The position numbers were made by a program, and so were the translations under genes. Source: an uncultured bacterium (GTDB lineage Bacteria; Pseudomonadota; Gammaproteobacteria; Xanthomonadales; Rhodanobacteraceae). Taken from it: a DNA stretch of 64,000 bases. The notes below the pieces were generated by a model that saw only the letters and a list, made by a program, of their open reading frames with translations, ran no database searches and was not told where the DNA came from. The stretch's first letter is position 1. Each line of letters opens with the position of its first letter. This document shows, in pieces, positions 1 to 64,000 of this stretch. The stretch spans positions 9,571 through 73,570 of the forward strand of contig CBJLOV010000001.1 in assembly GCA_966424745.1 (NCBI GenBank), written 5' to 3'.

Positions 1-40
1 ACCTTGGAGAGCGGAATCAGATCGGCGCCCATGGCCTGCC

Positions 41-697
41 CTACGCCGCCTCCGGCCGCACGGGAAATTTCAGGATCTGCGCGTGCTTCGATACCGCCGC
101 AGCATTGCCCTCGACCCGCGACGGGCATGCGCTTGCGCGCTCGATGGCGCCGGCAAGCATCTCGCCGGGCTCGACCAGATCGAGCGCGACGCCCGCGGCG
201 GCCGCTTCCTCGGCCAGGGCCGCGAAGTAGCTCCTGATCGCGCCCTGCGCCGCGCGATGCGCCGCCGTACCCGGAACGAAGCCGGCGTCGGCCGCGACGA
301 TCTGCACGAAGCGCCCCGCCCCCTGTTCGCGCAGGACCGGCAACACGGCATGCAGGACACCGACGGTGTGGAAGAAGTCGGTTTCGAACCGGGCGCGCAA
401 ATCCGTATCGGTCATTTCCGCGACCGGAGCGGCGCCGGCCTCGCCGGCGTTGTTGACGACGACGTCGATCCGGCCGAACGCGGCCAGGCCGGCGTTGACC
501 GCGGCGTAAACGCTGGCCTCGTCGGCCGCGTCGAAACCGACGACGCGCACGCGCGCGCTGCTGCGGCCGGAGAGAAGAGCGAGCCGGCCGGGCTCGCGCG
601 AGCCGGCGAAGACGCGGCAGCCAGTGCGCAGAACCGCGTCGGCAAGCGCGCGGCCGAAACCACACACAGTATCGTCGCTCAACCAGACCTGGGACAT
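41..697 (-). CDS. SDR-fold (short-chain dehydrogenase/reductase-like) protein, atypical active site
   Basis: ORF 41..739 trimmed to the ATG at 695-697 (MSQVWLS...). It has the Rossmann-like N-terminus and the NNAG motif (VVVNNAGEAG). At the position of the classical S...YxxxK triad the sequence reads VAADAG...HRAAQ. Confidence 0.7.
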   Translation of the reverse strand: MSQVWLSDDTVCGFGRALADAVLRTGCRVFAGSREPGRLALLSGRSSARVRVVGFDAADEASVYAAVNAGLAAFGRIDVVVNNAGEAGAAPVAEMTDTDLRARFETDFFHTVGVLHAVLPVLREQGAGRFVQIVAADAGFVPGTAAHRAAQGAIRSYFAALAEEAAAAGVALDLVEPGEMLAGAIERASACPSRVEGNAAAVSKHAQILKFPVRPEAA

Positions 698-818
698 GCG
701 AATTCCTCGTTTGCGAATCGGCCCAATGCCGCGCTGCAAACTATAGGAACTCGGCGCGACCGGGAAAAATCCGATCGCGCCAAGCAGTCATCCGATTACG
801 CCACCCATTTCGCACTTT

Positions 819-3521
819 TCAAAGCAGGCCGAAACGTCGGACCATCCAGGTCTTCACCGCCTGGGTCAGGCACATGTAGGCGACCAGGATCGCAGCGAGG
901 ATCGGCCACCAGGATCCGGGCAGCGGCGAGAAGCCGAACCAGGCGCCGATCGGCAGCGCCGTGAGCAAAATGCCGACCAGGCAGATCACGACGCCCGCCA
1001 CGGTCAGCGGCAGGCTGGCGCGGCTTTGCAGGAACGGGATCTTGCCGGTGCGGATCACGTGCACGATCAGGGTCTGCGAGAGCAGCGACTCGATGAACCA
1101 GCCGGTCTGGAACAGGCCGGCGTGGGCCGGCGTGTTCGCGCCGATCACGAACCAGAGCACGGCGAAGGTGACGTAGTCGAAGATCGAAGAGATCGGGCCG
1201 ATGCCGATCATGAAGCGTGCGATGCCTTTCAAATCCCACTGGCGCGGCTTGGCCAGATACTCCTGATCGACCTCGTCGGAGGCGACCGCGGTCTGCGAGA
1301 AGTCGTAGAGCAGATTGTTCAGCAGGATTTGCACCGGCAGCATCGGCAGGAACGGCAGCAGCACCGAGGCGCCGATCATCGAGAACATGTTGCCGAAGTT
1401 CGACGAGGCGGTCATCTTGATGTACTTCAGGATATTGCCGAACACCTTGCGGCCTTCGAGCACGCCTTCCTCGAGCACGAGCAGGCTCTTTTCGAGCAGG
1501 ATGATGTCGGCCGATTCCTTGGCGATATCGACCGCGGTATCGACCGAGATACCCACGTCGGCGGCGCGCAGCGCCGGACCGTCGTTGATGCCGTCGCCCA
1601 TGAAACCGACGACGTGGCCGTCGCGGTGCAGAGCCTCGACCACGCGCACCTTCTGCTGCGGATTCAAACGGGCGAACACGGGCGTGTCGCGCGTGGCGAG
1701 CATCAGCTCCTCGTCGCTCATCGCCTCGATCTTCGGCCCGGTCAGCCACTTGTCGACGTGGATGCCGACCTGGCGACAGACGTTGCGCGTGACCGTGTCG
1801 TTGTCGCCGGTGAGGATCTTCACCGCGACGCCGTTGGCGTTGAGCGCCTGGATCGCATCGGCCGCCGAATCCTTGGGCGGGTCGAGGAAGGCGACGAAGC
1901 CCATCATGGTCAGGTCTTTTTCATCGTCGCGCGAATAAGCCGCCTTCGCCTCGATCTCGCGCACGCCGAGCGCGAGCGCACGGAAGCCGTCCTCGTTCAT
2001 CTCGTGCGCGACCGCCTTCACCTCGGCAAGATGCTGCGGCGTCATCGGCTTGTAGTCGTCCTCGAACGCGAGGCTCGAACACACGGCCAGCGTTTCGGCG
2101 ACCGCCCCCTTGGAAATGATGAAGTGCTTGCCCGCCTTGTTCCTGACGATCACCGACATGCGCCGGCGGGTGAAGTCGAACGGCACTTCGTCGACGAGGG
2201 TGTACTCGGCGTGCAGGTGCTGCACGGTCTCGGCGTTGACCGCTTCGAGCACGGCCACGTCGAGCAGGTTGCGCAGGCCGGTCTGGTGATAGCTGTTGAG
2301 CCACGCGAACTCGAGCACGCGCTCGTTCTCGTCGCCGTAGATGTCGGTGTGGCGTTCGAGGATGACGCGGTCCTGGGTCAGCGTGCCGGTCTTGTCGGTG
2401 CAGAGCACGTCGATCGCGCCGAAGTTCTGGATCGCGTTGAGGCGTTTGACGATGACGTCCTTCTTCGCCATCTTCAGCGCGCCCTTGGCGAGGTTGATCG
2501 CCACGATCATCGGCAGCATCTCGGGAGTCAGGCCCACGGCCACCGCGACCGCGAACATGAAGGCTTCGAACCAGCTGCCCTTGGTGACGCCGTTGATCAG
2601 GAAGACGATCGGCACCATGACCGCCATGAAGCGGATCATCAGCCAGGCGAAGCGCGACACGCCCTTGTCGAAGCTGGTCTCCACGCGCTGGCCGACGAGC
2701 GAGCCGGCGAGCGCGCCGAAATAGGTGTTGGCTCCGGTTGCGGCGATGACCGCGGTGGCGCTGCCCGAAACGATGTTCGAGCCCATGAAGCACAGCGATT
2801 TCGCTTCGAGCGCGGTCTTGGCGTCGCCGTCGGCGGCGCAGAATTTCTCGACCGGCATCGATTCGCCGGTCAGCGCCGACTGGTTGACGAACAGGTCCGT
2901 GGCGCTGATCAGACGCAGGTCGGCCGGCACCATGTCGCCGGCGGAGAGAAACACCAGATCGCCCGGCACGAGCGAAGCGAGCGGCACCTCGACCTTCTTC
3001 ACCACGCGCACCGGCGGAGCATCCTCGTCGGCGCCGGGCGCCGCCTCGTCGACCTCGCGCTTGGCCGTCGCCGTGTTGCTGACCATGCGCCGCAGCTGCT
3101 CGACCGCGTTGCTCGAACGCGCTTCCTGGAAGTGCGCGACGAACACGGCCATGACGACCATGGCGAACATGATCACCGCGCCGATCTTGTCGCTCGTCTC
3201 TTCGCCCGTGAACCAGGTGATCAGGGCGAGCGCGGTGAGCAGGATGTTGATCGGGTTGGTGATGAAGCGTTCGCCGATTTCGAGCAGGAAAGGCTTTTTC
3301 TTCTCCTGCGCGACGACGTTCGGCCCGTACTGCTCGAGCCGCTCGGCGACCTGCTCCGGGTTGAGCGCCTGCCCGCCCGGATTGAGCTTGTCCAGAGCGT
3401 CGTCGGGATTCAGATGAGCCAGCGCAAGCAGTTCGGACGCGATGCGCGCCGCCGCTTCGTTCTTTGCGCCGTTGCGGCCGTTGCCGCCGATCAGCATTGC
3501 CGCGATCGAGAGTTTCAGCAT
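819..3521 (-). CDS. mgtA: Mg2+-importing P-type ATPase (MgtA/MgtB family)
   Basis: About 900 aa. P-type signatures are present: DKTGTLT phosphorylation site, TGES, MGDGINDGPAL, and a 10-TM layout. The N-terminus (QYGPNVVAQEKKKPF) is typical of MgtA. Start is taken at the ATG 3519-3521 (MLKLS) with GGGAAG upstream; the upstream alternative start at 3551 is possible. Confidence 0.9.
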   Translation of the reverse strand: MLKLSIAAMLIGGNGRNGAKNEAAARIASELLALAHLNPDDALDKLNPGGQALNPEQVAERLEQYGPNVVAQEKKKPFLLEIGERFITNPINILLTALALITWFTGEETSDKIGAVIMFAMVVMAVFVAHFQEARSSNAVEQLRRMVSNTATAKREVDEAAPGADEDAPPVRVVKKVEVPLASLVPGDLVFLSAGDMVPADLRLISATDLFVNQSALTGESMPVEKFCAADGDAKTALEAKSLCFMGSNIVSGSATAVIAATGANTYFGALAGSLVGQRVETSFDKGVSRFAWLMIRFMAVMVPIVFLINGVTKGSWFEAFMFAVAVAVGLTPEMLPMIVAINLAKGALKMAKKDVIVKRLNAIQNFGAIDVLCTDKTGTLTQDRVILERHTDIYGDENERVLEFAWLNSYHQTGLRNLLDVAVLEAVNAETVQHLHAEYTLVDEVPFDFTRRRMSVIVRNKAGKHFIISKGAVAETLAVCSSLAFEDDYKPMTPQHLAEVKAVAHEMNEDGFRALALGVREIEAKAAYSRDDEKDLTMMGFVAFLDPPKDSAADAIQALNANGVAVKILTGDNDTVTRNVCRQVGIHVDKWLTGPKIEAMSDEELMLATRDTPVFARLNPQQKVRVVEALHRDGHVVGFMGDGINDGPALRAADVGISVDTAVDIAKESADIILLEKSLLVLEEGVLEGRKVFGNILKYIKMTASSNFGNMFSMIGASVLLPFLPMLPVQILLNNLLYDFSQTAVASDEVDQEYLAKPRQWDLKGIARFMIGIGPISSIFDYVTFAVLWFVIGANTPAHAGLFQTGWFIESLLSQTLIVHVIRTGKIPFLQSRASLPLTVAGVVICLVGILLTALPIGAWFGFSPLPGSWWPILAAILVAYMCLTQAVKTWMVRRFGLL

Positions 3522-3822
3522 GAAAGGCTTCCCGTAATACAAATGGCACAAAATCGAGCAGCTTGCCCGGACTTCGTGACAGATCGGCGACGGGAACGCC
3601 CTTATCGGGGCGAAGGCATCGGCGCACCATCCGCTACGGGATAGCGCACCGCGAGGGGGAACTATCCGCGTGGAAAAGTCGGGTTGGCTGCAGTGGAGAA
3701 TCTACTGCAAGGGTCCACGGACGGACGTCCTCGGCAAGAAAGGTGCGCGCAAGTTAGTCGCGTGCGGCGCGCTTGTCAACGAGCAGCGAGCGAAGTCCCG
3801 AATCCGCCGCCGTGTTTCAGAA

Positions 3823-4050
3823 TCATCCCGCCCCCGCCGCCGATAATTCGCACACCGCCGGTTCGGGCGGCAGCGCCGCCGTCTCGCGCACGAGTTTCGA
3901 GTCGCCGGCAACGCGCCACTGCATCGGCGCCCCCTCGTAGATCGAAACGACGAGCGTCGACAGCGCGTCCGGACGGCATACCGGCGGCACCACGCCTGTG
4001 CGCGAGGAGGCGGCCAAAGCTGCCGCGGGATCACCGTTTGCTGCGCGCAT
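3823..4050 (-). CDS. hypothetical small protein (possible), between lpxK and mgtA
   Basis: ORF 3823..4098 minus strand. The 3' two-thirds (from VVPPVCRPDALSTLVVSIYEGAPMQWRV...) has very high third-position GC, like the real genes here. I recognise no family. The start is uncertain: ATG 4048-4050 or an internal GTG near 3993. Confidence 0.3.
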   Translation of the reverse strand: MRAANGDPAAALAASSRTGVVPPVCRPDALSTLVVSIYEGAPMQWRVAGDSKLVRETAALPPEPAVCELSAAGAG

Positions 4051-4108
4051 TCGAGACTTGAATGCCCGCGCCGCGACGGCGGCAGGACGGGACCGCACCG
4101 GGCAAAAT

Positions 4109-5101
4109 CTATAACCCGGTCGGTCCAGTGTGAAGATTCAGGGCGTCGAAGAACGAATCGGGCAGTTCGGCGCGCACCGGAACCTGCCAATCGGCCGGCC
4201 GCGCAAAGGCTCGGCATTTGATCGCGTCCTTGGCGGTCATCAGCACCGCAGCCGCATCGCCGAAATCGAGATCGCCCGCCGAGTAGGCGTGATGATCCGC
4301 AAACCGATGCTCGACGACGTCGATCCCCGCATCGCGCAGGGTCGCAAAGAAACGAGCCGGATTGCCGATGCCGGCGACGGCGTGGACGCGCTGCCCGACG
4401 AAATCGCGCAACGGCTTGCGCCGGGCCGGATCGGACAGCGACACGGCGGTGTCGCCGACCAGCCGCATCGAGACCTCGCCCCGCCCGGCGCGACCGCCGT
4501 TGCAGACGCGGAACCCGACCGAATCCAGGCGCGAGAGCGGGTCGCGCAGCGGCCCCGCGGGGAGCAGGAGTCCATTGCCGAAGCGACGCTCGCCGTCGAT
4601 GACGCAGATTTCCACGTCGCGGAACAGCGGAGGGTGCTGCAGACCGTCGTCGGCCACGATCACATCGCAGTCGTGCCGCGCGAGGAGCAGGCGCCCGGCC
4701 GCCACCCGGTCGCGGCCGACGGCGACCGGAACGCCGCTTGCCGCATGGATCAGCATCGGTTCGTCGCCGACGCGGGCGACTTCGCTCGACGCATCGAGCA
4801 GCTCGGGCTCGCGTCCGGAGCCGCCGTAGCCGCGGCTGACCACGCCGGGCCGGCGTCCGCGCGCACGCAGGGCCTCGACGAGGGCGATCACCAGCGGCGT
4901 CTTCCCCGTACCGCCGGCCGTGATGTTGCCGACGACGATCACCGGCACGGGCAACCGTTGCGGCTGCTTCCATCCCCAGGCATAGGGCGCACGATGCAGC
5001 GCGCGCAATCCGCGATAGACCGGAACGAGCGCGCGCAACCAGAACGGCGGCGGTTCGGTGCCGTACCAGATGTCGGGCAGTCGCTGCGAGAGTTTCATCA
5101 C
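4109..5101 (-). CDS. lpxK: tetraacyldisaccharide 4'-kinase
   Basis: N-terminus WYGTEPPPFWLRALVPVY..., and a P-loop VVGNITAGGTGKTP characteristic of LpxK. It lies directly downstream of msbA, as in many proteobacteria. Start is GTG 5099-5101 or the adjacent ATG 5096-5098. Confidence 0.9.
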   Translation of the reverse strand: MMKLSQRLPDIWYGTEPPPFWLRALVPVYRGLRALHRAPYAWGWKQPQRLPVPVIVVGNITAGGTGKTPLVIALVEALRARGRRPGVVSRGYGGSGREPELLDASSEVARVGDEPMLIHAASGVPVAVGRDRVAAGRLLLARHDCDVIVADDGLQHPPLFRDVEICVIDGERRFGNGLLLPAGPLRDPLSRLDSVGFRVCNGGRAGRGEVSMRLVGDTAVSLSDPARRKPLRDFVGQRVHAVAGIGNPARFFATLRDAGIDVVEHRFADHHAYSAGDLDFGDAAAVLMTAKDAIKCRAFARPADWQVPVRAELPDSFFDALNLHTGPTGL

Positions 5102-5151
5102 CTCAAGAACAAAAGCAGAGATAAACGGAATGCCGGCTCATGCCGGCACAA

Positions 5152-6905
<1,754 letters not shown>

Positions 6906-6909
<4 letters not shown>

Positions 6910-7349
6910 CGACTGCCGGGCGGTTTGGCCGCAGCGTCCTTGCTACGCGTCGTTGCGATCGACAGATGAGTGAAGCCGAGCTGGCCGAGCGCATCCATCG
7001 CGGTGACGACGGCCTGGTGCGGCGTCATCGCGTCGGCGCGCAGCAGGACCTGGCGGTCGCGGTTGTCGCCGGCGATGCGCGCGATCGCTTCCTTGAGCGT
7101 ATCCAGCGCCGGATTGAGCACTTCGTTGTTGTCGACGAAGTAGTGGCTGTTCGCGTCGACCATGATGACGAGCGCTTCATGCTGCACTTCGGTCGTCGTT
7201 TCCGACGCTTCGGGCAGGGTGACCTTCATCGCCGAATGCTGGACGAAGGTCGTGGTCATGACGAAGAACATCAGCAGGGTGAGCATCACGTCGATCAACG
7301 AGATCACGTTGATCTCGAAATCGTCCTGCCGGGTGGAGCCGAGCCGCAT
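6906..7349 (-). CDS. exbD: biopolymer transport protein ExbD/TolR family
   Basis: 147 aa with a single N-terminal TM (INVISLIDVMLTLLMFFV) and a periplasmic domain, typical of ExbD. It follows exbB with a 1-nt gap. Confidence 0.85.
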
Positions 7350-7350
7350 C

Positions 7351-8028
7351 TCAGGCGGTTTCCTGCGCGGCCGAAACCGCCGACGCCGGCTGCGGCCGCG
7401 CCGCGCGTGCCGGCACCGCGGCCTCGGAGTGCGCGGCCAGCTCGTCCATCAGCACGATCACGTCCTTCTCCATGTCGACGACATAGTCGCCGACGAGGCC
7501 GCGGAAGTAGCGATGGAAGAAATACGCCGGGATCGCCACGCACAAGCCGGTCGCCGTGCAGACCAGGGCCTGGCCGATGCCACCGGCCATCTTGAGCGGG
7601 TCGCCGACGCCGGAAACCATCACCGCGAAGAACATCTCGATCAGGCCGAACACGGTGCCGAGCAGGCCCAGCAGAGGCGAGATCAGCGCGATCGTGCCGA
7701 GCGTGTTGAGAAAGCGTTCGAGCCGGTGCACGACGTGGCGGCCGGTGTCCTCAACGCGCTCCTTCATGACTTCGCGCGAACGCATGCGCACGCTCAGCGC
7801 GGCAGCGAGGATTTCGCCGAGCGGCGAATTCTCGCGCAGGGTCTCCACGTGCTGCGGGTCGAGCTGACGGTTGCGCGCCCACTCCCGCACCTGGGCGGTC
7901 AGTCCGGGCGGAATCACGGAACTGCGGCGCAAGGTCCAGAAACGCTCGAGGATGATCGCGATCGTAATCGCCGAACAGATCAGGATGGGCACCATCGCCC
8001 AGCCGCCGGCCATCAGAATTTCCAGCAC
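7351..8028 (-). CDS. exbB: MotA/TolQ/ExbB proton-channel family protein
   Basis: 225 aa. MLEILMAGGWAMVPILICS...ILERFW N-terminus and a conserved C-terminal TM pair (GLLGTVFGLIEMF). GTG start with AGAGGA upstream. Confidence 0.85.
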   Translation of the reverse strand: MLEILMAGGWAMVPILICSAITIAIILERFWTLRRSSVIPPGLTAQVREWARNRQLDPQHVETLRENSPLGEILAAALSVRMRSREVMKERVEDTGRHVVHRLERFLNTLGTIALISPLLGLLGTVFGLIEMFFAVMVSGVGDPLKMAGGIGQALVCTATGLCVAIPAYFFHRYFRGLVGDYVVDMEKDVIVLMDELAAHSEAAVPARAARPQPASAVSAAQETA

Positions 8029-8150
8029 GCAACGTTCCTCTCGAGGGTTCCGCTTTCGCGGCGAATCATACCAGCGAATCGCCTGGGCTTTGTGCGTTTG
8101 GTGACGGCCTCGACGGATTCCCCGCGTTCAGCTCGCCGCGCGGGTGCCGC

Positions 8151-10478
8151 CTACTCGCGCCAGTACGGATGCCGATCGATGCGGCCCTGCTCGACCACCC
8201 GCGGCGCCGAGCCGGGGGCGAAGCGGATATCGACGAAGCCGCTTTGCGGCGTGACCAGCAGTTGCGCTCCGGCTGCGCGGTAGCGCGAGACGACGACCGG
8301 GTTCGGATGGTTGAAACGACTGCGGTAGCCGGACGAGAACAGCGCCGCCGTCGGCTTGAGCGCGTTGACGAACGCGGCACTCGAAGAGGTCTTGCTGCCG
8401 TGATGCGGGGCGGTCACCACGGTATGCGGCGCAATCGGGGCCAGTGCGGCGGCGACGTCCGCCTCGACCGCGGTGGTGATGTCGCCGGTGAGCACGAGCG
8501 AACTGCGCCCGCTGCGGACCTCGAGTACGCAGCAGCGGTCATTGTCCTTCGCCGACAGCGGCTCGCGCGGATGAACGATGCGGAACGCGACGCCGTTCCA
8601 GTTCCACGCTTCGCCGGCGAGGCATTGCGTCGAAGCCATCGGCAAGCGTTCCGGCTCGCCGCTCGACACGGCCGCCTCGGGGAAGGCGGCCAACACGGCG
8701 GACGCGCCTCCGGCATGGTCGTTGTCGCCGTGCGTGACGATGAGCCGATCGAGCGCGGCGACGCCGATCGCGCGCAGCGCCGGCACCACGGCGGCGTCGC
8801 TGAGATCGAAACCCGACGGGAAACGCGCCCCGGCGTCGTAGACGAGCGCATGGTCGCGCGTGCGCACGACGACCGAAAGCCCTTGCCCCACATCGATCAT
8901 GAGTGCTTGGAATTCGCCCTCGGCCAACGGCGAACGCGGCGGGATCAACAAGGGCAGAAACAGGGCCAGACCCAATGCGCGCGCCGGAACTCCGTGCGGC
9001 AGCAGCACCCAGACCGCGCCGAGCATCGCCAGCGCGAATGCCCACGCGCTCGGCTCGGGGAAATACCACATGGCGCCCGGCCAGGACGCCATCCGCTCGA
9101 GCAGCCACCACAAAGCTTGCATCGCCAGCCCGGCCAGCTTGAGCAGAGGAACACCGACGAAGGGAATCGGCATCTGCAGCAGAGCGCCGCCGACGCCGAC
9201 CGGAAGGATGAAGAAACACACGACCGGCACGGCGATCAGATTGGCGAGCGGTCCGATCAGCGAACTCTGCCCGAAGAACCAGATCGTCAGCGGCAGCAGG
9301 CCGAGACTGGCCACGCCTTGCGCGCTCACCATTTCGTGCCACCAGCGCCGGTGTTCGCCGCGGCCGCCCAGGCAAAACATCAGCCAGGCGACACCGACGA
9401 AGGACAGCCAGAATCCGGCGCTGAGCACGCACAGGGGATCGAGGGCGAGCAGCGCGATCACGGCGAAGGCGAGTCCGTGCACGGGTGCGCGCGCGCGGCG
9501 CACCAGGTTCGCCGTGAGCAGGACGCCGATCATCACCAGGGCGCGGCGCGTCGGCAGACCGAGACCCGAGATCGCCGCGTAGCCGACCGCGAAGAAGATG
9601 CTGGCCGTCGCTTCGATCAGCGGCGCCGGCCAGCGCAGGGTCAAACGCGGCATCAGCTTCCAGCCCAAACGCACGAGCAGCACGCCGAAACCGGCGAACA
9701 AGGCAATGTGCAGACCCGAAATGGCGATCAGGTGCGGGATGCCCGTGGCACGCGCAACGTCCCACTCGCGCTCGTCCATCGCTTGCTGATCACCGAACGC
9801 CAGCGCGCGCAGGACGCCGCTTTGCGCACCGGGACCGAGCGTATCGGCTATACCCTGCGAAATGCGCTGGCGCAGGCCCTCGACGCAGAACGCGCGCATT
9901 CCGCTTGCGCCGTTGTCCGCGTCCTCGCGCACATAACCCGTGGCCGTGATGCCTTCGCTCAATGCGTAGCGCTCGAAATCGAAGCCGCCCGGATTGATCA
10001 GGCCGCGCGGGCGCTTCAGACGCAGCCGCAACCGCCAGTTCTCGCAGGGCCGGATCGCCGGCGCCGTGTCGTACCAGCTCAAACGCAGCGCACCGTAAAC
10101 CGGTACGGGCCGGCCGGCACGCTCCGCCGAATACACCGCCAGATCGAAGCGCGTGGAATCTTCCGTGACGCGCGGCAATCCGCGGATCGTGCCGGTGACG
10201 ACGACGTCCTCGCCTTCGAGCGCGGCGGGCAGACGCGCAGACACGGCGAGGTCCGCACGCCAGACCGTCCAGGCTGCGCCGAGCAGGACGAAGCCGAGCC
10301 AGCGCCAGCGGCTGCGGAGCAAAGTCGAAGCGATGCCGACGACGGCAAGGCTCAACGTAACCCACAGCGGCGGCAGCGCAGTCAGAGCCTGCACGGCGAC
10401 CGCGCCGCACAGCAAGGCGACCGCGGCGGCGACGCTGAAAAAATCGCTCAGCGGAAATCGTCCTGGCTGAATCCGCAT
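8151..10478 (-). CDS. comEC: DNA internalization-related competence protein ComEC/Rec2
   Basis: Polytopic membrane domain (HLIAISGLHIA motif) followed by a C-terminal metallo-beta-lactamase domain (THGDNDHAGG). Start is placed at ATG 10476-10478, preceded by GGAGGG. The ORF track extends to a GTG at 10574. Confidence 0.85.
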   Translation of the reverse strand: MRIQPGRFPLSDFFSVAAAVALLCGAVAVQALTALPPLWVTLSLAVVGIASTLLRSRWRWLGFVLLGAAWTVWRADLAVSARLPAALEGEDVVVTGTIRGLPRVTEDSTRFDLAVYSAERAGRPVPVYGALRLSWYDTAPAIRPCENWRLRLRLKRPRGLINPGGFDFERYALSEGITATGYVREDADNGASGMRAFCVEGLRQRISQGIADTLGPGAQSGVLRALAFGDQQAMDEREWDVARATGIPHLIAISGLHIALFAGFGVLLVRLGWKLMPRLTLRWPAPLIEATASIFFAVGYAAISGLGLPTRRALVMIGVLLTANLVRRARAPVHGLAFAVIALLALDPLCVLSAGFWLSFVGVAWLMFCLGGRGEHRRWWHEMVSAQGVASLGLLPLTIWFFGQSSLIGPLANLIAVPVVCFFILPVGVGGALLQMPIPFVGVPLLKLAGLAMQALWWLLERMASWPGAMWYFPEPSAWAFALAMLGAVWVLLPHGVPARALGLALFLPLLIPPRSPLAEGEFQALMIDVGQGLSVVVRTRDHALVYDAGARFPSGFDLSDAAVVPALRAIGVAALDRLIVTHGDNDHAGGASAVLAAFPEAAVSSGEPERLPMASTQCLAGEAWNWNGVAFRIVHPREPLSAKDNDRCCVLEVRSGRSSLVLTGDITTAVEADVAAALAPIAPHTVVTAPHHGSKTSSSAAFVNALKPTAALFSSGYRSRFNHPNPVVVSRYRAAGAQLLVTPQSGFVDIRFAPGSAPRVVEQGRIDRHPYWRE

Positions 10479-10589
10479 TTCGAGTCCCTCCGCAACGGAA
10501 AGGACCGCGTGAAGATGGCGCCGAATCCATTCTTCCGCCGCTGGAGCCTTCCCTACCCCGGCTTTCCCCTCCACGATGGAAGGGAAACG

Positions 10590-11330
10590 TCAGCTATCTT
10601 GTCTTACTTCGCTCAATCCCCCGCCGTGCAATTCGAGCACACGATCCATGCGCCGCGCCAGGGCGTGATCGTGCGTGACCAGCACGAAGCTCGTGCCGAT
10701 CTCGCGGTTGAGCTCGAGCATCAACGCATAGACCTGCGCCGCGTTCTTCTCGTCGAGATTGCCCGTCGGCTCGTCGCCGAGCACGCAGGCCGGACGGGTG
10801 ACGAGCGCGCGCGCGACCGCACAGCGCTGGCGCTCGCCGCCGGACAATTCGCCCGGCTTGTGCGCCGCGCGGTGGGCAAGGCCGACGCGCTCGAGCAGCT
10901 CGTTGGCGCGCTGCCTCGCCTCGGCCACTTTCGTGCCGCGGATCAACAGCGGCATCGCGACGTTCTCCAGCGCGGTGAATTCCGGAAGCAGATGATGAAA
11001 CTGGTAGATGAAGCCGAGCGAGCGGTTGCGCACTTCGCCGCGCTCGCGATCGGACAGCTTCGACATCGTGCGGCCATCGACTTCGACTTCGCCCGAACTC
11101 AAGGTGTCGAGCCCGCCGAGAATGTGCAGCAGCGTGCTCTTGCCCGCCCCCGACGCGCCGACGATGGCCAGCGTCGAGGCACGCTTGAGCTCGAAGCTCA
11201 CGTTGTTGAGCACCTCGGTGCGCAGCTTGCCTTCGGCATAGGTCTTGGCGACGCCGGTTGCGCGCAGGACGATGTCGCCGTCGCGAGGGCCGGGGGCCGA
11301 GAGCCGAGGGCTGGTGGAAGTCATCGCCAT
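10590..11330 (-). CDS. lolD: lipoprotein-releasing ABC transporter ATP-binding protein
   Basis: Walker [12 protein letters not shown], signature LSGGERQR, Walker [12 protein letters not shown]. It lies directly downstream of the Lol permease gene. Start is ATG 11328-11330; the ORF track starts at a TTG at 11348. Confidence 0.85.
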
Positions 11331-11426
11331 CTTCAATCGTTTTCCCAAATCGTCGCGGTAACGGCAAGGCGACCGGATCGCGGCGGTCTTGCACCAGCTC
11401 TCGGCCCTCGGCCCTCAACCCTGCTT

Positions 11427-12668
11427 CTACTCATACCGCAACGCCGCCGCCGGTTGCGTGCGCGCCGCCCGCCACGCCGGATAGAGCGTCGCCAGCAGGC
11501 AGAAGATCCACGCGATCGCCGCGACCCAGCCGACGTCGCTCCAGTGCAGGTCTGACGGCACTTCGGTGATGTAGTAGATGTCGGCGGGCAGGATCTCGAA
11601 ATTGAAAGTGTGCTCCGCCCACTTGGCCAACGCCGGGATGTTCCACGCCAACAGGATGCCGCCGACCAATCCGATCAATATGCCGAAACTGCCGACGATC
11701 ACCCCTTGCACGGTGAAGATGCCCATCACGCTGTTCGGCGAAATGCCGAGCGTGCGCAGGATCGCAATGTCGGCCTGCTTGTCGGTGACGAGCATGATCA
11801 ACGTCGAAACGAGATTGAAGGCGGCGACGCCCACGATCAGCGAGAGGATGATGAACATCACCGTCTTCTCCATCTTCACCGCGCTGAAGAAATTCTGGTG
11901 GCTTTGTTCCCAGGTCTCGACGCGGAAATATCGACCGAGCTGATCGCGCAGGTCGGTCGCGATCTTCCACGCATTGAACATGTCGTCGAGCTTGAGGCGG
12001 ATCGCTCCGGGGCCGTCGGCGCGCAGCAGCGTCACCGCATCGTCGAGGTTCATCAGGGCGACGCCGGAATCGTATTCGGCGAAGCCGACCGAAAAGATGC
12101 CGACGACCTCGCAGTTCTTCGAACGCGGCAGCGCCCCCACCGGCGTGACGCTGAATTCGGGCACCATCACCGTGACCTTGTCGCCGACGCGCACGCCGAG
12201 CTGCATCGCGAGCTCGTTGCCGAGGATCACGTTGAAGCTGCCCGGACTGAGCCGATCGAGCGAACCCGAGACCAGTTTGGCGCCGACGTTCGAAACTTTC
12301 GGTTCCTGATCGGGCATCAGGCCATGCACGACCGCGGCGCTGGTGCGCCTGCCCCGCAGCAATGCCTGCGCATCGAGATACGGCGCCGCGCCGACGACGT
12401 GCGGACCGGCCTCGACCTTCTTCACCGTATCGCGCCAGTCGGGAATGCCGCCGTCGATGCTTTCGATCGATGCGTGCGCGACCATGCCGAGGATCCGCTC
12501 CTGCATGTCGCCCTGGAATCCGTTCATCACGCTCATCACCGCGATCAGGGCCATCACGCCGACCGCGATGCCGAGCATCGACACGAGCGAGATGAACGAG
12601 ATGAAGTGATTGCGTCGCTTGGCGCGCGTGTAGCGCAGGCCGATGAAGAGTTGCAGCGGATGAAACAT
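11427..12668 (-). CDS. lipoprotein-releasing system transmembrane subunit (LolC/LolE family)
   Basis: 413 aa with MacB/FtsX-type topology, a large periplasmic loop between TM1 and TM2, an N-terminus MFHPLQLFIGLRYTRAKRRNHFISFIS typical of LolC/E, and lolD adjacent. Confidence 0.85.
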   Translation of the reverse strand: MFHPLQLFIGLRYTRAKRRNHFISFISLVSMLGIAVGVMALIAVMSVMNGFQGDMQERILGMVAHASIESIDGGIPDWRDTVKKVEAGPHVVGAAPYLDAQALLRGRRTSAAVVHGLMPDQEPKVSNVGAKLVSGSLDRLSPGSFNVILGNELAMQLGVRVGDKVTVMVPEFSVTPVGALPRSKNCEVVGIFSVGFAEYDSGVALMNLDDAVTLLRADGPGAIRLKLDDMFNAWKIATDLRDQLGRYFRVETWEQSHQNFFSAVKMEKTVMFIILSLIVGVAAFNLVSTLIMLVTDKQADIAILRTLGISPNSVMGIFTVQGVIVGSFGILIGLVGGILLAWNIPALAKWAEHTFNFEILPADIYYITEVPSDLHWSDVGWVAAIAWIFCLLATLYPAWRAARTQPAAALRYE

Positions 12669-12767
12669 TCTCGTGGAAATCCGTTCGCGGTGTTTTGAAC
12701 TGCAACGCTGGGAAGGTCCGCATTGTACGTGCTGCCGGCGCAGCCGTCAGTGCGACAGCGCGCGGCG

Positions 12768-12801
12768 GGACAGGTTCCTGCAAGGCTCGGACAGGTTCCT
12801 G
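12768..12801 (+). promoter_or_regulatory. two perfect 13-bp direct repeats GGACAGGTTCCTG spaced 21 bp apart (candidate operator)
   Basis: Copies at 12768-12780 and 12789-12801. Each contains the near-palindrome CAGGTTCCTG. They sit just upstream of an AT-rich, promoter-like stretch (12820-12860) in the divergent lolC / OMP intergenic region. Confidence 0.3.
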
Positions 12802-12981
12802 TACGCGGTTTCAGCTAGGTGAATATTTTATAAACCGAACAGTATTGAAAATAAACTCCTTCGCCCCATCTCGAATCCCAGCATCGAGGCGATCGAAACG
12901 ATCGCCGAAATGCGCAAGCGGCCTTCAGTCCGCTTTGTTCGTCCAACACGCAACACCAAAGACAAAAGCACGGAGACACCT

Positions 12982-13566
12982 ATGAAAAATACGCTGTTCG
13001 CTATCGCCCTCGCTACCGCTTCGCTGGCCACTTTGCCGGCGGTGACCCACGCCGCGGACAACAACGGCGGCTTCTTCGTCAACGGCAACGTCGGGCGCTC
13101 CACTCTCGACAAGGGCCTGTACGACGACAACGATACCGGCTACGGCGTCAATCTCGGCTACCGCTGGGCTCTGAGTCCGGAATTCGCGCTCGGCGTCGAA
13201 GGCGGCTACACCAAGCTCGGCGACTTCGGCACCAAGAACCGCTACAGCGGTTTGGGCCTCGGCGACGCATCGGTCAAAGGCTGGACCGCCGGCGTCAACG
13301 GCCGCTTCAATCTCGCCCCGCAGTGGTATCTCTCCGGCCGCACCGGTGTGTTCCGTGCCGACACGCGCGGCTTCTACAGCAATGACGGAGTCACCGCCAA
13401 CTACGTCGACGACACCAGCACCAAGTGGTACGCCGGCGTCGGCTTCGGCTACGACTTCAGCAACAACATCTCGCTCGGCATGAACTACGACTACTACAAG
13501 ACCAGCAAGAACGGGTTGAACCTCGACCCGAGCCTCTTCTCGGTCAGCGCGGAATACCGCTTCTAA
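12982..13566 (+). CDS. small outer-membrane beta-barrel protein (OmpX/OmpW/Opa-like porin family)
   Basis: Signal peptide MKNTLFAIALATASLATLPAVTHA. Alternating aromatic/Gly-rich beta-strand pattern. C-terminal AEYRF. Start at ATG 12982. Confidence 0.75.
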   Translation: MKNTLFAIALATASLATLPAVTHAADNNGGFFVNGNVGRSTLDKGLYDDNDTGYGVNLGYRWALSPEFALGVEGGYTKLGDFGTKNRYSGLGLGDASVKGWTAGVNGRFNLAPQWYLSGRTGVFRADTRGFYSNDGVTANYVDDTSTKWYAGVGFGYDFSNNISLGMNYDYYKTSKNGLNLDPSLFSVSAEYRF

Positions 13567-13669
13567 GCATATCCGCCGATGAAGCACGGCCAGGGACGGC
13601 CGCTTCGAACGATCTTTCGGCCGAGGCAAATCGCCTCGCAAGGTTTCACAGGGCAAGGACGCGGGACAA

Positions 13670-13699
13670 CCGGCCTCTTCATGAGGCCGGTTTTTTTTT
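13670..13699 (+). terminator. rho-independent terminator
   Basis: Stem CCGGCCTC, loop TTCAT, stem GAGGCCGG, followed by a run of nine T (13691-13699). Confidence 0.8.
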
Positions 13700-13756
13700 G
13701 CATCGATAAACGCTTCGGCGACCGCGAAGCGACGCAGATCGACGATGCCGGGGCGG

Positions 13757-14188
13757 CTAGCCGCCGGAGTCGATCGAATCGGCCCTGGCCAGGCGTACGC
13801 GCAACTTGCGCCGCGTCTCGGCGTCGCAGTTGTCCGGCAGCAGCGCCAACGCAGTCGTACGTTTCGGTCCCGTTCTCAATATCAGCACCGTCAAAGCGCC
13901 GAGCGCGACCGCCCGCGCCAACTCGCCGACCTGTTCGCGGCCGCCGTCGTCGGCGAGGCGCCAATGCCCGGCGGAATGCCACATGACCTGCACGTAGGGC
14001 GGATGCAGGAACGTCCGCCGCGCATGCGCGGCATACGCGGCCGCGAGCGCAATCAGCGCGAGCTTGGATGCGATGCTCAAGCCGCAAACCGCAATCGCGG
14101 CGAAAGCGAGAATCGCCATGGCGGCGATGGCGTAGAGCAGCCAGCGCGACGGCCGGTAATCAAACGCGATCGCGGGTACGGATTTCAT
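13757..14188 (-). CDS. YgfX/CptA-like inner-membrane protein
   Basis: 143 aa with two N-terminal TM helices (RWLLYAIAAMAILAFAAIAV..., LALIALAAAYAA) and a C-terminal LLPDNCDAETRRKLRVRL-type tail. It lies immediately downstream of sdhE and overlaps it by 29 nt, matching the E. coli ygfY-ygfX arrangement. Confidence 0.6.
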   Translation of the reverse strand: MKSVPAIAFDYRPSRWLLYAIAAMAILAFAAIAVCGLSIASKLALIALAAAYAAHARRTFLHPPYVQVMWHSAGHWRLADDGGREQVGELARAVALGALTVLILRTGPKRTTALALLPDNCDAETRRKLRVRLARADSIDSGG

Positions 14189-14408
14189 CGATGATGGCGC
14201 GCCAGCGTCCGTCCTCGGGGCTGCCGTGGCCCTGCAGCCAACGCCAAAGTTCCGGATCGGGCTGCTCGAGCAGTTCCGCGAACGCCGTTCGCTCTTCGAC
14301 GCCGGTCCGTTCGTAGCGCTCGTCGAGATACCATCCGAGCAACTGGTCGAGTTCGCGCATGCCGCGGCGGCAGCGCCAACGCAACCGCCCCTGTTCGTTG
14401 CCGGTCAT
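14160..14408 (-). CDS. sdhE: FAD assembly factor SdhE (YgfY / SDHAF2 family)
   Basis: 82 aa corresponding to the last codons of ORF 14160..15044, from ATG 14406-14408. The RLRWRCRRGMRELD...FAELLEQPDPELWRWL pattern (RGxxE motif) is typical of SdhE. Confidence 0.85.
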   Translation of the reverse strand: MTGNEQGRLRWRCRRGMRELDQLLGWYLDERYERTGVEERTAFAELLEQPDPELWRWLQGHGSPEDGRWRAIIDEIRTRDRV

Positions 14409-14518
14409 TGTTCGTCGGAAGAACGAACAGCCCGCGGACGAAGGCCGTTGAACGCAGAAAAAACCCAGGCATCCATGCTCATCTGCGCATATCCGCGTCG
14501 AGAGACCCGATTCTTGGC

Positions 14519-15304
14519 TTATACGCCCTTGCGCTCGACCATCAGCTTCTTGATTTCGCCGATCGCCTTCGCCGGATTCAGACCTTTCGGGCAGGTGTTG
14601 GTGCAGTTCATGATCGTGTGGCAGCGATACAGCTTGAACGGATCTTCGAGTTCGTCGAGGCGCGCACCGGTGTCTTCGTCGCGCGAATCGGCGATGAAAC
14701 GATAGGCCTGCAGCAGCGCCGCCGGCCCCAAATACTTGTCGCCGTTCCACCAATAGCTCGGACACGCGGTCGAGCAGGACGCGCAGAGAATGCACTCGTA
14801 GAGGCCGTCGAGCTTGGCGCGGTCTTCCTTGGATTGCAGGCGCTCCGAATCGGGCGGCGGCGGCGTCTGCGTGCGCAGCCACGGCTTGATCGAGGCGTAC
14901 TGTGCGTAGAAATTGGTCAGGTCGGGCACCAGATCCTTCACCACGGGCATGTGCGGCAGCGGATAGATCTTCACATCGCCCTTGCAATCGTCGATCGCCT
15001 TGGTGCAGGCGAGCGTATTGTTGCCGTCGATGTTCATCGCACACGAACCGCAGATGCCTTCGCGGCAGGAGCGGCGGAAGGTCAGCGTCGAGTCGATCTC
15101 GTTCTTGATCTTGATCAGCGCGTCGAGCACCATCGGCCCGCAGCTGTCCATGTCGACTTCGTACTCGTCGATGTGCGGATTCTGCCCGTCCTCTTCGTTC
15201 CAGCGGTAGACGCGGAACGTGCGTACGTTCTTCGCGCCCGCCTTCGCGGGATACTTCTTGCCCTTCTGCACCTTGGAATTCTTGGGGAGGGTGAACTCGG
15301 CCAC
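14519..15304 (-). CDS. sdhB: succinate dehydrogenase iron-sulfur subunit
   Basis: Three Fe-S cysteine clusters: [37 protein letters not shown] start with GAGGTAGG upstream. Confidence 0.95.
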
Positions 15305-15353
15305 GTCTGCCTACCTCGTTGTTTGATCGTGCAACGTTGTCGTCGGATATCGA

Positions 15354-17144
15354 TTAATACACGCGCGCCTTCGGCGGCACCGGCTTCACTTCGTCGGTCA
15401 GCGTATTCATGTGCACCGGACGATAGTCGAAGCGGCATGCGCCCTTGTGATCGACCTTCACCAGCGTGTGCTTCTGCCAATTGGCGTCGTCGCGCTCGGG
15501 GAAATCCTCGTGCGCGTGCGCACCGCGCGATTCATGGCGCTGCTCGGCCGAATTGATCGTCGCCACGGCGTTGTAGAGCAGGTTCTGCAGCTCGTAGGTC
15601 TCGATCAGGTCGGAGTTCCACACGAGCGAGCGGTCGCTGACGCGCACGTCGTCGAACGAAGCGAACACCTTGTCCATCTTCTTACAGCCTTCCTTGAGCG
15701 TCTTCGAGGTGCGGAACACCGCGGCGTCGCTTTGCATCGTGCGCTGCATGTCGAGGCGGATCTCGGCGGTCGAGCGCGAACCCTTTGCGTTGCGCAGCTT
15801 GTCGAGGTTGGCCAGCGCCGCATCGGTGGCGTCGGCGGGCAAGGTCTTGTGCGACGCACCCGACTTGATCGTCTCCGCGGCGCGGTTGGCGACCGCGCGG
15901 CCGAACACGACCAGGTCGAGCAGCGAGTTCGAGCCCAGGCGGTTCGCGCCGTGCACGGAAACGCAGGCCGCTTCGCCGATCGCGTATAGGCCTTCGATGA
16001 CTTTGTCCGGATCGTTGCCGACCTTCTGCACGACTTCGCCGTGGTAGTTGGTCGGGATGCCGCCCATGTTGTAGTGCACGGTCGGCAGCACCGGGATCGG
16101 CTGCTTGGTCACGTCGACGCCGGCGAAGATGCGCGCGCTCTCGGCGATGCCGGGCAGCTTTTCGTGGATCACTTCGGGGCCGAGATGGGTGAGGTCGAGC
16201 AGGATATGGTCCTTGTGCTCGCCGACGCCGCGGCCTTCGCGGATCTCGATCGTCATCGAGCGCGACACCACGTCGCGCGAGGCGAGATCCTTGTAATGCG
16301 GCGCGTAGCGTTCCATGAAGCGTTCGCCGTTCGAGTTGCGCAGGATGCCGCCTTCGCCGCGTACGCCCTCGGTGATCAGGCAGCCGGCGCCGTAGATGCC
16401 GGTCGGATGGAACTGGACGAATTCCATGTCCTGCAGCGCCAGCCCGGCGCGCGCGACGAGACCGCCGCCGTCGCCGGTGCAGGTGTGCGCCGAGGTTGCG
16501 CTGAAATACGCGCGACCGTAGCCGCCGGTCGCGAGCACGACGCCGTGCGCGCGGAACAGGTGCAGCGTGCCTTCGGCCATGTCGAGGGCAAGCACGCCGC
16601 GGCAGGCGCCGTCGGCGTCGAAGATCAGGTCGAGCGCGAAGTACTCGATCTTGAACTGCGCATCGTGCGCGAGCGACTGCTGGTACAGCGTATGCAGCAT
16701 CGCGTGACCGGTGCGGTCGGCCGCGGCGCAGGTGCGCTGCGCGGGCGGACCTTCGCCGTAGCGCGTGGTCATGCCGCCGAACGGACGCTGGTAGATCTTG
16801 CCTTCCTCGGTGCGGGAGAACGGCACGCCGTAGTGCTCGAGTTCGATCACCGCGGCCGGCGCGTTCTTGCACATGTACTCGATCGCGTCCTGATCACCGA
16901 GCCAGTCCGAACCCTTGATGGTGTCGTAGAAGTGATAACGCCAGTCGTCCTCGCCCATGTTGGCGAGCGCGGCCGAGATGCCGCCTTGCGCCGCGACGGT
17001 GTGCGAGCGCGTCGGAAACACCTTGGTCAGGCACACGGTCTTAAGCCCTTTCGCGGCGAGACCGAACGTCGCGCGCAGGCCCGCGCCGCCGGCACCGACC
17101 ACGACGACGTCGTATTTGTGTTCTTGGATCTTGTATGCAGACAT
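15354..17144 (-). CDS. sdhA: succinate dehydrogenase flavoprotein subunit
   Basis: FAD-binding motif [11 protein letters not shown] and the covalent-FAD His context ([10 protein letters not shown]). About 596 aa from ATG 17142-17144. Confidence 0.95.
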
Positions 17145-17231
17145 TCTGGTTTTTCCTGCTCTCGTCTCTGTCAAAGGCCCGCGCCCGGCCTCGCACACGA
17201 TGCGCCCAGGCGCATCGTGCAAACATTTATC

Positions 17232-17636
17232 TCAGCCCAATACGATGCGGACGACGGCGAGAATGCCGGCCAGAGCCGCTGCCGCACAGATGAACTTGGT
17301 CGCGAGCTGTGCGACCGTTTCGAGCCAGCGCGTATGCACATAGTCTTCGATCACGACCTGCAGGCCGAGCTGCGCATGCCAGAACGCGGCGATCAGGAAG
17401 GCGATCAGCCACACCGCGGCAAACGGGTGGTGCAGCATCTCGCGCGCATGCGCATAGTCGGCATGGACCAGCGCGAGCGCGAGCCAGATCGCCCACAACA
17501 CGAGAAACACCAGCGCCACGGCGGTTACGCGCTGCAGGATGAAATGTTGCGTGCCGGATTTGGCGGCACCCAGGCCGCGTACGCGCTTGAGCGGCGTGCG
17601 GTAGTCGGCCACGCGGATATCGTTTGCTTCGCCCAT
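17232..17636 (-). CDS. sdhD: succinate dehydrogenase membrane anchor subunit
   Basis: 134 aa with three TM helices. Position between sdhC and sdhA. Its ATG overlaps the sdhC stop by 1 nt (TGATG). Confidence 0.8.
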   Translation of the reverse strand: MGEANDIRVADYRTPLKRVRGLGAAKSGTQHFILQRVTAVALVFLVLWAIWLALALVHADYAHAREMLHHPFAAVWLIAFLIAAFWHAQLGLQVVIEDYVHTRWLETVAQLATKFICAAAALAGILAVVRIVLG

Positions 17637-18028
17637 CACACGCCCCCTTGCGCGAATACGCAGACCCAGATCAACGCCGTCATCGCGAGGCTCGCGGCGA
17701 CCACCGCCACGCCGCTCGCCTTCGCCTGCTGGATGGTGTAGCCCCTGCCCACGTCCCAGAACAGGTGGCGGACGCCGTTGGCGAGATGGAACGTCAGCGC
17801 CCAAGTCCAGCCGAACAGCAGAACCAGACCGAACCAGGAGCCGCAAAATGCCCGCGCCGCGGCGTAGCTTTGCGGTCCGTTTGCGAGACCCAGCAGCAGC
17901 CAAACCACGAGCAACAGACCGACGGCAATCGCGATGCCGGTAATGCGATGCAGGATCGACAACGCCATCGCCAGAGGCCAGCGATAAATCGTCGTGAACG
18001 GGGACAGAGGACGTGCGGGTTGCGGCAT
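17636..18028 (-). CDS. sdhC: succinate dehydrogenase cytochrome b556 subunit
   Basis: 130 aa. RPLSPFTTIYRWPLAMALSILHRITG is the typical SdhC N-terminus including the heme-ligand His context. Confidence 0.85.
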   Translation of the reverse strand: MPQPARPLSPFTTIYRWPLAMALSILHRITGIAIAVGLLLVVWLLLGLANGPQSYAAARAFCGSWFGLVLLFGWTWALTFHLANGVRHLFWDVGRGYTIQQAKASGVAVVAASLAMTALIWVCVFAQGGV

Positions 18029-18088
18029 ACGGAAACCTTGTATGTGGCTACTGCGTAAATGAAACGGGATTGCGGCGCGCGCCTGCGA

Positions 18089-18271
18089 TCAGAAATCGAC
18101 GCAGCGGCCGTTTTTCTCCCAATCGCCGTACCGCGTGGGTTCGAGGCCTTCGCGGCCCCCGATCTCCTTCGGCAAAGGCTTTGCCGAACTCGGCGGTGCG
18201 GATGATACCGCTTCGTCGGCGCCGTGCGGCGGCTGTTGGGAAACGGCGGATTCGGATACCGGGATCGACAT
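18089..18271 (-). CDS. DUF1674-family protein (SDHAF4-like)
   Basis: 60 aa from ATG 18269-18271, inside ORF 18089..18436. The C-terminus EIGGREGLEPTRYGDWEKNGRCVDF matches the hallmark DUF1674/SDHAF4 tail (...PEPTRYGDWERKGRxxDF). It lies 60 nt upstream of sdhC on the same strand. Confidence 0.75.
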   Translation of the reverse strand: MSIPVSESAVSQQPPHGADEAVSSAPPSSAKPLPKEIGGREGLEPTRYGDWEKNGRCVDF

Positions 18272-18435
18272 GACGCGGCGCTTGACCCTGTTTGCTTGAC
18301 AACCGGCAAGAAATCTCCACATTTCTTGCGACGCACAATTATAGCGGCTAAACCCGCATACAGTGAGACCCGCCCCAGCGATCTGCCCGGTCGCGAGGAT
18401 CATGGCGGAATCAGGCCAACCTTCGCACACAACCA

Positions 18436-19347
18436 ATGACCGCTATCTCCTCTTCCGTTGCGCACTCATCGCTCGTCGCGCTACCCGCACCCCAGATTCT
18501 CGACATCGTCGGCGCGGACGCCGTTTCGTTTGCGCAGGCCCAGTTCTCGAGCAATCTCGGCGAACTCGCGAACGGGCAATGGCAATGGTCCGCCTGGCTG
18601 TCGGCGCAGGGGCGCGTGCGCGCATTCTTCCATTTGCTGCGCGACGACGATCAGCACCTTCGCCTGGTGCTGCGGGGCGGCTCGGCAGCAGCCCTGCGCG
18701 ACGCCCTTCAGCGCTACGTGTTTCGCGCGAAAGTGCAATTGCACGCGCCCGAGGGCCTCGCGGCATGGATCGAATGGCTGCCCATGATCGCGAACGAAAA
18801 TCCCGAATCGCGGCTGGCGCACACGTTCGAACGCAGCGCCGGCGAGACCCGCATCGCCCTGCCCGGCACCAAGCCGCGCAAACTGATCATCGGCGACACC
18901 GGTGCCTTGCCGCTCTCTATAGACTCCGCCGAAGCGTCCGCCAACGAAAACGATCTGGCCGACATAGACGCCGGCCTGATCACGCTCGATGCCTCGCTCG
19001 AAGACAAGCTGCTGCCCGCCTGGATCGGCCTCGACGCCCTCGGCGCAGCGAGCACGAACAAAGGCTGTTATCCGGGTCAGGAGATCGTCGCACGCATGCA
19101 CTTCAAAGGCGGCAACAAGCGCTGGCTGCACCGTCTTGCCTTTTCCGCCGAGCATCTGCCACGCCCCGGCACGCCACTAGGCAGCGAAGGCGACGATACC
19201 GGATTGATCATCAGCGCGGCCTGGAGCGGTGCCCATACCGGCGCCGCGCTTGCAGTCCTCGGCGAACGCAACGACAGCGGCTCGAGCGGCCTCAATTCGC
19301 CCACGATCACCATCGGCGAAATTCGCAAATCATTCAACAAAGTATAA
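18436..19347 (+). CDS. ygfZ: folate-binding Fe-S cluster repair/tRNA-modification protein YgfZ (CAF17 family)
   Basis: 303 aa, GcvT-like fold, with the diagnostic KGCYPGQE motif (NKGCYPGQEIVARMHFKG). Confidence 0.8.
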   Translation: MTAISSSVAHSSLVALPAPQILDIVGADAVSFAQAQFSSNLGELANGQWQWSAWLSAQGRVRAFFHLLRDDDQHLRLVLRGGSAAALRDALQRYVFRAKVQLHAPEGLAAWIEWLPMIANENPESRLAHTFERSAGETRIALPGTKPRKLIIGDTGALPLSIDSAEASANENDLADIDAGLITLDASLEDKLLPAWIGLDALGAASTNKGCYPGQEIVARMHFKGGNKRWLHRLAFSAEHLPRPGTPLGSEGDDTGLIISAAWSGAHTGAALAVLGERNDSGSSGLNSPTITIGEIRKSFNKV

Positions 19348-19480
19348 ATTTTATAAATTTATAATATTAAAGTTAATTAATTTGTATACAAAAATAATTT
19401 GATACAAAATTAATCTTTTAGCTTTGTATCATTTGCTTAATTGTTTCTGAACGCAGTCATTCAGCTTTCTTTTTTCTTAA
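19340..19480. other. sharply AT-rich islet with TGATACAAA-type repeats
   Basis: About 140 bp of mostly A/T in an otherwise GC-rich window. It contains TATAAATT twice, the 10-bp palindrome TTGTATACAA (19382-19391), and the inverted pair TGATACAAA (19400-19408) / TTTGTATCA (19423-19431). Confidence 0.6.
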
Positions 19481-19738
19481 CATTTGCCGTTGTGCCGAAC
19501 GGGCGAATCGACTAATCTTCGCCCACTCTATTGATGCGCTGCCTTCTCTGGCGCGCGAACATCGGCCCGACTGTATGCCGATGCGGCGGAACCCAGATCG
19601 GTTCCGAACACCGTAAACCCACCACTGAAGCGCGCGATTCACATCGGTGCCTGCTCGTGGCGGGAGAAATCCCGATTGGCGCGACGACGACGCGACGCGG
19701 ATTTCTTTTCGCGAATTCCTTTTGTCCGATGTTCGCCT

Positions 19739-20176
19739 ATGAAATTATCCTTCCTGCTCTGGCTCGCTTCGGTCCTGCCGCAACCCGTCGCCGATCGCGC
19801 CTGCCTTGCCGGCACGATCTATCTCGAAGCGCGCAGCGAACCGACGGCAGGCCAGCTTGCCGTCGCCGAAGTTGCGCTTCGCCGCGCCGAGAGCGGCCAA
19901 TGGGGCAACTCCGTCTGCGCGGCGCTGAAGGCACCGGGCCAGTTCGCGTTCTCGCTCGTGCCGCCGAACTACATGATGAGCGAGGCCGATGCCCTGCAAC
20001 GTTCCTGGGCGATCGCCAACATTGCGATGGCGATGTGGGCACTGCCCGAACCGCTGCGCTATTCGGTCGTACCGAAGGCCGACCACTTCTACGCCTCGAA
20101 CACGCCGATGCCGCCCTGGGCCAAGGGCTATCCGCTAGCCCGCATTGGCGATCACAGTTTCTATCGGGTGGATTGA
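19739..20176 (+). CDS. SleB-like cell-wall hydrolase (Hydrolase_2 family)
   Basis: Signal peptide MKLSFLLWLASVL. The conserved block CLAGTIYLEARSEP..GQLAVAEVALRR......CAALKAPGQFAF...HSFYR is typical of SleB-type lytic enzymes. Start at ATG 19739. Confidence 0.75.
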   Translation: MKLSFLLWLASVLPQPVADRACLAGTIYLEARSEPTAGQLAVAEVALRRAESGQWGNSVCAALKAPGQFAFSLVPPNYMMSEADALQRSWAIANIAMAMWALPEPLRYSVVPKADHFYASNTPMPPWAKGYPLARIGDHSFYRVD

Positions 20177-20198
20177 TCGTCTTTCCGCGATACAGACG

Positions 20199-20238
20199 AA
20201 AAAAAAACCGGACCTGCTCGCGCAGGTCCGGTTTTTTT
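20199..20238. terminator. bidirectional rho-independent terminator
   Basis: A-run, stem CCGGACCTGC, loop TCGC, stem GCAGGTCCGG, T-run. It sits between the convergent hydrolase and lipoprotein genes. Confidence 0.85.
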
Positions 20239-20256
20239 ATTGCTCCAATGCAGGAA

Positions 20257-20766
20257 TCAGCGCATCAGTTCCAAACGACCGTCATTGCGTCCGCCGCGAA
20301 TGATCACGCGGTCGCCGATGCGGAAGCCGGGATTGTCGTACTGCCCGACCCAAGCTTCGTGGCCGTCGTCGAGTTCGACGTAGAAACGCCACGCATAACC
20401 CGAAGCTGCGCGTGCATTGTTCGACTCAATCGCGTTACCCGCGACCGCACCGCCGACCACGCCGACCGCCGTCGTCGCCGCACGGCCGCTGCCATGGCCG
20501 AACTGGTTGCCGATCAGGCCGCCGATGATCGCGCCGAGAATCGCGCCGCCGCCGGTCGTCTGCTGATCGACGCGAACTTGCTCGATCTGACGGATCGTGC
20601 CGCAAGTCCGGCAAACGCCGTTGTCGCGGCGGTCGTAATAGCCGCCCTGGTTGTATCCGGCCGGGTCGCGATAGACCACGCGCTCGCGCGGCGGCGGCGC
20701 AACGCAGGCCTGCAGGCCGAAAAGCGCTACGAGTAGCAACACGATAAGTCCGCGATGGTTGAACAT
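20257..20766 (-). CDS. glycine-zipper (SlyB / 17-kDa antigen-like) outer-membrane lipoprotein
   Basis: Lipobox LFGLQAC and glycine-zipper stretches (GGGAILGAIIGGLIGNQFG, VGVVGGAVAGNAI). Confidence 0.7.
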   Translation of the reverse strand: MFNHRGLIVLLLVALFGLQACVAPPPRERVVYRDPAGYNQGGYYDRRDNGVCRTCGTIRQIEQVRVDQQTTGGGAILGAIIGGLIGNQFGHGSGRAATTAVGVVGGAVAGNAIESNNARAASGYAWRFYVELDDGHEAWVGQYDNPGFRIGDRVIIRGGRNDGRLELMR

Positions 20767-20954
20767 TTTTCTGATCCTCGAGTGATGATTCGTTCGCCCG
20801 GTTCCCGGGGGTTCACAGCGTCATTCTGCGAGCCGGCATGTGAATATTTGCAGAATTCCACAACGGCAAAACGCCAAGCGATTCCGCTTATCGGATCGCC
20901 CGCATCGGGTTAGCATCCGCCTCGGGGCAAGCCAACGAACCAGTAGGGGAAACG

Positions 20955-22154
20955 ATGACCGAAGAGTCGGCAAACAAGCTCAGCGAGCGGATCCGCAATC
21001 TCGACGCGATTTCCGCGACGGACAAGCTCGCCGCTTCCGGCGATGCCGATATCGCGGCGGCGCTGGCCGAACTGCGCCCCGGCCAGGCCGTCGACATCCT
21101 GCAGCATTTCCCGGCCCAGCGACGCGACGCGATCGCAGCCGCCGCCGACGAAGGCGAGCAATGGCGGATGCGTACGCGCTATCCGGAGTCCACGGTCGGC
21201 CGCCTCATGGATCCGGCTCCGCTCCAGTTCACCGCGGGCACCAGCGTTCAAGCCGCAATCGAAGCCCTGCGCGACACGGTCAAGACGCGCCTCGTCACCT
21301 ACCTCTACATCGTCGACGCATCGGCACGCCTCGTCGGCGTCGTCACGTTCCGCGAGATGCTCTACGCCGACCGCCAACAAAGGCTCGGCGAAATCATGGT
21401 GCCGGATCCCTTCTATCTGCGGCCCGACACGGAACTGGTCGACGCAATGCGCGAAGTGGTTACCCGCCACTATCCCGTCTACCCGGTTTGCGACGCCGAC
21501 GGCAGGCTGATCGGCCAAGTGCGCGGTCAAATCCTGTTCGAGGAACAGGCATTCGAAATCAGCGCCCAGGCCGGATCGATGGTCGGCGTCGAGAAAGAGG
21601 AGCGCACCACGACGCCCTGGCCGCGCGCATTGATGTTCCGCCATCCCTGGCTGCAGCTGAATCTGCTCACCGCCTTCCTCGCCGCGGCGGTGGTCGGTTA
21701 TTTCCAAAATACGGTCAACGCGATCGTGCTGCTCGCGGTGTTCCTGCCGGTGCTCTCGGGACAATGCAGCAATACCGGCTGTCAGGCGCTTGCGGTCACA
21801 TTGCGCGGCATGACCTTGAACGAGATCCGCGTTGGCCGCGCCGGCAAGTTGATGCTCAAGGAAGCCTGGCTCGGCCTGCTCAACGGTTTTCTCGTCGGCG
21901 TCGTCGCCGCGTTCGGCATGTACGCGATCGCGCGCATGCAGCACAACGCACAGGCGCTGCCGCTCGCACTGATCACGCTCGTGGCGATGGCGCTATCGAG
22001 CGTCGCCAGCGGGGTTGCGGGCAGCGCCGTGCCGATGGTGCTGAAGAAGGCCGGCGCCGATCCGGCAATGGCCTCGAGCATTTTCCTCACCACTGCGACC
22101 GACGTGTTCAGCATGGGTCTGTTCCTCTGTCTTGCGCAATGGTGGTTGTTGTAG
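20955..22154 (+). CDS. mgtE: magnesium transporter MgtE
   Basis: N-domain, a CBS pair (VGRLMDPAPL..., IVDASARLVGVVTFREM) and a C-terminal five-TM channel domain (LPVLSGQCSNTGCQALAV, TDVFSMGLFL). Confidence 0.85.
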   Translation: MTEESANKLSERIRNLDAISATDKLAASGDADIAAALAELRPGQAVDILQHFPAQRRDAIAAAADEGEQWRMRTRYPESTVGRLMDPAPLQFTAGTSVQAAIEALRDTVKTRLVTYLYIVDASARLVGVVTFREMLYADRQQRLGEIMVPDPFYLRPDTELVDAMREVVTRHYPVYPVCDADGRLIGQVRGQILFEEQAFEISAQAGSMVGVEKEERTTTPWPRALMFRHPWLQLNLLTAFLAAAVVGYFQNTVNAIVLLAVFLPVLSGQCSNTGCQALAVTLRGMTLNEIRVGRAGKLMLKEAWLGLLNGFLVGVVAAFGMYAIARMQHNAQALPLALITLVAMALSSVASGVAGSAVPMVLKKAGADPAMASSIFLTTATDVFSMGLFLCLAQWWLL

Positions 22155-22254
22155 TGCAAACGCAGACGAGCGCGGCTCTACGATGAAACCGATCGATCTC
22201 TTTCACGCGCACGGATCCGCGCCGATTTGTGTCCGACACTTTACTTAGCCTTTC

Positions 22255-23040
22255 ATGCTCAACCTGATCGACAGCCATTCGCATATCGACGTCGTCGAAT
22301 TCGACGCGGACCGCACCGCGGCTCTCATGCGCGCGCGCGACGCCGGCGTGCGCCGTCAAATCGTTCCGGCGATCGCGCACGCGGGTTTCGACAAGCTGCA
22401 CGCGCTGTGCCGCCGCGAAGCGGGCCTGTATCCAGCGTACGGCCTACATCCGATGTACATCGCCGACCACCGGCCCGAACACCTCGATTCGCTGCGCGGC
22501 TGGATAGCGCGCGAACGCCCGGTCGCCGTCGGCGAATGCGGACTGGACTATTTTGTCGAGGGCCTCGATGCGGATACGCAGCGCTTGTACTTTCGCCGCC
22601 AGCTGGAGCTTGCGCGCGAATTCGGCCTTCCCGTCATCCTGCACGCGCGCCGCGCGCTCGACGAGGTGATGAGCGCCTTGCGCTACGTAGGCAATCTGAG
22701 CGGAGTCGTGCACAGCTTTTCGGGCAGCGAAGAACAGGCCCGGCAGCTGTGGAAACTCGGCTTCTGCATCGGACTCGGCGGGCCGATCACTTATGAACGC
22801 GCGCGCCGCCTGCGCCGCATCGCGGCGACCATGCCGCTCGAGTTCCTGCTGCTGGAAACCGACTCGCCCGACCAGCCGCTGTCCGGCCACCAGGGACAGC
22901 GCAATGAACCCGCCCTGCTGCGCGAAGTTTGCGAATGCGTCGCCGCCTTGCGCGGCGTCGCGCCCGAAGAGATTGCGGCGGCGACGACGCGCAACGCAGA
23001 ACGCCTGTTTCGCCTGCCCGCTTCCATCGAAGCGGCGTGA
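22255..23040 (+). CDS. TatD-family metal-dependent hydrolase (YjjV-like)
   Basis: MLNLIDSHSHID N-terminal HxH motif, GECGLDYF, ILHAR, and HSFSG. Confidence 0.85.
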   Translation: MLNLIDSHSHIDVVEFDADRTAALMRARDAGVRRQIVPAIAHAGFDKLHALCRREAGLYPAYGLHPMYIADHRPEHLDSLRGWIARERPVAVGECGLDYFVEGLDADTQRLYFRRQLELAREFGLPVILHARRALDEVMSALRYVGNLSGVVHSFSGSEEQARQLWKLGFCIGLGGPITYERARRLRRIAATMPLEFLLLETDSPDQPLSGHQGQRNEPALLREVCECVAALRGVAPEEIAAATTRNAERLFRLPASIEAA

Positions 23041-23055
23041 TCCGGATCGACGCGG

Positions 23056-23904
23056 TCAGGAAAGGACCGCTTCTTCCGTTTCCGCTCTCGCCTGCGGCGC
23101 CGCGCGCTTGTCCGCGCCTGGCTCTTTCGCTTCGAGCAGCTTCGCCAGCACGCGCGATACGGCGACGAAGGCGAACGTTCCGGTGACGTGCGTCGCCGCG
23201 CCGAGCCCGCCGGAGCAATCGAGCTTGAGCGCGCCTTCGCTCGACACGCGAGTCTTGCACACCGTGCCGTCGGCCTGGGGGTAGTTGGCGTTCTCGCGCG
23301 AGAACACGGCCTGCACGCCGAAGTAGCGCTTCGGATTGCGCGTCCAACCATAGTCGTCGCGAAGCTTCTGGCGCACGAGCGCGAGCATCGCGTCGTGCTC
23401 GGTCCTGGACAGATCGCGCGCCGTGACCAGGGTCGGATCGATGCGCCCCCCCGCCGAGCCGCAGACGACGATCGGAATCTTGCGCCGCCGGCAGAACGCG
23501 ACCATTTCGACTTTCACTTTCAGCGAATCGCAGGCGTCGAGCACGGCGTCGTAGGGGCGAGTCCCGTCGCGCCCGAGCAGATCCCACAAATTCGACGAGA
23601 CGAGGAAATCCGCCACCGCATGCACTTTGATCGTCGGGTTGATCGCGCGCGCGCGCTCCGCCATGACTTCGACCTTGGCCCGGCCGTATTCGCCGTCAAG
23701 CGCGTGCAGCTGGCGATTCGTGTTGGATACGCAGACATCGTCCGCGTCGATCAGGGTCAATTCGCCGACGCCCGAACGCGCCAGCGCCTCGACCGCCCAC
23801 GAACCGACGCCGCCGATGCCGACCACGCATACGTGCGCGTGCGCCAGCCGCGCCGCCGCGCCGACGCCATAAAGGCGGTCGATCCCCGCAAAACGTTCTT
23901 TCAT
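23056..23904 (-). CDS. tcdA: tRNA threonylcarbamoyladenosine dehydratase (ThiF/E1-like, TcdA/CsdL)
   Basis: RFAGIDRLYG...VCVVGIGGVGSWAVEALARSGVGELTLIDADDVCVSNTNRQ. Start at ATG 23902-23904. Confidence 0.8.
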   Translation of the reverse strand: MKERFAGIDRLYGVGAAARLAHAHVCVVGIGGVGSWAVEALARSGVGELTLIDADDVCVSNTNRQLHALDGEYGRAKVEVMAERARAINPTIKVHAVADFLVSSNLWDLLGRDGTRPYDAVLDACDSLKVKVEMVAFCRRRKIPIVVCGSAGGRIDPTLVTARDLSRTEHDAMLALVRQKLRDDYGWTRNPKRYFGVQAVFSRENANYPQADGTVCKTRVSSEGALKLDCSGGLGAATHVTGTFAFVAVSRVLAKLLEAKEPGADKRAAPQARAETEEAVLS

Positions 23905-24026
23905 GTCGACATTATAGTGGCCATCCCCGATCGGGAAGCCTGAAAAGCCGCGCGTTCGGACGGTGCTACTCGATGCAGCCCGCACCTGAGATATGCTTTG
24001 CGTTTTGCCGTTTCAATCGGGTAGCC

Positions 24027-24425
24027 ATGAAGCAAATAGCGTTGTTGTTGATCGGACTGGTGGTCGGTGCCATGGGGGCGGTGATCGTGGCCAATGCCTT
24101 GCGCGCCCGCGACGCCTATGCGCGCGGTGCGATGGACGTCATGCAACATCACTACGGTTCGCTGCGCGAGAACCTACGCGCGCAACGCTGCGAGGCGAGC
24201 AAATCCGCGCAGGCGCTGACCCAGCTGCGCGCGTTGAGCAATGAAATCGAACCGGCGGTCTATCCCGACTCAACACCCGAGTCGGCGTTCCGCGAGTACG
24301 GATCGCGGCTGCGCGACGCACTCGATGCGGGCATCGCCGCTGCGCCGGCCGACTGCGCCGCGCTGGCTCCGATCGCCGAAAAGATCGGCAAGGTCTGCGA
24401 CGAATGCCACCAGCAATACCGTTGA
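24027..24425 (+). CDS. class II c-type cytochrome-like protein (cytochrome c'-like), N-terminally anchored
   Basis: 132 aa with a hydrophobic N-terminus MKQIALLLIGLVVGAMGAVIV and a predicted helical body. A single CxxCH heme motif lies six residues from the C-terminus (KVCDECHQQYR), which is the class II cytochrome c arrangement. Confidence 0.5.
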   Translation: MKQIALLLIGLVVGAMGAVIVANALRARDAYARGAMDVMQHHYGSLRENLRAQRCEASKSAQALTQLRALSNEIEPAVYPDSTPESAFREYGSRLRDALDAGIAAAPADCAALAPIAEKIGKVCDECHQQYR

Positions 24426-24443
24426 ACGTCGCCTCGCGCCGGC

Positions 24444-25316
24444 TCATCTCGCCGGCAAGGGGATGAACTCGGTCTCGCCCGGCACCTGCCCGAAGCGCTG
24501 GGCAGCCCAGTCCTGTTTGGCGCGCTCGATGCGCTCGCGCGAAGACGAAACGAAGTTCCAGTACAGATGACGCTCGCCGTCGAGCGGCGCGCCGCCGAAG
24601 AACACGGCGTGCCCGCCGTCCGGCGCGCCGATTTCGACGTCGACACCCGGCTCCAACGTCGCCATGTGCTGCGCCGGAAGCGGCTCCCCGCCGACGACCA
24701 GGTCCGTGTCGACCGCATAGACGGCGCGTTCGGGATACTCGGCCGGCAGGACGAACCTGCCGCCATCGGCATACTCCGCCGCGAGATAGAACATCGGCGC
24801 GAAGATGCGCACCGGCGCGTGCAGGCCGAGCGCGTCGCCGGCGACAAGACGCAGGCGCACGCCGTCGCGCCCGATCGCCGGCAGGTCGTCGACCGAATGA
24901 TGATGGAACTCCGGTTCGATCTCCTCCGCGGATTTCGGCAGCGCCACCCAGATCTGGATACCGTGCAGCTTCTGCCCGGAGGCGCGCTCCGCATCCGGCG
25001 TGCGCTCCGAATGCACGATGCCGCGCCCGGCCGTCATCCAGTTGACGTCGCCGGGACGGATGTCCTGCACCGAACCGAGGCTGTCGCGGTGGCGGATCGC
25101 GCCGTCGAACAGATAGGTCACCGTGGCAAGCCCGATATGCGGGTGCGGGCGCACGTCCATGCCCTGCCCCGGCGCCATCTGCACCGGCCCCATGTGGTCG
25201 AAGAACACGAACGGCCCGACGTGGCGCGCGTCGATATGCGGCAACAGCCGGCGAACGTGAAAACCGCCGCCGAGGTCGTGCACGCGGCCTTCGATAACAT
25301 GGGCAATCCGGGTCAT
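24444..25316 (-). CDS. pirin family protein
   Basis: Bicupin protein with HPHIG...TVTY and WMTAGRGIVHSE motifs. Confidence 0.85.
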   Translation of the reverse strand: MTRIAHVIEGRVHDLGGGFHVRRLLPHIDARHVGPFVFFDHMGPVQMAPGQGMDVRPHPHIGLATVTYLFDGAIRHRDSLGSVQDIRPGDVNWMTAGRGIVHSERTPDAERASGQKLHGIQIWVALPKSAEEIEPEFHHHSVDDLPAIGRDGVRLRLVAGDALGLHAPVRIFAPMFYLAAEYADGGRFVLPAEYPERAVYAVDTDLVVGGEPLPAQHMATLEPGVDVEIGAPDGGHAVFFGGAPLDGERHLYWNFVSSSRERIERAKQDWAAQRFGQVPGETEFIPLPAR

Positions 25317-25461
25317 GGCGGAAATACGAGTCCGATGGAACGATGGTCGCTAGTGTAGCCACCGCGGCGTCCCAAGTGCAGGACGATGCGTTCGCCCCGC
25401 CGCGGCTGGTTTCCCCGTTCGACGGGCCTATATTTGCCGCATCGCAAATCCGGAGTGAATC

Positions 25462-26337
25462 ATGGCCAGCACCAATCCCGCCTCCCGCAGCGCAAGCGCC
25501 GACCAGCGCGGCGTCGTACGTATCGTCCGCGGCCTGCCGACCAGTGACGGCGCGGGCGTCAAGCTGACGCGTGTCATCGGTCAGCCTGCACTCGACATGC
25601 TCGATCCGTTCCTGATGCTCGACGAATTCCGCTCGGATTCGGGCAGCGACTATATCGCCGGCTTCCCGGACCACCCGCACCGCGGCTTCGAAACGGTAAC
25701 CTACATGCTCGCCGGACGCATGCGCCACGGCGACAATCAGGGCAATTCAGGCCTGCTCACCGCCGGCAGCGTGCAGTGGATGACGGCCGGCCGCGGCATC
25801 GTCCACTCGGAAATGCCCGAACAGGAACACGGCCTGATGCAGGGTTTCCAGCTTTGGGTCAACCTGCCCGCCAAGGACAAGATGACCGCCCCGCGTTATC
25901 AGGACATCGCCCCCGAGCGTATTCCCGAAGTCCAGCTCGCCCCGGGCGCCAAGGCGCGAGTCATCGTCGGCGAGCAGGCGGGCGTGCGCGGCCCGGTCGA
26001 GAACGTCGCAACCGATCCGCTGTATCTCGATCTCCATCTGGAGGCCGGTGCCTCGGCAGAAATCGATATTCCGAGCGGGCACAACGGATTCGTCTATGTT
26101 TACGAAGGCCAGGCCAAGATCGGCGAAGGAGCGGCAAGCGAACTCCTGCGCGGGGACCTCGGCGTGCTGAGCCGCGGGGACGGCAAGTTGCACATCGCCG
26201 CGCCGGTCTCGGCGCGGGCAATCATCGTCGCTGGAAGGCCGCTGAACGAACCGGTCGCCAAGTACGGCCCGTTCGTGATGAATACGCAACATCAGATCAT
26301 TCAAGCGGTGGAAGATTTTCGCGCCGGCCGATTTTAA
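25462..26337 (+). CDS. pirin family protein (paralog)
   Basis: FPDHPHRGFETVTYML and WMTAGRGIVHSE motifs. It is divergent from the first pirin gene. Confidence 0.85.
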   Translation: MASTNPASRSASADQRGVVRIVRGLPTSDGAGVKLTRVIGQPALDMLDPFLMLDEFRSDSGSDYIAGFPDHPHRGFETVTYMLAGRMRHGDNQGNSGLLTAGSVQWMTAGRGIVHSEMPEQEHGLMQGFQLWVNLPAKDKMTAPRYQDIAPERIPEVQLAPGAKARVIVGEQAGVRGPVENVATDPLYLDLHLEAGASAEIDIPSGHNGFVYVYEGQAKIGEGAASELLRGDLGVLSRGDGKLHIAAPVSARAIIVAGRPLNEPVAKYGPFVMNTQHQIIQAVEDFRAGRF

Positions 26338-26372
26338 GAGCGGTGGACTTCATACTCTTATATGGTCCTTGC

Positions 26373-26406
26373 AAAAAACAGGGCGCCTATGCGGCGTCCC
26401 ATTTTT
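26373..26406. terminator. probable terminator hairpin downstream of pirin 2
   Basis: AAAAAA, CAGGGCGCC, TATG, CGGCGTCCC, ATTTTT. The stem is imperfect and flanked by an A-run and a T-run. Confidence 0.4.
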
Positions 26407-26471
26407 GCATTGCACCACCGCAAAATCCGATTGCACTGGCGAAATTATGCAAATACTTTCATTTCTGCAAG

Positions 26472-26504
26472 AAAATGCCCCGGCAACCTTGCGGCTACCG
26501 GGGC
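26472..26504 (-). terminator. rho-independent terminator of the cold-shock gene
   Basis: On the minus strand: GCCCCGG, a 14-nt loop, CCGGGGC, followed by ATTTTC. Confidence 0.55.
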
Positions 26505-26533
26505 GCGGAAGTAGTTTAGGATTTTTCAGAAGA

Positions 26534-26743
26534 TCAGGCGGGGGTGACTTCGTCCGCCTGGAGGCCTTTCTGGCCCTGAACGACTTTGAAGCTAACCTTT
26601 TGGCCTTCCTGCAGGGTACGGAATCCGGTGCCTTGAATCGCGCGGAAGTGCACGAACACATCCGGGCCGTTTTCACGGCTGATAAAACCGAAACCCTTGC
26701 TGTCGTTGAACCACTTGACAGTACCTACCTCACGATCCGACAT
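26534..26743 (-). CDS. cold-shock protein (CspA family)
   Basis: 69 aa. [15 protein letters not shown] (RNP1) and DVFVHF (RNP2). ATG 26741-26743. A long AT-richer 5' region extends to about 26990. Confidence 0.95.
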
Positions 26744-26999
26744 AAAAACTCCACAAGACAAACTAGACAAATCCGCAAGCGCAACACCTACGGACGACTT
26801 ACTGGCATGCATGGAAATGGGTTGACGATGAAGCGATCGAAGGACCAGCGAACGCGGTCTCATAGACTCGCCGGCCACAACTCACAACAACCGTGCAGAC
26901 ACAGTATTTTCAGCATAACCCAAAATTTACAAAAGAAATAGGGAATAGCGTCCAATTCGAAAAAATCACAGGTATCGATACCATCGCAATGTCAACCCC

Positions 27000-27896
27000 T
27001 CAGCGGACGCTCTCCAGATCCGATTCGGTCGGCTCGAGATCATGAAAGCGGGCCAGGTCCACGTACATATGCCTGGGGTTTTCGCCCTCGCTGAATATAT
27101 CGACGAAGCGGCGTTCGAACAGGATGTTTTCATGCCCGTACGTATGCCGCGCCGTCACGCCGGCGGCAAAGGTTTCGTCCACCCCGGAGAGAGTGACCGC
27201 GAGGCGCATATCGCCGTCGACGATGTCCTGGACCGTGATGCCGCGAAGCGGGCTGGTCTCGTCGATTTGATGCATGATCTGCCAGCTCAGCGCGAACATC
27301 GGCGAGCGGGCCCGTTCCAGCCTCAGATCGTAGAAGCGGGTCAGGCTGTGCCCATCGGGCGTGTCCTCGTCGCGCACCAGCACGAGCGAGGCGGTGGCTT
27401 CGAGGATGTAGCTGCGGCGTTGATTGGCCACACGCAGCATCAGGGTCGGCACGCCGTTGTAAGGAGTGATCACGGCGACGCGGCTGAACAGGATACGCGC
27501 GGTAGGCTTGGAGAAACGGGCGAAAACCAGGCTCGTGATGACCGCCATGCTCAACATGCCGGTGATGATCTCCATCGTCGCCACGCAGTGCCCGTAGAGC
27601 GTGGCGGGGCTCATATTGCCGTAACCGACCGTCGCCAGCGTTTCGACGCTGAAGAAAAAATAATCGCTGAAGCTGTTCGCATTGTTGACCGCATGGTCGC
27701 CGAGCGCGTAGGCGCAAGCGAACACGAGGTTGGCCAGCAAATAGACAACGACCGCTCCGGCGAAGAACTGCGGCCAGGTCAACGACATGATCAGGTGGTA
27801 GGCGTCGTGCCGGCTGAATCGTTCGACGCCGAGCTTGGTGACTTCGGTATTGCCCACTTGGACCGTGATGCCACGGCGACGCGACGGATTGGCCAT
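27000..27896 (-). CDS. inward-rectifier-type potassium channel (KirBac family)
   Basis: 298 aa with two TM helices flanking a pore helix and the selectivity filter TLATVGYGN. A beta-rich cytoplasmic C-terminal domain follows, as in KirBac channels. Confidence 0.85.
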   Translation of the reverse strand: MANPSRRRGITVQVGNTEVTKLGVERFSRHDAYHLIMSLTWPQFFAGAVVVYLLANLVFACAYALGDHAVNNANSFSDYFFFSVETLATVGYGNMSPATLYGHCVATMEIITGMLSMAVITSLVFARFSKPTARILFSRVAVITPYNGVPTLMLRVANQRRSYILEATASLVLVRDEDTPDGHSLTRFYDLRLERARSPMFALSWQIMHQIDETSPLRGITVQDIVDGDMRLAVTLSGVDETFAAGVTARHTYGHENILFERRFVDIFSEGENPRHMYVDLARFHDLEPTESDLESVR

Positions 27897-28047
27897 AACG
27901 GAATCGATGCTTGCGGGACGGGAGGAAAACTATACGGCGTCGGGTGACGCCCTCAAGGCGCAGCGGCAACGCCGATGCAACTTTATGCGAAAATTCACCG
28001 TTTAGTCCCGGCGCCCGACCGGGCATCACGATCTCGCCGCGCTATCC

Positions 28048-29133
28048 ATGGATTCCACCGACCGCACGGCATCGCCGTATCTCAATCTGCTCGAGCCTCC
28101 GGTTCTGATCGATCAGTTCCTGGCCCATCCGCCGCAGGATTTTTCCGCCGGCACCTCGCGCGACGGCGCGCCTTACTTTGTCGCGAAGTTCGATCTGCTC
28201 ACCACGATGGAGCCGGCCGCGAAGCGGCGGATCACCTCGCTGCCGCTGTACCGATGGTGGGGAGAATGGCTGAAACCGCTCACCTGTTTCGTCGGCACCA
28301 CGGTGACCGAGTACGCGCCGCTGCCGGCGCAGGACGACGCGGCATCCCTCGTCGCCCGGATCAAGGAAGATTACGCGCGACGCTACGCGTTTCTGATCGT
28401 CAAGGACACGCCGCAGGACTCGCCCCTGCTCGACGCCCGCAGCAACTCCGCGTCGAGGAGCTTCGTCGACGCCTGCCGCGACGGCGGTTTCGTTCTGCTC
28501 GAAGGCCAGGCGCTTGCCTACGTCGCGATCGACTTCGCCTCGACCGACGAATATCTGTCGCGGCTTTCCTCGGGACGGCGCAAGGACATCCGCCGCAAGC
28601 TGCGCAGCACCGCCGAACTCGAGATCGAAGCCGTTCCGACCGGCGACGCGCGCTTCGCCGATCCCGCCGTGCGCGCCGAGTTCTATGCGCTGTTCCTCAA
28701 CGTCTACAACCAAAGCGAGCTGCATTTCGACCTGCTCACCGCCGGCTATTTCGATGCGATCCTGCAGGACGCGGCAAGCGGCGGCGTGATTTTCGTTTAT
28801 CGCCATCAGGGCCGCATGATCGGCTTCAACCTCTGCTACGTCTGCAGCGGCAATCTCGTCGACAAGTACGTCGGCTTCGTCTATCCGCAGGCGCGCGAGC
28901 TGAACTTGTATTTCGTCAGCTGGATGCACAATCTCGACTACGCGCTCAAGCGCGGCCTCAAACAATACGTCGCCGGCTGGACCGATCCGGAAATCAAGTC
29001 GTACCTCGGCGCAAAATTCACCTTCACGCGCCACGCGGTCTACGTGCGCAATCCTCTGCTGCGGGCGATACTGCGCAGATTCGCGGGCGCATTCGAAAGC
29101 GACCGTGCCGTGATGGAAGCCAAGTCCCCGTGA
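28048..29133 (+). CDS. GNAT-fold / FemAB-like acyltransferase family protein
   Basis: 361 aa. The C-terminal half (VIFVYRHQGRMIGFNLCYVCSGNLVDKYVGF...LNLYFVSWMHNLDYALKRGLKQYVAGWTDPEIKSYLGAKF) looks like the Acetyltransf_6 / FemAB-like family. The assignment is by resemblance only. Confidence 0.5.
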   Translation: MDSTDRTASPYLNLLEPPVLIDQFLAHPPQDFSAGTSRDGAPYFVAKFDLLTTMEPAAKRRITSLPLYRWWGEWLKPLTCFVGTTVTEYAPLPAQDDAASLVARIKEDYARRYAFLIVKDTPQDSPLLDARSNSASRSFVDACRDGGFVLLEGQALAYVAIDFASTDEYLSRLSSGRRKDIRRKLRSTAELEIEAVPTGDARFADPAVRAEFYALFLNVYNQSELHFDLLTAGYFDAILQDAASGGVIFVYRHQGRMIGFNLCYVCSGNLVDKYVGFVYPQARELNLYFVSWMHNLDYALKRGLKQYVAGWTDPEIKSYLGAKFTFTRHAVYVRNPLLRAILRRFAGAFESDRAVMEAKSP

Positions 29134-29993
29134 ACCGCAACCCCGTCATCCTCGACTTCGATCGTTCGGTCGGCGACCTGCCGGACGCGCTGACGATCGA
29201 TCTCGCCGACTGGCAGGAAGCGATCCGCTTCGGCTGCTCGGTGCGGCGCATGGAGACGCTCGCACGCAAGCTCGACGCCGAGTTGCCCGCCGAATACGGC
29301 ACCGTGTTCATGGGCAGCGGCGATTTCCATCATCTCAGCTGGCCGCTGATTCGAAGGCTGCGCGACAAGGGGCCATTTCAGGTCGTCGTTTTCGACAACC
29401 ATCCGGACAACATGCGCTTCCCGTTCGGCGTCCACTGCGGCTCGTGGGTACGCCGTGTCGCCGCCCTGCCCTTCGTCAGCCACGTGCACGTGCTCGGCAT
29501 CACCTCGAATGACGTGGGTCTTGCGCATGCCTGGGAGAACTACCTCACGCCGCTGCGTGCCGGCAAGCTGACCAACTGGTGCATGGACGTCGACACGCGC
29601 TGGGCCGCGCGCCTCGGGCTGGCCGAGGCGTTCAAGGTGTTCGCCAACCCGGACGAGCTGATCGAGCGTTTCCTCGCCGCGCTCGGGCCGTCGCCGCAGC
29701 CGACCTATCTCACGATCGACAAGGACGCGCTGAGTCCCGAAGCGGCACGCACCAACTGGGACCAGGGCCGTTTGCTCGAGTCGCATCTCGATGCGGTCAT
29801 CGACGCGCTCGCCGGCCGCCTCGTCGGCAGCGACATCAACGGCGAAGTTTCCGCCTACGCATATTCGACGCCCTGGAAGCGCTGGCTCAGCCGCGCCGAC
29901 GGACAGACGGCTGTGCCGGAGAGCGAGCTCATTCGGTGGCAGGAACAACAGCGGGCGCTCAATCGGCGCTTGCTCGCGCGCATCCGTTATTGA
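29130..29993 (+). CDS. arginase/agmatinase/formiminoglutamase-fold (ureohydrolase-like) protein
   Basis: It is the 3' part of ORF 27975..29993, starting at GTG 29130 and overlapping the upstream stop (GTGA). Variant ureohydrolase motifs are present: GSGDFHH (compare GGDHS), FDNHPD (compare DAHxD) and TIDKDALSP (compare SxDxDxxDP). Confidence 0.55.
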   Translation: MNRNPVILDFDRSVGDLPDALTIDLADWQEAIRFGCSVRRMETLARKLDAELPAEYGTVFMGSGDFHHLSWPLIRRLRDKGPFQVVVFDNHPDNMRFPFGVHCGSWVRRVAALPFVSHVHVLGITSNDVGLAHAWENYLTPLRAGKLTNWCMDVDTRWAARLGLAEAFKVFANPDELIERFLAALGPSPQPTYLTIDKDALSPEAARTNWDQGRLLESHLDAVIDALAGRLVGSDINGEVSAYAYSTPWKRWLSRADGQTAVPESELIRWQEQQRALNRRLLARIRY

Positions 29994-30057
29994 GCGCGCC
30001 GCCGCGCAGGCTCACGTTCCTGTGCGGCTTGCCGGCGAAAAAGAAAAAATCGCAGGC

Positions 30058-30086
30058 GAAAAAACATCCCGGCTTGCGCCGGGATG
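30058..30086 (-). terminator. rho-independent terminator of RND operon 1
   Basis: On the minus strand: CATCCCGGC, GCAA, GCCGGGATG, followed by TTTTTT. It lies 11 nt downstream of the RND gene stop. Confidence 0.8.
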
Positions 30087-30096
30087 TCGTTGAGCA

Positions 30097-33000
30097 TCAG
30101 GCCGTCGCCGGCTCTCCGTTCAGCCCTTCGGCAACCGGTTTCGCCGATTCGGCATGATGGTCGGCCGCGATCATCATGTAGAACGCCGGCACGACGAACA
30201 GCGTGAACAGCGTACCGATCGACAGGCCGGTCGAGATGACCAGGCCCATCGCAAAGCGGCCCGCCGCGCCGGCGCCCGAGGCGATCACGAGCGGGAACAC
30301 GCCGAGCACCATCGCCGCCGTCGTCATCAGGATCGGGCGCAGGCGGACGCCGGCGGCATGCTCGATCGCCTCGCGCTTGCTCATGCCCGCGCGCTGCGAC
30401 TCGTTGGCGAACTCCACGATCAGGATGCCGTGCTTGGACACGAGCCCCATCAGCGTGACCAGGCCGACCTGGGTGTAGATGTTGAGGCTCGAGACCAGAT
30501 TGACGAAGATCAACGCGCCGAACAGGGCCATCGGCACCGAGACGAGGATCACGATCGGATCGCGCAGACTGTTGAACTGCGCGGCGAGCGCGAGGAAGAC
30601 GATGATGATCGCGAACAGCAGGGTCACGCCGAAGCCGCCGGATTCCTGCACGAACTGGCGCGAAGGGCCGGCATAGTCCAGGGAATAGCCGCCGCCGGGC
30701 GCGACTTCGTTGAGCGCATCGCGGAAGAACTGCAGAACCTCGCCCTGCGACATGCCGCTCGCACCCGAGATCGTCGCCGAGTTGAGCTGCTGGAAGTGAT
30801 TGATCGAACGCGGTACGACTTCGTTCTTGATTCCGGCCACGGTCGAGGCCGGGATCACCGAGCCGTCGGGCGCACGCACGTAGTAGTCGAGCACCTGCTG
30901 CGGGTTCAGCCGATCGACCTGCAGCACCTGTGGAATGACCTTGTAAGAGCGGCCGGCGATCGAAAAGTAATTGACGTAGCCGCCGCCGAGCGCGGCGCCG
31001 AGGGCGCTGCCGACGTCCTGCTGGGTCAGGCCGAGCGTGGTGATCAAGTCGCGGTCCATCGTCACCGTCGACTGCGGCTTGTCGATCTTCAGGTCGGTGT
31101 CGACGAACCAGAACTTGCCGGAATCCTGCGCTTTGTGCAGCATTTTCTGCACGACTTCGTTCAAGTTCTGAAACGGCTCGGTCGTCTTGATCACGACCTG
31201 GATCGGCGCACCCTGCGCGCCGGGCAGCGCCGGCAGCGAGAACACGAACACCTGGCCGCCCGCGATCTTCGACCACAACGCCTGCAACTCCATCTGCAGG
31301 GTGTGCGCATTCTTGCTGCGCTCGCTCCACGGCGTGAACGCCATGCCGCCGAAGCCGGTGCCCGGCGTGGTGATCTGGAACATCATGTCGGCTTCCGGCA
31401 GCTTGCTGCCGCTCTCGTACATCTGCCTGGCGTAACCCAGCATCTGGTTCGAGGTCGCGTTCGGCGCGCCGTTGAGCTGATAGAACAGGAAGCCCTGATC
31501 CTCCTCCGGCGCCAGTTCGGACTGCGCGGTCATGCCGGCCAGCACGGTTGCGAGCGACAGCATGAATCCCATCACCACGATGACGACCCACGACGACAAG
31601 GCGCCGTGGAGCAGGCGTGCGTAGCCGCGATGCACGCGGTCGAACACGCGGTCGATCGCCTGCACGAAGCGGTTGTTTTCCTGCTCGGACTTGAAGAACT
31701 TGGCGCACATCATCGGCGACAAGGTCAACGCCACCACCGCGGAAACGGTCACCGCGCCGGCCAGGGTGAAGGCGAACTCGGTGAACAACGCGCCGGTCAG
31801 ACCCTTCTGGAAGCCGATCGGCACGTAGACCGCGACCAGCACGACGGTCATCGCGAGAATCGGTCCGGCCAGCTCGCGCGCGGCAAGCAGTGCAGCCTGC
31901 AGTGGCGACTTGCCTTCTTCCTTCATGTGCCGGTCGACGTTCTCGACCACGATGATCGCATCGTCGACGACGAGACCGATGGCCAGCACCAGCGCGAGCA
32001 AAGTGAGCAGGTTCATCGAATAACCGAGCGCGAGCATGATGAAGAACGTGCCGATCAGCGACAGCGGCATCGCGATCACGGGAATGATCACCGCACGCAG
32101 CGAGCCCAGGAACAGGAAGATGACGATCGTTACGATGATCAGCGCTTCGATCAAGGTGTGCACGACCTCGCTGATCGAGGAACGGATGAACGTGGTCGAG
32201 TCGTAGACGATCTCGCCGTGCAGGCCCGCGGGCAATTGCGAAACGATGCCCGGCATGGCGTCGCGAATGCGCTTGATCACGTCGAGCACGTTTGCCTCGG
32301 GCGCCACCTTGATGCCGATGAACAGCGCCTGCTTGCCGCTGAAGGCGACGTTCGCGTCGTAGTCCTCGGCTCCGAGCACGACGTTGGCCACGTCGGACAG
32401 GCGCACGATCGCGCCGTCCTTCTGCTTGACCGCGAGTTGCTTGAACTCGTCGACCGAATGCAGATCGGTGCCGGCGGTCAGGTCGACGCTGACCATCTGG
32501 CCCTTGGTCGTGCCGACGGCGGCAAGGTAGTTGTTCGTCGACAGCGCGCTGTACACGTCGCTCGCGGTCACGCCGTGCGCGGCGAGCCGGGCCGGATCGA
32601 GCCACGCGCGCAGGGCGAACTGGCGCGTGCCGAACATTTCCGCGTTCTGCACGCCCTCGACCGAATCGAGCTTGGGTTTGACCTCGCGGGCCAGATAGTC
32701 GGTGATGCTGTTCGCCGGCAGCACGTCGCTGCGGAAGCCGATGTACATCGCGTCGATCGACTCGCCGACCGCGACGGTGATGACCGGCTGCTGCGCCTGC
32801 GGCGGCAACTGGTTGCGCACCGCGCTGACCTGGGTCTGGATCTGGGTCAGCGCGCGGTTCGAGTCATAGTTCAGGCGCAGCGTCGCGACGATCGTGGACA
32901 CGCCGCTGACCGAGGTCGAGGTCAGGTAGTCGATGCCCTGCGCCTGCGCGATCGACTGCTCGAGCGGCTGGGTGATGAAGCCTGCGATCGTCTGCGCATC

Positions 33001-33162
33001 GGCGCCGTAGTAGGCCGTCGTCACGGTGACCGTGGCGTTTTCCGTCTTCGGAAACTGACGCACGACCAGGTCGAACACGGCCTTGACGCCGAGCACCAGG
33101 ATCAATGCGCTGACGACGATCGCGAGGACCGGTTTTTTGATGAAGGTATCGGTGAAATGCAT
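30097..33162 (-). CDS. RND multidrug efflux permease (HAE1-type, AcrB/MdtB-like)
   Basis: 1021 aa with 12 TM helices and two large periplasmic loops. The canonical TM4 relay is GLVVDDAIIVVEN and the TM10 lysine context is VSKHGILIVEF. Confidence 0.9.
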   Translation of the reverse strand: MHFTDTFIKKPVLAIVVSALILVLGVKAVFDLVVRQFPKTENATVTVTTAYYGADAQTIAGFITQPLEQSIAQAQGIDYLTSTSVSGVSTIVATLRLNYDSNRALTQIQTQVSAVRNQLPPQAQQPVITVAVGESIDAMYIGFRSDVLPANSITDYLAREVKPKLDSVEGVQNAEMFGTRQFALRAWLDPARLAAHGVTASDVYSALSTNNYLAAVGTTKGQMVSVDLTAGTDLHSVDEFKQLAVKQKDGAIVRLSDVANVVLGAEDYDANVAFSGKQALFIGIKVAPEANVLDVIKRIRDAMPGIVSQLPAGLHGEIVYDSTTFIRSSISEVVHTLIEALIIVTIVIFLFLGSLRAVIIPVIAMPLSLIGTFFIMLALGYSMNLLTLLALVLAIGLVVDDAIIVVENVDRHMKEEGKSPLQAALLAARELAGPILAMTVVLVAVYVPIGFQKGLTGALFTEFAFTLAGAVTVSAVVALTLSPMMCAKFFKSEQENNRFVQAIDRVFDRVHRGYARLLHGALSSWVVIVVMGFMLSLATVLAGMTAQSELAPEEDQGFLFYQLNGAPNATSNQMLGYARQMYESGSKLPEADMMFQITTPGTGFGGMAFTPWSERSKNAHTLQMELQALWSKIAGGQVFVFSLPALPGAQGAPIQVVIKTTEPFQNLNEVVQKMLHKAQDSGKFWFVDTDLKIDKPQSTVTMDRDLITTLGLTQQDVGSALGAALGGGYVNYFSIAGRSYKVIPQVLQVDRLNPQQVLDYYVRAPDGSVIPASTVAGIKNEVVPRSINHFQQLNSATISGASGMSQGEVLQFFRDALNEVAPGGGYSLDYAGPSRQFVQESGGFGVTLLFAIIIVFLALAAQFNSLRDPIVILVSVPMALFGALIFVNLVSSLNIYTQVGLVTLMGLVSKHGILIVEFANESQRAGMSKREAIEHAAGVRLRPILMTTAAMVLGVFPLVIASGAGAAGRFAMGLVISTGLSIGTLFTLFVVPAFYMMIAADHHAESAKPVAEGLNGEPATA

Positions 33163-33185
33163 GATGAAATCCTGCTTTTGACGTC

Positions 33186-33205
33186 ATTCCCGCGCAAGCG
33201 GGAAT
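33186..33205. repeat. REP-like hairpin ATTCCCGC-GCAA-GCGGGAAT
   Basis: Perfect 8-bp stem inside the 140-nt MFP-RND intergenic spacer. Translating it produces the SFPRKRES / IPACAGMT / RLRGND spurious-peptide signatures typical of a widespread proteobacterial intergenic repeat. A second hairpin, CGAAAGACCCCGG...CCGGGGCTTTCG, lies at 33237-33292. Confidence 0.6.
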
Positions 33206-33303
33206 CCTGCGGCGCTTTTCTTCGACGCGGGACGAGCGAAAGACCCCGGGTTCGCGCCAACAACGTGCGGGATCGACGAGCCGGGGCTTTCGCTTGCGTG
33301 CAT

Positions 33304-34548
33304 TCAATGCTCCTGGGGCTTCGGATTCGCCGCGTCCGTCGGCACAACGCTGTTGTCGATCGTGATCTGCGCGCCGTTCTTCAGTTTGATCTGGCCGCTC
33401 GTCACGATTTCAGCGCCCTCGTCGAGCCCCTTCGTGATCGACACCTGGTCGCCGCGCGTGCCGTCGGTGGTGACGAACGCCTGCGTGACGACGAGGGCAT
33501 CGGCCGGAATCGGCGGCCCGGCAGGACCGGTGGCCTCCGGCGGCTTGCCGCCGTCCTTCTTCGCCTGCTCGGCCGCGGCCTTGTCCGCATCGGCCTTTTT
33601 CTTGACGATGTAGACCGTCGCGCCGTACGGGTTGTAGACGACGGCGGTCTGCGGCAGGGTCAGATAGCGCGCCTTGGTGCCGACGTCCAGCGTCACGTCG
33701 GCGAACATGCCCGGCGCCAACAGCTTGTCGGAGTTGGCAAAACGGGCTTCGATCATGACGTTGCGCGTGTCGCTGTCGACTTTCGGGTTGATCGCCGACA
33801 GCTCGCCCTCGAAGGTCTTGCCCGGGAATGCGTCCAGACTCAACATCACTTTCTGCCCGACTTTCACCTCGGCCAGGTTCTTCTGCGGCAGATGGAAATC
33901 GACGAAGACCGGATCGATCTGCTGCAGGGTCACGATCGTCGTGCCCGAATTGAGATAGGTACCCGGGGTGATCGTGACGATGCCCGCACGGCCGGCGAAC
34001 GGCGCGCGCAACTGCTTGCGCTGCACGTTGACCTGCTGCTGCGCCACCGCCGCCTGCTTCGCCTTGAGATCGGCCGCGGCCTGATCGTAGTCGGCCTTGC
34101 TGATCGCCTGCACGGCGAGCTGCTGCTTCGCGCGGCCGAAAGTCACGTCGGCGAGCGCCGCCGCGGCTTCCAGTTGATGCAGTTGTGCCACGTCTTCGCT
34201 GTCGCGCAGCTGCAGCAGCACCTGGCCTTCCTTGACCTCGTCGCCGGACTGCACGTTGACCTTGGTCACCAGCCCGGACAGATCGAGTGCGAGATCGGCA
34301 CCGCGCGCGGCACGGACACTGCCCACCGCGCGCAGCTGCGGCTGCCATTCCTGATAGCCCGCCTTCGCCGTCGTCACCACGGCGGGCGGCGGCGGCTTCA
34401 TCCCGGCGATCATCTTCATGACCATCATGACCTTGATGCCCACGACCGCCGCGATCAACAACAGCACCAACAGAATCATCACGACCATCTTTTTGGTCGT
34501 GCTCCATTTTTTCTTTTCTAGATTAGCCATGTCGTTTTCGTCCAACAT
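33304..34548 (-). CDS. RND efflux periplasmic adaptor (membrane fusion protein)
   Basis: N-terminal TM, then lipoyl/hairpin/beta-barrel pattern (RAPFAGRAGIVTITPG, coiled-coil AQLHQLEAAAALA...). An alternative ATG is at 34530. Confidence 0.85.
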   Translation of the reverse strand: MLDENDMANLEKKKWSTTKKMVVMILLVLLLIAAVVGIKVMMVMKMIAGMKPPPPAVVTTAKAGYQEWQPQLRAVGSVRAARGADLALDLSGLVTKVNVQSGDEVKEGQVLLQLRDSEDVAQLHQLEAAAALADVTFGRAKQQLAVQAISKADYDQAAADLKAKQAAVAQQQVNVQRKQLRAPFAGRAGIVTITPGTYLNSGTTIVTLQQIDPVFVDFHLPQKNLAEVKVGQKVMLSLDAFPGKTFEGELSAINPKVDSDTRNVMIEARFANSDKLLAPGMFADVTLDVGTKARYLTLPQTAVVYNPYGATVYIVKKKADADKAAAEQAKKDGGKPPEATGPAGPPIPADALVVTQAFVTTDGTRGDQVSITKGLDEGAEIVTSGQIKLKNGAQITIDNSVVPTDAANPKPQEH

Positions 34549-34619
34549 TTATTTTGGGCGCTCATCCATGACCGCGAAATCAAGAAGCGGGCTTCCTGCC
34601 CGCACTCCTCAATGAAAAT

Positions 34620-36134
34620 CTACTTCGATTGAGTACTCGCATCCGATGCCGCGACTGCCACGGGCGTCGCGGAATCTTCCTTCCAACCGCCGCCGAGCGC
34701 GGTGTACAGCGCCGCGGTGTCGGCCAGCCGCGCGGCGCGCGCCTGGATCAGACCGAGGCGCGCCTGCTGATACTGGCGCGTCGCATCGAGCTCCTGCAGA
34801 TAGCTCGCCGCGCCGTCGCGGTACTGCACGCGCACGAGATCGAGGCTCTTCGCCGCCGACTGCTCGGCCTGCGCCTGGGCCTTGAGGTTCTCCGCGTCGA
34901 GTTCGAGCGCACGCAATGAATCCGCGACGTTCTGGAACGCGCCGAGCACGGTGAGCTGATAGTCCGCCGCCACCTTGTCGAGACCCGCTTCCGCCGCACG
35001 CTTCTGCGCACGCAGGCTGCCGCCGTGGAAAATCGGCTGCAGAAGGTTTGCACCGATGCTCCAGGCCTTCGTTCCGCTGGAGAACAGATCGCCCGAATGC
35101 AGAGCGGACGACCCGAGGCTGCCCGACAAGGTGATCTGCGGAAACAGGTTCGCCGTGGCGACGCCGACCTGCGCGGTCGCCTGATGCAACACCGCTTCCG
35201 CCGCGCGAACGTCCGGGCGCTGCCGGGTCAAGGTCGAGGGCAGCGACACCGGCACTTCGCGCGGCAGGCTCAACGCTTCCAGATCGAGCGCGGCGAGCTC
35301 CGCTTCCGAGGGGAACTGGCCGAGGTAGACGGCCAGCTGGGTTTGCGTCTGCGCCAGCTGCTGACGCAACGGCGGCAGGGTCGCCTGTGCCGCTGCGACC
35401 TGGGTGCGGATCACGAGCACGTCGGCCAGCGACTTGGAACCGATCTGATTCTGCGCCTCGACGAGCTTCAGCTCCTTGCCGTAGGCGTCGATGATCTCTT
35501 CGGTCGCGCGAATCTGGCCGCGCAGCGATGCCTCGCGAAAGCTCGCGGTGGCGACGTTCGCGGCAAGGGTCTGGTACGTGCCTTCGAGCTGGAAACGCTG
35601 GTAGTCGGTCAGCGCATTCTGCGCTTCCACGCCGCGACGGACGCCGCCGAACAAGTCGAGGGTATAGTTGACCTTGACCCCGGCGTTGTACAGGGTGAAC
35701 ACCGAACCGGCTCCGGGCGCCGCCGCGCCGACGCCGTTCGCATTACCGCGGGTGGCTCCGACATTGGCATCCAAGCTCGGAAACAGGGAGCCGCGCGCGG
35801 CGTTCGCATTCTCCTGCGCCTGGCGCAGCGCCGCCTGCGCCGAGGCGATGCTCGGGCTGTGGGCAAGCGCCTGCGCGATGCGCCGGTTGAGTTCTTCGTT
35901 CGCGAACGTCGTCCACCACTGCGCGGGCACCTCGGCGCCGCCGACGAAACGCTGTGCATCGCCGGTCGGCGCCTTGGTCTCAACCGTCGCGGCCGGCAGC
36001 GGATCCTTGCGATAACCTTCGGCCGCGGGGGCCGCCGGCGGGCGGAAGTCCGGGCCTGCGGCGCAGCCGGCCAAGGCAGCGAACAATGCTCCACCCAGCA
36101 CGCCGCGGCGTGCGATTGCGTCTTTCAGGATCAT
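34620..36134 (-). CDS. RND efflux outer-membrane factor lipoprotein (NodT/OprM family)
   Basis: Lipobox LAGCA, a WW-containing N-terminal motif (PAQWWTTFANEELN), two TolC-like repeats, and a C-terminal ALGGGW. Confidence 0.9.
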   Translation of the reverse strand: MILKDAIARRGVLGGALFAALAGCAAGPDFRPPAAPAAEGYRKDPLPAATVETKAPTGDAQRFVGGAEVPAQWWTTFANEELNRRIAQALAHSPSIASAQAALRQAQENANAARGSLFPSLDANVGATRGNANGVGAAAPGAGSVFTLYNAGVKVNYTLDLFGGVRRGVEAQNALTDYQRFQLEGTYQTLAANVATASFREASLRGQIRATEEIIDAYGKELKLVEAQNQIGSKSLADVLVIRTQVAAAQATLPPLRQQLAQTQTQLAVYLGQFPSEAELAALDLEALSLPREVPVSLPSTLTRQRPDVRAAEAVLHQATAQVGVATANLFPQITLSGSLGSSALHSGDLFSSGTKAWSIGANLLQPIFHGGSLRAQKRAAEAGLDKVAADYQLTVLGAFQNVADSLRALELDAENLKAQAQAEQSAAKSLDLVRVQYRDGAASYLQELDATRQYQQARLGLIQARAARLADTAALYTALGGGWKEDSATPVAVAASDASTQSK

Positions 36135-36162
36135 GTTGGAAAGTCCAAATATTTTACACTTA

Positions 36163-36177
36163 TCAGTTCAATAATAG
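36163..36177 (-). promoter_or_regulatory. AT-rich motif shared with the padR upstream region (candidate -10 box or operator)
   Basis: Plus strand TCAGTTCAATAATAG; the minus strand reads CTATTATTGAACTGA and contains TATTAT. It lies 29-43 nt upstream of the OMF ATG. A near-identical copy, TCAGTTGATAATAG, is at 38044-38057. Confidence 0.35.
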
Positions 36178-36413
36178 ACGAGCCGCAGAAGCGACTCAAC
36201 AAGCGCCTGCCACTCGGTTCAAGATTTTTTCGCGCAGCCCGAATTTTTTACCTACGGGCCGCACCGGGCACAACCGCCGGAAGTCACTCGTCCCTAGACG
36301 AATGGACCGACGCGAAATCGACAATTCGCCGCGAAAGATTTCACGACTCGTTCTCAAATCTTGCGAAAGGGTGAGATTCAACGGCGAAAGTCGAGTTCGG
36401 TGCTCGCCAAAAG

Positions 36414-36535
36414 CATGAAGAAAATCACGAAGACACGAAGAGGCGCGAAGGAAGGAAAATCGATTGACGCTGCGACCGCGACCGGTCGCCTTCTTTTTTT
36501 CGTGTTCTTCTCGCTCTTCGCATCTTCGCGGTCGT
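36414..36535. repeat. imperfect palindromic CACGAAG / CTTCGTG-type intergenic repeat
   Basis: The left arm is purine-rich (TCACGAAGACACGAAGAGGCGCGAAGGAAGG). The centre is GCGACCGGTCGC. The right arm is pyrimidine-rich (CCTTCTTTTTTTCGTGTTCTTCTCGCTCTTCGCATCTTCGCG). Related arms occur at 55626-55679 and 59855-59880. Confidence 0.5.
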
Positions 36536-36654
36536 TCGTCCCTGTGCTTTGTCGGGCGCCGCACAAGCGCTGAAGAAACCGATGCGGCGCTTTACGCCAT
36601 GTCCGCCGGCCTTTTCCCGTCCGGCTCACCGACTCGTGAACTCCGCCGCAGGCG

Positions 36655-37575
36655 TCAGGTGCCCGACCGAACCAGCAGGGCTTTCGCCAGCGCGCCTTGA
36701 AAGCGGGCCACGCCGCGCGCGAGATGCAAGAGCCCGAACATCAAGACCACGCCGAGCACGAACAGCAATGGTCCGGCGACGACGGCGGGCAAGAGGTTGA
36801 AACCATCGATATCGAGGTTCACGGTGAAGTCGTAGGGCAACCAGCCGGTCCATATGATCAGGTACGCGAGCGGAGCGAGGACGAAACTCAGCGAGGTTGC
36901 GATGCCGGTCACGGCAATCGTGAAGTAGGCGATGCCGAGCGGCAGCATGAGGACGAAGTAGAGCAAGGTCGACCAGGTGCGCACGTCGGAGAATGTCTCC
37001 GTGATGCGCTGCCAGATCGACTGATTCGGCTGCGTGTACACCGGCCGCCGCGGCATGCGCTCGCCCAGCATCATTTCGACGATGCGCGATTCGACCAGGG
37101 CCAGAACGCGCGTCGTGCCGAAAAACAGCAGCGCGAACAACAAGCCGAAGATCAGCAGCGACAACGACAGCGACAGGGTCACGCCGACCACGGTCCAAGT
37201 GAAATAGAAGACTCCGGTCGCCAGCGAGAACAACATATAGAACAGGCCGGCGTAAGCGCGTGCGTCGCCGCCGACGGCGAAAAAACGTCCCAGCACGGTC
37301 TTGCGCGGCCGCAGCGGCGGCGGCCGCAGGGCCTGCTGCACTTTCGCCTCTTTGTCGACGTAGATCTCGGCGACCTCTTCGGGCGCGCCGTAGCTGCCGA
37401 CGATCTTGGCAAGCACCTCCGCTTCCGAACCGCCGCGGCTGTCGTGCAGCTCGCCGCGCAGATGCTCTTCGGCGTCGTAGAGGGCGTCCTGGATCAGGGC
37501 CGGATCGGCGCCGTGCAGCGCGGCGCGCAGTTGGTCGAGATATTCCGCGATGGTGCGGGGAGTCGGTACGGTCAC
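36655..37575 (-). CDS. membrane protein with a DUF1700-like N-terminal helical domain and a multi-TM 'sensor' domain
   Basis: GTG start with GGAGGA upstream. N-terminus TIAEYLDQLRAALHG...DAEEHL...EVLAKIVGSYGAPEEVAEIY (DUF1700 pattern), followed by about six TM helices. It lies 71 nt downstream of padR. Confidence 0.6.
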   Translation of the reverse strand: MTVPTPRTIAEYLDQLRAALHGADPALIQDALYDAEEHLRGELHDSRGGSEAEVLAKIVGSYGAPEEVAEIYVDKEAKVQQALRPPPLRPRKTVLGRFFAVGGDARAYAGLFYMLFSLATGVFYFTWTVVGVTLSLSLSLLIFGLLFALLFFGTTRVLALVESRIVEMMLGERMPRRPVYTQPNQSIWQRITETFSDVRTWSTLLYFVLMLPLGIAYFTIAVTGIATSLSFVLAPLAYLIIWTGWLPYDFTVNLDIDGFNLLPAVVAGPLLFVLGVVLMFGLLHLARGVARFQGALAKALLVRSGT

Positions 37576-37646
37576 AGCTAGTCCTCCGGAAATCGAGGCC
37601 GCGGTCCTTGGCGGCGAAGGTCAACAGGGGAACGACGAGGTCCGTG

Positions 37647-38027
37647 CTACTCGATGAGAACCGAATCGACGAAGTCGCGCGTATCGATCCAGGCCAGGCT
37701 CCACTCGCGCAGGACGCGCCGCCCGAGCGGCGTGATGCGGTAGTAGCGCCGCGGCGGGCCGGTCACCGAAGGCTCGACGATGCTTTCCAGCAGCCCGGCC
37801 GTCGCCATGTTGCGCAGCACCGGATAGAGCGCGCTCTGCTTGCCGCTGAGCACGCCGCCGCCGGTTTCCTCGAGCCTTTTCGCAATCTGATAGCCGTACA
37901 TCGGCGAGCGCGCCCGCGAGAGCACGCCGAGCAGCACCAACGACACGGTGCCGGCGGAAAGCTCCTTCTGGAATTTCCACAGATGGCTGTCGGTATCGCC
38001 CACGAAGGCACGCTCCACCATAGTCAC
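37647..38027 (-). CDS. PadR family transcriptional regulator
   Basis: Winged-HTH pattern LVLLGVLSRARSPMYGYQIAKRLEE...ALYPVLRNMATAGLLES...RRYYRITPLGRRVL. Start is GTG 38027 or ATG 38021. Confidence 0.85.
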   Translation of the reverse strand: MTMVERAFVGDTDSHLWKFQKELSAGTVSLVLLGVLSRARSPMYGYQIAKRLEETGGGVLSGKQSALYPVLRNMATAGLLESIVEPSVTGPPRRYYRITPLGRRVLREWSLAWIDTRDFVDSVLIE

Positions 38028-38043
38028 AGGTGAAGGATAGTAT

Positions 38044-38057
38044 TCAGTTGATAATAG
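38044..38057 (-). promoter_or_regulatory. copy of the TCAGTT(N)ATAATAG motif upstream of padR
   Basis: Plus strand TCAGTTGATAATAG; the minus strand reads CTATTATCAACTGA. It lies 17-30 nt upstream of the padR start. Compare 36163-36177. Confidence 0.35.
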
Positions 38058-38214
38058 CGAATGCGCCGGAAGTCATGGCCGATCCGGAAAAACCGGCCGG
38101 CGGAACGCGGAAGCGTTTCGTTTTCTTTGGCCGGCGGATGCGACAGCGCTCCCCACCGGGGCGTGCGCAGCCGCAAAGGCCGCCGCTCCACGGCGGCGGC
38201 CGCAGTCGTGAAGC

Positions 38215-40107
38215 TCAGCCTTGCAGCAGCTCGAAGCCGGCGACGAGCTCGCACATGCGCTTCACGTCTTGATCCATCGCGCGGTCGCGCTGCATGAAAC
38301 CGATGCGTTCGCGGATCTTCCCGAATGCCGCGCGCACGGCCGACCCGGCGTGGAACTCCGCGCTGGCGGCGAGCGCCGCCATCAGCTGCTTCACCTCGTC
38401 GGCGAACTGCGCATAGCTGGCGTGGTCCGGTTTCGGCGCACCGCCGATCTTGGCCGCGAGGCTCTGCCAGTCGCCGCGCGCAGCCAGATTGCGTGCGGCA
38501 TTGAGCATGTCCTGCCGGTATTCGAGCGCCTGCGCCGCGGTATACATTTCCAGAGCGAGCACGTGGCCGAGGTCGTCGATCATTTCGAGCACGTGGCGCG
38601 CTTCGTTCGTGCCCATCGAGACGTGGTCTTCGGCGTTCGCGCTGGTCGGCACCGAATACACGCTGGCCGGATGCGCACGCGTGGCGAGATCGTTGACCAG
38701 GGCCGCCGCGGTGTACTGCACGATCATGAAGCCCGAGTCGGTCGCGTCCTCGTTGCCGATCAGGAAGGCCGGCAGGCCATCGTTCGTGGCCGGATCGACG
38801 AGCTTGTTGAGACGCCGCTCGCTGATCGACGCCAGTACCGGAATCGCCGCTTTGACGTAGCTCATCGCGAGCGCGAGCGGCATGCCGTGGAAGTGGCCGG
38901 CCGAGATCACCTGGTCCTCGATCACCTTCGCGTCGGCGGCGTCGGGGAAGATCAACGGATTGTCGGTAACCGCGTTCAATTCGACATCGATCACGCGCTG
39001 CGCCTGAAAGAGCGCGTCGCGTACGGCACCGTGCACCTGCGGAATGCAGCGCAGGCTGTAGGCATCCTGGGGCTGATGTTTCTTGCCGCCCTTGAACGGC
39101 ATGAAACGTGCGTAGAACGCTTCCTTGCCGTGGCGCTGCGACGGCGGCACGTAGTCCCAACCGATGTCGAAGCGATGCGCCTGATCCGCGGAATCGCTCC
39201 ACGAATCGGCCAGCCAGGTCTTGAAGCGCGGCACGAGATGGTAAGGAATGTCGACCAGGGTCGAATCGGCCAACAATGCGCGCAGGTTCGCCGCGGTCTG
39301 CACCTGCCCCGGATGCGGACGCAGCGCGTGGACTTCGGCTTTGAACGCGGAGCCGCGCCCGGCGAACGCATCGAGCGTCATCGCCGCGGCGAGATCGGCG
39401 GTCGCGAGCAGCTTCTCCAGGGCATCGAGCGCCAGCGCGGCGCTCGCGAGCATCTGCGCCGTGCCGTTGTTGAGCGCAAGGCCTTCCTTGAACGACAGCC
39501 GCACCGGCGCCAGACCGGCGCGCTTCAGCGCTTCGGCGCCGTGCAGGCGTTCGCCGCGATAAAAGGCTTCGCCTTCGCCGAGCAGCACGATCGCCAGATG
39601 CGACAGCGGGGCCAGGTCGCCGCTCGCGCCGACCGAGCCTTTCTCCGGGATCAGCGGAATCACGTCGCGATTGAGCAGCTCGGCCAGCGCCTGCAGCGTC
39701 GCCGCGCGGATGCCCGAGTGGCCGCGCATCAGGGTATTGACGCGGATCGCCAACATCGCGCGCACGACTTCGACCGCAAGCGGCTTGCCGACGCAGACCG
39801 CGTGCGTGACGACGAGGTTATGCTGCAGTTCTTCCATCAGCGTGCCGTCGCGGCGCTCGGGGTTGCCGCCCGGCAACTCGTCGCGCACGCGGTGCGCGCC
39901 GAGCAGCTTGTCGGCATTGCTGCCGAAACCGGTCGTCACGCCGTAAATCGGCTCGCCGCGCTGCACCTGTCGAGCGAGAAAATCGGCGGTGCGCTGGACC
40001 TTGGCCAGTTGCGCCGAATCGAGCTCGACCCGGAGGCCTTGTTTTGCGATCGCGACGAGCTGAGCACGAGTCAGGTTGGAGCCGTCCAGCCGGACCACGC
40101 CGCTCAT
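38215..40107 (-). CDS. MIO-dependent aromatic amino acid ammonia-lyase/aminomutase family protein (HAL/PAL/TAL family)
   Basis: 630 aa. GVTTGFG, the MIO-forming triad in [23 protein letters not shown], and a HAL-like C-terminus. The selectivity position reads VVTHAVCVG (compare SH in HAL). Its ATG overlaps the stop of the upstream HisRS gene (ATGA at 40104-40107). Confidence 0.8.
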
Positions 40108-41495
40108 ATCTTCATCGCCTCGGCCTGCTCGAGCTCCACGCGCAACGTGCGCACCAGCTCGCTGCGCGAGACCTCGAACTGGTCTTCCTTGCGCAGATCC
40201 TTCACCGTCACCGTGCCCTTGCTGATCTCATCGGAACCGAGCACGACGACGAAACGGATGCCGGCGCGGTCGGCGTACTTGAACTGCCTGCCGAGCTTGC
40301 CGCCGTCGAGCACGACCTCGGTCGGAATGCCGCCGTTGCGCAATTGCGTCGCCAGTTCGAGATAGGCGGGCAGTTGCGCCTCGTCCATCTGGGTGACGAG
40401 CACTTTGACCGTCGACTGCGCGGTATCGATCAGCTTCGCTTCGCGCAGCTGATAGAACAAGCGCGTGGCGCCGATCGAGATGCCGACGCCGGGCAGATGC
40501 GACTTGGTGTAGTTCTCCGCCAGATTCTCGTAGCGGCCACCCGAACAGATCGAGCCGATCTGCGGGTGTTCGTTGAGCGTGGTCTCGTAGACCGAGCCCG
40601 TGTAGTAGTCGAGCCCGCGCGCGATCGAAAGGTTGATCGCGTAATGCGTCTCCGGCACGCCGAAGGCGCGGATCAGGGTAAGCACTTCGCGCAATTCGGC
40701 GATGCCTTGGTTGAAGACCTCCGTGCCCTGCCCGAGCGCGTCGAGCTTGGCCAGCGCATCGGCATGGCCGTGCGAGCGGATCTGCACGAAATCGAGAATT
40801 TTCTTTGCCGCTTCCGCCGACAAGCCGAAATCTCCGCCCATCAGGGTCTCGCGCACGTAGTCGGCACCGCGCTTGTCGAGCTTGTCCACCTCGCGCAGTG
40901 CCAGCGCTTGCCTTTCCGTGTCGGCGATGCCGAGGCCTTCGAAGAAGCCGCGCATGATCTTGCGGTTGTTCATCCAGATCGTGAACGGCCCGATCTTCAG
41001 ATCGCGGAAGACGCTGTAGATGACGGCGGGGATCTCCGCGTCGTAGCGGATCGACAGCGCGTCCTTGCCGATCACGTCGATGTCGCATTGGTAGAACTCG
41101 CGGAAGCGCCCGCGCTGCGCCCGCTCGCCGCGATAGACGCGTTGCATCTGGTAGCGGCGGAACGGGAAGCTCAGATCGTGCTCGTGCTCGGCGACGTAGC
41201 GCGCGAGCGGAACGGTCAGGTCGAAGCGCAGCGCGAGTTCCGGCATCTTGCCGGCGTCCTTGTCCGCGGCAGCAAGCGCCCCGGTGGACTGGACGAAATA
41301 GACCTGCCGCTCGGTCTCGCCGCCCGACTTGGTCAGCAGCACGTCGGAGTACTCGATCACCGGCGTTTCGATCGGCAGAAAGCCGAAGCGTTCGTAATTG
41401 CGCCGGATCGTGTCGAGCATGTCGGCGAACGCGATCTGATCGAGCGGCAGCAGTTCCATCACACCGGGCATGGTGCGGGCTTGGGTCAACGGCAT
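40104..41495 (-). CDS. hisS: histidine--tRNA ligase (class II aaRS) with an archaeal/eukaryote-like motif 2
   Basis: 463 aa. Motif 2 is [32 protein letters not shown]. The HisA/HisB-type regions (GGRY, ISIG) are present. A full C-terminal anticodon-binding domain is present, so it is not HisZ. AAGGA lies upstream of the ATG. Confidence 0.8.
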
Positions 41496-41596
41496 GGATG
41501 TCCTTACGCGAAATCGCGGCGAAACGCCGCGTAGGCGCGCATTTTATCATGCCGCGGCACAGCGGCCGGCGGAGCCTCGGCGGGCCGGGCGCGGAC

Positions 41597-42430
41597 TTAT
41601 AGCGTCTTGCCGATCACCTCGTCCCTGAGCTTGAAGCGCGAGTCGAGGCTCAGCGCCTCGCCGTCGCCGAGGGCGGCGACCTGCTGATCGAGTCCCGGAT
41701 TCTCTTCGCGCAGCCAGGGCACCGGCTGGACCGGGCCGAGGAAGAATCGCCGCCAACGGTCGTTCGACTGCGGCGCGCACGGCATCGCGCATACGGAAAA
41801 TTCGAGCGGCATCAGCACGGAAGCGCCGATCGGTTTGCCGTCGACCTCTTCGCCCGGATTGAAATGCCAGTGCGTTGCCGCGCCGAGGGCCGCCTCTTCG
41901 AGCAAGCGGCGATAGCGCTGCGCGTCCCCTGCGGTGAAATCGTCGCGGTCGAGGCCCGACTGATACGGCAGAGCCTCAATGACGTCGCCGGATTCATCGA
42001 CGCGCAGCGCGAGCGTGACCTTGCCTCCGGTGTGGGCGCGCACCAGCTCCCTGGGATAGCGCGGCGGTTTGACGCCGGCGAGACGCTTGGGGGCGCCAAA
42101 GATTACATGGGTGATGCGCAATAGGTAGTCGCCCTTGCCTTCGACCGGCTCGGCCTTGAGACCCATGTTCAGCGTGGTCCTTGCGGCGACGGCCTTGCCG
42201 TCGACCAGGATGGGCTCGAACACCCAGCCGCGAACCGCGCGGTCGATCACCTTGGCGATCGCGGGCACCAATTTACTGTCGAGACGATAGTCGCCGACAT
42301 GCCCGTCGGGCTCGATCCGGACTTCGCCGACGGCGTTCATCTCCAGCACCGGCGAAGGCTTTTCCGCGGCTGCCGTCGACGCACCGAGCACCGCCAGCAG
42401 GGAAGCGAGCAGCCAATTGCGTAGATTCAT
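41597..42430 (-). CDS. secreted TonB C-terminal-domain protein
   Basis: Signal peptide MNLRNWLLASLLAVLGASTAAA from ATG 42428-42430. The TonB_C-like block is PPRYPRELVRAHTGGKVTLALRVDESGDV. There is no N-terminal TM or Pro-rich spacer of a canonical TonB. Confidence 0.55.
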   Translation of the reverse strand: MNLRNWLLASLLAVLGASTAAAEKPSPVLEMNAVGEVRIEPDGHVGDYRLDSKLVPAIAKVIDRAVRGWVFEPILVDGKAVAARTTLNMGLKAEPVEGKGDYLLRITHVIFGAPKRLAGVKPPRYPRELVRAHTGGKVTLALRVDESGDVIEALPYQSGLDRDDFTAGDAQRYRRLLEEAALGAATHWHFNPGEEVDGKPIGASVLMPLEFSVCAMPCAPQSNDRWRRFFLGPVQPVPWLREENPGLDQQVAALGDGEALSLDSRFKLRDEVIGKTL

Positions 42431-42516
42431 CCGTGTCTCCGCGAATGGGGAACTGGGCGGCCGTTGGATAAAAAACAGCAGGCGCAGTTCAAGCTTGCCT
42501 ATGTATTTATTTTCCT

Positions 42517-43740
42517 TCAATACCCTCCCTGCTTGCCGATCTTGTATTCCAGTGTCAGCCAGAACGCGCGTTCGGACGATCCGAAGGTATTGCGATGGTA
42601 GTCGGCGTAGTCGAGCTCGATGCTCAGGTCCTTGCGCAGCGCATAGTTGACCATCGCATTGAGTTCCGAACCGTAGCGCTGGTTCGCATGCTCGGCAAAG
42701 AAGTTGTGCCAGGTCACGCTCCAGGTCAGGCGCGGGTCGAGTTTGCCGAACGCCGCGACATAGCGATCTTCGAGCCCGTTCGCCGGCGTGTTCTTGAACT
42801 GGCTCGTCCAGCCGTCGAAGCCGTGATTCGATCCGTACGGCGAGGAAAACGCATATTTGCCATTGCCGCCGAGGACTTCATCGCCGAGCTTCAAGCTGGC
42901 CCAACTGAAGCCGTAGCTCAGTTCGAGCATGCGGTAGTCCGCGGAATAATGCTGCGGGTTGTTGCGCCAGCTGTTCTGGCGCGCACCTTCGACCGTCCAG
43001 CCGAGCGCGGCGCCGCCGCTTTCGAACGGATATTTGCCGGTCCAGCGCAACCCGGAAGTCCGCCAGGAGTATTTCGCGTTCGTGTCGTTCTCGACGAAGT
43101 AGCCGTAGCCTGCCAGCGTGCCGAGCGGCAGTTTCTGGTCGACATGGATCAGATTCGCGTCGAGCTGCCATTCGCGCTGATTGGGATCGGGATAGTCGTG
43201 GCCGACCGAACGCTGCGCTTCGTCGAGATAGAAGTACTTGATCGTCGTCCCCGTATCCAACTTGAGCGCGGCGGCGACGGCATCGAAGGACTGCGGGTTC
43301 TGCCGCCAGAGCCCGGGGGTGAAGAAACGGTCATTGTCGAGGCTGACATACTGCCGGCCGAGACGGGTCGACGCCGTGCCGTTGTCCCAGGCGACCCAGG
43401 CGCTCGACACCTCGCTCGAGGGCGGATCGCCTTCGGAAGGCAGACGCGTATTGCCGTTCGCGCCGGTGTTGTAGTGCTCGCCGAAGACCGTGAAGACGCG
43501 CGTGCCTTCCGCGTAGGCGCTCCACTGCGGCGCAAACTGCCAGAGATAGCCCAGGGTGAAGCGCACCGTGTTCGCATTGGCCGGCTTTGCGTAGCCGGCC
43601 TGGTCGATGTGGGCCCAGCGGTAGCGCAGGTCGACGACCAGTCCGTCGGGCGGATATTCCAACGCGTTTGCCGCCCCCGCAAACGCCAGTCCCGCCCCCG
43701 CGAGACTTCTCGCCAGCGCGCCCCTGAAACTCTGCCTCAT
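42517..43740 (-). CDS. outer-membrane beta-barrel protein (alginate-export/porin-like family)
   Basis: Signal peptide ...AGLAFAGAANA, an alternating beta-strand pattern, and the motif WRQNPQSFDA. It ends in an aromatic residue (Y). Family assignment is tentative. Confidence 0.5.
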   Translation of the reverse strand: MRQSFRGALARSLAGAGLAFAGAANALEYPPDGLVVDLRYRWAHIDQAGYAKPANANTVRFTLGYLWQFAPQWSAYAEGTRVFTVFGEHYNTGANGNTRLPSEGDPPSSEVSSAWVAWDNGTASTRLGRQYVSLDNDRFFTPGLWRQNPQSFDAVAAALKLDTGTTIKYFYLDEAQRSVGHDYPDPNQREWQLDANLIHVDQKLPLGTLAGYGYFVENDTNAKYSWRTSGLRWTGKYPFESGGAALGWTVEGARQNSWRNNPQHYSADYRMLELSYGFSWASLKLGDEVLGGNGKYAFSSPYGSNHGFDGWTSQFKNTPANGLEDRYVAAFGKLDPRLTWSVTWHNFFAEHANQRYGSELNAMVNYALRKDLSIELDYADYHRNTFGSSERAFWLTLEYKIGKQGGY

Positions 43741-44031
43741 TCGATGTTCCCCGCAACGGATTCAAGGCGACGATAGATGGCGCTCCTCATTACGCCAAGT
43801 AATAGCTCAGCATGTTCTTATACCGCACCGCAGCGAGCCTCCGCGTCGCTGTCATCCGAACGTCAAAATGCGCGTCGCAAGATATTCGACTTTGGTACTA
43901 GCCGATCCGAACTGTACGCTCCGAACAAAACGTTTAAGCTCCGCAGCGGATGCCGCACGCGTCGGCGACCATGGCCGCGGCGTTTCCAAGCTCGTCATTC
44001 CTGTCCGCTCACTTTTTCGAGAAGGTGATCC

Positions 44032-45420
44032 ATGAGCTTTCTAATCTGCCTTGCTGCACTCGCATTTCTGATGTTCGTGGCCTACCGCGGCTACAGCGTC
44101 ATCCTGTTCGCCCCGGTCGCCGCGCTCGGCGCCGTGCTGTTGACCGATCCGTCCGCGGTCGCGCCGATCTTCACCGGTCTGTTCATGGACAAGATGGTGG
44201 GCTTCGTCAAGAACTACTTCCCCGTGTTCCTGCTCGGCGCCGTGTTCGGCAAGGTCATCGAACTGTCCGGTTTCTCCAAGTCGATCGTCTCCGCCGTGAT
44301 CGGCCTGATCGGCAGCGGGCGGGCGGTCATCGCGATCGTGTTGGTCTGCGCCCTGCTTACCTACGGCGGCGTATCGCTGTTCGTCGTCGTCTTCGCGGTC
44401 TATCCGTTCGCGGTCGAGATGTTCAAGCAGAGCGACATCCCGAAGCGCCTGATTCCCGGCACGATCGCGCTCGGTGCGTTCACCTTCACGATGGATTCGC
44501 TGCCGGGCACGCCGCAGATCCAGAACATCATTCCGACCACGTTCTTCAAAACCGACGTCTACGCCGCACCGCTGCTCGGCATCATCGGCGGCGTCTTCAT
44601 CTTCATCTGCGGCATCGCCTACCTGGAATGGCGCCGCCGCACCGCGCTCGCCGCGGGCGAAGGCTACGGTACCGGGCACACGAACGAGCCCGAGCCGGTC
44701 GCCGGCTCGCTGGTCAATCCCTGGATCGCGATCCTGCCGCTTGTCGCAGTCGGCGTGGTCAACTACCTCCTCACCACCTTGATCAAGGCCAACTACGGCA
44801 AGACCTACGACGTCGCCATGCCCGGCCTCGCCAAACCGCTCAGCGTCGACGTGCCTCCGGTCGTCGCGATCTGGGCGGTCGAGGGGGCGCTGTTGATCGG
44901 CATCCTGATCGTCTTCGTGTTCGGCTTTCAGCAGCTCAAGGCGAAATTCGCCGAAGGCAGCAAGTCGGCGATCGCGGGAGCCCTGCTGGCCTCGATGAAT
45001 ACCGCCTCCGAATACGGCTTCGGCGCGGTGATCGCGGCGCTGCCCGGCTTCATCGTCATTCGCGACGCGCTGAAAGCGATACCGAATCCGCTGGTCAACG
45101 AAGCGATCTCGGTGACGACGCTGGCCGGCATCACCGGTTCCGCTTCGGGCGGCATGTCGATCGCCCTCGCCGCGATGGCCAACGATTTCATCGCGGCCGC
45201 GAACGCCGCGGGCATCTCGCCCGAGGTTCTGCATCGCGTCGCCGCGATGGCGTCCGGCGGCATGGACACGCTGCCGCACAACGGCGCGGTGATCACCCTG
45301 CTCGCCGTGTGCGGACTGACGCACAAGCAGTCGTACAAGGACATTTTCGCGATCACCTGCCTGAAGACGCTCGCGGTGTTCGTCGTGATCGCGGTGTATT
45401 ACCTCACCGGCATTCACTGA
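44032..45420 (+). CDS. GntP family permease (gluconate/hydroxy-acid:H+ symporter family)
   Basis: 462 aa, about 12 TM helices. The N-terminus MSFLICLAALAFLMFVAYRGYSVILFAP and the block GTIALGAFTFTMDSLPGTPQIQN are typical of the GntP/DsdX family. GAAGGTG RBS upstream. Confidence 0.75.
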   Translation: MSFLICLAALAFLMFVAYRGYSVILFAPVAALGAVLLTDPSAVAPIFTGLFMDKMVGFVKNYFPVFLLGAVFGKVIELSGFSKSIVSAVIGLIGSGRAVIAIVLVCALLTYGGVSLFVVVFAVYPFAVEMFKQSDIPKRLIPGTIALGAFTFTMDSLPGTPQIQNIIPTTFFKTDVYAAPLLGIIGGVFIFICGIAYLEWRRRTALAAGEGYGTGHTNEPEPVAGSLVNPWIAILPLVAVGVVNYLLTTLIKANYGKTYDVAMPGLAKPLSVDVPPVVAIWAVEGALLIGILIVFVFGFQQLKAKFAEGSKSAIAGALLASMNTASEYGFGAVIAALPGFIVIRDALKAIPNPLVNEAISVTTLAGITGSASGGMSIALAAMANDFIAAANAAGISPEVLHRVAAMASGGMDTLPHNGAVITLLAVCGLTHKQSYKDIFAITCLKTLAVFVVIAVYYLTGIH

Positions 45421-45425
45421 CCCGC

Positions 45426-45586
45426 ACGGACAAGTACGGACAAGATCAAAAGACTGAACCGCCAGGGACACGCGGAGACTCGGAAAAAGATCCGGTTTTT
45501 TTGCCGGTTCGCGTTCCTGGTTTTTCTTCTTGCCCCCTGATCGAGTCGGGGCAGGCCCTGTGCCGGATCTTTTGATCTTGTCCCGT
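45426..45586. repeat. about 160-bp element bounded by terminal inverted repeats (MITE/REP-like)
   Basis: Left arm ACGGACAAGATCAAAAGA (45436-45453), with ACGGACAAG also at 45426. Right arm TCTTTTGATCTTGTCCCGT (45568-45586), with 18 of 19 positions complementary. The interior is T-tract rich. It starts 6 nt after the GntP stop. Confidence 0.45.
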
Positions 45587-45632
45587 CGACAGCACGCGCC
45601 GTCCCATCTCGATCAGCCGCAGCGGATCAAAG

Positions 45633-45662
45633 AAAAAGGCCGGGATTTCTCCCGGCCTTTTT
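45633..45662. terminator. bidirectional rho-independent terminator
   Basis: AAAAA, GGCCGGGA, TTTC, TCCCGGCC, TTTTT. It sits between the convergent GntP and porin genes. Confidence 0.85.
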
Positions 45663-45687
45663 CAAGGGCGCATATTTTCTGGTTTGC

Positions 45688-47109
45688 TCAGAACTGGAAG
45701 CGGAAACCCGCCATGACGTTGGTGTTCGAGTTGTGCAGATAGCCGTTGGACAGGCCGTCCGAAACCTTCGAGTACATGACGCCGGCGTAGGTGTCGAAAC
45801 GCTTGGTGAAGCGGTAGTCGGCGACGAGCGAGAAGGCGTCCATGCTGCCGCTGCACTGGCTGGCGCTGTTGTTCGAACACGGCGCACGCACGACGACGCC
45901 GGCCGAGTTCTTCGCCGAGTGGTAGTCGTTCTGATCGTAGTGGTAGTACGCGCCGGACAGGCTCCACTGGGTATTCAGCTGGTACTTCGCGCCGAGCCAG
46001 GAAACCTGCAGGACCTTGTCGAACGCATAGGCATTGTTGTTGGTTACGCTGACCAGGTAGCCGCCGAGACCGTCGAAGCCCGCCGCGAGCGGGTTGGAGG
46101 GATTGGAATAGGTGATGCGCTCGTATCCGCCCATGAACTTCCACTGGTCGTCGAACTTGTAGCTCGCCGCGAGCGTCCAGGACTCGTTGTCGGAGATCGT
46201 CGCCGCGACCGAGTCGTGCGGCAGACCGCAGTTCGTCGACGCCGGTGTCAAACATGGACCAATCTGCGCCGCACTCAACGAAGCCGCTGCGATCGACGTG
46301 TTCTTGAACGCGTACACCACATCGGCCGAGAAACCGGCGAAATCGGCACCGGCCGAAACCTGGCCGCCGTCGCCCGGGCTGCCGTCGTTCTTGCCGAACT
46401 GCCACATTCCGCCGACGCGGAAGTTTTCGTACATGTAGTTGTACTTCACCGAATTGTCCGCGCGCACGTTCTCGGTGTTGCCGCCGCCGGCGGTGGCGCC
46501 GGAGTAGCCGATCACGGAGAACGCATACGAACCGCCCTGCGGGTCGTATTTGCCGATCACGTCGGCGAGCGGCGTGTTGTGGCGGCCGAGCGTCAGCGTA
46601 CCGAATTGCTTCGAGCTCAAGCCGCCGAAAGCGGGGCCGTTGAAGAGCTGGCCCGCGCGGCTGCCGTCGGCACCGGTCTTCTGGTCCACGAGCGCCTTGC
46701 CGTTGTTGTGGGTCAGCGAGGCCACCGCGTCGGAAAGCTTGCCCGAGGTCGGGTTGAAGCCGACTTCGAGGTTGAATACGAAGTTCAGATCGTCGGCGAC
46801 CTTTTCCGTACCCTTCAGGCCGACCTTGGACTGGCTCAGGCCGTTCGGCGCCACCGACGTGGTCGCCTTGTTGCCGTTCTTGCTGACGAAATAGTCGAGG
46901 CCGACGTACAGATCCTGGCTCAGCGGAGCGCCATGGCTCTGATAGGCCACACCGACGTCGACGGTGCCGTACAAGGTGACGCCATTCCAGGTCAGGCTGC
47001 TGTCATCCGCCGCCGAAGCGTTGACGGACATCGCCAGACCGGCGAGTACCGCCGCGCAAAGCACGGATTTTTTCGCGGCCGCGGCCGCGCGCTTGCTGTA
47101 GTGCTGCAT
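45688..47109 (-). CDS. Gram-negative trimeric-type porin (OmpC/Omp32-like family)
   Basis: Signal peptide ...LAMSVNASAADD, N-terminal VTLYGTVDVGVAYQSHG, and C-terminal VMAGFRFQF. Start at ATG 47107-47109. Confidence 0.85.
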   Translation of the reverse strand: MQHYSKRAAAAAKKSVLCAAVLAGLAMSVNASAADDSSLTWNGVTLYGTVDVGVAYQSHGAPLSQDLYVGLDYFVSKNGNKATTSVAPNGLSQSKVGLKGTEKVADDLNFVFNLEVGFNPTSGKLSDAVASLTHNNGKALVDQKTGADGSRAGQLFNGPAFGGLSSKQFGTLTLGRHNTPLADVIGKYDPQGGSYAFSVIGYSGATAGGGNTENVRADNSVKYNYMYENFRVGGMWQFGKNDGSPGDGGQVSAGADFAGFSADVVYAFKNTSIAAASLSAAQIGPCLTPASTNCGLPHDSVAATISDNESWTLAASYKFDDQWKFMGGYERITYSNPSNPLAAGFDGLGGYLVSVTNNNAYAFDKVLQVSWLGAKYQLNTQWSLSGAYYHYDQNDYHSAKNSAGVVVRAPCSNNSASQCSGSMDAFSLVADYRFTKRFDTYAGVMYSKVSDGLSNGYLHNSNTNVMAGFRFQF

Positions 47110-47338
47110 AGGACACCTCGGGGTGTAGGAGTGGAAAGGCTGAGGTCTGTTGTGGCTGCGTGCACGCTGCGGACACACGGCTCCCTCGATTGCGCGCATG
47201 TTAAAAATCCATTGTTACAATTATTTGACAGCGGCAATGTTTCCAGCCGCGGCGCCGCGCACCAATTGGACTTAGGTACCAGACCTAGGTGATTGATCAA
47301 CAAGCTGAATTTTGAGAATACGCGTTCCTGCGCCGCGG

Positions 47339-48715
47339 TCAGCCCAGGGTCCGCTGCTGCCAGCACGATATGCGCGCCCTCACCCCACCCTCCTGCGCGT
47401 CATCCAGCGTGAAGCCGAAACCGTGCAGCCGCACGACGGCGTCGACCAAACTCAGACCCAGCCCGCTGCCCGGCACGTTGCGCGCGTCGTCGGCGCGGTA
47501 GAACCGCTGCAATACGGACTTGCGCTGGTCCGGGGCGATGCCCGGCCCCGAATCGGAAACCGAAATCTCCGGCCGCCCCGCCTCCGCTTCGTTGAGTACG
47601 ACCCGGATCACGCCTCGCGGCGGAGTGAATTTGATCGCGTTGTCGAGCAAATTGCCGATCGCCTCGAACAGCAATTCGCCGTCGCAGTCGACGGTCGCAC
47701 CGGCCCCGACTTCGAGCGTGAGCCGTATGCCGCCCTGGTTGGCGAGCGGCTCGTAGAGTCCGGCGAGCTTGTGCAGGATCGGTGCGAGCGGCGTCGCCGA
47801 GAACCCCGCGCGGCGGCGTTTGCTTTCGATCTCGGAAATGCGCGACAGGGCGCGGAAACGCGCCAGGAGCAGATCGGTCTGAATCAGCGCGTGGCTGAGC
47901 GCAGCATGGTGCGGCGACGCCTCGTCGAGCGACTGCTGGGTGCGGTAGATCGAAGCGCGCAGACGGGTCAGCGGCGTGCGCAGGTCGTGGGCGATGTTGT
48001 CGCTCGCGGTCTTCACCTCGCCCATGAGCCGTTCGGTCTCGTCGAGCATGGTGTTGACGATCTGGGCCAACACGTCGAGCTCGCGGTTGCGCCGGCCAAG
48101 GGGCAGGCGCTGGCTGTAGTCGCCTTCGGCGATGCGGCGCGCAGCGCGGTCGATCTCCCGGATGTGGCGCACGGCCGGCAGGCTGTAGAAAACCCCGCCG
48201 ATCAGGCCGAGCAGCAGGATCACCGCGGCGATCAGGAAGCAGCCGCGCAACAGCGACTGGCGGATCTGTTCGAGCAGGGCGACGTCGCGGGCGACGACGA
48301 GGATCTTGCCGTCGCCGATCGCCTGCCCCAGCGCACGCACTTCGACCGCGCGCGGAAACAGATCCGCGTCGTCGTCGGCCGGCAGGGCCTGCGGCTTGCC
48401 GTTCAACGCCAGCCCGCGCGGTATGCGCGCGAGATTGCCGCCGAGCGCCCGGCCGTCCGCGGCGAACACGCCGAAGAACCCGATGTGGCGCACGTCGCGC
48501 GCGATCTCGTAGGCGATGTCCTTGTCGAGCTCGTCGGCCGTCGCGGTCGAGAACACGTGCGCCTGGTTGCGCAGAATCTGGTCGACCTGCTGGTTCTGAT
48601 AACGCGCCGTCTGCCAGTAGATCAGCGCGAACAGGCAGACGACGGCGAGCGCGAACAGGCCGCCGTAGAGCACGGTGAGGCGAAAGCTGGTGATGCGCCA
48701 GAGCTCAGCGAGCAT
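47339..48715 (-). CDS. two-component sensor histidine kinase
   Basis: Two TM helices, a HAMP domain, the H-box SDNIAHDLRTPLTRL, an N box (LLDNAIKFTP) and a G box (DSGPGI...GSGLGLS). Confidence 0.9.
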   Translation of the reverse strand: MLAELWRITSFRLTVLYGGLFALAVVCLFALIYWQTARYQNQQVDQILRNQAHVFSTATADELDKDIAYEIARDVRHIGFFGVFAADGRALGGNLARIPRGLALNGKPQALPADDDADLFPRAVEVRALGQAIGDGKILVVARDVALLEQIRQSLLRGCFLIAAVILLLGLIGGVFYSLPAVRHIREIDRAARRIAEGDYSQRLPLGRRNRELDVLAQIVNTMLDETERLMGEVKTASDNIAHDLRTPLTRLRASIYRTQQSLDEASPHHAALSHALIQTDLLLARFRALSRISEIESKRRRAGFSATPLAPILHKLAGLYEPLANQGGIRLTLEVGAGATVDCDGELLFEAIGNLLDNAIKFTPPRGVIRVVLNEAEAGRPEISVSDSGPGIAPDQRKSVLQRFYRADDARNVPGSGLGLSLVDAVVRLHGFGFTLDDAQEGGVRARISCWQQRTLG

Positions 48716-48754
48716 CGGCCGGGTCAGGGTCCGCCAGGCACGGCGCGCGCATCG

Positions 48755-49456
48755 TCACGCGGGCCCGAACATATAGCCGGAGCCGCGCATGGTCCGGATC
48801 AAAGGCGGGCACCCGGCCTGCTCGAGTTTCTTGCGCAGGCCCGCGATGTGCACCTCGATCAGGTTCGTGCCCGGATCGAAGTGATAGCCCCACACGGCCT
48901 CGAAGATCATCGTGCGCGTCAGGGTTTGGCCCGAGTTGCGCATGAGGAATTCGAGCAGCTGGTATTCGGTCGGCTTGAGGTCGAGGTCGCGCTCGCCGTA
49001 GAACGCATTGTGCACAACACGGTCGAGCAGCAGCCCGTGCGCGCGCAGCTGCGTCGCTTCCGACGACTGGACCTGGCGGCGCAGCAGCACTTCGACGCGT
49101 GCGGCCATTTCGTCGGAGGCAAACGGCTTGGTCAGATAGTCGTCGCCGCCCGCGCGCAGGCCGCGCACGCGCTCGTCGACGTCGGACAGCGCGCTGATCA
49201 TGAGCACCGGCGTGTGGATGCGCTGCGCGCGCAGTGCGCCGACGACGTTGAGCCCGTCGATGTCCGGCAGCATGCGGTCGAGCGTGATCGCGTCGTAGGC
49301 ACCGCTCAGCGCGAGTTCCAGGCCCGCGCTGCCGGTGTCGGCGCGGTCGACCTGGAAGGAGTGCGCGGTCAGTTCGGCCACGATTTCGTCTGCCGTGCTG
49401 TCGTCGTCCTCGATGACGAGGATGCGACCGGGGCTGGCGGTGGTCGTCGCGCTCAT
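48755..49456 (-). CDS. OmpR-family response regulator
   Basis: Receiver domain (RILVIEDDD...ITLDRMLPDIDG...TKPF) plus a winged-helix output domain (LTRTMIFEAVWGY...IEVHIAGLRKKL). Start at ATG 49454-49456. Confidence 0.9.
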   Translation of the reverse strand: MSATTTASPGRILVIEDDDSTADEIVAELTAHSFQVDRADTGSAGLELALSGAYDAITLDRMLPDIDGLNVVGALRAQRIHTPVLMISALSDVDERVRGLRAGGDDYLTKPFASDEMAARVEVLLRRQVQSSEATQLRAHGLLLDRVVHNAFYGERDLDLKPTEYQLLEFLMRNSGQTLTRTMIFEAVWGYHFDPGTNLIEVHIAGLRKKLEQAGCPPLIRTMRGSGYMFGPA

Positions 49457-49621
49457 GGAATGCCGTGCCGATTTTCTAAGCATGCTGATTGCGGAGACTT
49501 TAGTAAGCCACGAATCCTTGCCCGAGGCAGCAATATTAAAATCCTTTAACTAGCTAGGCGCGCAACAATTCATAGCATCGCCGGTCACCATGCGTCGAAT
49601 CCGCCCGGCCCTTACCACGCC

Positions 49622-52600
49622 ATGAACCGGCTAGTCCAAATTGCGCTCGGTCGCCCCTACACGTTCGTCGTGCTGGGCATCCTGATCCTGATCATCGGCC
49701 CGCTCGCCGTCCTGCGCACGCCGATCGACATCTTCCCGAGCATCAACCTGCCGGTGATCAGCGTCGTATGGACCTACAACGGCCTCGCCCCGGACGACGT
49801 CTCCGACCGCATCGTCACCTATTTCGAGCGGCAGATGACGACGACGGTGAACGACATCGAGCACATCGAATCGCAATCACTGCCCGGTGTCGGCGTGGTC
49901 AAGGTGTTCTTCCAGCCCGACGTCAACGTCAACGCGGCGATGGCCCAGGTCACCGCGATCGCCCAGGTCGTGCTCAAGCGCCTGCCGCCCGGCATCACCC
50001 CGCCGCAGATCCTCAGCTACAGCGCCTCGAGCGTGCCGGTCCTGCAGTTGGCGCTGACGAGCAAGACGCTGACCGATCAGCAGCTGTTCGACATTTCCAA
50101 CAACTTCATCCGCCCGCAGCTCGCCCAGGTCGAGGGTGCTGCGATCCCCTCGCCCTACGGCGGCAAGAACCGACAGGTCGTCGTCGACCTCGACCCGAAC
50201 ACGCTGCGCTCGAAGGGCCTGTCGCCGTCCGACGTGACCACGGCGATCCTCGCGCAGAACCTGATCCTGCCCTCCGGCACGCAGAAGATCGGCACGTTCG
50301 AATACAACGTCACTCTCAACAGCAGCCCGAAGGAACTCGACGAGCTCAACAACCTGCCGATCAAGGCGGTTGGCGGCACCGTGATCAAGCTCAGCGACGT
50401 CGCCCACGTGCGCGACGGCTATTCGCCGCAGCAGAACCTCGTGCTGGTCAATGGCCAGCGCTCGGTGCTGACGACGATCCAGAAGAACGGCAAGGCGTCC
50501 ACGCTCGATATCGTCGCCCACGTGAAATCGCTGTTGCCGACAATCCAGGCCGGCGCGCCCAAGGGGCTCGACGTCGGCACCCTGCTCGACCAGTCCGTCT
50601 TCGTCAACGCCGCGGTGTCCGGCGTGATCCGCGAAGGCGTGATGGCCGCGGCGCTCGCCAGCCTGATGATCCTGCTCTTCCTCGGCAGCTGGCGTTCCTC
50701 GCTGATCATCGCCGTGTCGATTCCGCTGTCGATCCTGTGCTCGATCGCCGCGCTGTCCGCGATCGGCGAGACGATCAACGTGATGACCTTGGGCGGCCTC
50801 GCCCTCGCCGTCGGCATCCTCGTCGACAACGCCACGGTCACGATCGAAAGCATCAACTGGCACCTCGAACAGGGCAAGGAAGTGCCGATCGCGATCGTCG
50901 CCGGCGCGGATCAGATCGCGATACCTACGCTCGTCTCCACGCTGGCGATCTGCATCGTCTTCGTGCCGATGTTCTTCCTCTCCGGCGTCGCGCGCTATCT
51001 GTTCGTGCCGATGGCCGAGGCGGTCGTGTTCGCCATGATCGCCTCGTACATCCTGTCGTTCACGCTCGCGCTGACCCTGTCCAAATATCTGCTCAGGCCG
51101 CACGTCGATCCGCATCCGCCGACCGCCCACCCGCTCGAGGACGCGATGCGCGAAGACGCGACCGAGCACATGGCCGGGGGCTACGGCAACGTGCTGTCGC
51201 GCTTCCAGCGCCGCTTCGAGCGCGGCTTCGAAAGCGTGCGCGAGCATTACCGCGCCCTGCTCGAACTCGCGCTCGCGCGTCCGCGCGCGTTTTCGTTCGG
51301 CTTCCTCGGCGCCGTGTTCGCCTCGCTGCTGCTGATTCCATGGCTCGGCGAAAACTTTTTCCCCGCGGTCGATGCCGGCCAGATCAAGCTGCACATGCGT
51401 GCCCAGACCGGCACGCGCATCGAGGAGACGGCGCGCCTGGCAAGCGAGGTGGAGAAGACGATCCGCCGCGTGATTCCCGCGGACGAGCTCAAGAGCGTGG
51501 TCGACAACATCGGTCTGCCGGTCAGCGGCATCAACATCACCTATTCGAACTCGGCGCCGATCGGGCCGGCCGACGCGGACATCCTGATTTCGCTCGCCGA
51601 AGACCATCGTCCGAGCGACGAGTACATCGCCGAGCTGCGCGACACGCTGCCGCGCGAATTCCCGGGCGCGACGTTCTCGTTCCTGCCCGCGGACATCGTC
51701 AGCCAGATCCTCAACTTCGGCCTGCCGGCGCCGGTCGACGTGCAGGTCATCGGCTTCAAGCGCGAGGAAAACCGCGCCTACGCCGAAGAACTGTTGCACC
51801 GGTTCAAGCACATTCCCGGCATCGTCGACCTGCACCTGCAGCAGGCGTTCGACCAGCCCGAGCTGCGCGTCGACGTCGACCGCGTGCGCGCGCAGGAGAT
51901 GGGATTCAGCCAGCGCGACGTGGCCAACGATCTGCTCGTCTCCCTGTCCGGCAGCGGACAGGTCGCGCCGACGTTCTGGGTCAATCCGAAAAACCACGTG
52001 TCCTATCCGATCGTGGTGCAGACGCCGCAGTACAAGCTCGACAACCTGAGCAACCTGGAAAACATCCCGATCACCGGGCCGGGCAGCAAGCAGCGGCAGA
52101 TCCTCGCCGGCGTCGCCCGCGTCGCCCGCGGCCAGGGCAACGGCGTCGTCTCGCACTACGACGTGCAGCCCGCGCTCGACATCTTCGGCGCGGTGCAGGG
52201 ACGCGATCTCGGCGCGGTCGCGCGCGAAATCCAGGCGATCCTGCGCGACACGGCGAAAGACGTGCCGCCCGGCTCGACGGTCGCACTGCGCGGGCAGGTG
52301 CAGACGATGGAGGAATCCTATTCGAGCCTTCTGTTCGGCCTCGCCGGCGCGATCGTGCTGATCTATCTGCTGATCGTGGTGAATTTCCAGTCCTGGCTCG
52401 ACCCGTTCATCATCATCACCGCCCTGCCCGCAGCGATCGCCGGCATCGTCTGGATGCTGTTCCTGACCGGCACCACGCTGTCGGTGCCCGCGCTGACCGG
52501 TGCGATCATGTGCATGGGCGTGGCCACCGCCAACAGCGTGCTCGTGGTCAGCTTCGCGCGCGAACGCCTGGCGCAGGGCGCCGACGCGGTCACCGCCGCG

Positions 52601-52864
52601 CTCGATGCCGGCTTCATCCGTTTCCGCCCGGTGCTGATGACTGCGCTGGCGATGCTGATCGGCATGCTGCCGATGGCGCTGTCGATGGGCGAAGGCGGCG
52701 AGCAGAATGCGCCGCTCGGCCGCGCCGTGATCGGCGGCCTGATCTTCGCCACCTGCGCGACCTTGTTCTTCGTGCCCGCCGTGTTCGCGATCCTGCACGT
52801 AGGCGACCGCCGGGGCGAAACGTCCGACGTCACGTCGGGCGGCCCCCGCCTCCTCGAGGCCTGA
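49622..52864 (+). CDS. RND efflux permease, atypical proton-relay residues
   Basis: 1080 aa with 12-TM RND architecture. TM4 reads GILVDNATVTIES (D-N rather than D-D). The TM10 equivalent reads GVATANSVLVVSF, with no Lys at the AcrB K940-equivalent position. Confidence 0.85.
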   Translation: MNRLVQIALGRPYTFVVLGILILIIGPLAVLRTPIDIFPSINLPVISVVWTYNGLAPDDVSDRIVTYFERQMTTTVNDIEHIESQSLPGVGVVKVFFQPDVNVNAAMAQVTAIAQVVLKRLPPGITPPQILSYSASSVPVLQLALTSKTLTDQQLFDISNNFIRPQLAQVEGAAIPSPYGGKNRQVVVDLDPNTLRSKGLSPSDVTTAILAQNLILPSGTQKIGTFEYNVTLNSSPKELDELNNLPIKAVGGTVIKLSDVAHVRDGYSPQQNLVLVNGQRSVLTTIQKNGKASTLDIVAHVKSLLPTIQAGAPKGLDVGTLLDQSVFVNAAVSGVIREGVMAAALASLMILLFLGSWRSSLIIAVSIPLSILCSIAALSAIGETINVMTLGGLALAVGILVDNATVTIESINWHLEQGKEVPIAIVAGADQIAIPTLVSTLAICIVFVPMFFLSGVARYLFVPMAEAVVFAMIASYILSFTLALTLSKYLLRPHVDPHPPTAHPLEDAMREDATEHMAGGYGNVLSRFQRRFERGFESVREHYRALLELALARPRAFSFGFLGAVFASLLLIPWLGENFFPAVDAGQIKLHMRAQTGTRIEETARLASEVEKTIRRVIPADELKSVVDNIGLPVSGINITYSNSAPIGPADADILISLAEDHRPSDEYIAELRDTLPREFPGATFSFLPADIVSQILNFGLPAPVDVQVIGFKREENRAYAEELLHRFKHIPGIVDLHLQQAFDQPELRVDVDRVRAQEMGFSQRDVANDLLVSLSGSGQVAPTFWVNPKNHVSYPIVVQTPQYKLDNLSNLENIPITGPGSKQRQILAGVARVARGQGNGVVSHYDVQPALDIFGAVQGRDLGAVAREIQAILRDTAKDVPPGSTVALRGQVQTMEESYSSLLFGLAGAIVLIYLLIVVNFQSWLDPFIIITALPAAIAGIVWMLFLTGTTLSVPALTGAIMCMGVATANSVLVVSFARERLAQGADAVTAALDAGFIRFRPVLMTALAMLIGMLPMALSMGEGGEQNAPLGRAVIGGLIFATCATLFFVPAVFAILHVGDRRGETSDVTSGGPRLLEA

Positions 52865-52908
52865 TTTGCAGGGGCGCGCCCAGCCGCGCCGCCCACCAGA
52901 GAAGAGAT

Positions 52909-54132
52909 ATGTCCGTGACCGATTCCAAGCCCCGATCCTCGCCGCGCCGCCTGCGTCCACTCGGCATCGTCGCCCTCGTCGCCGCACTGGCGCTCGCCCT
53001 CGCCGGCATCGCCGCGCGCACGCACCGCGACCGCATGCTCAAGCAGAAGATCGAAACCGATGCCGTACCGACCGTGGCCGTGATCGCACCGGCGCAGGAC
53101 GAGGCGAAGCAGGAACTCGTACTGCCGAGCAACGTGCAGGCCTGGTACGACGCGCCGATCTACGCGCGCGTATCCGGTTATCTGAAGAAGTGGTACGTCG
53201 ACATCGGCGCCAAGGTGAAGGCCGGCGAAGTGCTCGCCGACATCGAAACGCCCGAACTCGACCAACAGCTGCAGCAGGCGCGCGCGGATCTCGCCACGGC
53301 CGCGGCGAAGGAAAAGCTCGCCGAAACGACGAACCAACGCTGGCAGAAAATGCTCGCCGCGACTTCGGTATCCAAGCAGGAGGCCGACGAGAAGAACAGC
53401 GATTTCGAGGCGCGCAGGGCCGAAGTCGCCGCGCAGCGCGCGAACGTCGATCGCCTGCAGGCGATGACCTCGTTCAAGCGCGTCGTCGCGCCGTTCGACG
53501 GTACCGTCACCGCGCGCAAGACCGACCTCGGCGCGCTGATCAATGCCGGCAGCGGCAGCGGGCCGGAACTGTTCCGCGTGGCCGACACGCACAAGCTGCG
53601 CGTCTACGTCGACGTGCCGCAGGCCTATGCCGAACGGATCGCGCCCGGCCTGCAGGCGAAGCTGCAGCTGCCCGAGCGGCCCGGACGCAGCTATCCCGCC
53701 GCTGTCGTCAGCACGGCGAATGCGATCAGCGAATCCTCGCGCACCCTGCTCGTCCAGCTCGAAGCCGACAACCAGGACGGCAAGCTGATCGCCGGTTCCT
53801 ATGCGGACGTGCATTTCGACCTGCCCGCCGCGGCCGGCGCGCTGCAGATACCGGTGACCGCGTTGATCTTCCGCCAGAACGGCCTGCGCGTGGCCACCGT
53901 CGGCAAGGACGACAAGGTGGCGATGAAGAGCGTCGAAATCGGCCGCGACTACGGCACCAAGGTCGAAATCGTCGCCGGGCTCGAGGCGAACGACCGCGTG
54001 ATCGACAGCCCGCAGGACTGGCTCGCCCAGGGCGACAAGGTCCTGCCCGCGCAGAGCGGGAAAGCCGGCGTCGCCGTCGCGGCGTCGGCCGCGGCAGCCA
54101 CGCCGCGCACCGGCGAAGGCGGCAAAGAATGA
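52909..54132 (+). CDS. RND efflux periplasmic adaptor (membrane fusion protein)
   Basis: It is the 3' part of ORF 49768..54132, from ATG 52909. It has an N-terminal TM and the blocks YARVSGYLKKWYVDIGAKVKAGEVLADIETPELD, a coiled coil, and VAPFDGTVTARK. Confidence 0.85.
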   Translation: MSVTDSKPRSSPRRLRPLGIVALVAALALALAGIAARTHRDRMLKQKIETDAVPTVAVIAPAQDEAKQELVLPSNVQAWYDAPIYARVSGYLKKWYVDIGAKVKAGEVLADIETPELDQQLQQARADLATAAAKEKLAETTNQRWQKMLAATSVSKQEADEKNSDFEARRAEVAAQRANVDRLQAMTSFKRVVAPFDGTVTARKTDLGALINAGSGSGPELFRVADTHKLRVYVDVPQAYAERIAPGLQAKLQLPERPGRSYPAAVVSTANAISESSRTLLVQLEADNQDGKLIAGSYADVHFDLPAAAGALQIPVTALIFRQNGLRVATVGKDDKVAMKSVEIGRDYGTKVEIVAGLEANDRVIDSPQDWLAQGDKVLPAQSGKAGVAVAASAAAATPRTGEGGKE

Positions 54133-55610
54133 ATCGCGCGGCGCCCGCCTTGCGCATGTTGACGGCCGCGATCGCAGTCCTCACCTTCGCCGGCTGCTCC
54201 TTCGCGCCCCCGTACCGGAAGCCCACCGCCGACGTCGCCGATACCTACAAGGAACTTGGGCCGTGGCGCGATGCCGCGCCGTCCGACCAGCTCGAACGCG
54301 GCGACTGGTGGCGCGATTACCGCAACGCGACGCTAGACGATCTCGAAGCCAAGGTCGATGCGGCGAATCCCGATCTCGCCGCGGCGGTCGACCGCTACGA
54401 CCAGGCGCGCGCCTATCTTGCGCAGGCGCAGAGCAATGCGTTTCCGGAGATCGACGCGGGCGGGCTCGTCACGCGCAACCGCCAGTCCGACCATCGTCCG
54501 CTACGCTCCGCCTCGCAGCCGGCCGAGTACGGCGACCATCTGGTCGGCGTCTCGATGGGCTACGAGCTCGACCTGTGGGGACGGGTACGCAACTCGATCG
54601 CCGCCGGCAAGGCGACCGCGCAGGCCGCGGCCGCCGATCTCGCTTCGGTGCGCCTTTCCCTGCACGCGGAGCTCGCCGACGACTACATCGTGCTGCGCGG
54701 TCTCGATGCGCAGGAAAAACTGCTCGTCGACACGGTGAACGCCTACGAACAGGCGCTGAAACTGACGCAGAACCGTTTCGAAGGCGGCGCCGCCTCCGGC
54801 CTCGACGTGGCCCGCGCGCAGAATCAACTCGACACGGCGCGCGCGCAGACCACCGACGTGCGCGCGCAGCGCGCCTTGTACGAACACGCCATCGCCAGCC
54901 TCGCCGGTGTGTCCGCGTCGAAGTTTTCACTGCCGCCCGAGGCTGCCGAGCTGGCGCTGCCGTCGATTCCCGTCGCCTTGCCCTCGACCCTGCTCGAGCG
55001 GCGGCCCGACGTCGCCGCCGCGGAACGCCGCGCCGCGGCGGCGAATTCGATGATCGGCGTCGCCCGCGCCGCATTCTTCCCGAGCATCAGCCTGACCGCG
55101 ACCGGCGGCTACGAAAACACCGGCAGCGCGGGATGGCTCACCGCGCCGAACGGTTTCTGGTCGATCGGCCCACGCTTTTCCTTCGCCCTGTTCGACGCGG
55201 GCAGGCGGCGCGCCGTCGACGAGCAGGCGCAAGCGGTGTTCAACGAAGCCGCGGATCGTTATCGCGGCACCGCGCTGGCCGCCTTCCGTCAGGTCGAGGA
55301 CAACCTGGCACTGCTCCATCTCCTCGACGAGGAAGCGAAGCAGGAAGGTGCGGCGGTCGCCTCGGCGCAGAATACGCTGCACCTCGCCATGGATCGCTAC
55401 GAGAACGGCGCGGTCAACTATCTCGACGTCGTCGCCTCGCAGACCGCGGCGCTGCAGGCACAGCGCACCCTGCTCGTGCTGCGCGACCGCCGGCTGCGCG
55501 CCAGCGTCGGGTTGATCCGCGCGCTCGGCGGAGGCTGGTCGACGCAGGCATTGCCGGACCATCCCGACGCGAAATTGGCGGCGACTCGTGCGTCCGCCAA
55601 AAACGAGTAA
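54129..55610 (+). CDS. RND efflux outer-membrane factor lipoprotein (NodT family)
   Basis: It is the 3' part of ORF 52866..55610. Its ATG overlaps the MFP stop (ATGA). It has the lipobox LTFAGCS, the motif GDWWRDYRN, and ALGGGW near the C-terminus. Confidence 0.9.
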   Translation: MNRAAPALRMLTAAIAVLTFAGCSFAPPYRKPTADVADTYKELGPWRDAAPSDQLERGDWWRDYRNATLDDLEAKVDAANPDLAAAVDRYDQARAYLAQAQSNAFPEIDAGGLVTRNRQSDHRPLRSASQPAEYGDHLVGVSMGYELDLWGRVRNSIAAGKATAQAAAADLASVRLSLHAELADDYIVLRGLDAQEKLLVDTVNAYEQALKLTQNRFEGGAASGLDVARAQNQLDTARAQTTDVRAQRALYEHAIASLAGVSASKFSLPPEAAELALPSIPVALPSTLLERRPDVAAAERRAAAANSMIGVARAAFFPSISLTATGGYENTGSAGWLTAPNGFWSIGPRFSFALFDAGRRRAVDEQAQAVFNEAADRYRGTALAAFRQVEDNLALLHLLDEEAKQEGAAVASAQNTLHLAMDRYENGAVNYLDVVASQTAALQAQRTLLVLRDRRLRASVGLIRALGGGWSTQALPDHPDAKLAATRASAKNE

Positions 55611-55625
55611 AAAAAGACGGAACCG

Positions 55626-55679
55626 CGAAGGACACGAAGCAAAGCAAACGATTTGATTTTTCTTGCTTCGAGTTCTTCG
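55626..55679. repeat. CACGAAG-family hairpin between convergent genes (terminator-like)
   Basis: CGAAGGACACGAAGCAA (55626-55642) pairs with TTGCTTCGAGTTCTTCG (55663-55679) at 15 of 17 positions, with a 20-nt loop. It lies 16 nt after the OMF stop and 40 nt before the porin stop. Confidence 0.55.
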
Positions 55680-55718
55680 GGTTTCAGGCTTCGATCTCGA
55701 TTCGGCGAGGCGCAGAAA

Positions 55719-57098
55719 TCAGAACCGGAAACGCATGCCCACCATCGTGTTGACATTGGAATCGTGCAGGTAGCCGGCCGCCTGTCCACCGTCGACTTTG
55801 GAATACATCAGGCCGCCGTACACGTCGAAGAATTTGCCGAGGCGGTAATCGGCCATCGCGGAATAGGCGTTGTACGTGCCGCTGCACGTCGCCGCGCTCG
55901 CGTCGGAGCAGTGCTTCACGCCGTAGCTGTTCTGATCGTAGTGATAGAAGGCGCCGGTGATGTCGAAGTCGGGCGTGATCAGGTATTTCACCCCGCCCCA
56001 CGAAGCCTGAAGCACCTTGGCCTTCGGGAAAGCCGTGTTGTTGGTGAAGCTGACGAGATAGCCGCCGAGACCGGAAAACCCCGCCTCGAGCGGATTCGAG
56101 GGATTTTCGTATTTGATGTGCTCATAGCCCAGGCACAGCTTCCACGGCCCGGCCTTGTAGCTTCCGGTCAAGGTATATGAGGTATTGTCCGAAATCGTCG
56201 CGGCGAGCGAATCGTGGGGTGCCGCAGCCGCCTGCGCCGCGCTCAACGACGATGCGGCGATCGCGTCGTCCTTGTGACCGTAGATGCCGTCGATCGAGAA
56301 CCCGGCGTAGTCGAAACCGATGTTGCCCTGCCATGCCTTGCCGGGACTGCTGTCCGTCTTTCCGGGTTGATACAGCACGCCGGCGCGCCAGAAGTCCCGG
56401 GCATAAAAGTATTTGAGCGAACCGTCCAGGCGCGCGTCCTGCGTCGACCCCATGCCGGCCACCACGCCCGACAGCCCGATCACGGAGAACGCGTACGATC
56501 CGCCCATCGGATCGTACTTGAGGATGTTGTCGAGCAGCAGCGTGTTATTGCGGCCGACGGTCACGGTTCCCCAGGTCGGCGAACTCAGGCCCGCCACCGC
56601 CTGGCCGTTGAACAGCTGGCCGGCCCGCGAGCTGTCGCCGGCCGAGGTCTGACTGGCCAACGGTTTGCCGTTGTTGTGGGTGAGCGATTTGAGCGCGTCG
56701 GCGAGATGCCCGGACTGCGGATCGAAGCCCGTTTCCACGTCGAATACGAACGCGAGATCGTCGTTGACGGCTTCCTTGCCGCGCAATCCGAGCTTGGACT
56801 GGCTCAGCCCGTTCGGCGCGATCGAGGTAATCGGCTTGTTGCTCTTCCTGTCGATGAGGTACTGCACGCCGACGAACCAATCCTGGCTCAGCGGCGCGCC
56901 GTGCGATTGATGGGCGACGCCGATATCGAAAGCTCCGTACAGCGTGATCCCGTTCCAGGTCGTCCCGCCGTCCGCCGCCGCCGCGAACGGCACGCCCGCG
57001 AGCAAGACGCAGGTTCCGGCCAACAAGCGGCAGCGACCGATGCGAGCCGGGATCGGGCGAGAAGCAGCGCGGGCGGTACTTTCGAAGCGCAGGCGCAT
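55719..57098 (-). CDS. Gram-negative trimeric-type porin (paralog of 45688..47109)
   Basis: ATG 57096-57098 with GGAG upstream. Long signal region ...LLAGVPFAAAADG, N-terminal ITLYGAFDIGVAHQSHG, and C-terminal MVGMRFRF. It can be aligned by eye along its whole length with the other porin. Confidence 0.85.
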   Translation of the reverse strand: MRLRFESTARAASRPIPARIGRCRLLAGTCVLLAGVPFAAAADGGTTWNGITLYGAFDIGVAHQSHGAPLSQDWFVGVQYLIDRKSNKPITSIAPNGLSQSKLGLRGKEAVNDDLAFVFDVETGFDPQSGHLADALKSLTHNNGKPLASQTSAGDSSRAGQLFNGQAVAGLSSPTWGTVTVGRNNTLLLDNILKYDPMGGSYAFSVIGLSGVVAGMGSTQDARLDGSLKYFYARDFWRAGVLYQPGKTDSSPGKAWQGNIGFDYAGFSIDGIYGHKDDAIAASSLSAAQAAAAPHDSLAATISDNTSYTLTGSYKAGPWKLCLGYEHIKYENPSNPLEAGFSGLGGYLVSFTNNTAFPKAKVLQASWGGVKYLITPDFDITGAFYHYDQNSYGVKHCSDASAATCSGTYNAYSAMADYRLGKFFDVYGGLMYSKVDGGQAAGYLHDSNVNTMVGMRFRF

Positions 57099-57619
57099 AG
57101 GGACGACTCCGTGATCGTTGATCGGGACGGCGGAACGGCGGCACGGACGCGCCCCGAGCCGCGTCAGGCGCGTCGAGATCGTCCGCATATTCTTTTCGGT
57201 TTTTCCCCGCGGCCAGTTGACGATATCCATTCGATATAGTCAAGCAGACATATCGTCAGCGGGATCCCATCGCGAAACGGCGCTGCCGGGCCCGATTCCT
57301 GGTGTCGGCGAGTTCGCACTCTCAACGCTTCGGCGCGCGCCGAGCACCGTTCGGCGCGCGTGGAAGTATCTCTTGTAAGGAAATCCGCCTACGCTGCGTC
57401 TACTGGGTGAACGCAGCGCAACATCGATTTTTCTTGCCTGCGCCAGGGTTGGGACATACCGTAACGGAAGAAAAGGCGAAGACTCTGCACATCGGGTTCT
57501 TTTTGCGCGTCATATAACCTTTTCTTCACATCGATATGTCCTTTCAGCATCGCCGGCCCGCAGCGCACTTCGGCTGCGGCAACTGCGATTCACCATGTCA
57601 CATCCTCGAGGAGCACATC

Positions 57620-58012
57620 ATGTCGAACAAACTGATCAAACCGCTTTCCATCGCCATCGGCACGGGCCTCATCGGCTCGCGCGCGCTCGCCCAGATCGCC
57701 CAGGCGAATCCGACGTTCCATATGAACAGCCTCGTCGCCGGCTATACGCAATCCGCGATCGGCAACGAAGGCAAGTGCGGCGAAGGCAAGTGCGGCGCCA
57801 CCAAGGGCAAGAAGTGCACGGAAATGCCGGACAAGGCGGCGCAGGACAAGTGCATGACCGAAGCGCATGCGGACAAGGCGAAGGGCAAGGAAGGCTCCTG
57901 CTCGGCCGACAAGAAAGGCAAGGAAGGCTCCTGCAGCGCCGACAAGAAGGGCAAAGAGGGTTCCTGCTCGGCCGACAAGAAGGGCAAGGAAGGCTCCTGC
58001 AGCGGCCATTGA
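57620..58012 (+). CDS. Cys-repeat RiPP-type precursor, HvfA-like (EGKCG motifs plus tandem EGSCS units)
   Basis: ATG 57620 with GAGGAG upstream. Signal peptide [29 protein letters not shown]. Then [27 protein letters not shown], four copies of [11 protein letters not shown], and a final CSGH. A DUF692 gene follows 1 nt downstream. Confidence 0.75.
57881..58009 (+). repeat. four in-frame tandem 33-nt repeats (11-aa unit [11 protein letters not shown])
   Basis: Units at 57881-57913, 57914-57946, 57947-57979 and 57980-58009. The Ser codon after Cys alternates TCG/AGC/TCG/AGC. Confidence 0.9.
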
Positions 58013-58013
58013 G

Positions 58014-58883
58014 ATGACCGCTCGCGCCCCTCACGGCGCGGGACTCGGCCTGCGGCGGGCTCTTATCGGCCCGCTGCAGGACGCTCTCGAACAGAGCGGC
58101 CCCGACGCCCCGATCGACTTCTTCGAAGTCGCGCCGGAAAATTGGATCAACGTCGGCGGCAAGCTGGGCAAGACCTTCCGTTCGTTCACCGAGCGGTTTC
58201 CTTTCGTCTGCCACGGCCTGTCGCTCTCGCTCGGCGGCCCCGCGCCGCTCGACGAGACGCTGCTGCACAAGATCCGCCGCCTGCTCGACGAGCACGGCGT
58301 CGCCGTCTACAGCGAGCATCTGTCGTACTGCTCGGACGACGGCCATCTCTACGATCTGCTGCCGATCCCGTTCACCGAAGCGGCCGTGGACTATGTCGCC
58401 GCGCGCATCCGCCGCACGCAGGACATCATCGGCAGGCGCATCGCCATCGAGAACGTCTCGTCCTACGCCACGCCCGGCCGGGAAATGAGCGAAGCCGATT
58501 TCACCAACGCCGTGCTGCGGGCGGCCGACTGCCATCTGCTGCTCGACGTCAACAACGTCTACGTCAACAGCGTCAACCATCGCTACGACGCCAAGGCGTT
58601 CATCGACGCGATGCCCGCCGAGCGCGTCGCCTATCTGCACATCGCCGGCCACTACAACGAGGCACCCGACCTGATCGTGGACAGCCATGCGGCGGCCGTG
58701 ATCGACCCGGTCTGGGACCTGCTCGACCACACCTACGCGCACTGCGGGGTGAAGCCGACCCTGCTCGAACGCGACTTCCGCTTTCCGCCGCTGGCCGAAC
58801 TGCTCGGCGAACTCGATCACATCCGCGCGATCCAAACGCCGCGCCTCGGACAGAGCCATGAACACCGCCGCCTCCGCGCCTGA
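58014..58883 (+). CDS. DUF692/UPF0276 family protein (MbnB-like multinuclear non-heme iron oxidase, MNIO)
   Basis: ATG 58014, in frame with ORF 57867..58883. GAGLGLRR...[11 protein letters not shown]...HGLSLSLGG...YSEHLSY...IENVSSY...[11 protein letters not shown] are typical DUF692 TIM-barrel blocks. Confidence 0.85.
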
Positions 58884-59640
58884 CCTGTCCGCGACGCAGG
58901 CGCTGCAATACCGCTTCACCGCGCATCTGCGCGACCCCGAGGGCATGCCCGTTCCCGCCGGCATCGAAGACCGGCGCATGGGCGTGTATCGCGAGCTCGT
59001 CTTCGCGAACATGGAGAGTTTCATTTCCTCCAATTTCCCCGTCATCCGCAGCCTGTACGACGATGCGGAATGGGAAGTCATGGCGCGCGAGTTCCTGCGC
59101 GAACACCGCTGCCATACGCCGCTGTTCCCCGAGTTCGGCCGCGAATTCCTGCGCTGGCTCGAGACGCGGCAGGAACAGGGACGCGGCGATCCGCCGTTCC
59201 TGCTCGAACTCGCGCACTACGAATGGGCCGAACTGGCGCTGTCGCTCGACGAGGCCGGCATCGACGCCGTTGCCCATGACCCCGACGGCGATCCCCTGAA
59301 CGGCGTACCGGCGATGTCGCCGCTTGCCTGCGTCCTCGCCTACCGTTTTCCGGTGCATTGCATCTCGGCGGACTATCGCCCGGCCGAGCCGCCCGCCGAA
59401 CCCACCTTGCTCTTGCTCGTACGCGGCCGCGACGACACGGTGCGCTTCCATGAAATCAACGCGCTCAGCGCGATGCTGATCGAGCGCCTGCAGCAGAACA
59501 CGCAGGCCAGCGGCAGCGAATGCCTCGATGCGCTGCTCGCCGCTTACGATCCCGCCGTCGCAGCCAATCTGCGCCCGGCCGGCGAAGCGGTGCTGGGCGA
59601 ACTGAAAGAACACGAAGCCATACTCGGCACTCGTCGGTAA
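58858..59640 (+). CDS. DUF2063 family protein (MbnC/BufC/HvfC-like MNIO partner)
   Basis: 260 aa. [12 protein letters not shown]...[23 protein letters not shown]...[15 protein letters not shown] matches the DUF2063 N-terminal domain pattern. It overlaps the DUF692 gene by 26 nt. Confidence 0.75.
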
Positions 59641-59809
59641 AAATACTTCGCCCCTCGTTCCGGCCGGCTCTTGGCCGGAGTCCCGGGGCTCCGGGACTTC
59701 GAACAAGGATTGACAACGGAGAACACGGACAACCCCGAGAGAGAATAGAAAACGAGATCAGCGCCCGGCCTCCGTCAGCGCCCCGTGTTTTCGGCCTGGG
59801 GAAGTATTT
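59641..59809. repeat. 169-bp inverted-repeat element (MITE/REP-like), immediately after the DUF2063 gene stop
   Basis: Termini are AAATACTTCGCCCC (59641-59654) and GGGGAAGTATTT (59798-59809). Internal hairpins are CCGGCC..GGCCGG and AGTCCCGG-GGCT-CCGGGACT, and GAGAACACGG pairs with CCGTGTTTTC. Confidence 0.5.
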
Positions 59810-59892
59810 CTACCTAGATTCGACGCGAATCCAATGGAAACGGGCGAATCCGACTGCTTTTCTTCGTGTTCCCGTGGTTCAATCTCCAAGCT

Positions 59893-60071
59893 CTCAGAGC
59901 CTGTTCACGATCTACAGCGGCACGTCGAAGTCGTCCACAAATATTCGAGCGCCGCCTTGTTCGCAGAGTTCGATTCATCGAACCCGCGCTGTTCGGCAAC
60001 CGAAAGCAAAGGCCGGGCTCGATGAATCGAGCCCCTGTGCAGCATTCCCGAGATCGTGAACAGGCTCTCAG
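59893..60071. repeat. about 180-bp nested long-range inverted repeat
   Basis: The outer stem is 18 bp and perfect: AGAGCCTGTTCACGATCT (59896-59913) with AGATCGTGAACAGGCTCT (60051-60068). The inner stem is GTTCGATTCATCGAACCCG (59968-59986) with CGGGCTCGATGAATCGAGC (60014-60032), 17 of 19 complementary. The apical stem is TTCGG-CAA-CCGAA. Confidence 0.6.
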
Positions 60072-60201
60072 GCTTATCCGGTTCGTTCCAACGCAGATGC
60101 CACGGGGCGAGTTTGTGCGGAAGCGACACCGGTGTTTTTTCGTTGTAAGGATCGACCGCTACGTTCGTCCAATCGACAACACAAAGCATCGAGGAGTCGC
60201 C

Positions 60202-60855
60202 GTGCAAAACCTCATCTCGCTCTGGCAAACGCTCACCGCCCGCCTGCGCGGGGTCGGCGAATCGCTGCCGCCGCTCGTGCTGCGCCTGATCATGGGTTGG
60301 GAATTCTGGGAATCCGGCTGGGAAAAATATTCGGGTGACAACTGGTTCGCCGACATCCAGTCCCGATTCCCGTTTCCGTTCAGCGCGATCCCCGCCGACA
60401 TCAGCTGGACGTTGGCGACCTATCTCGAGATCGGCGGGGCCGTCCTGCTCCTGCTCGGCCTGTTCACGCGCTTTGCCGCATACAGCCTCATCGTACTGAC
60501 TTTCGTCGCCACGGCCGCGGTGCATTGGCCCGACATGATTTCGATGTGGAGCGATCTCGCCAAAGGCTACGCGATCACCGACATGGGACACGGCAACTTC
60601 AAACTGCCGCTGCTGTTCGTCGTCATGCTGTTGCCGATCGTCTTCTCGGGGCCCGGCAAGATCAGCCTCGACCACTTGCTCTCGCGCGCATTGCGTGCCG
60701 GCCCGGCCGCGCTGCCGTTGAACGATGCCTATGCCTGGGCCTTGGCCAGTCTTGCGCTCGCCATCCCGTTCCTGCTGCTGACACCGCTGTTCGGCGCAAC
60801 CCTGCTGCTCGTCGCGGCAGCGCTGTTCGTGTTCGGCCGGTTTGCACGGACGTGA
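60202..60855 (+). CDS. DoxX family membrane protein
   Basis: GTG 60202 with GAGGAG five nt upstream. LVLRLIMGWEFWESGWEKY...LEIGGAVLLLLGLFTRFAAYSLIVLTFVA is a typical DoxX pattern. The ORF-track 5' extension (59866-60201) is Arg-rich and covers the inverted repeats. Confidence 0.75.
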   Translation: MQNLISLWQTLTARLRGVGESLPPLVLRLIMGWEFWESGWEKYSGDNWFADIQSRFPFPFSAIPADISWTLATYLEIGGAVLLLLGLFTRFAAYSLIVLTFVATAAVHWPDMISMWSDLAKGYAITDMGHGNFKLPLLFVVMLLPIVFSGPGKISLDHLLSRALRAGPAALPLNDAYAWALASLALAIPFLLLTPLFGATLLLVAAALFVFGRFART

Positions 60856-60862
60856 GGCCGCC

Positions 60863-61324
60863 ATGTCCACGCTCCCGTCCGACACTGCGCTGCGCAACCA
60901 TCCGCTGCGCGAAGGAATACGTCGCAATGCGGTCGCGCTGATCAGCCTCGCCGTCGCCCTGTTCGGCACCAGCTACAACACTTGGCGCAACCAGACCACC
61001 GAGGCGCACCGCAACGTGCGCGAAGCGTCGTTCAAGCTGCTCGAAGCCTGCGGCGAACTGCAGCAGCTCGTGCAGCACCGCTACTACGGCGGCGATCATT
61101 CGCCGATGAACTGGATCGCGGGCTGGGGCAAGGCGACCTTGATCCGCGACATGGCGCCGCTGGTATCGCCGGCCGTGCAGGCGCGCGCGGACAAACTGTT
61201 CGCGGTATGGAAGGAAAACGCCGGCGAACTCGACAGCGGCCGCGGCGATTCGGAAAAGGCCGTCGAATCCGCCCTCGATGAAGTCGCCGACGCGACGCGC
61301 GCGGAACTCCTGGCGCTGCGCTGA
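60863..61324 (+). CDS. hypothetical single-TM protein
   Basis: ATG 60863, 7 nt after the doxX stop. 153 aa with one TM (AVALISLAVALFGTSY) and a helical C-terminal domain. I recognise no family. Confidence 0.55.
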   Translation: MSTLPSDTALRNHPLREGIRRNAVALISLAVALFGTSYNTWRNQTTEAHRNVREASFKLLEACGELQQLVQHRYYGGDHSPMNWIAGWGKATLIRDMAPLVSPAVQARADKLFAVWKENAGELDSGRGDSEKAVESALDEVADATRAELLALR

Positions 61325-61396
61325 TCGCGGCGACACCGCGTCCTGGTCTCGCCGCGTCGGATTGAGATCGCCGACGCGGGCACGTATGCTGCGGGC

Positions 61397-62020
61397 ATGT
61401 CTGCAGCGCACACCAACAAATACGCCGAGCGGTTCCGCGGCTTCCTTCCGGTCGTCGTCGACGTCGAAACCGGCGGCTTCGACAGCGAGCGCGACGCGCT
61501 GCTCGAGATCGCCGCGGTCGTCGTGCGCATGGACGAGAACGGCATCGTCCATGCGGACGCGCCCGTCTCGACGCACGTCGTGCCGTTCCCCGGCGCGAAC
61601 ATCGATCCGCGCGCGCTCGAAGTCACCGGCATCGATCCGACCCATCCGTTCCGCGCCGCGATCGAGGAGCGCGAGGCGCTCGATCTGATCTTCCGGCCGA
61701 TCCGCCGCGCCCTGCGCGAGTACGAATGCTCGCGCGCGATCCTCGTCGGCCACAACGCCTCGTTCGACCTCGGTTTTCTCAACGCGGCGATCCGGCGCAC
61801 CGGCTACAAGCGCAGCCCGTTCCACCTGTTCAGTTGCTTCGATACGGCGACGCTCGGCGGCCTCGCCTATGGCCAGACCGTGCTCAGCCGCGCCGTGCAG
61901 GCCGCCGGGTTCGACTGGAACGAATCCGAAGCGCATTCCGCTGTCTACGACGCCGAGCGCACCGCGCTGCTGTTCTGCGAGATCGTCAATCGCTGGAAGA
62001 CCCTGAGCGAAGCCTGCTGA
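61397..62020 (+). CDS. rnt: ribonuclease T
   Basis: DEDDh exonuclease motifs: [29 protein letters not shown]. The [10 protein letters not shown]-terminus is typical of RNase T. Confidence 0.9.
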
Positions 62021-62104
62021 GCGGCGCGGTCTGCTGCACCCGGGCGGTAGGTATTGCTAACATCGGCACCGGCACACTGTTTCTTTTGCACGGAGTTCCA
62101 AGCC

Positions 62105-62722
62105 ATGACCCTGTCGCGAGAGCCGCGCCTGCACCCGGTCGCCATCGCCAACCTGCGCCCGACCCAGATCACCGTCGGCATGCGCGAGGTCGACGCCAAG
62201 CGCAAGAACTGGAAAAACCATCCGGACTACAAGAAGCCCGACTTCCTCGGCAAGCACATGATCCCGGTGGTCTGGGGGCCGAAAGAAAACTACTACGTCA
62301 TCGACCATCACCACCTTTCCCTCGCCCTGCACCGCGAGGGCGTGAAGGACATCGCGATCACGGTCGTTGCCGATCTGCGCAGGCTCGAAGCGGACGCGTT
62401 CTGGATCTATCTCGACAATCGCGGCTGGATGCACCCGTTCGATGAAAAAGGACGGCGCTGCGGCTACGCGGACATCCCGAAGAAGATCACCGAACTCGTC
62501 GACGATCCGTTCCGCAGCCTTGCCGGCGAGCTGCGCCGCATGGGCGGATTCGCCAAGGACACCACGCCGTTCAGCGAATTTCTCTGGGCCGACTTCCTGC
62601 GCCGCAGGATCAAGCGCAAGCAGGTCGACGCGGATTTCGACAAGTCGCTGGAAAAAGCGCTGAAGCTGGCGAAAAGCGGCGACGCCGACTATCTGCCGGG
62701 CTGGTGCGGACCGATCGATTGA
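62105..62722 (+). CDS. ParB-like nuclease-domain protein (ParB/Srx fold)
   Basis: ATG 62105. IANLRPTQITVGMREV...YYVIDHHHLSLAL is the pattern of the stand-alone ParB-like family. Confidence 0.6.
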   Translation: MTLSREPRLHPVAIANLRPTQITVGMREVDAKRKNWKNHPDYKKPDFLGKHMIPVVWGPKENYYVIDHHHLSLALHREGVKDIAITVVADLRRLEADAFWIYLDNRGWMHPFDEKGRRCGYADIPKKITELVDDPFRSLAGELRRMGGFAKDTTPFSEFLWADFLRRRIKRKQVDADFDKSLEKALKLAKSGDADYLPGWCGPID

Positions 62723-62776
62723 TCTCGGGGCGCGTGGGACGAAATCGTTTGCGCGTGGGGGGAAAACAGAAAGCGT

Positions 62777-62865
62777 TTGACGCGGATCAGAGCGGATGAA
62801 CGCGGATGGAGCGGATCAAACAGATCCGGCTTCATTTTGTTCTATCCGACGGGATCCGCTTTTGC
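62777..62865. repeat. cluster of GCGGAT / ATCCGC short repeats forming hairpins (REP-like)
   Basis: GCGGAT occurs at 62782, 62792, 62802 and 62811, a period of 9-10 nt. Complementary ATCCG(G/A/C) occurs at 62824, 62844 and 62854. AGCGGATC-AAACA-GATCCGGCT forms a hairpin. Confidence 0.55.
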
Positions 62866-62880
62866 TCCCTGCAACCCGCG

Positions 62881-63051
62881 TTATAAATTTCCTTCCGCGC
62901 GAATAACACGGCAGGCCAGCTCGAGCACCGCCTCCAGCGTGCGCAGCCGGCGGATGCCGATGTCGCCGAAGACGACACCGAGCGCGCCAAGAGCGAGGGC
63001 CGCAAGCGCGGGACGCTTGCCCGCATTCGATTCCGTATTGCCGGACGACAT
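62881..63051 (-). pseudogene. 5' remnant of a Kup/HAK/KT potassium transporter gene
   Basis: It is the last 56 codons of ORF 62881..63948, from ATG 63049-63051 with AAGGA upstream. ALAALALGALGVVFGDIG is the conserved Kup N-terminal motif. The following residues (IRRLRTLEAV versus the expected TSPLYxLxE) are degenerate, and the frame stops after 56 aa. Confidence 0.45.
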
Positions 63052-63261
63052 CGAGTGGTTTCCTTGAAGATCGGTCATTCCCTGCCCGCCGCGCCGCGGT
63101 CGAAGCGGCGCGATGATAGGCGGCCGACCGTTAAGGTTTGACGTCGGCGGCCGCACGGTTCGAAACTGAACGAATTCCGCACCGCCCGCGGCGGCCATGT
63201 CCGCGCCCCACCGCCGTCCGCGTTGTGGAACTTGCAGCACCCACCCATCCGGGAGAATTCC

Positions 63262-64000
63262 ATGAACGTTGCAGGGTCCACCCATCGCACTTCCCGCGCT
63301 CGCGTCTGGCTTGCGCGCTCGCTCGTCGCCCTCGCCGCCGCGACCGCGCTGACCGCCGTCACCACGCCCACGGCACACGCCGGCGTGTTCGTCTCGGTCA
63401 ACTTCGCGCCGCCGGCGCTGCCGGTCTACGTGCAGCCGGCGATTCCGGGCCCGGGCTATATCTGGACCCCCGGCTACTGGGCCTATGACCCCGTCACCGG
63501 CTACTACTGGGTGCCGGGCACCTGGGTGCTGCCGCCGTACACGGGCGCACTGTGGACGCCGGGCTACTGGGGCTGGTCGAGCGGCGTCTACCTCTTCCAC
63601 CCGGGCTACTGGGGCCTGCACGTCGGCTACTACGGCGGCATCAACTACGGCTTCGGCTATGTCGGCGCCGGCTATGTCGGCGGCTATTGGGGCCCGCGCG
63701 GGTTCTATTACAACCGCGAGGTCAACCACATCACCAACGTCAACATCACCAACGTCTACAACAAGACGGTGATCAACAACACCAATGTGACGCGGGTGAG
63801 CTACAACGGCCCCGGCGGCGCGAACGCACAGCCGAACGCCGAGGAGATGCGCTACGCGAACGAGCGGCACACGCCGGCCATCGCCGCGCAGGTGCAGCAC
63901 CAGACGCTGGCCAGCCAGAACCAGGCGATGCGCGCATCGGTCAATCACGGCACGCCGGCCGTCGCCGCGACGGCGCGCCCCGGCGCATTCGCTGCAAGCG
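63262..64000 (+). CDS. YXWGXW repeat-containing secreted protein (5' partial, runs off the window)
   Basis: It is absent from the ORF track because there is no stop codon before the window end. ATG 63262 with GGGAGA upstream. Signal peptide ...LTAVTTPTAHA. Repeats are PGYWAY, GYYWVPGTW, PGYWGW, PGYWGL and GGYWG. I read the frame through to 64000 without a stop. Confidence 0.75.
   Translation, partial: MNVAGSTHRTSRARVWLARSLVALAAATALTAVTTPTAHAGVFVSVNFAPPALPVYVQPAIPGPGYIWTPGYWAYDPVTGYYWVPGTWVLPPYTGALWTPGYWGWSSGVYLFHPGYWGLHVGYYGGINYGFGYVGAGYVGGYWGPRGFYYNREVNHITNVNITNVYNKTVINNTNVTRVSYNGPGGANAQPNAEEMRYANERHTPAIAAQVQHQTLASQNQAMRASVNHGTPAVAATARPGAFAAS

What the first reader, a model, noticed from the sequence alone, without database searches (positions are those of the whole stretch)
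57620..61324. MNIO-type RiPP metallophore-like cluster with an unusual EGKCG plus tandem EGSCS precursor
Seen directly:
- A 130-aa ORF has a Sec-type signal peptide, followed by [12 protein letters not shown], a C-x11-C linker ([15 protein letters not shown]), four tandem [11 protein letters not shown] units and a C-terminal CSGH.
- It has 8 Cys in total, six of them in an EG[KS]C[GS] context.
- One nucleotide downstream begins a DUF692/UPF0276 protein (MbnB-like multinuclear non-heme iron oxidase).
- That gene overlaps by 26 nt a DUF2063 protein, which is an MbnC/BufC/HvfC-like partner.
- A DoxX membrane protein and a 153-aa single-TM orphan follow on the same strand.

Established knowledge: DUF692 enzymes with such partners oxidatively rewrite Cys residues of ribosomal precursors into copper-binding oxazolone/thioamide or thiooxazole groups. 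Known examples are the methanobactins, the bufferins, and the EGKCG-repeat protein HvfA of Haemophilus. DoxX genes commonly accompany them.

Inference: this is a periplasmic or secreted metal-binding RiPP or modified-protein system. The EGSCS tandem module has Ser in place of Lys/Gly around the Cys. I am not aware that this precursor architecture has been characterised. The chemistry at those sites and the metal specificity are open questions. The adjacent two-component system, RND pumps and porins fit a metal-stress context.
Basis: partly seen in the sequence, partly recalled or inferred. Interest (0 to 1): 0.75.

Follow-up and report, generated by a model that had tools for sequence, protein, structure and literature searches.

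The report
Copper-binding thiooxazole peptide gene cluster
This is an ordinary member of the widespread HvfABCX ("oxazolin"/captophorin) gene clusters, in which an iron enzyme turns cysteines of a secreted peptide into copper-binding rings. Its Ser-Cys-Ser repeat motif is common in Rudaea-like soil bacteria but has not been tested in the laboratory.

Summary
A 130-aa Sec-type precursor (57620-58012) carries EGKCG x2, a C-x11-C linker, EGSCS x4 and a C-terminal CSGH. HvfB (MNIO), HvfC (DUF2063 partner), HvfX (DoxX) and a 153-aa membrane-anchored protein follow on the same strand.

HvfB, HvfC and HvfX all pass NCBIfam's curated cut-offs. The precursor does not pass the HvfA model (21.8 vs 95 bits).

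The class is well described (oxazolin, fontiphorin, gonophorin, bufferins = "captophorins"; more than 24,000 such clusters catalogued). Its chemistry is now assigned as 5-thiooxazole, not oxazolone/thioamide.

The architecture is not rare. There are 662 homologues, and EGSCS is the commonest Cys context among the best 120. Gonophorin's precursor NgoA already combines EGSCG with EGKCG, and all of its Cys are modified. Only Ser at the +1 position is biochemically untested.

The claimed "metal-stress context" is weak: both RND pumps look like multidrug types and are not consistently linked to the cluster.

Extras found:
- The 153-aa orphan is a conserved, lineage-specific fifth gene, predicted to be a four-helix bundle.
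- An IS5-derived MITE sits between hvfC and doxX.

Verdict: new member of a known kind, of modest interest.

The parts
57608..57613 (+). Ribosome-binding site GAGGAG, 6 nt before the precursor's ATG
   Evidence: Read directly from the sequence.
57620..58012 (+). Precursor gene (hvfA-like), 130 aa: signal peptide, leader, EGKCG x2, C-x11-C linker, EGSCS x4, CSGH end
   Evidence: ORF and translation. It has 662 homologues. The HvfA model NF050188 scores only 21.8 bits against a cut-off of 95. It is predicted disordered (mean pLDDT 46.6).
57620..57706 (+). Sec-type signal peptide (aa 1-29). Predicted cleavage is after AQA, as in HvfA (..TAQA|E) and FonA (..AAQA|S)
   Evidence: Alignment with FonA, HvfA and NgoA. 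HvfA cleavage between residues 24 and 25 is reported in PMC11252979. No signal-peptide predictor was available, so this is assessed by eye.
57716..57745 (+). Leader motif F-x4-L-x-AGY (aa 33-42), shared with FonA (VFQASDLGAGY); probable recognition region for HvfC
   Evidence: F33 and Y42 are invariant. The motif is present in 111 of 120 homologues. Its role in recognition is inferred.
57767..57796 (+). [10 protein letters not shown] pair (C53, C58): canonical Lys-Cys 5-thiooxazole sites
   Evidence: This motif is modified in HvfA, FonA and NgoA (PMC13097082).
57815..57853 (+). C-x11-C linker (C66 in KKCT, C78 in DKCM); non-motif Cys, probably an unmodified disulfide pair
   Evidence: By analogy, HvfA C38/C43 (PCV/DKCV) stay unmodified and form a disulfide (PMC11252979). 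In 81 of 120 relatives an EF-hand-like loop is present instead of this C-x11-C linker.
57881..58009 (+). Four tandem KGKEGSCS(ADK) units (C94, C105, C116, C127), ending in CSGH
   Evidence: TRF finds a 33-nt period x 3.7 and a 66-nt period x 1.9. The Ser after Cys is coded TCG, AGC, TCG, AGC. EGSCS occurs 310 times in the 120 best homologues.
58014..58883 (+). hvfB: multinuclear non-haem iron oxidase (MNIO, DUF692), 289 aa
   Evidence: NF003818 scores 427.8 bits (cut-off 360) and PF05114 gives E 8.6e-103. It is 64% identical to FonB. R14/R15 and D254/F255 correspond to FonB R15/R16 and D249/F250.
58858..59640 (+). hvfC: DUF2063 / NGO1945_C partner protein (PME1), 260 aa; overlaps hvfB by 26 nt
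   Evidence: NF050145 scores 287.2 bits (cut-off 142); PF09836 and PF22106 both match.
59893..60071 (.). MITE derived from an IS5-family insertion sequence, with 21-nt terminal inverted repeats, inside the hvfC-doxX spacer
   Evidence: Inverted repeat. Fold of -98 kcal/mol, z = -9.45. The exact arm is found in 74 metagenome stretches, with partners 100-250 nt or about 850 nt away. The ~850-nt versions encode a DDE_Tnp_1 transposase. The element is absent from L001.
60202..60855 (+). hvfX: DoxX-family membrane protein, 217 aa (GTG start; RBS GAGGAG 60191-60196)
   Evidence: NF050144 scores 134 bits (cut-off 80). PF07681 matches. The start was chosen by comparison with L001.
60863..61324 (+). 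Lineage-specific fifth gene: 153-aa protein with an N-terminal membrane helix and a four-helix bundle; function unknown
   Evidence: No Pfam, NCBIfam or PDB match. It has 138 homologues; all those that carry a taxon name are Rhodanobacteraceae (Rudaea, Dokdonella) or only broadly classified Proteobacteria/Pseudomonadota. It lies directly after doxX or hvfC in the window, L001, L008, L164, L165 and L166, but is unlinked in L007 and L009. The model has pLDDT 89 and only generic helical-bundle matches.

Best explanation
This is a chromosomal HvfABCX-type ('captophorin'/oxazolin-class) RiPP operon of a Rudaea-like gammaproteobacterium.

Proposed mechanism:
1. The 130-aa precursor is made with a Sec signal peptide.
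2. Before export, the HvfB-HvfC heterodimer binds it, probably through the conserved F-x4-L-x-AGY leader.
3. The iron enzyme HvfB uses O2 to oxidise each motif cysteine by four electrons (-4 Da) into a 5-thiooxazole. The ring is built from the Cys and the carbonyl of the preceding residue.
4. I expect the two EGKCG cysteines and the four EGSCS cysteines to be modified (six rings). The two linker cysteines (KKCT, DKCM) should stay unmodified and form a disulfide after export.
5. The product is exported, the signal peptide is cut after AQA, and the disordered, Lys-rich, thiooxazole-studded peptide sequesters Cu(I) in the periplasm.
6. DoxX/HvfX and the 153-aa membrane-anchored helical protein are accessory membrane components of unknown role.

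Shown here: gene identities, family memberships, conservation of the enzyme's specificity residues, synteny, and the distribution of the motif.
Inferred from published relatives: the chemistry, which Cys are modified, copper binding and the order of events.
For: Enzymes:
- HvfB, HvfC and HvfX all pass curated NCBIfam cut-offs, with matching Pfam domains.
- HvfB is 64% identical to FonB, 52% to NgoB and 49% to HvfB.
- It keeps FonB's catalytic Asp (D254), the Phe next to it (F255) and the Arg-Arg pair (R14/R15). These are the residues shown to govern Lys-Cys-type substrate selection (PMC13097082, section 14).

Chemistry of the class:
- All characterised MNIO-PME1 clusters install 5-thiooxazoles and bind Cu (PMC13097082; bioRxiv 10.64898/2026.06.05.730506 and 10.64898/2026.07.17.739211).

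Ser tolerance:
- NgoA carries three [EQ]GSCG sites (two EGSCG, one QGSCG) and four EGKCG sites, and all 7 Cys are modified. Ser before the Cys is therefore accepted.
- FonBC needs a small residue after the Cys. In 626 E/D-x-x-C-x sites of the 120 closest homologues, that residue is S, G or A in 624.
- The Ser after the Cys is coded alternately by TCG and AGC, and by TCT/TCC in relatives. Ser is thus kept despite codon turnover.

Linker cysteines:
- The two non-motif Cys of HvfA remain unmodified and form a disulfide (PMC11252979).

Conservation:
- The precursor-MNIO-HvfC core is conserved just upstream of rnt in all eight related loci inspected; DoxX follows it in seven of them, and in L008 the orphan takes its place.
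- The precursor is predicted disordered, as expected for a peptide substrate.
Against: - The precursor misses the HvfA equivalog model (21.8 vs 95 bits).
- No experiment has tested Ser at the position after the Cys. In FonBC assays every substitution tried there except Ala blocked processing, and the window's enzyme has the same Phe at the relevant site. Processing of the EGSCS sites is therefore plausible but unproven.
- Nothing in the window shows copper regulation. No CopR/CueR-type regulator or copper pump is adjacent, and the neighbouring two-component system reaches the heavy-metal family only below cut-off.
- The MITE-containing 561-nt spacer may uncouple doxX and the fifth gene from hvfABC in this particular strain.
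- The signal peptide was judged by eye only.
Confidence: 0.7

Rival explanations
1. Only the EGKCG pair is an MNIO substrate. The four EGSCS cysteines stay as ordinary thiols, which bind Cu(I) or other soft metals directly or form disulfides. The product would then be a hybrid with two thiooxazoles and a Cys-thiolate tail.
For: FonBC, the closest characterised enzyme (64% identical), was blocked by every tested substitution after the Cys except Ala. The window's HvfB shows no compensating change at F255 or R14/R15. HvfA demonstrates that non-motif Cys can stay unmodified in the same peptide.
Against: NgoBC modifies all three [EQ]GSCG sites of NgoA. Ser is nearly as small as Ala. The residue after the Cys is restricted to S/G/A in 624 of 626 sites in the family, which matches the enzyme's known requirement. 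The E-G-x-C register and the unit spacing are conserved like those of genuine substrates.
Confidence: 0.18
2. The EGSCS module receives a different or additional modification, or confers a different metal preference. For example, the flanking Ser hydroxyls might take part in ring chemistry or in coordinating harder metals, or the module might functionally replace the Ca-binding EF-hand found in most relatives. This would make the sub-family a distinct product class.
For: Ser on both sides of the Cys is strictly conserved across hundreds of homologues despite codon turnover. EGSCS is confined to a narrow clade: 3 of the 80 species-representative loci inspected. The clade has its own extra conserved gene, the 153-aa protein. 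The C-terminus is nearly always C-S-(G/S)-H.
Against: No extra modifying enzyme is present in the operon. The fifth gene is a small helical bundle with no catalytic signature. The MNIO is a typical HvfB with canonical specificity residues. All characterised MNIO-PME1 systems give the same 5-thiooxazole.
Confidence: 0.08
3. The small ORF is a low-complexity periplasmic protein unrelated to the MNIO, and the adjacency is coincidental; or the ORF is not expressed.
For: JGI annotates its homologues only as 'uncharacterized low-complexity protein'. No Pfam family matches it.
Against: There is a strong RBS and a 1-nt gap to hvfB. A precursor gene lies directly upstream of the MNIO gene in every related locus inspected. 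It shares the leader and the EGKCG pair with the proven substrate FonA. Differences between the Cys-motif codons of the five precursor genes compared are almost all synonymous.
Confidence: 0.03

Closest known systems
Gonophorin system NgoABC(X) of Neisseria gonorrhoeae (PMC13097082)
   Same: The precursor has a signal peptide and mixes Ser-Cys ([EQ]GSCG x3: two EGSCG, one QGSCG) and Lys-Cys (EGKCG x4) repeats. All 7 Cys are converted to 5-thiooxazole and the product binds 1-2 Cu. It has an MNIO, a DUF2063 partner and DoxX. The MNIO is 52% identical to the window's.
   Different: NgoA has Gly, not Ser, after every Cys. Its Ser-Cys repeats come before the Lys-Cys repeats rather than after them. 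It has no F-x4-L-x-AGY leader, no C-x11-C linker and no CSGH end.
Fontiphorin system FonABC of Fontimonas thermophila (PMC13097082)
   Same: It has the closest characterised enzyme (64% identity), with identical R-R and D-F specificity residues. It shares the AQA cleavage site, the F-x4-L-x-AGY leader and a first EGKCG-type pair ([10 protein letters not shown] in FonA).
   Different: FonA has seven EGKCG/EAKCG sites and no Ser-Cys-Ser units. The published fon cluster lists no DoxX gene. FonBC did not accept the substitutions tested after the Cys, other than Ala.
Oxazolin system HvfABCX of Haemophilus influenzae (PMC11252979; reassigned to 5-thiooxazole in bioRxiv 10.64898/2026.06.05.730506)
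   Same: It has the same four gene families. Its precursor also has 8 Cys, six in repeats (modified, -4 Da each) and two outside the motif that form a disulfide. It carries a Sec signal peptide and binds Cu(I).
   Different: Its repeats are three [11 protein letters not shown] units only. HvfB is 49% identical and has a ~23-residue insertion. The window's precursor fails the HvfA equivalog model. No virulence context applies here.
Buf_EGKCG|EF-hand chimeric precursors (PMC12452194)
   Same: They belong to the same protein family as the window's precursor: 81 of its 120 closest homologues carry an EF-hand-like loop between the EGKCG pair and the EGSCS units. They also share the A-B-C-DoxX gene set next to rnt.
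   Different: The window's branch (about 36 of 120) has a C-x11-C linker instead of the EF-hand. The paper describes these proteins as a short EGKCG domain plus EF-hands and does not mention the C-terminal EGSCS units.
Bufferins (Buf1/DUF2282, Buf2) and methanobactins
   Same: These are MNIO-made, Cys-derived copper-binding heterocycles. Bufferins also use a Sec signal peptide, a DUF2063 partner and DoxX.
   Different: The BufB model scores 261.6, below its cut-off of 310. The MbnB model scores 48.7 against 325. The precursor has no DUF2282 match. Methanobactins carry oxazolone/thioamide groups, use a leader peptide rather than a signal peptide, and use an MbnC partner.

Membership tests
HvfABCX / captophorin (MNIO-PME1, Lys-Cys group) gene cluster | MNIO enzyme of the HvfB type (PF05114) with the catalytic Asp and metal-ligand residues | tested here: met
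   NF003818 scores 427.8 bits against a cut-off of 360, and PF05114 gives E 8.6e-103. D254 (FonB D249) is invariant. So are H67, H102, E146, D178, N181, H209/H213, D223, H225 and E252 in the alignment with FonB, HvfB and NgoB. Assigning these as iron ligands is an inference from MbnB/HvfB literature.
HvfABCX / captophorin (MNIO-PME1, Lys-Cys group) gene cluster | Type-1 partner protein (DUF2063 N-domain plus NGO1945/HvfC C-domain) encoded next to the MNIO | tested here: met
   NF050145 scores 287.2 bits against a cut-off of 142. PF09836 and PF22106 both match. The gene overlaps hvfB by 26 nt.
HvfABCX / captophorin (MNIO-PME1, Lys-Cys group) gene cluster | Cys-rich precursor with a Sec signal peptide immediately upstream of the MNIO gene, containing repeated E-G-K-C-G units | tested here: met
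   The precursor ends 1 nt before hvfB and has two EGKCG units plus four EGSCS units. Its N-terminal region aligns with the signal peptides of FonA and HvfA, including the AQA site. The signal peptide was not run through a predictor.
HvfABCX / captophorin (MNIO-PME1, Lys-Cys group) gene cluster | Enzyme residues that select Lys-Cys-type substrates (FonB R15, R16, F250) | tested here: met
   R14, R15 and F255 of the window's HvfB align with them. Their role is described in PMC13097082, section 14.
HvfABCX / captophorin (MNIO-PME1, Lys-Cys group) gene cluster | Product: 5-thiooxazole at each motif Cys (-4 Da, ~305 nm absorbance) and Cu(I) binding | not testable with these tools
   This needs co-expression, MS, UV, NMR and metal titration.
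HvfA equivalog (NCBIfam NF050188, oxazolin precursor proper) | Whole-protein score at or above the curated cut-off of 95 bits | tested here: not met
   It scores 21.8 bits, E 2.2e-4. The precursor is therefore a relative, not an HvfA equivalog.
HvfX (DoxX-type) accessory protein | NF050144 score at or above 80 bits, and encoded in the cluster | tested here: met
   It scores 134 bits with the 217-aa reading. It is on the same strand but 561 nt after hvfC, with a MITE in between.
Bufferin (Buf1) system | DUF2282 precursor and BufB-type MNIO | tested here: not met
   The precursor has no DUF2282 match even at E <= 10. BufB model NF050167 scores 261.6 bits against a cut-off of 310.
Methanobactin system | MbnB-type MNIO with MbnC and an MbnA precursor | tested here: not met
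   TIGR04159 scores 48.7 bits against a cut-off of 325. The partner is the DUF2063 type, not MbnC.
Buf_EGKCG|EF-hand chimeric precursors | EF-hand domain(s) fused to the EGKCG segment | tested here: not met
   The window's precursor has no EF-hand match at E <= 10, whereas its relative P0057 matches EF-hand_5 at 1.9e-7. The window has a C-x11-C linker at that place.

The most novel reading that the evidence does not exclude
The strictly conserved Ser-Cys-Ser units, the C-terminal Cys-Ser-Gly-His and the clade-specific fifth gene might mark a distinct captophorin sub-class. Its thiooxazoles, flanked by hydroxyls, would have a different metal preference or undergo a further reaction. The C-x11-C linker would have taken over the role of the Ca-binding EF-hand found in most relatives.
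Probability: 0.1. Interest if true: 0.6.

Novelty: new member of a known kind. Interest (0 to 1): 0.3.

Why it matters
The main value is as a correctly filed example. It shows that automated models already name three of the five genes, while the precursor remains 'hypothetical' or 'low-complexity'.

The one point of real use to specialists concerns substrate rules. A large natural family places Ser, rather than Gly or Ala, after the modified Cys. That would extend the substrate rule derived from FonBC, and it offers a ready-made test set (EGSCS, EKSCS, DASCS, EGNCA variants) for how thiooxazole-forming MNIOs choose cysteines.

Two smaller leads for evolutionary or functional work:
- the clade-specific fifth gene;
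- the swap between an EF-hand and a C-x11-C linker within one precursor family.

None of this changes the current picture of the class.

Tried and rejected
- Rfam on the whole window (gathering threshold) and on 57200-60300 (E <= 1) found nothing relevant. There is no known riboswitch or sRNA in the 390-nt leader or in the hvfC-doxX spacer.
- The promoter/terminator consensus scan of 57200-61450 gave counts no higher than shuffled controls. No transcript boundaries could be set.
- Aligning the upstream region with L001 showed a conserved block (about 57371-57450), but I could not assign it to a regulator.
- For the 153-aa protein, the PDB sequence search, Pfam at E <= 10 and Foldseek against PDB gave only generic helical bundles. 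No function could be proposed.
- Structure prediction of the precursor gave a disordered model. It says nothing about metal sites.
- The idea that the neighbouring RND pumps and two-component system indicate metal stress was tested and dropped (loci).
- I first took the hairpin in the spacer for a possible structured RNA. The metagenome scan showed it is the inverted-repeat pair of an IS5-family element.
I also could not read Dataset S2 of PMC13097082 to see how its authors binned EGSCS precursors.

Full report
**1. What is in the sequence**

- The precursor gene has a strong ribosome-binding site (GAGGAG, 57608-57613) before the ATG at 57620. The ORF ends at 58012.
- Its 130-aa product has an N-terminal signal-peptide-like segment ending in AQA (aa 27-29).
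- A leader follows, containing F-x4-L-x-AGY (aa 33-42).
- Next come [10 protein letters not shown] (C53, C58) and a linker with two further cysteines eleven residues apart (C66 in KKCT, C78 in DKCM).
- Four KGKEGSCS units follow (C94, C105, C116, C127), and the protein ends in CSGH.
- At the DNA level the units form a 33-nt x 3.7 array, or better a 66-nt x 1.9 array.
- The serine after the cysteine is coded TCG, AGC, TCG, AGC. These two codon families cannot interconvert by a single synonymous step, so the residue has been kept while its codon changed.

Downstream genes:

- hvfB starts one base after the precursor's stop (58014-58883).
- hvfC starts at ATG 58858, overlapping hvfB by 26 nt, and ends at 59640.
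- doxX is best read from GTG 60202 (RBS GAGGAG 60191-60196) to 60855. This gives 217 aa, as in the syntenic locus L001.
- The 153-aa ORF runs from 60863 to 61324, beginning 7 nt after the doxX stop.

**2. Family assignments**

| Gene product | Model | Score (bits) | Cut-off (bits) |
|---|---|---|---|
| HvfB | NF003818, HvfB family MNIO maturase | 427.8 | 360 |
| HvfC | NF050145, HvfC family | 287.2 | 142 |
| DoxX (217-aa reading) | NF050144, HvfX family | 134 | 80 |
| Precursor | NF050188, HvfA | 21.8 | 95 |
| HvfB | BufB (bufferin maturase) | 261.6 | 310 |
| HvfB | MbnB (methanobactin) | 48.7 | 325 |

- Pfam agrees: MbnB_TglH_ChrH for HvfB; DUF2063 plus NGO1945_C for HvfC; DoxX for HvfX.
- The three enzyme/accessory genes are therefore ordinary members of the Hvf-type system. 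The precursor is a relative of HvfA, not an equivalog.
- The exact proteins are already in public collections, on an 85-kb NCBI/ENA contig.
- The 90% cluster of the MNIO includes Rudaea cellulosilytica WP_033409791.1, already named 'HvfB family MNIO-type RiPP peptide maturase'.

**3. What is known about the class**

- Oxazolin (HvfA, H. influenzae) has six -4 Da modifications on the EGKCG cysteines. Its two non-motif cysteines, C38 and C43, form a disulfide (PMC11252979).
- The Mitchell laboratory characterised fontiphorin (FonABC) and gonophorin (NgoABC) and re-examined oxazolin. All three carry 5-thiooxazoles. The authors counted more than 24,000 MNIO-PME1 loci, 1,351 of them in Lysobacterales, and proposed the name captophorins (PMC13097082).
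- The Rosenzweig laboratory has also reassigned oxazolin to 5-thiooxazole and described the active diiron cofactor.
- A genomic survey named the precursor family Buf_EGKCG/oxazolin (about 2,000 proteins). It noted a second type fused to EF-hands (PMC12452194).

**4. How unusual is the precursor?**

It is not unusual.

- A search of the 5.8-billion-cluster protein collection returned 662 homologues at E <= 1e-3.
- In the best 120, EGSCS is the commonest cysteine context (310 occurrences, against 168 for EGKCG). 116 of the 120 have one to five E[GKA]SC[SG] units. The C-terminus is almost always C-S-(G/S)-H. The F-x4-L-x-x-GY leader is present in 111.
- 81 of the 120 carry an EF-hand-like loop between the EGKCG pair and the EGSCS units. 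About 36 carry the C-x11-C linker, like the window. The window therefore represents the minority branch of a family whose EF-hand branch has already been noticed in print.
EGSCG occurs 111 times in many gammaproteobacterial groups, including Woeseia, Dokdonella, Mizugakiibacter and Lysobacterales. EGSCS occurs in only three loci: a Rhodanobacteraceae MAG, a Rudaea sp. MAG and one unclassified Gammaproteobacteria MAG.
- So a Ser before the Cys is common. A Ser after the Cys marks a narrow clade that is nevertheless abundant in metagenomes.
- No paper in the searchable library contains 'EGSCS' in this sense.

**5. Are the EGSCS cysteines likely substrates?**

Evidence in favour:

- NgoA has three [EQ]GSCG sites (two EGSCG, one QGSCG) and four EGKCG sites, and all seven Cys were modified and alkylated (SI Fig. 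S18 of PMC13097082).
- FonBC tolerated Ala, Arg and Thr before the Cys.
- FonBC required a small residue after the Cys. In the family studied here that position is S, G or A in 624 of 626 motif sites. The two linker cysteines, by contrast, are followed by T, M, S, V, L or I.
- The window's HvfB is 64% identical to FonB. It keeps R14/R15, D254 and F255, the counterparts of the FonB residues shown to set substrate preference.

Evidence against:

- In FonBC assays all substitutions tried after the Cys, except Ala, blocked processing. Ser does not appear among the variants I could find in the supplement.

My reading is that six cysteines are converted and the C66/C78 pair is left as a disulfide, as in HvfA. 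This is an inference, and I give the rival (only the EGKCG pair modified) about 0.18.

**6. Context**

- The precursor-MNIO-HvfC core sits just upstream of rnt (RNase T) in all eight related loci examined. DoxX follows in seven of them; in L008 the orphan takes its place. It is therefore a stable chromosomal operon.
- The upstream block is a two-component system, an RND pump (permease, adaptor, outer-membrane factor) and a divergently transcribed porin. It is shared with L001 and partly with L006, but absent from L005 and from the JGI locus.
- That RND pump, and a second one at 30097-36167, match multidrug-type models best, all below cut-off.
- The sensor kinase and regulator reach the heavy-metal family models at 155 and 194 bits, below the cut-offs of 292 and 279.
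- I therefore do not regard the neighbourhood as evidence of a metal-stress island.

**7. The 153-aa 'orphan'**

- It has no Pfam, NCBIfam or PDB sequence match.
- It is a real, conserved protein. It has 138 homologues; all those that carry a taxon name are Rudaea, Dokdonella or other Rhodanobacteraceae, or only broadly classified Proteobacteria/Pseudomonadota. An almost invariant YNTWRN-x3-E-x-HRN-x-R motif follows the membrane helix.
- The AlphaFold model is confident (pLDDT 89). It shows one long helix that includes the membrane segment, packed with three more helices into a bundle. Foldseek finds only designed bundles and sensor-domain-like bundles at E > 0.05.
- In the window and five related loci it lies directly after doxX, and twice its start overlaps the doxX stop by 4 nt. 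In L008 it follows hvfC in place of doxX.
- More distant homologues (about 55% identity or less; L007, L009) are unlinked to the operon.
- It is therefore a lineage-specific fifth gene of this operon. Its function is unknown.

**8. The spacer between hvfC and doxX**

- The spacer is 117 nt in L001 and 561 nt in the window.
- Within the extra DNA, 59893-60071 is bounded by 21-nt inverted repeats and folds at -98 kcal/mol, z = -9.45.
- The exact 21-mer occurs in 74 metagenome contig stretches. Many have an inverted partner 100-250 nt away and several have one about 800-950 nt away.
- The ~850-nt versions encode a DDE_Tnp_1 transposase (E 7e-28) whose last codons run into the repeat.
- The window thus carries a non-autonomous derivative (MITE) of an IS5-family element inside the operon.
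- Whether it interrupts co-transcription of doxX and the fifth gene is unknown.

**9. Verdict**

However, the cluster belongs to a thoroughly catalogued and now biochemically understood class, and the precursor architecture is the norm for its clade.

What remains open is narrow:
- whether Ser after the Cys is accepted by the enzyme;
- what the clade-specific fifth gene does.

I score interest at 0.3 and file it as a new member of a known kind.

Noticed in passing
window 59893-60071: A 179-nt MITE with 21-nt terminal inverted repeats (CTCAGAGCCTGTTCACGATCT) lies between hvfC and doxX. The same repeats bound ~850-nt IS5-family elements encoding a DDE transposase in many metagenomes. The element is absent from the syntenic Rudaea locus L001.
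   Followed up: yes
window 59645-59892 and 60072-60128: This is the rest of the extra ~300 nt in the hvfC-doxX spacer relative to L001. It has further inverted repeats (for example 59670-59686 / 59691-59707). Its origin is unexplained.
   Followed up: no
window 57371-57450 (upstream of the precursor gene): This block of the 390-nt leader region is almost identical in L001 (..CTGTAAGGAAAT.. and TGAACGCAGCGCAACATCGATTTnTCTTGCCTGCGCCA), while the flanking DNA has diverged. It may be a promoter or operator. There is no Rfam match and no consensus sigma-70 promoter.
   Followed up: partly
precursor family (P0001-P0120; window 57815-57853): Within one precursor family, the segment between the EGKCG pair and the EGSCS units is either an EF-hand-like Ca-binding loop (81 of 120) or a C-x11-C linker (about 36 of 120). 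The two align over ..K-x-x-x-x-P-x-x..EA-x-AH, which suggests that one replaced the other.
   Followed up: partly
window 57881-58009; L001, L005, L006, L008 precursor genes: The Ser after each repeat Cys is encoded by both TCN and AGC codons, within one gene and between relatives. The last unit always uses AGC (CSGH/CSSH end). This points to selection for Ser at that position.
   Followed up: partly
window 45688-47214 (-) and 55719-57230 (-): Two Porin_4 genes of about 505 aa lie 8.5 kb apart, flanking the two-component system and RND operon. The second is transcribed divergently from the precursor gene.
   Followed up: no
window 49550-55610 (+): This RND operon has the unusual gene order permease - adaptor - outer-membrane factor. 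The permease scores below every NCBIfam cut-off, with matches split between the multidrug and CusA/CzcA models.
   Followed up: partly
window 62054-62722 and 63142-63999: A ParB-like nuclease (ParBc_2) gene and a WXXGXW-repeat protein gene follow rnt. They are present in the closest relatives (L001, L166) but not in more distant ones, like the 153-aa gene.
   Followed up: no
L008 4008-6462: In this related 1.9-Mb contig the homologue of the 153-aa protein directly follows hvfC and there is no doxX. The precursor there has a single EGSCS unit plus an EF-hand.
   Followed up: partly
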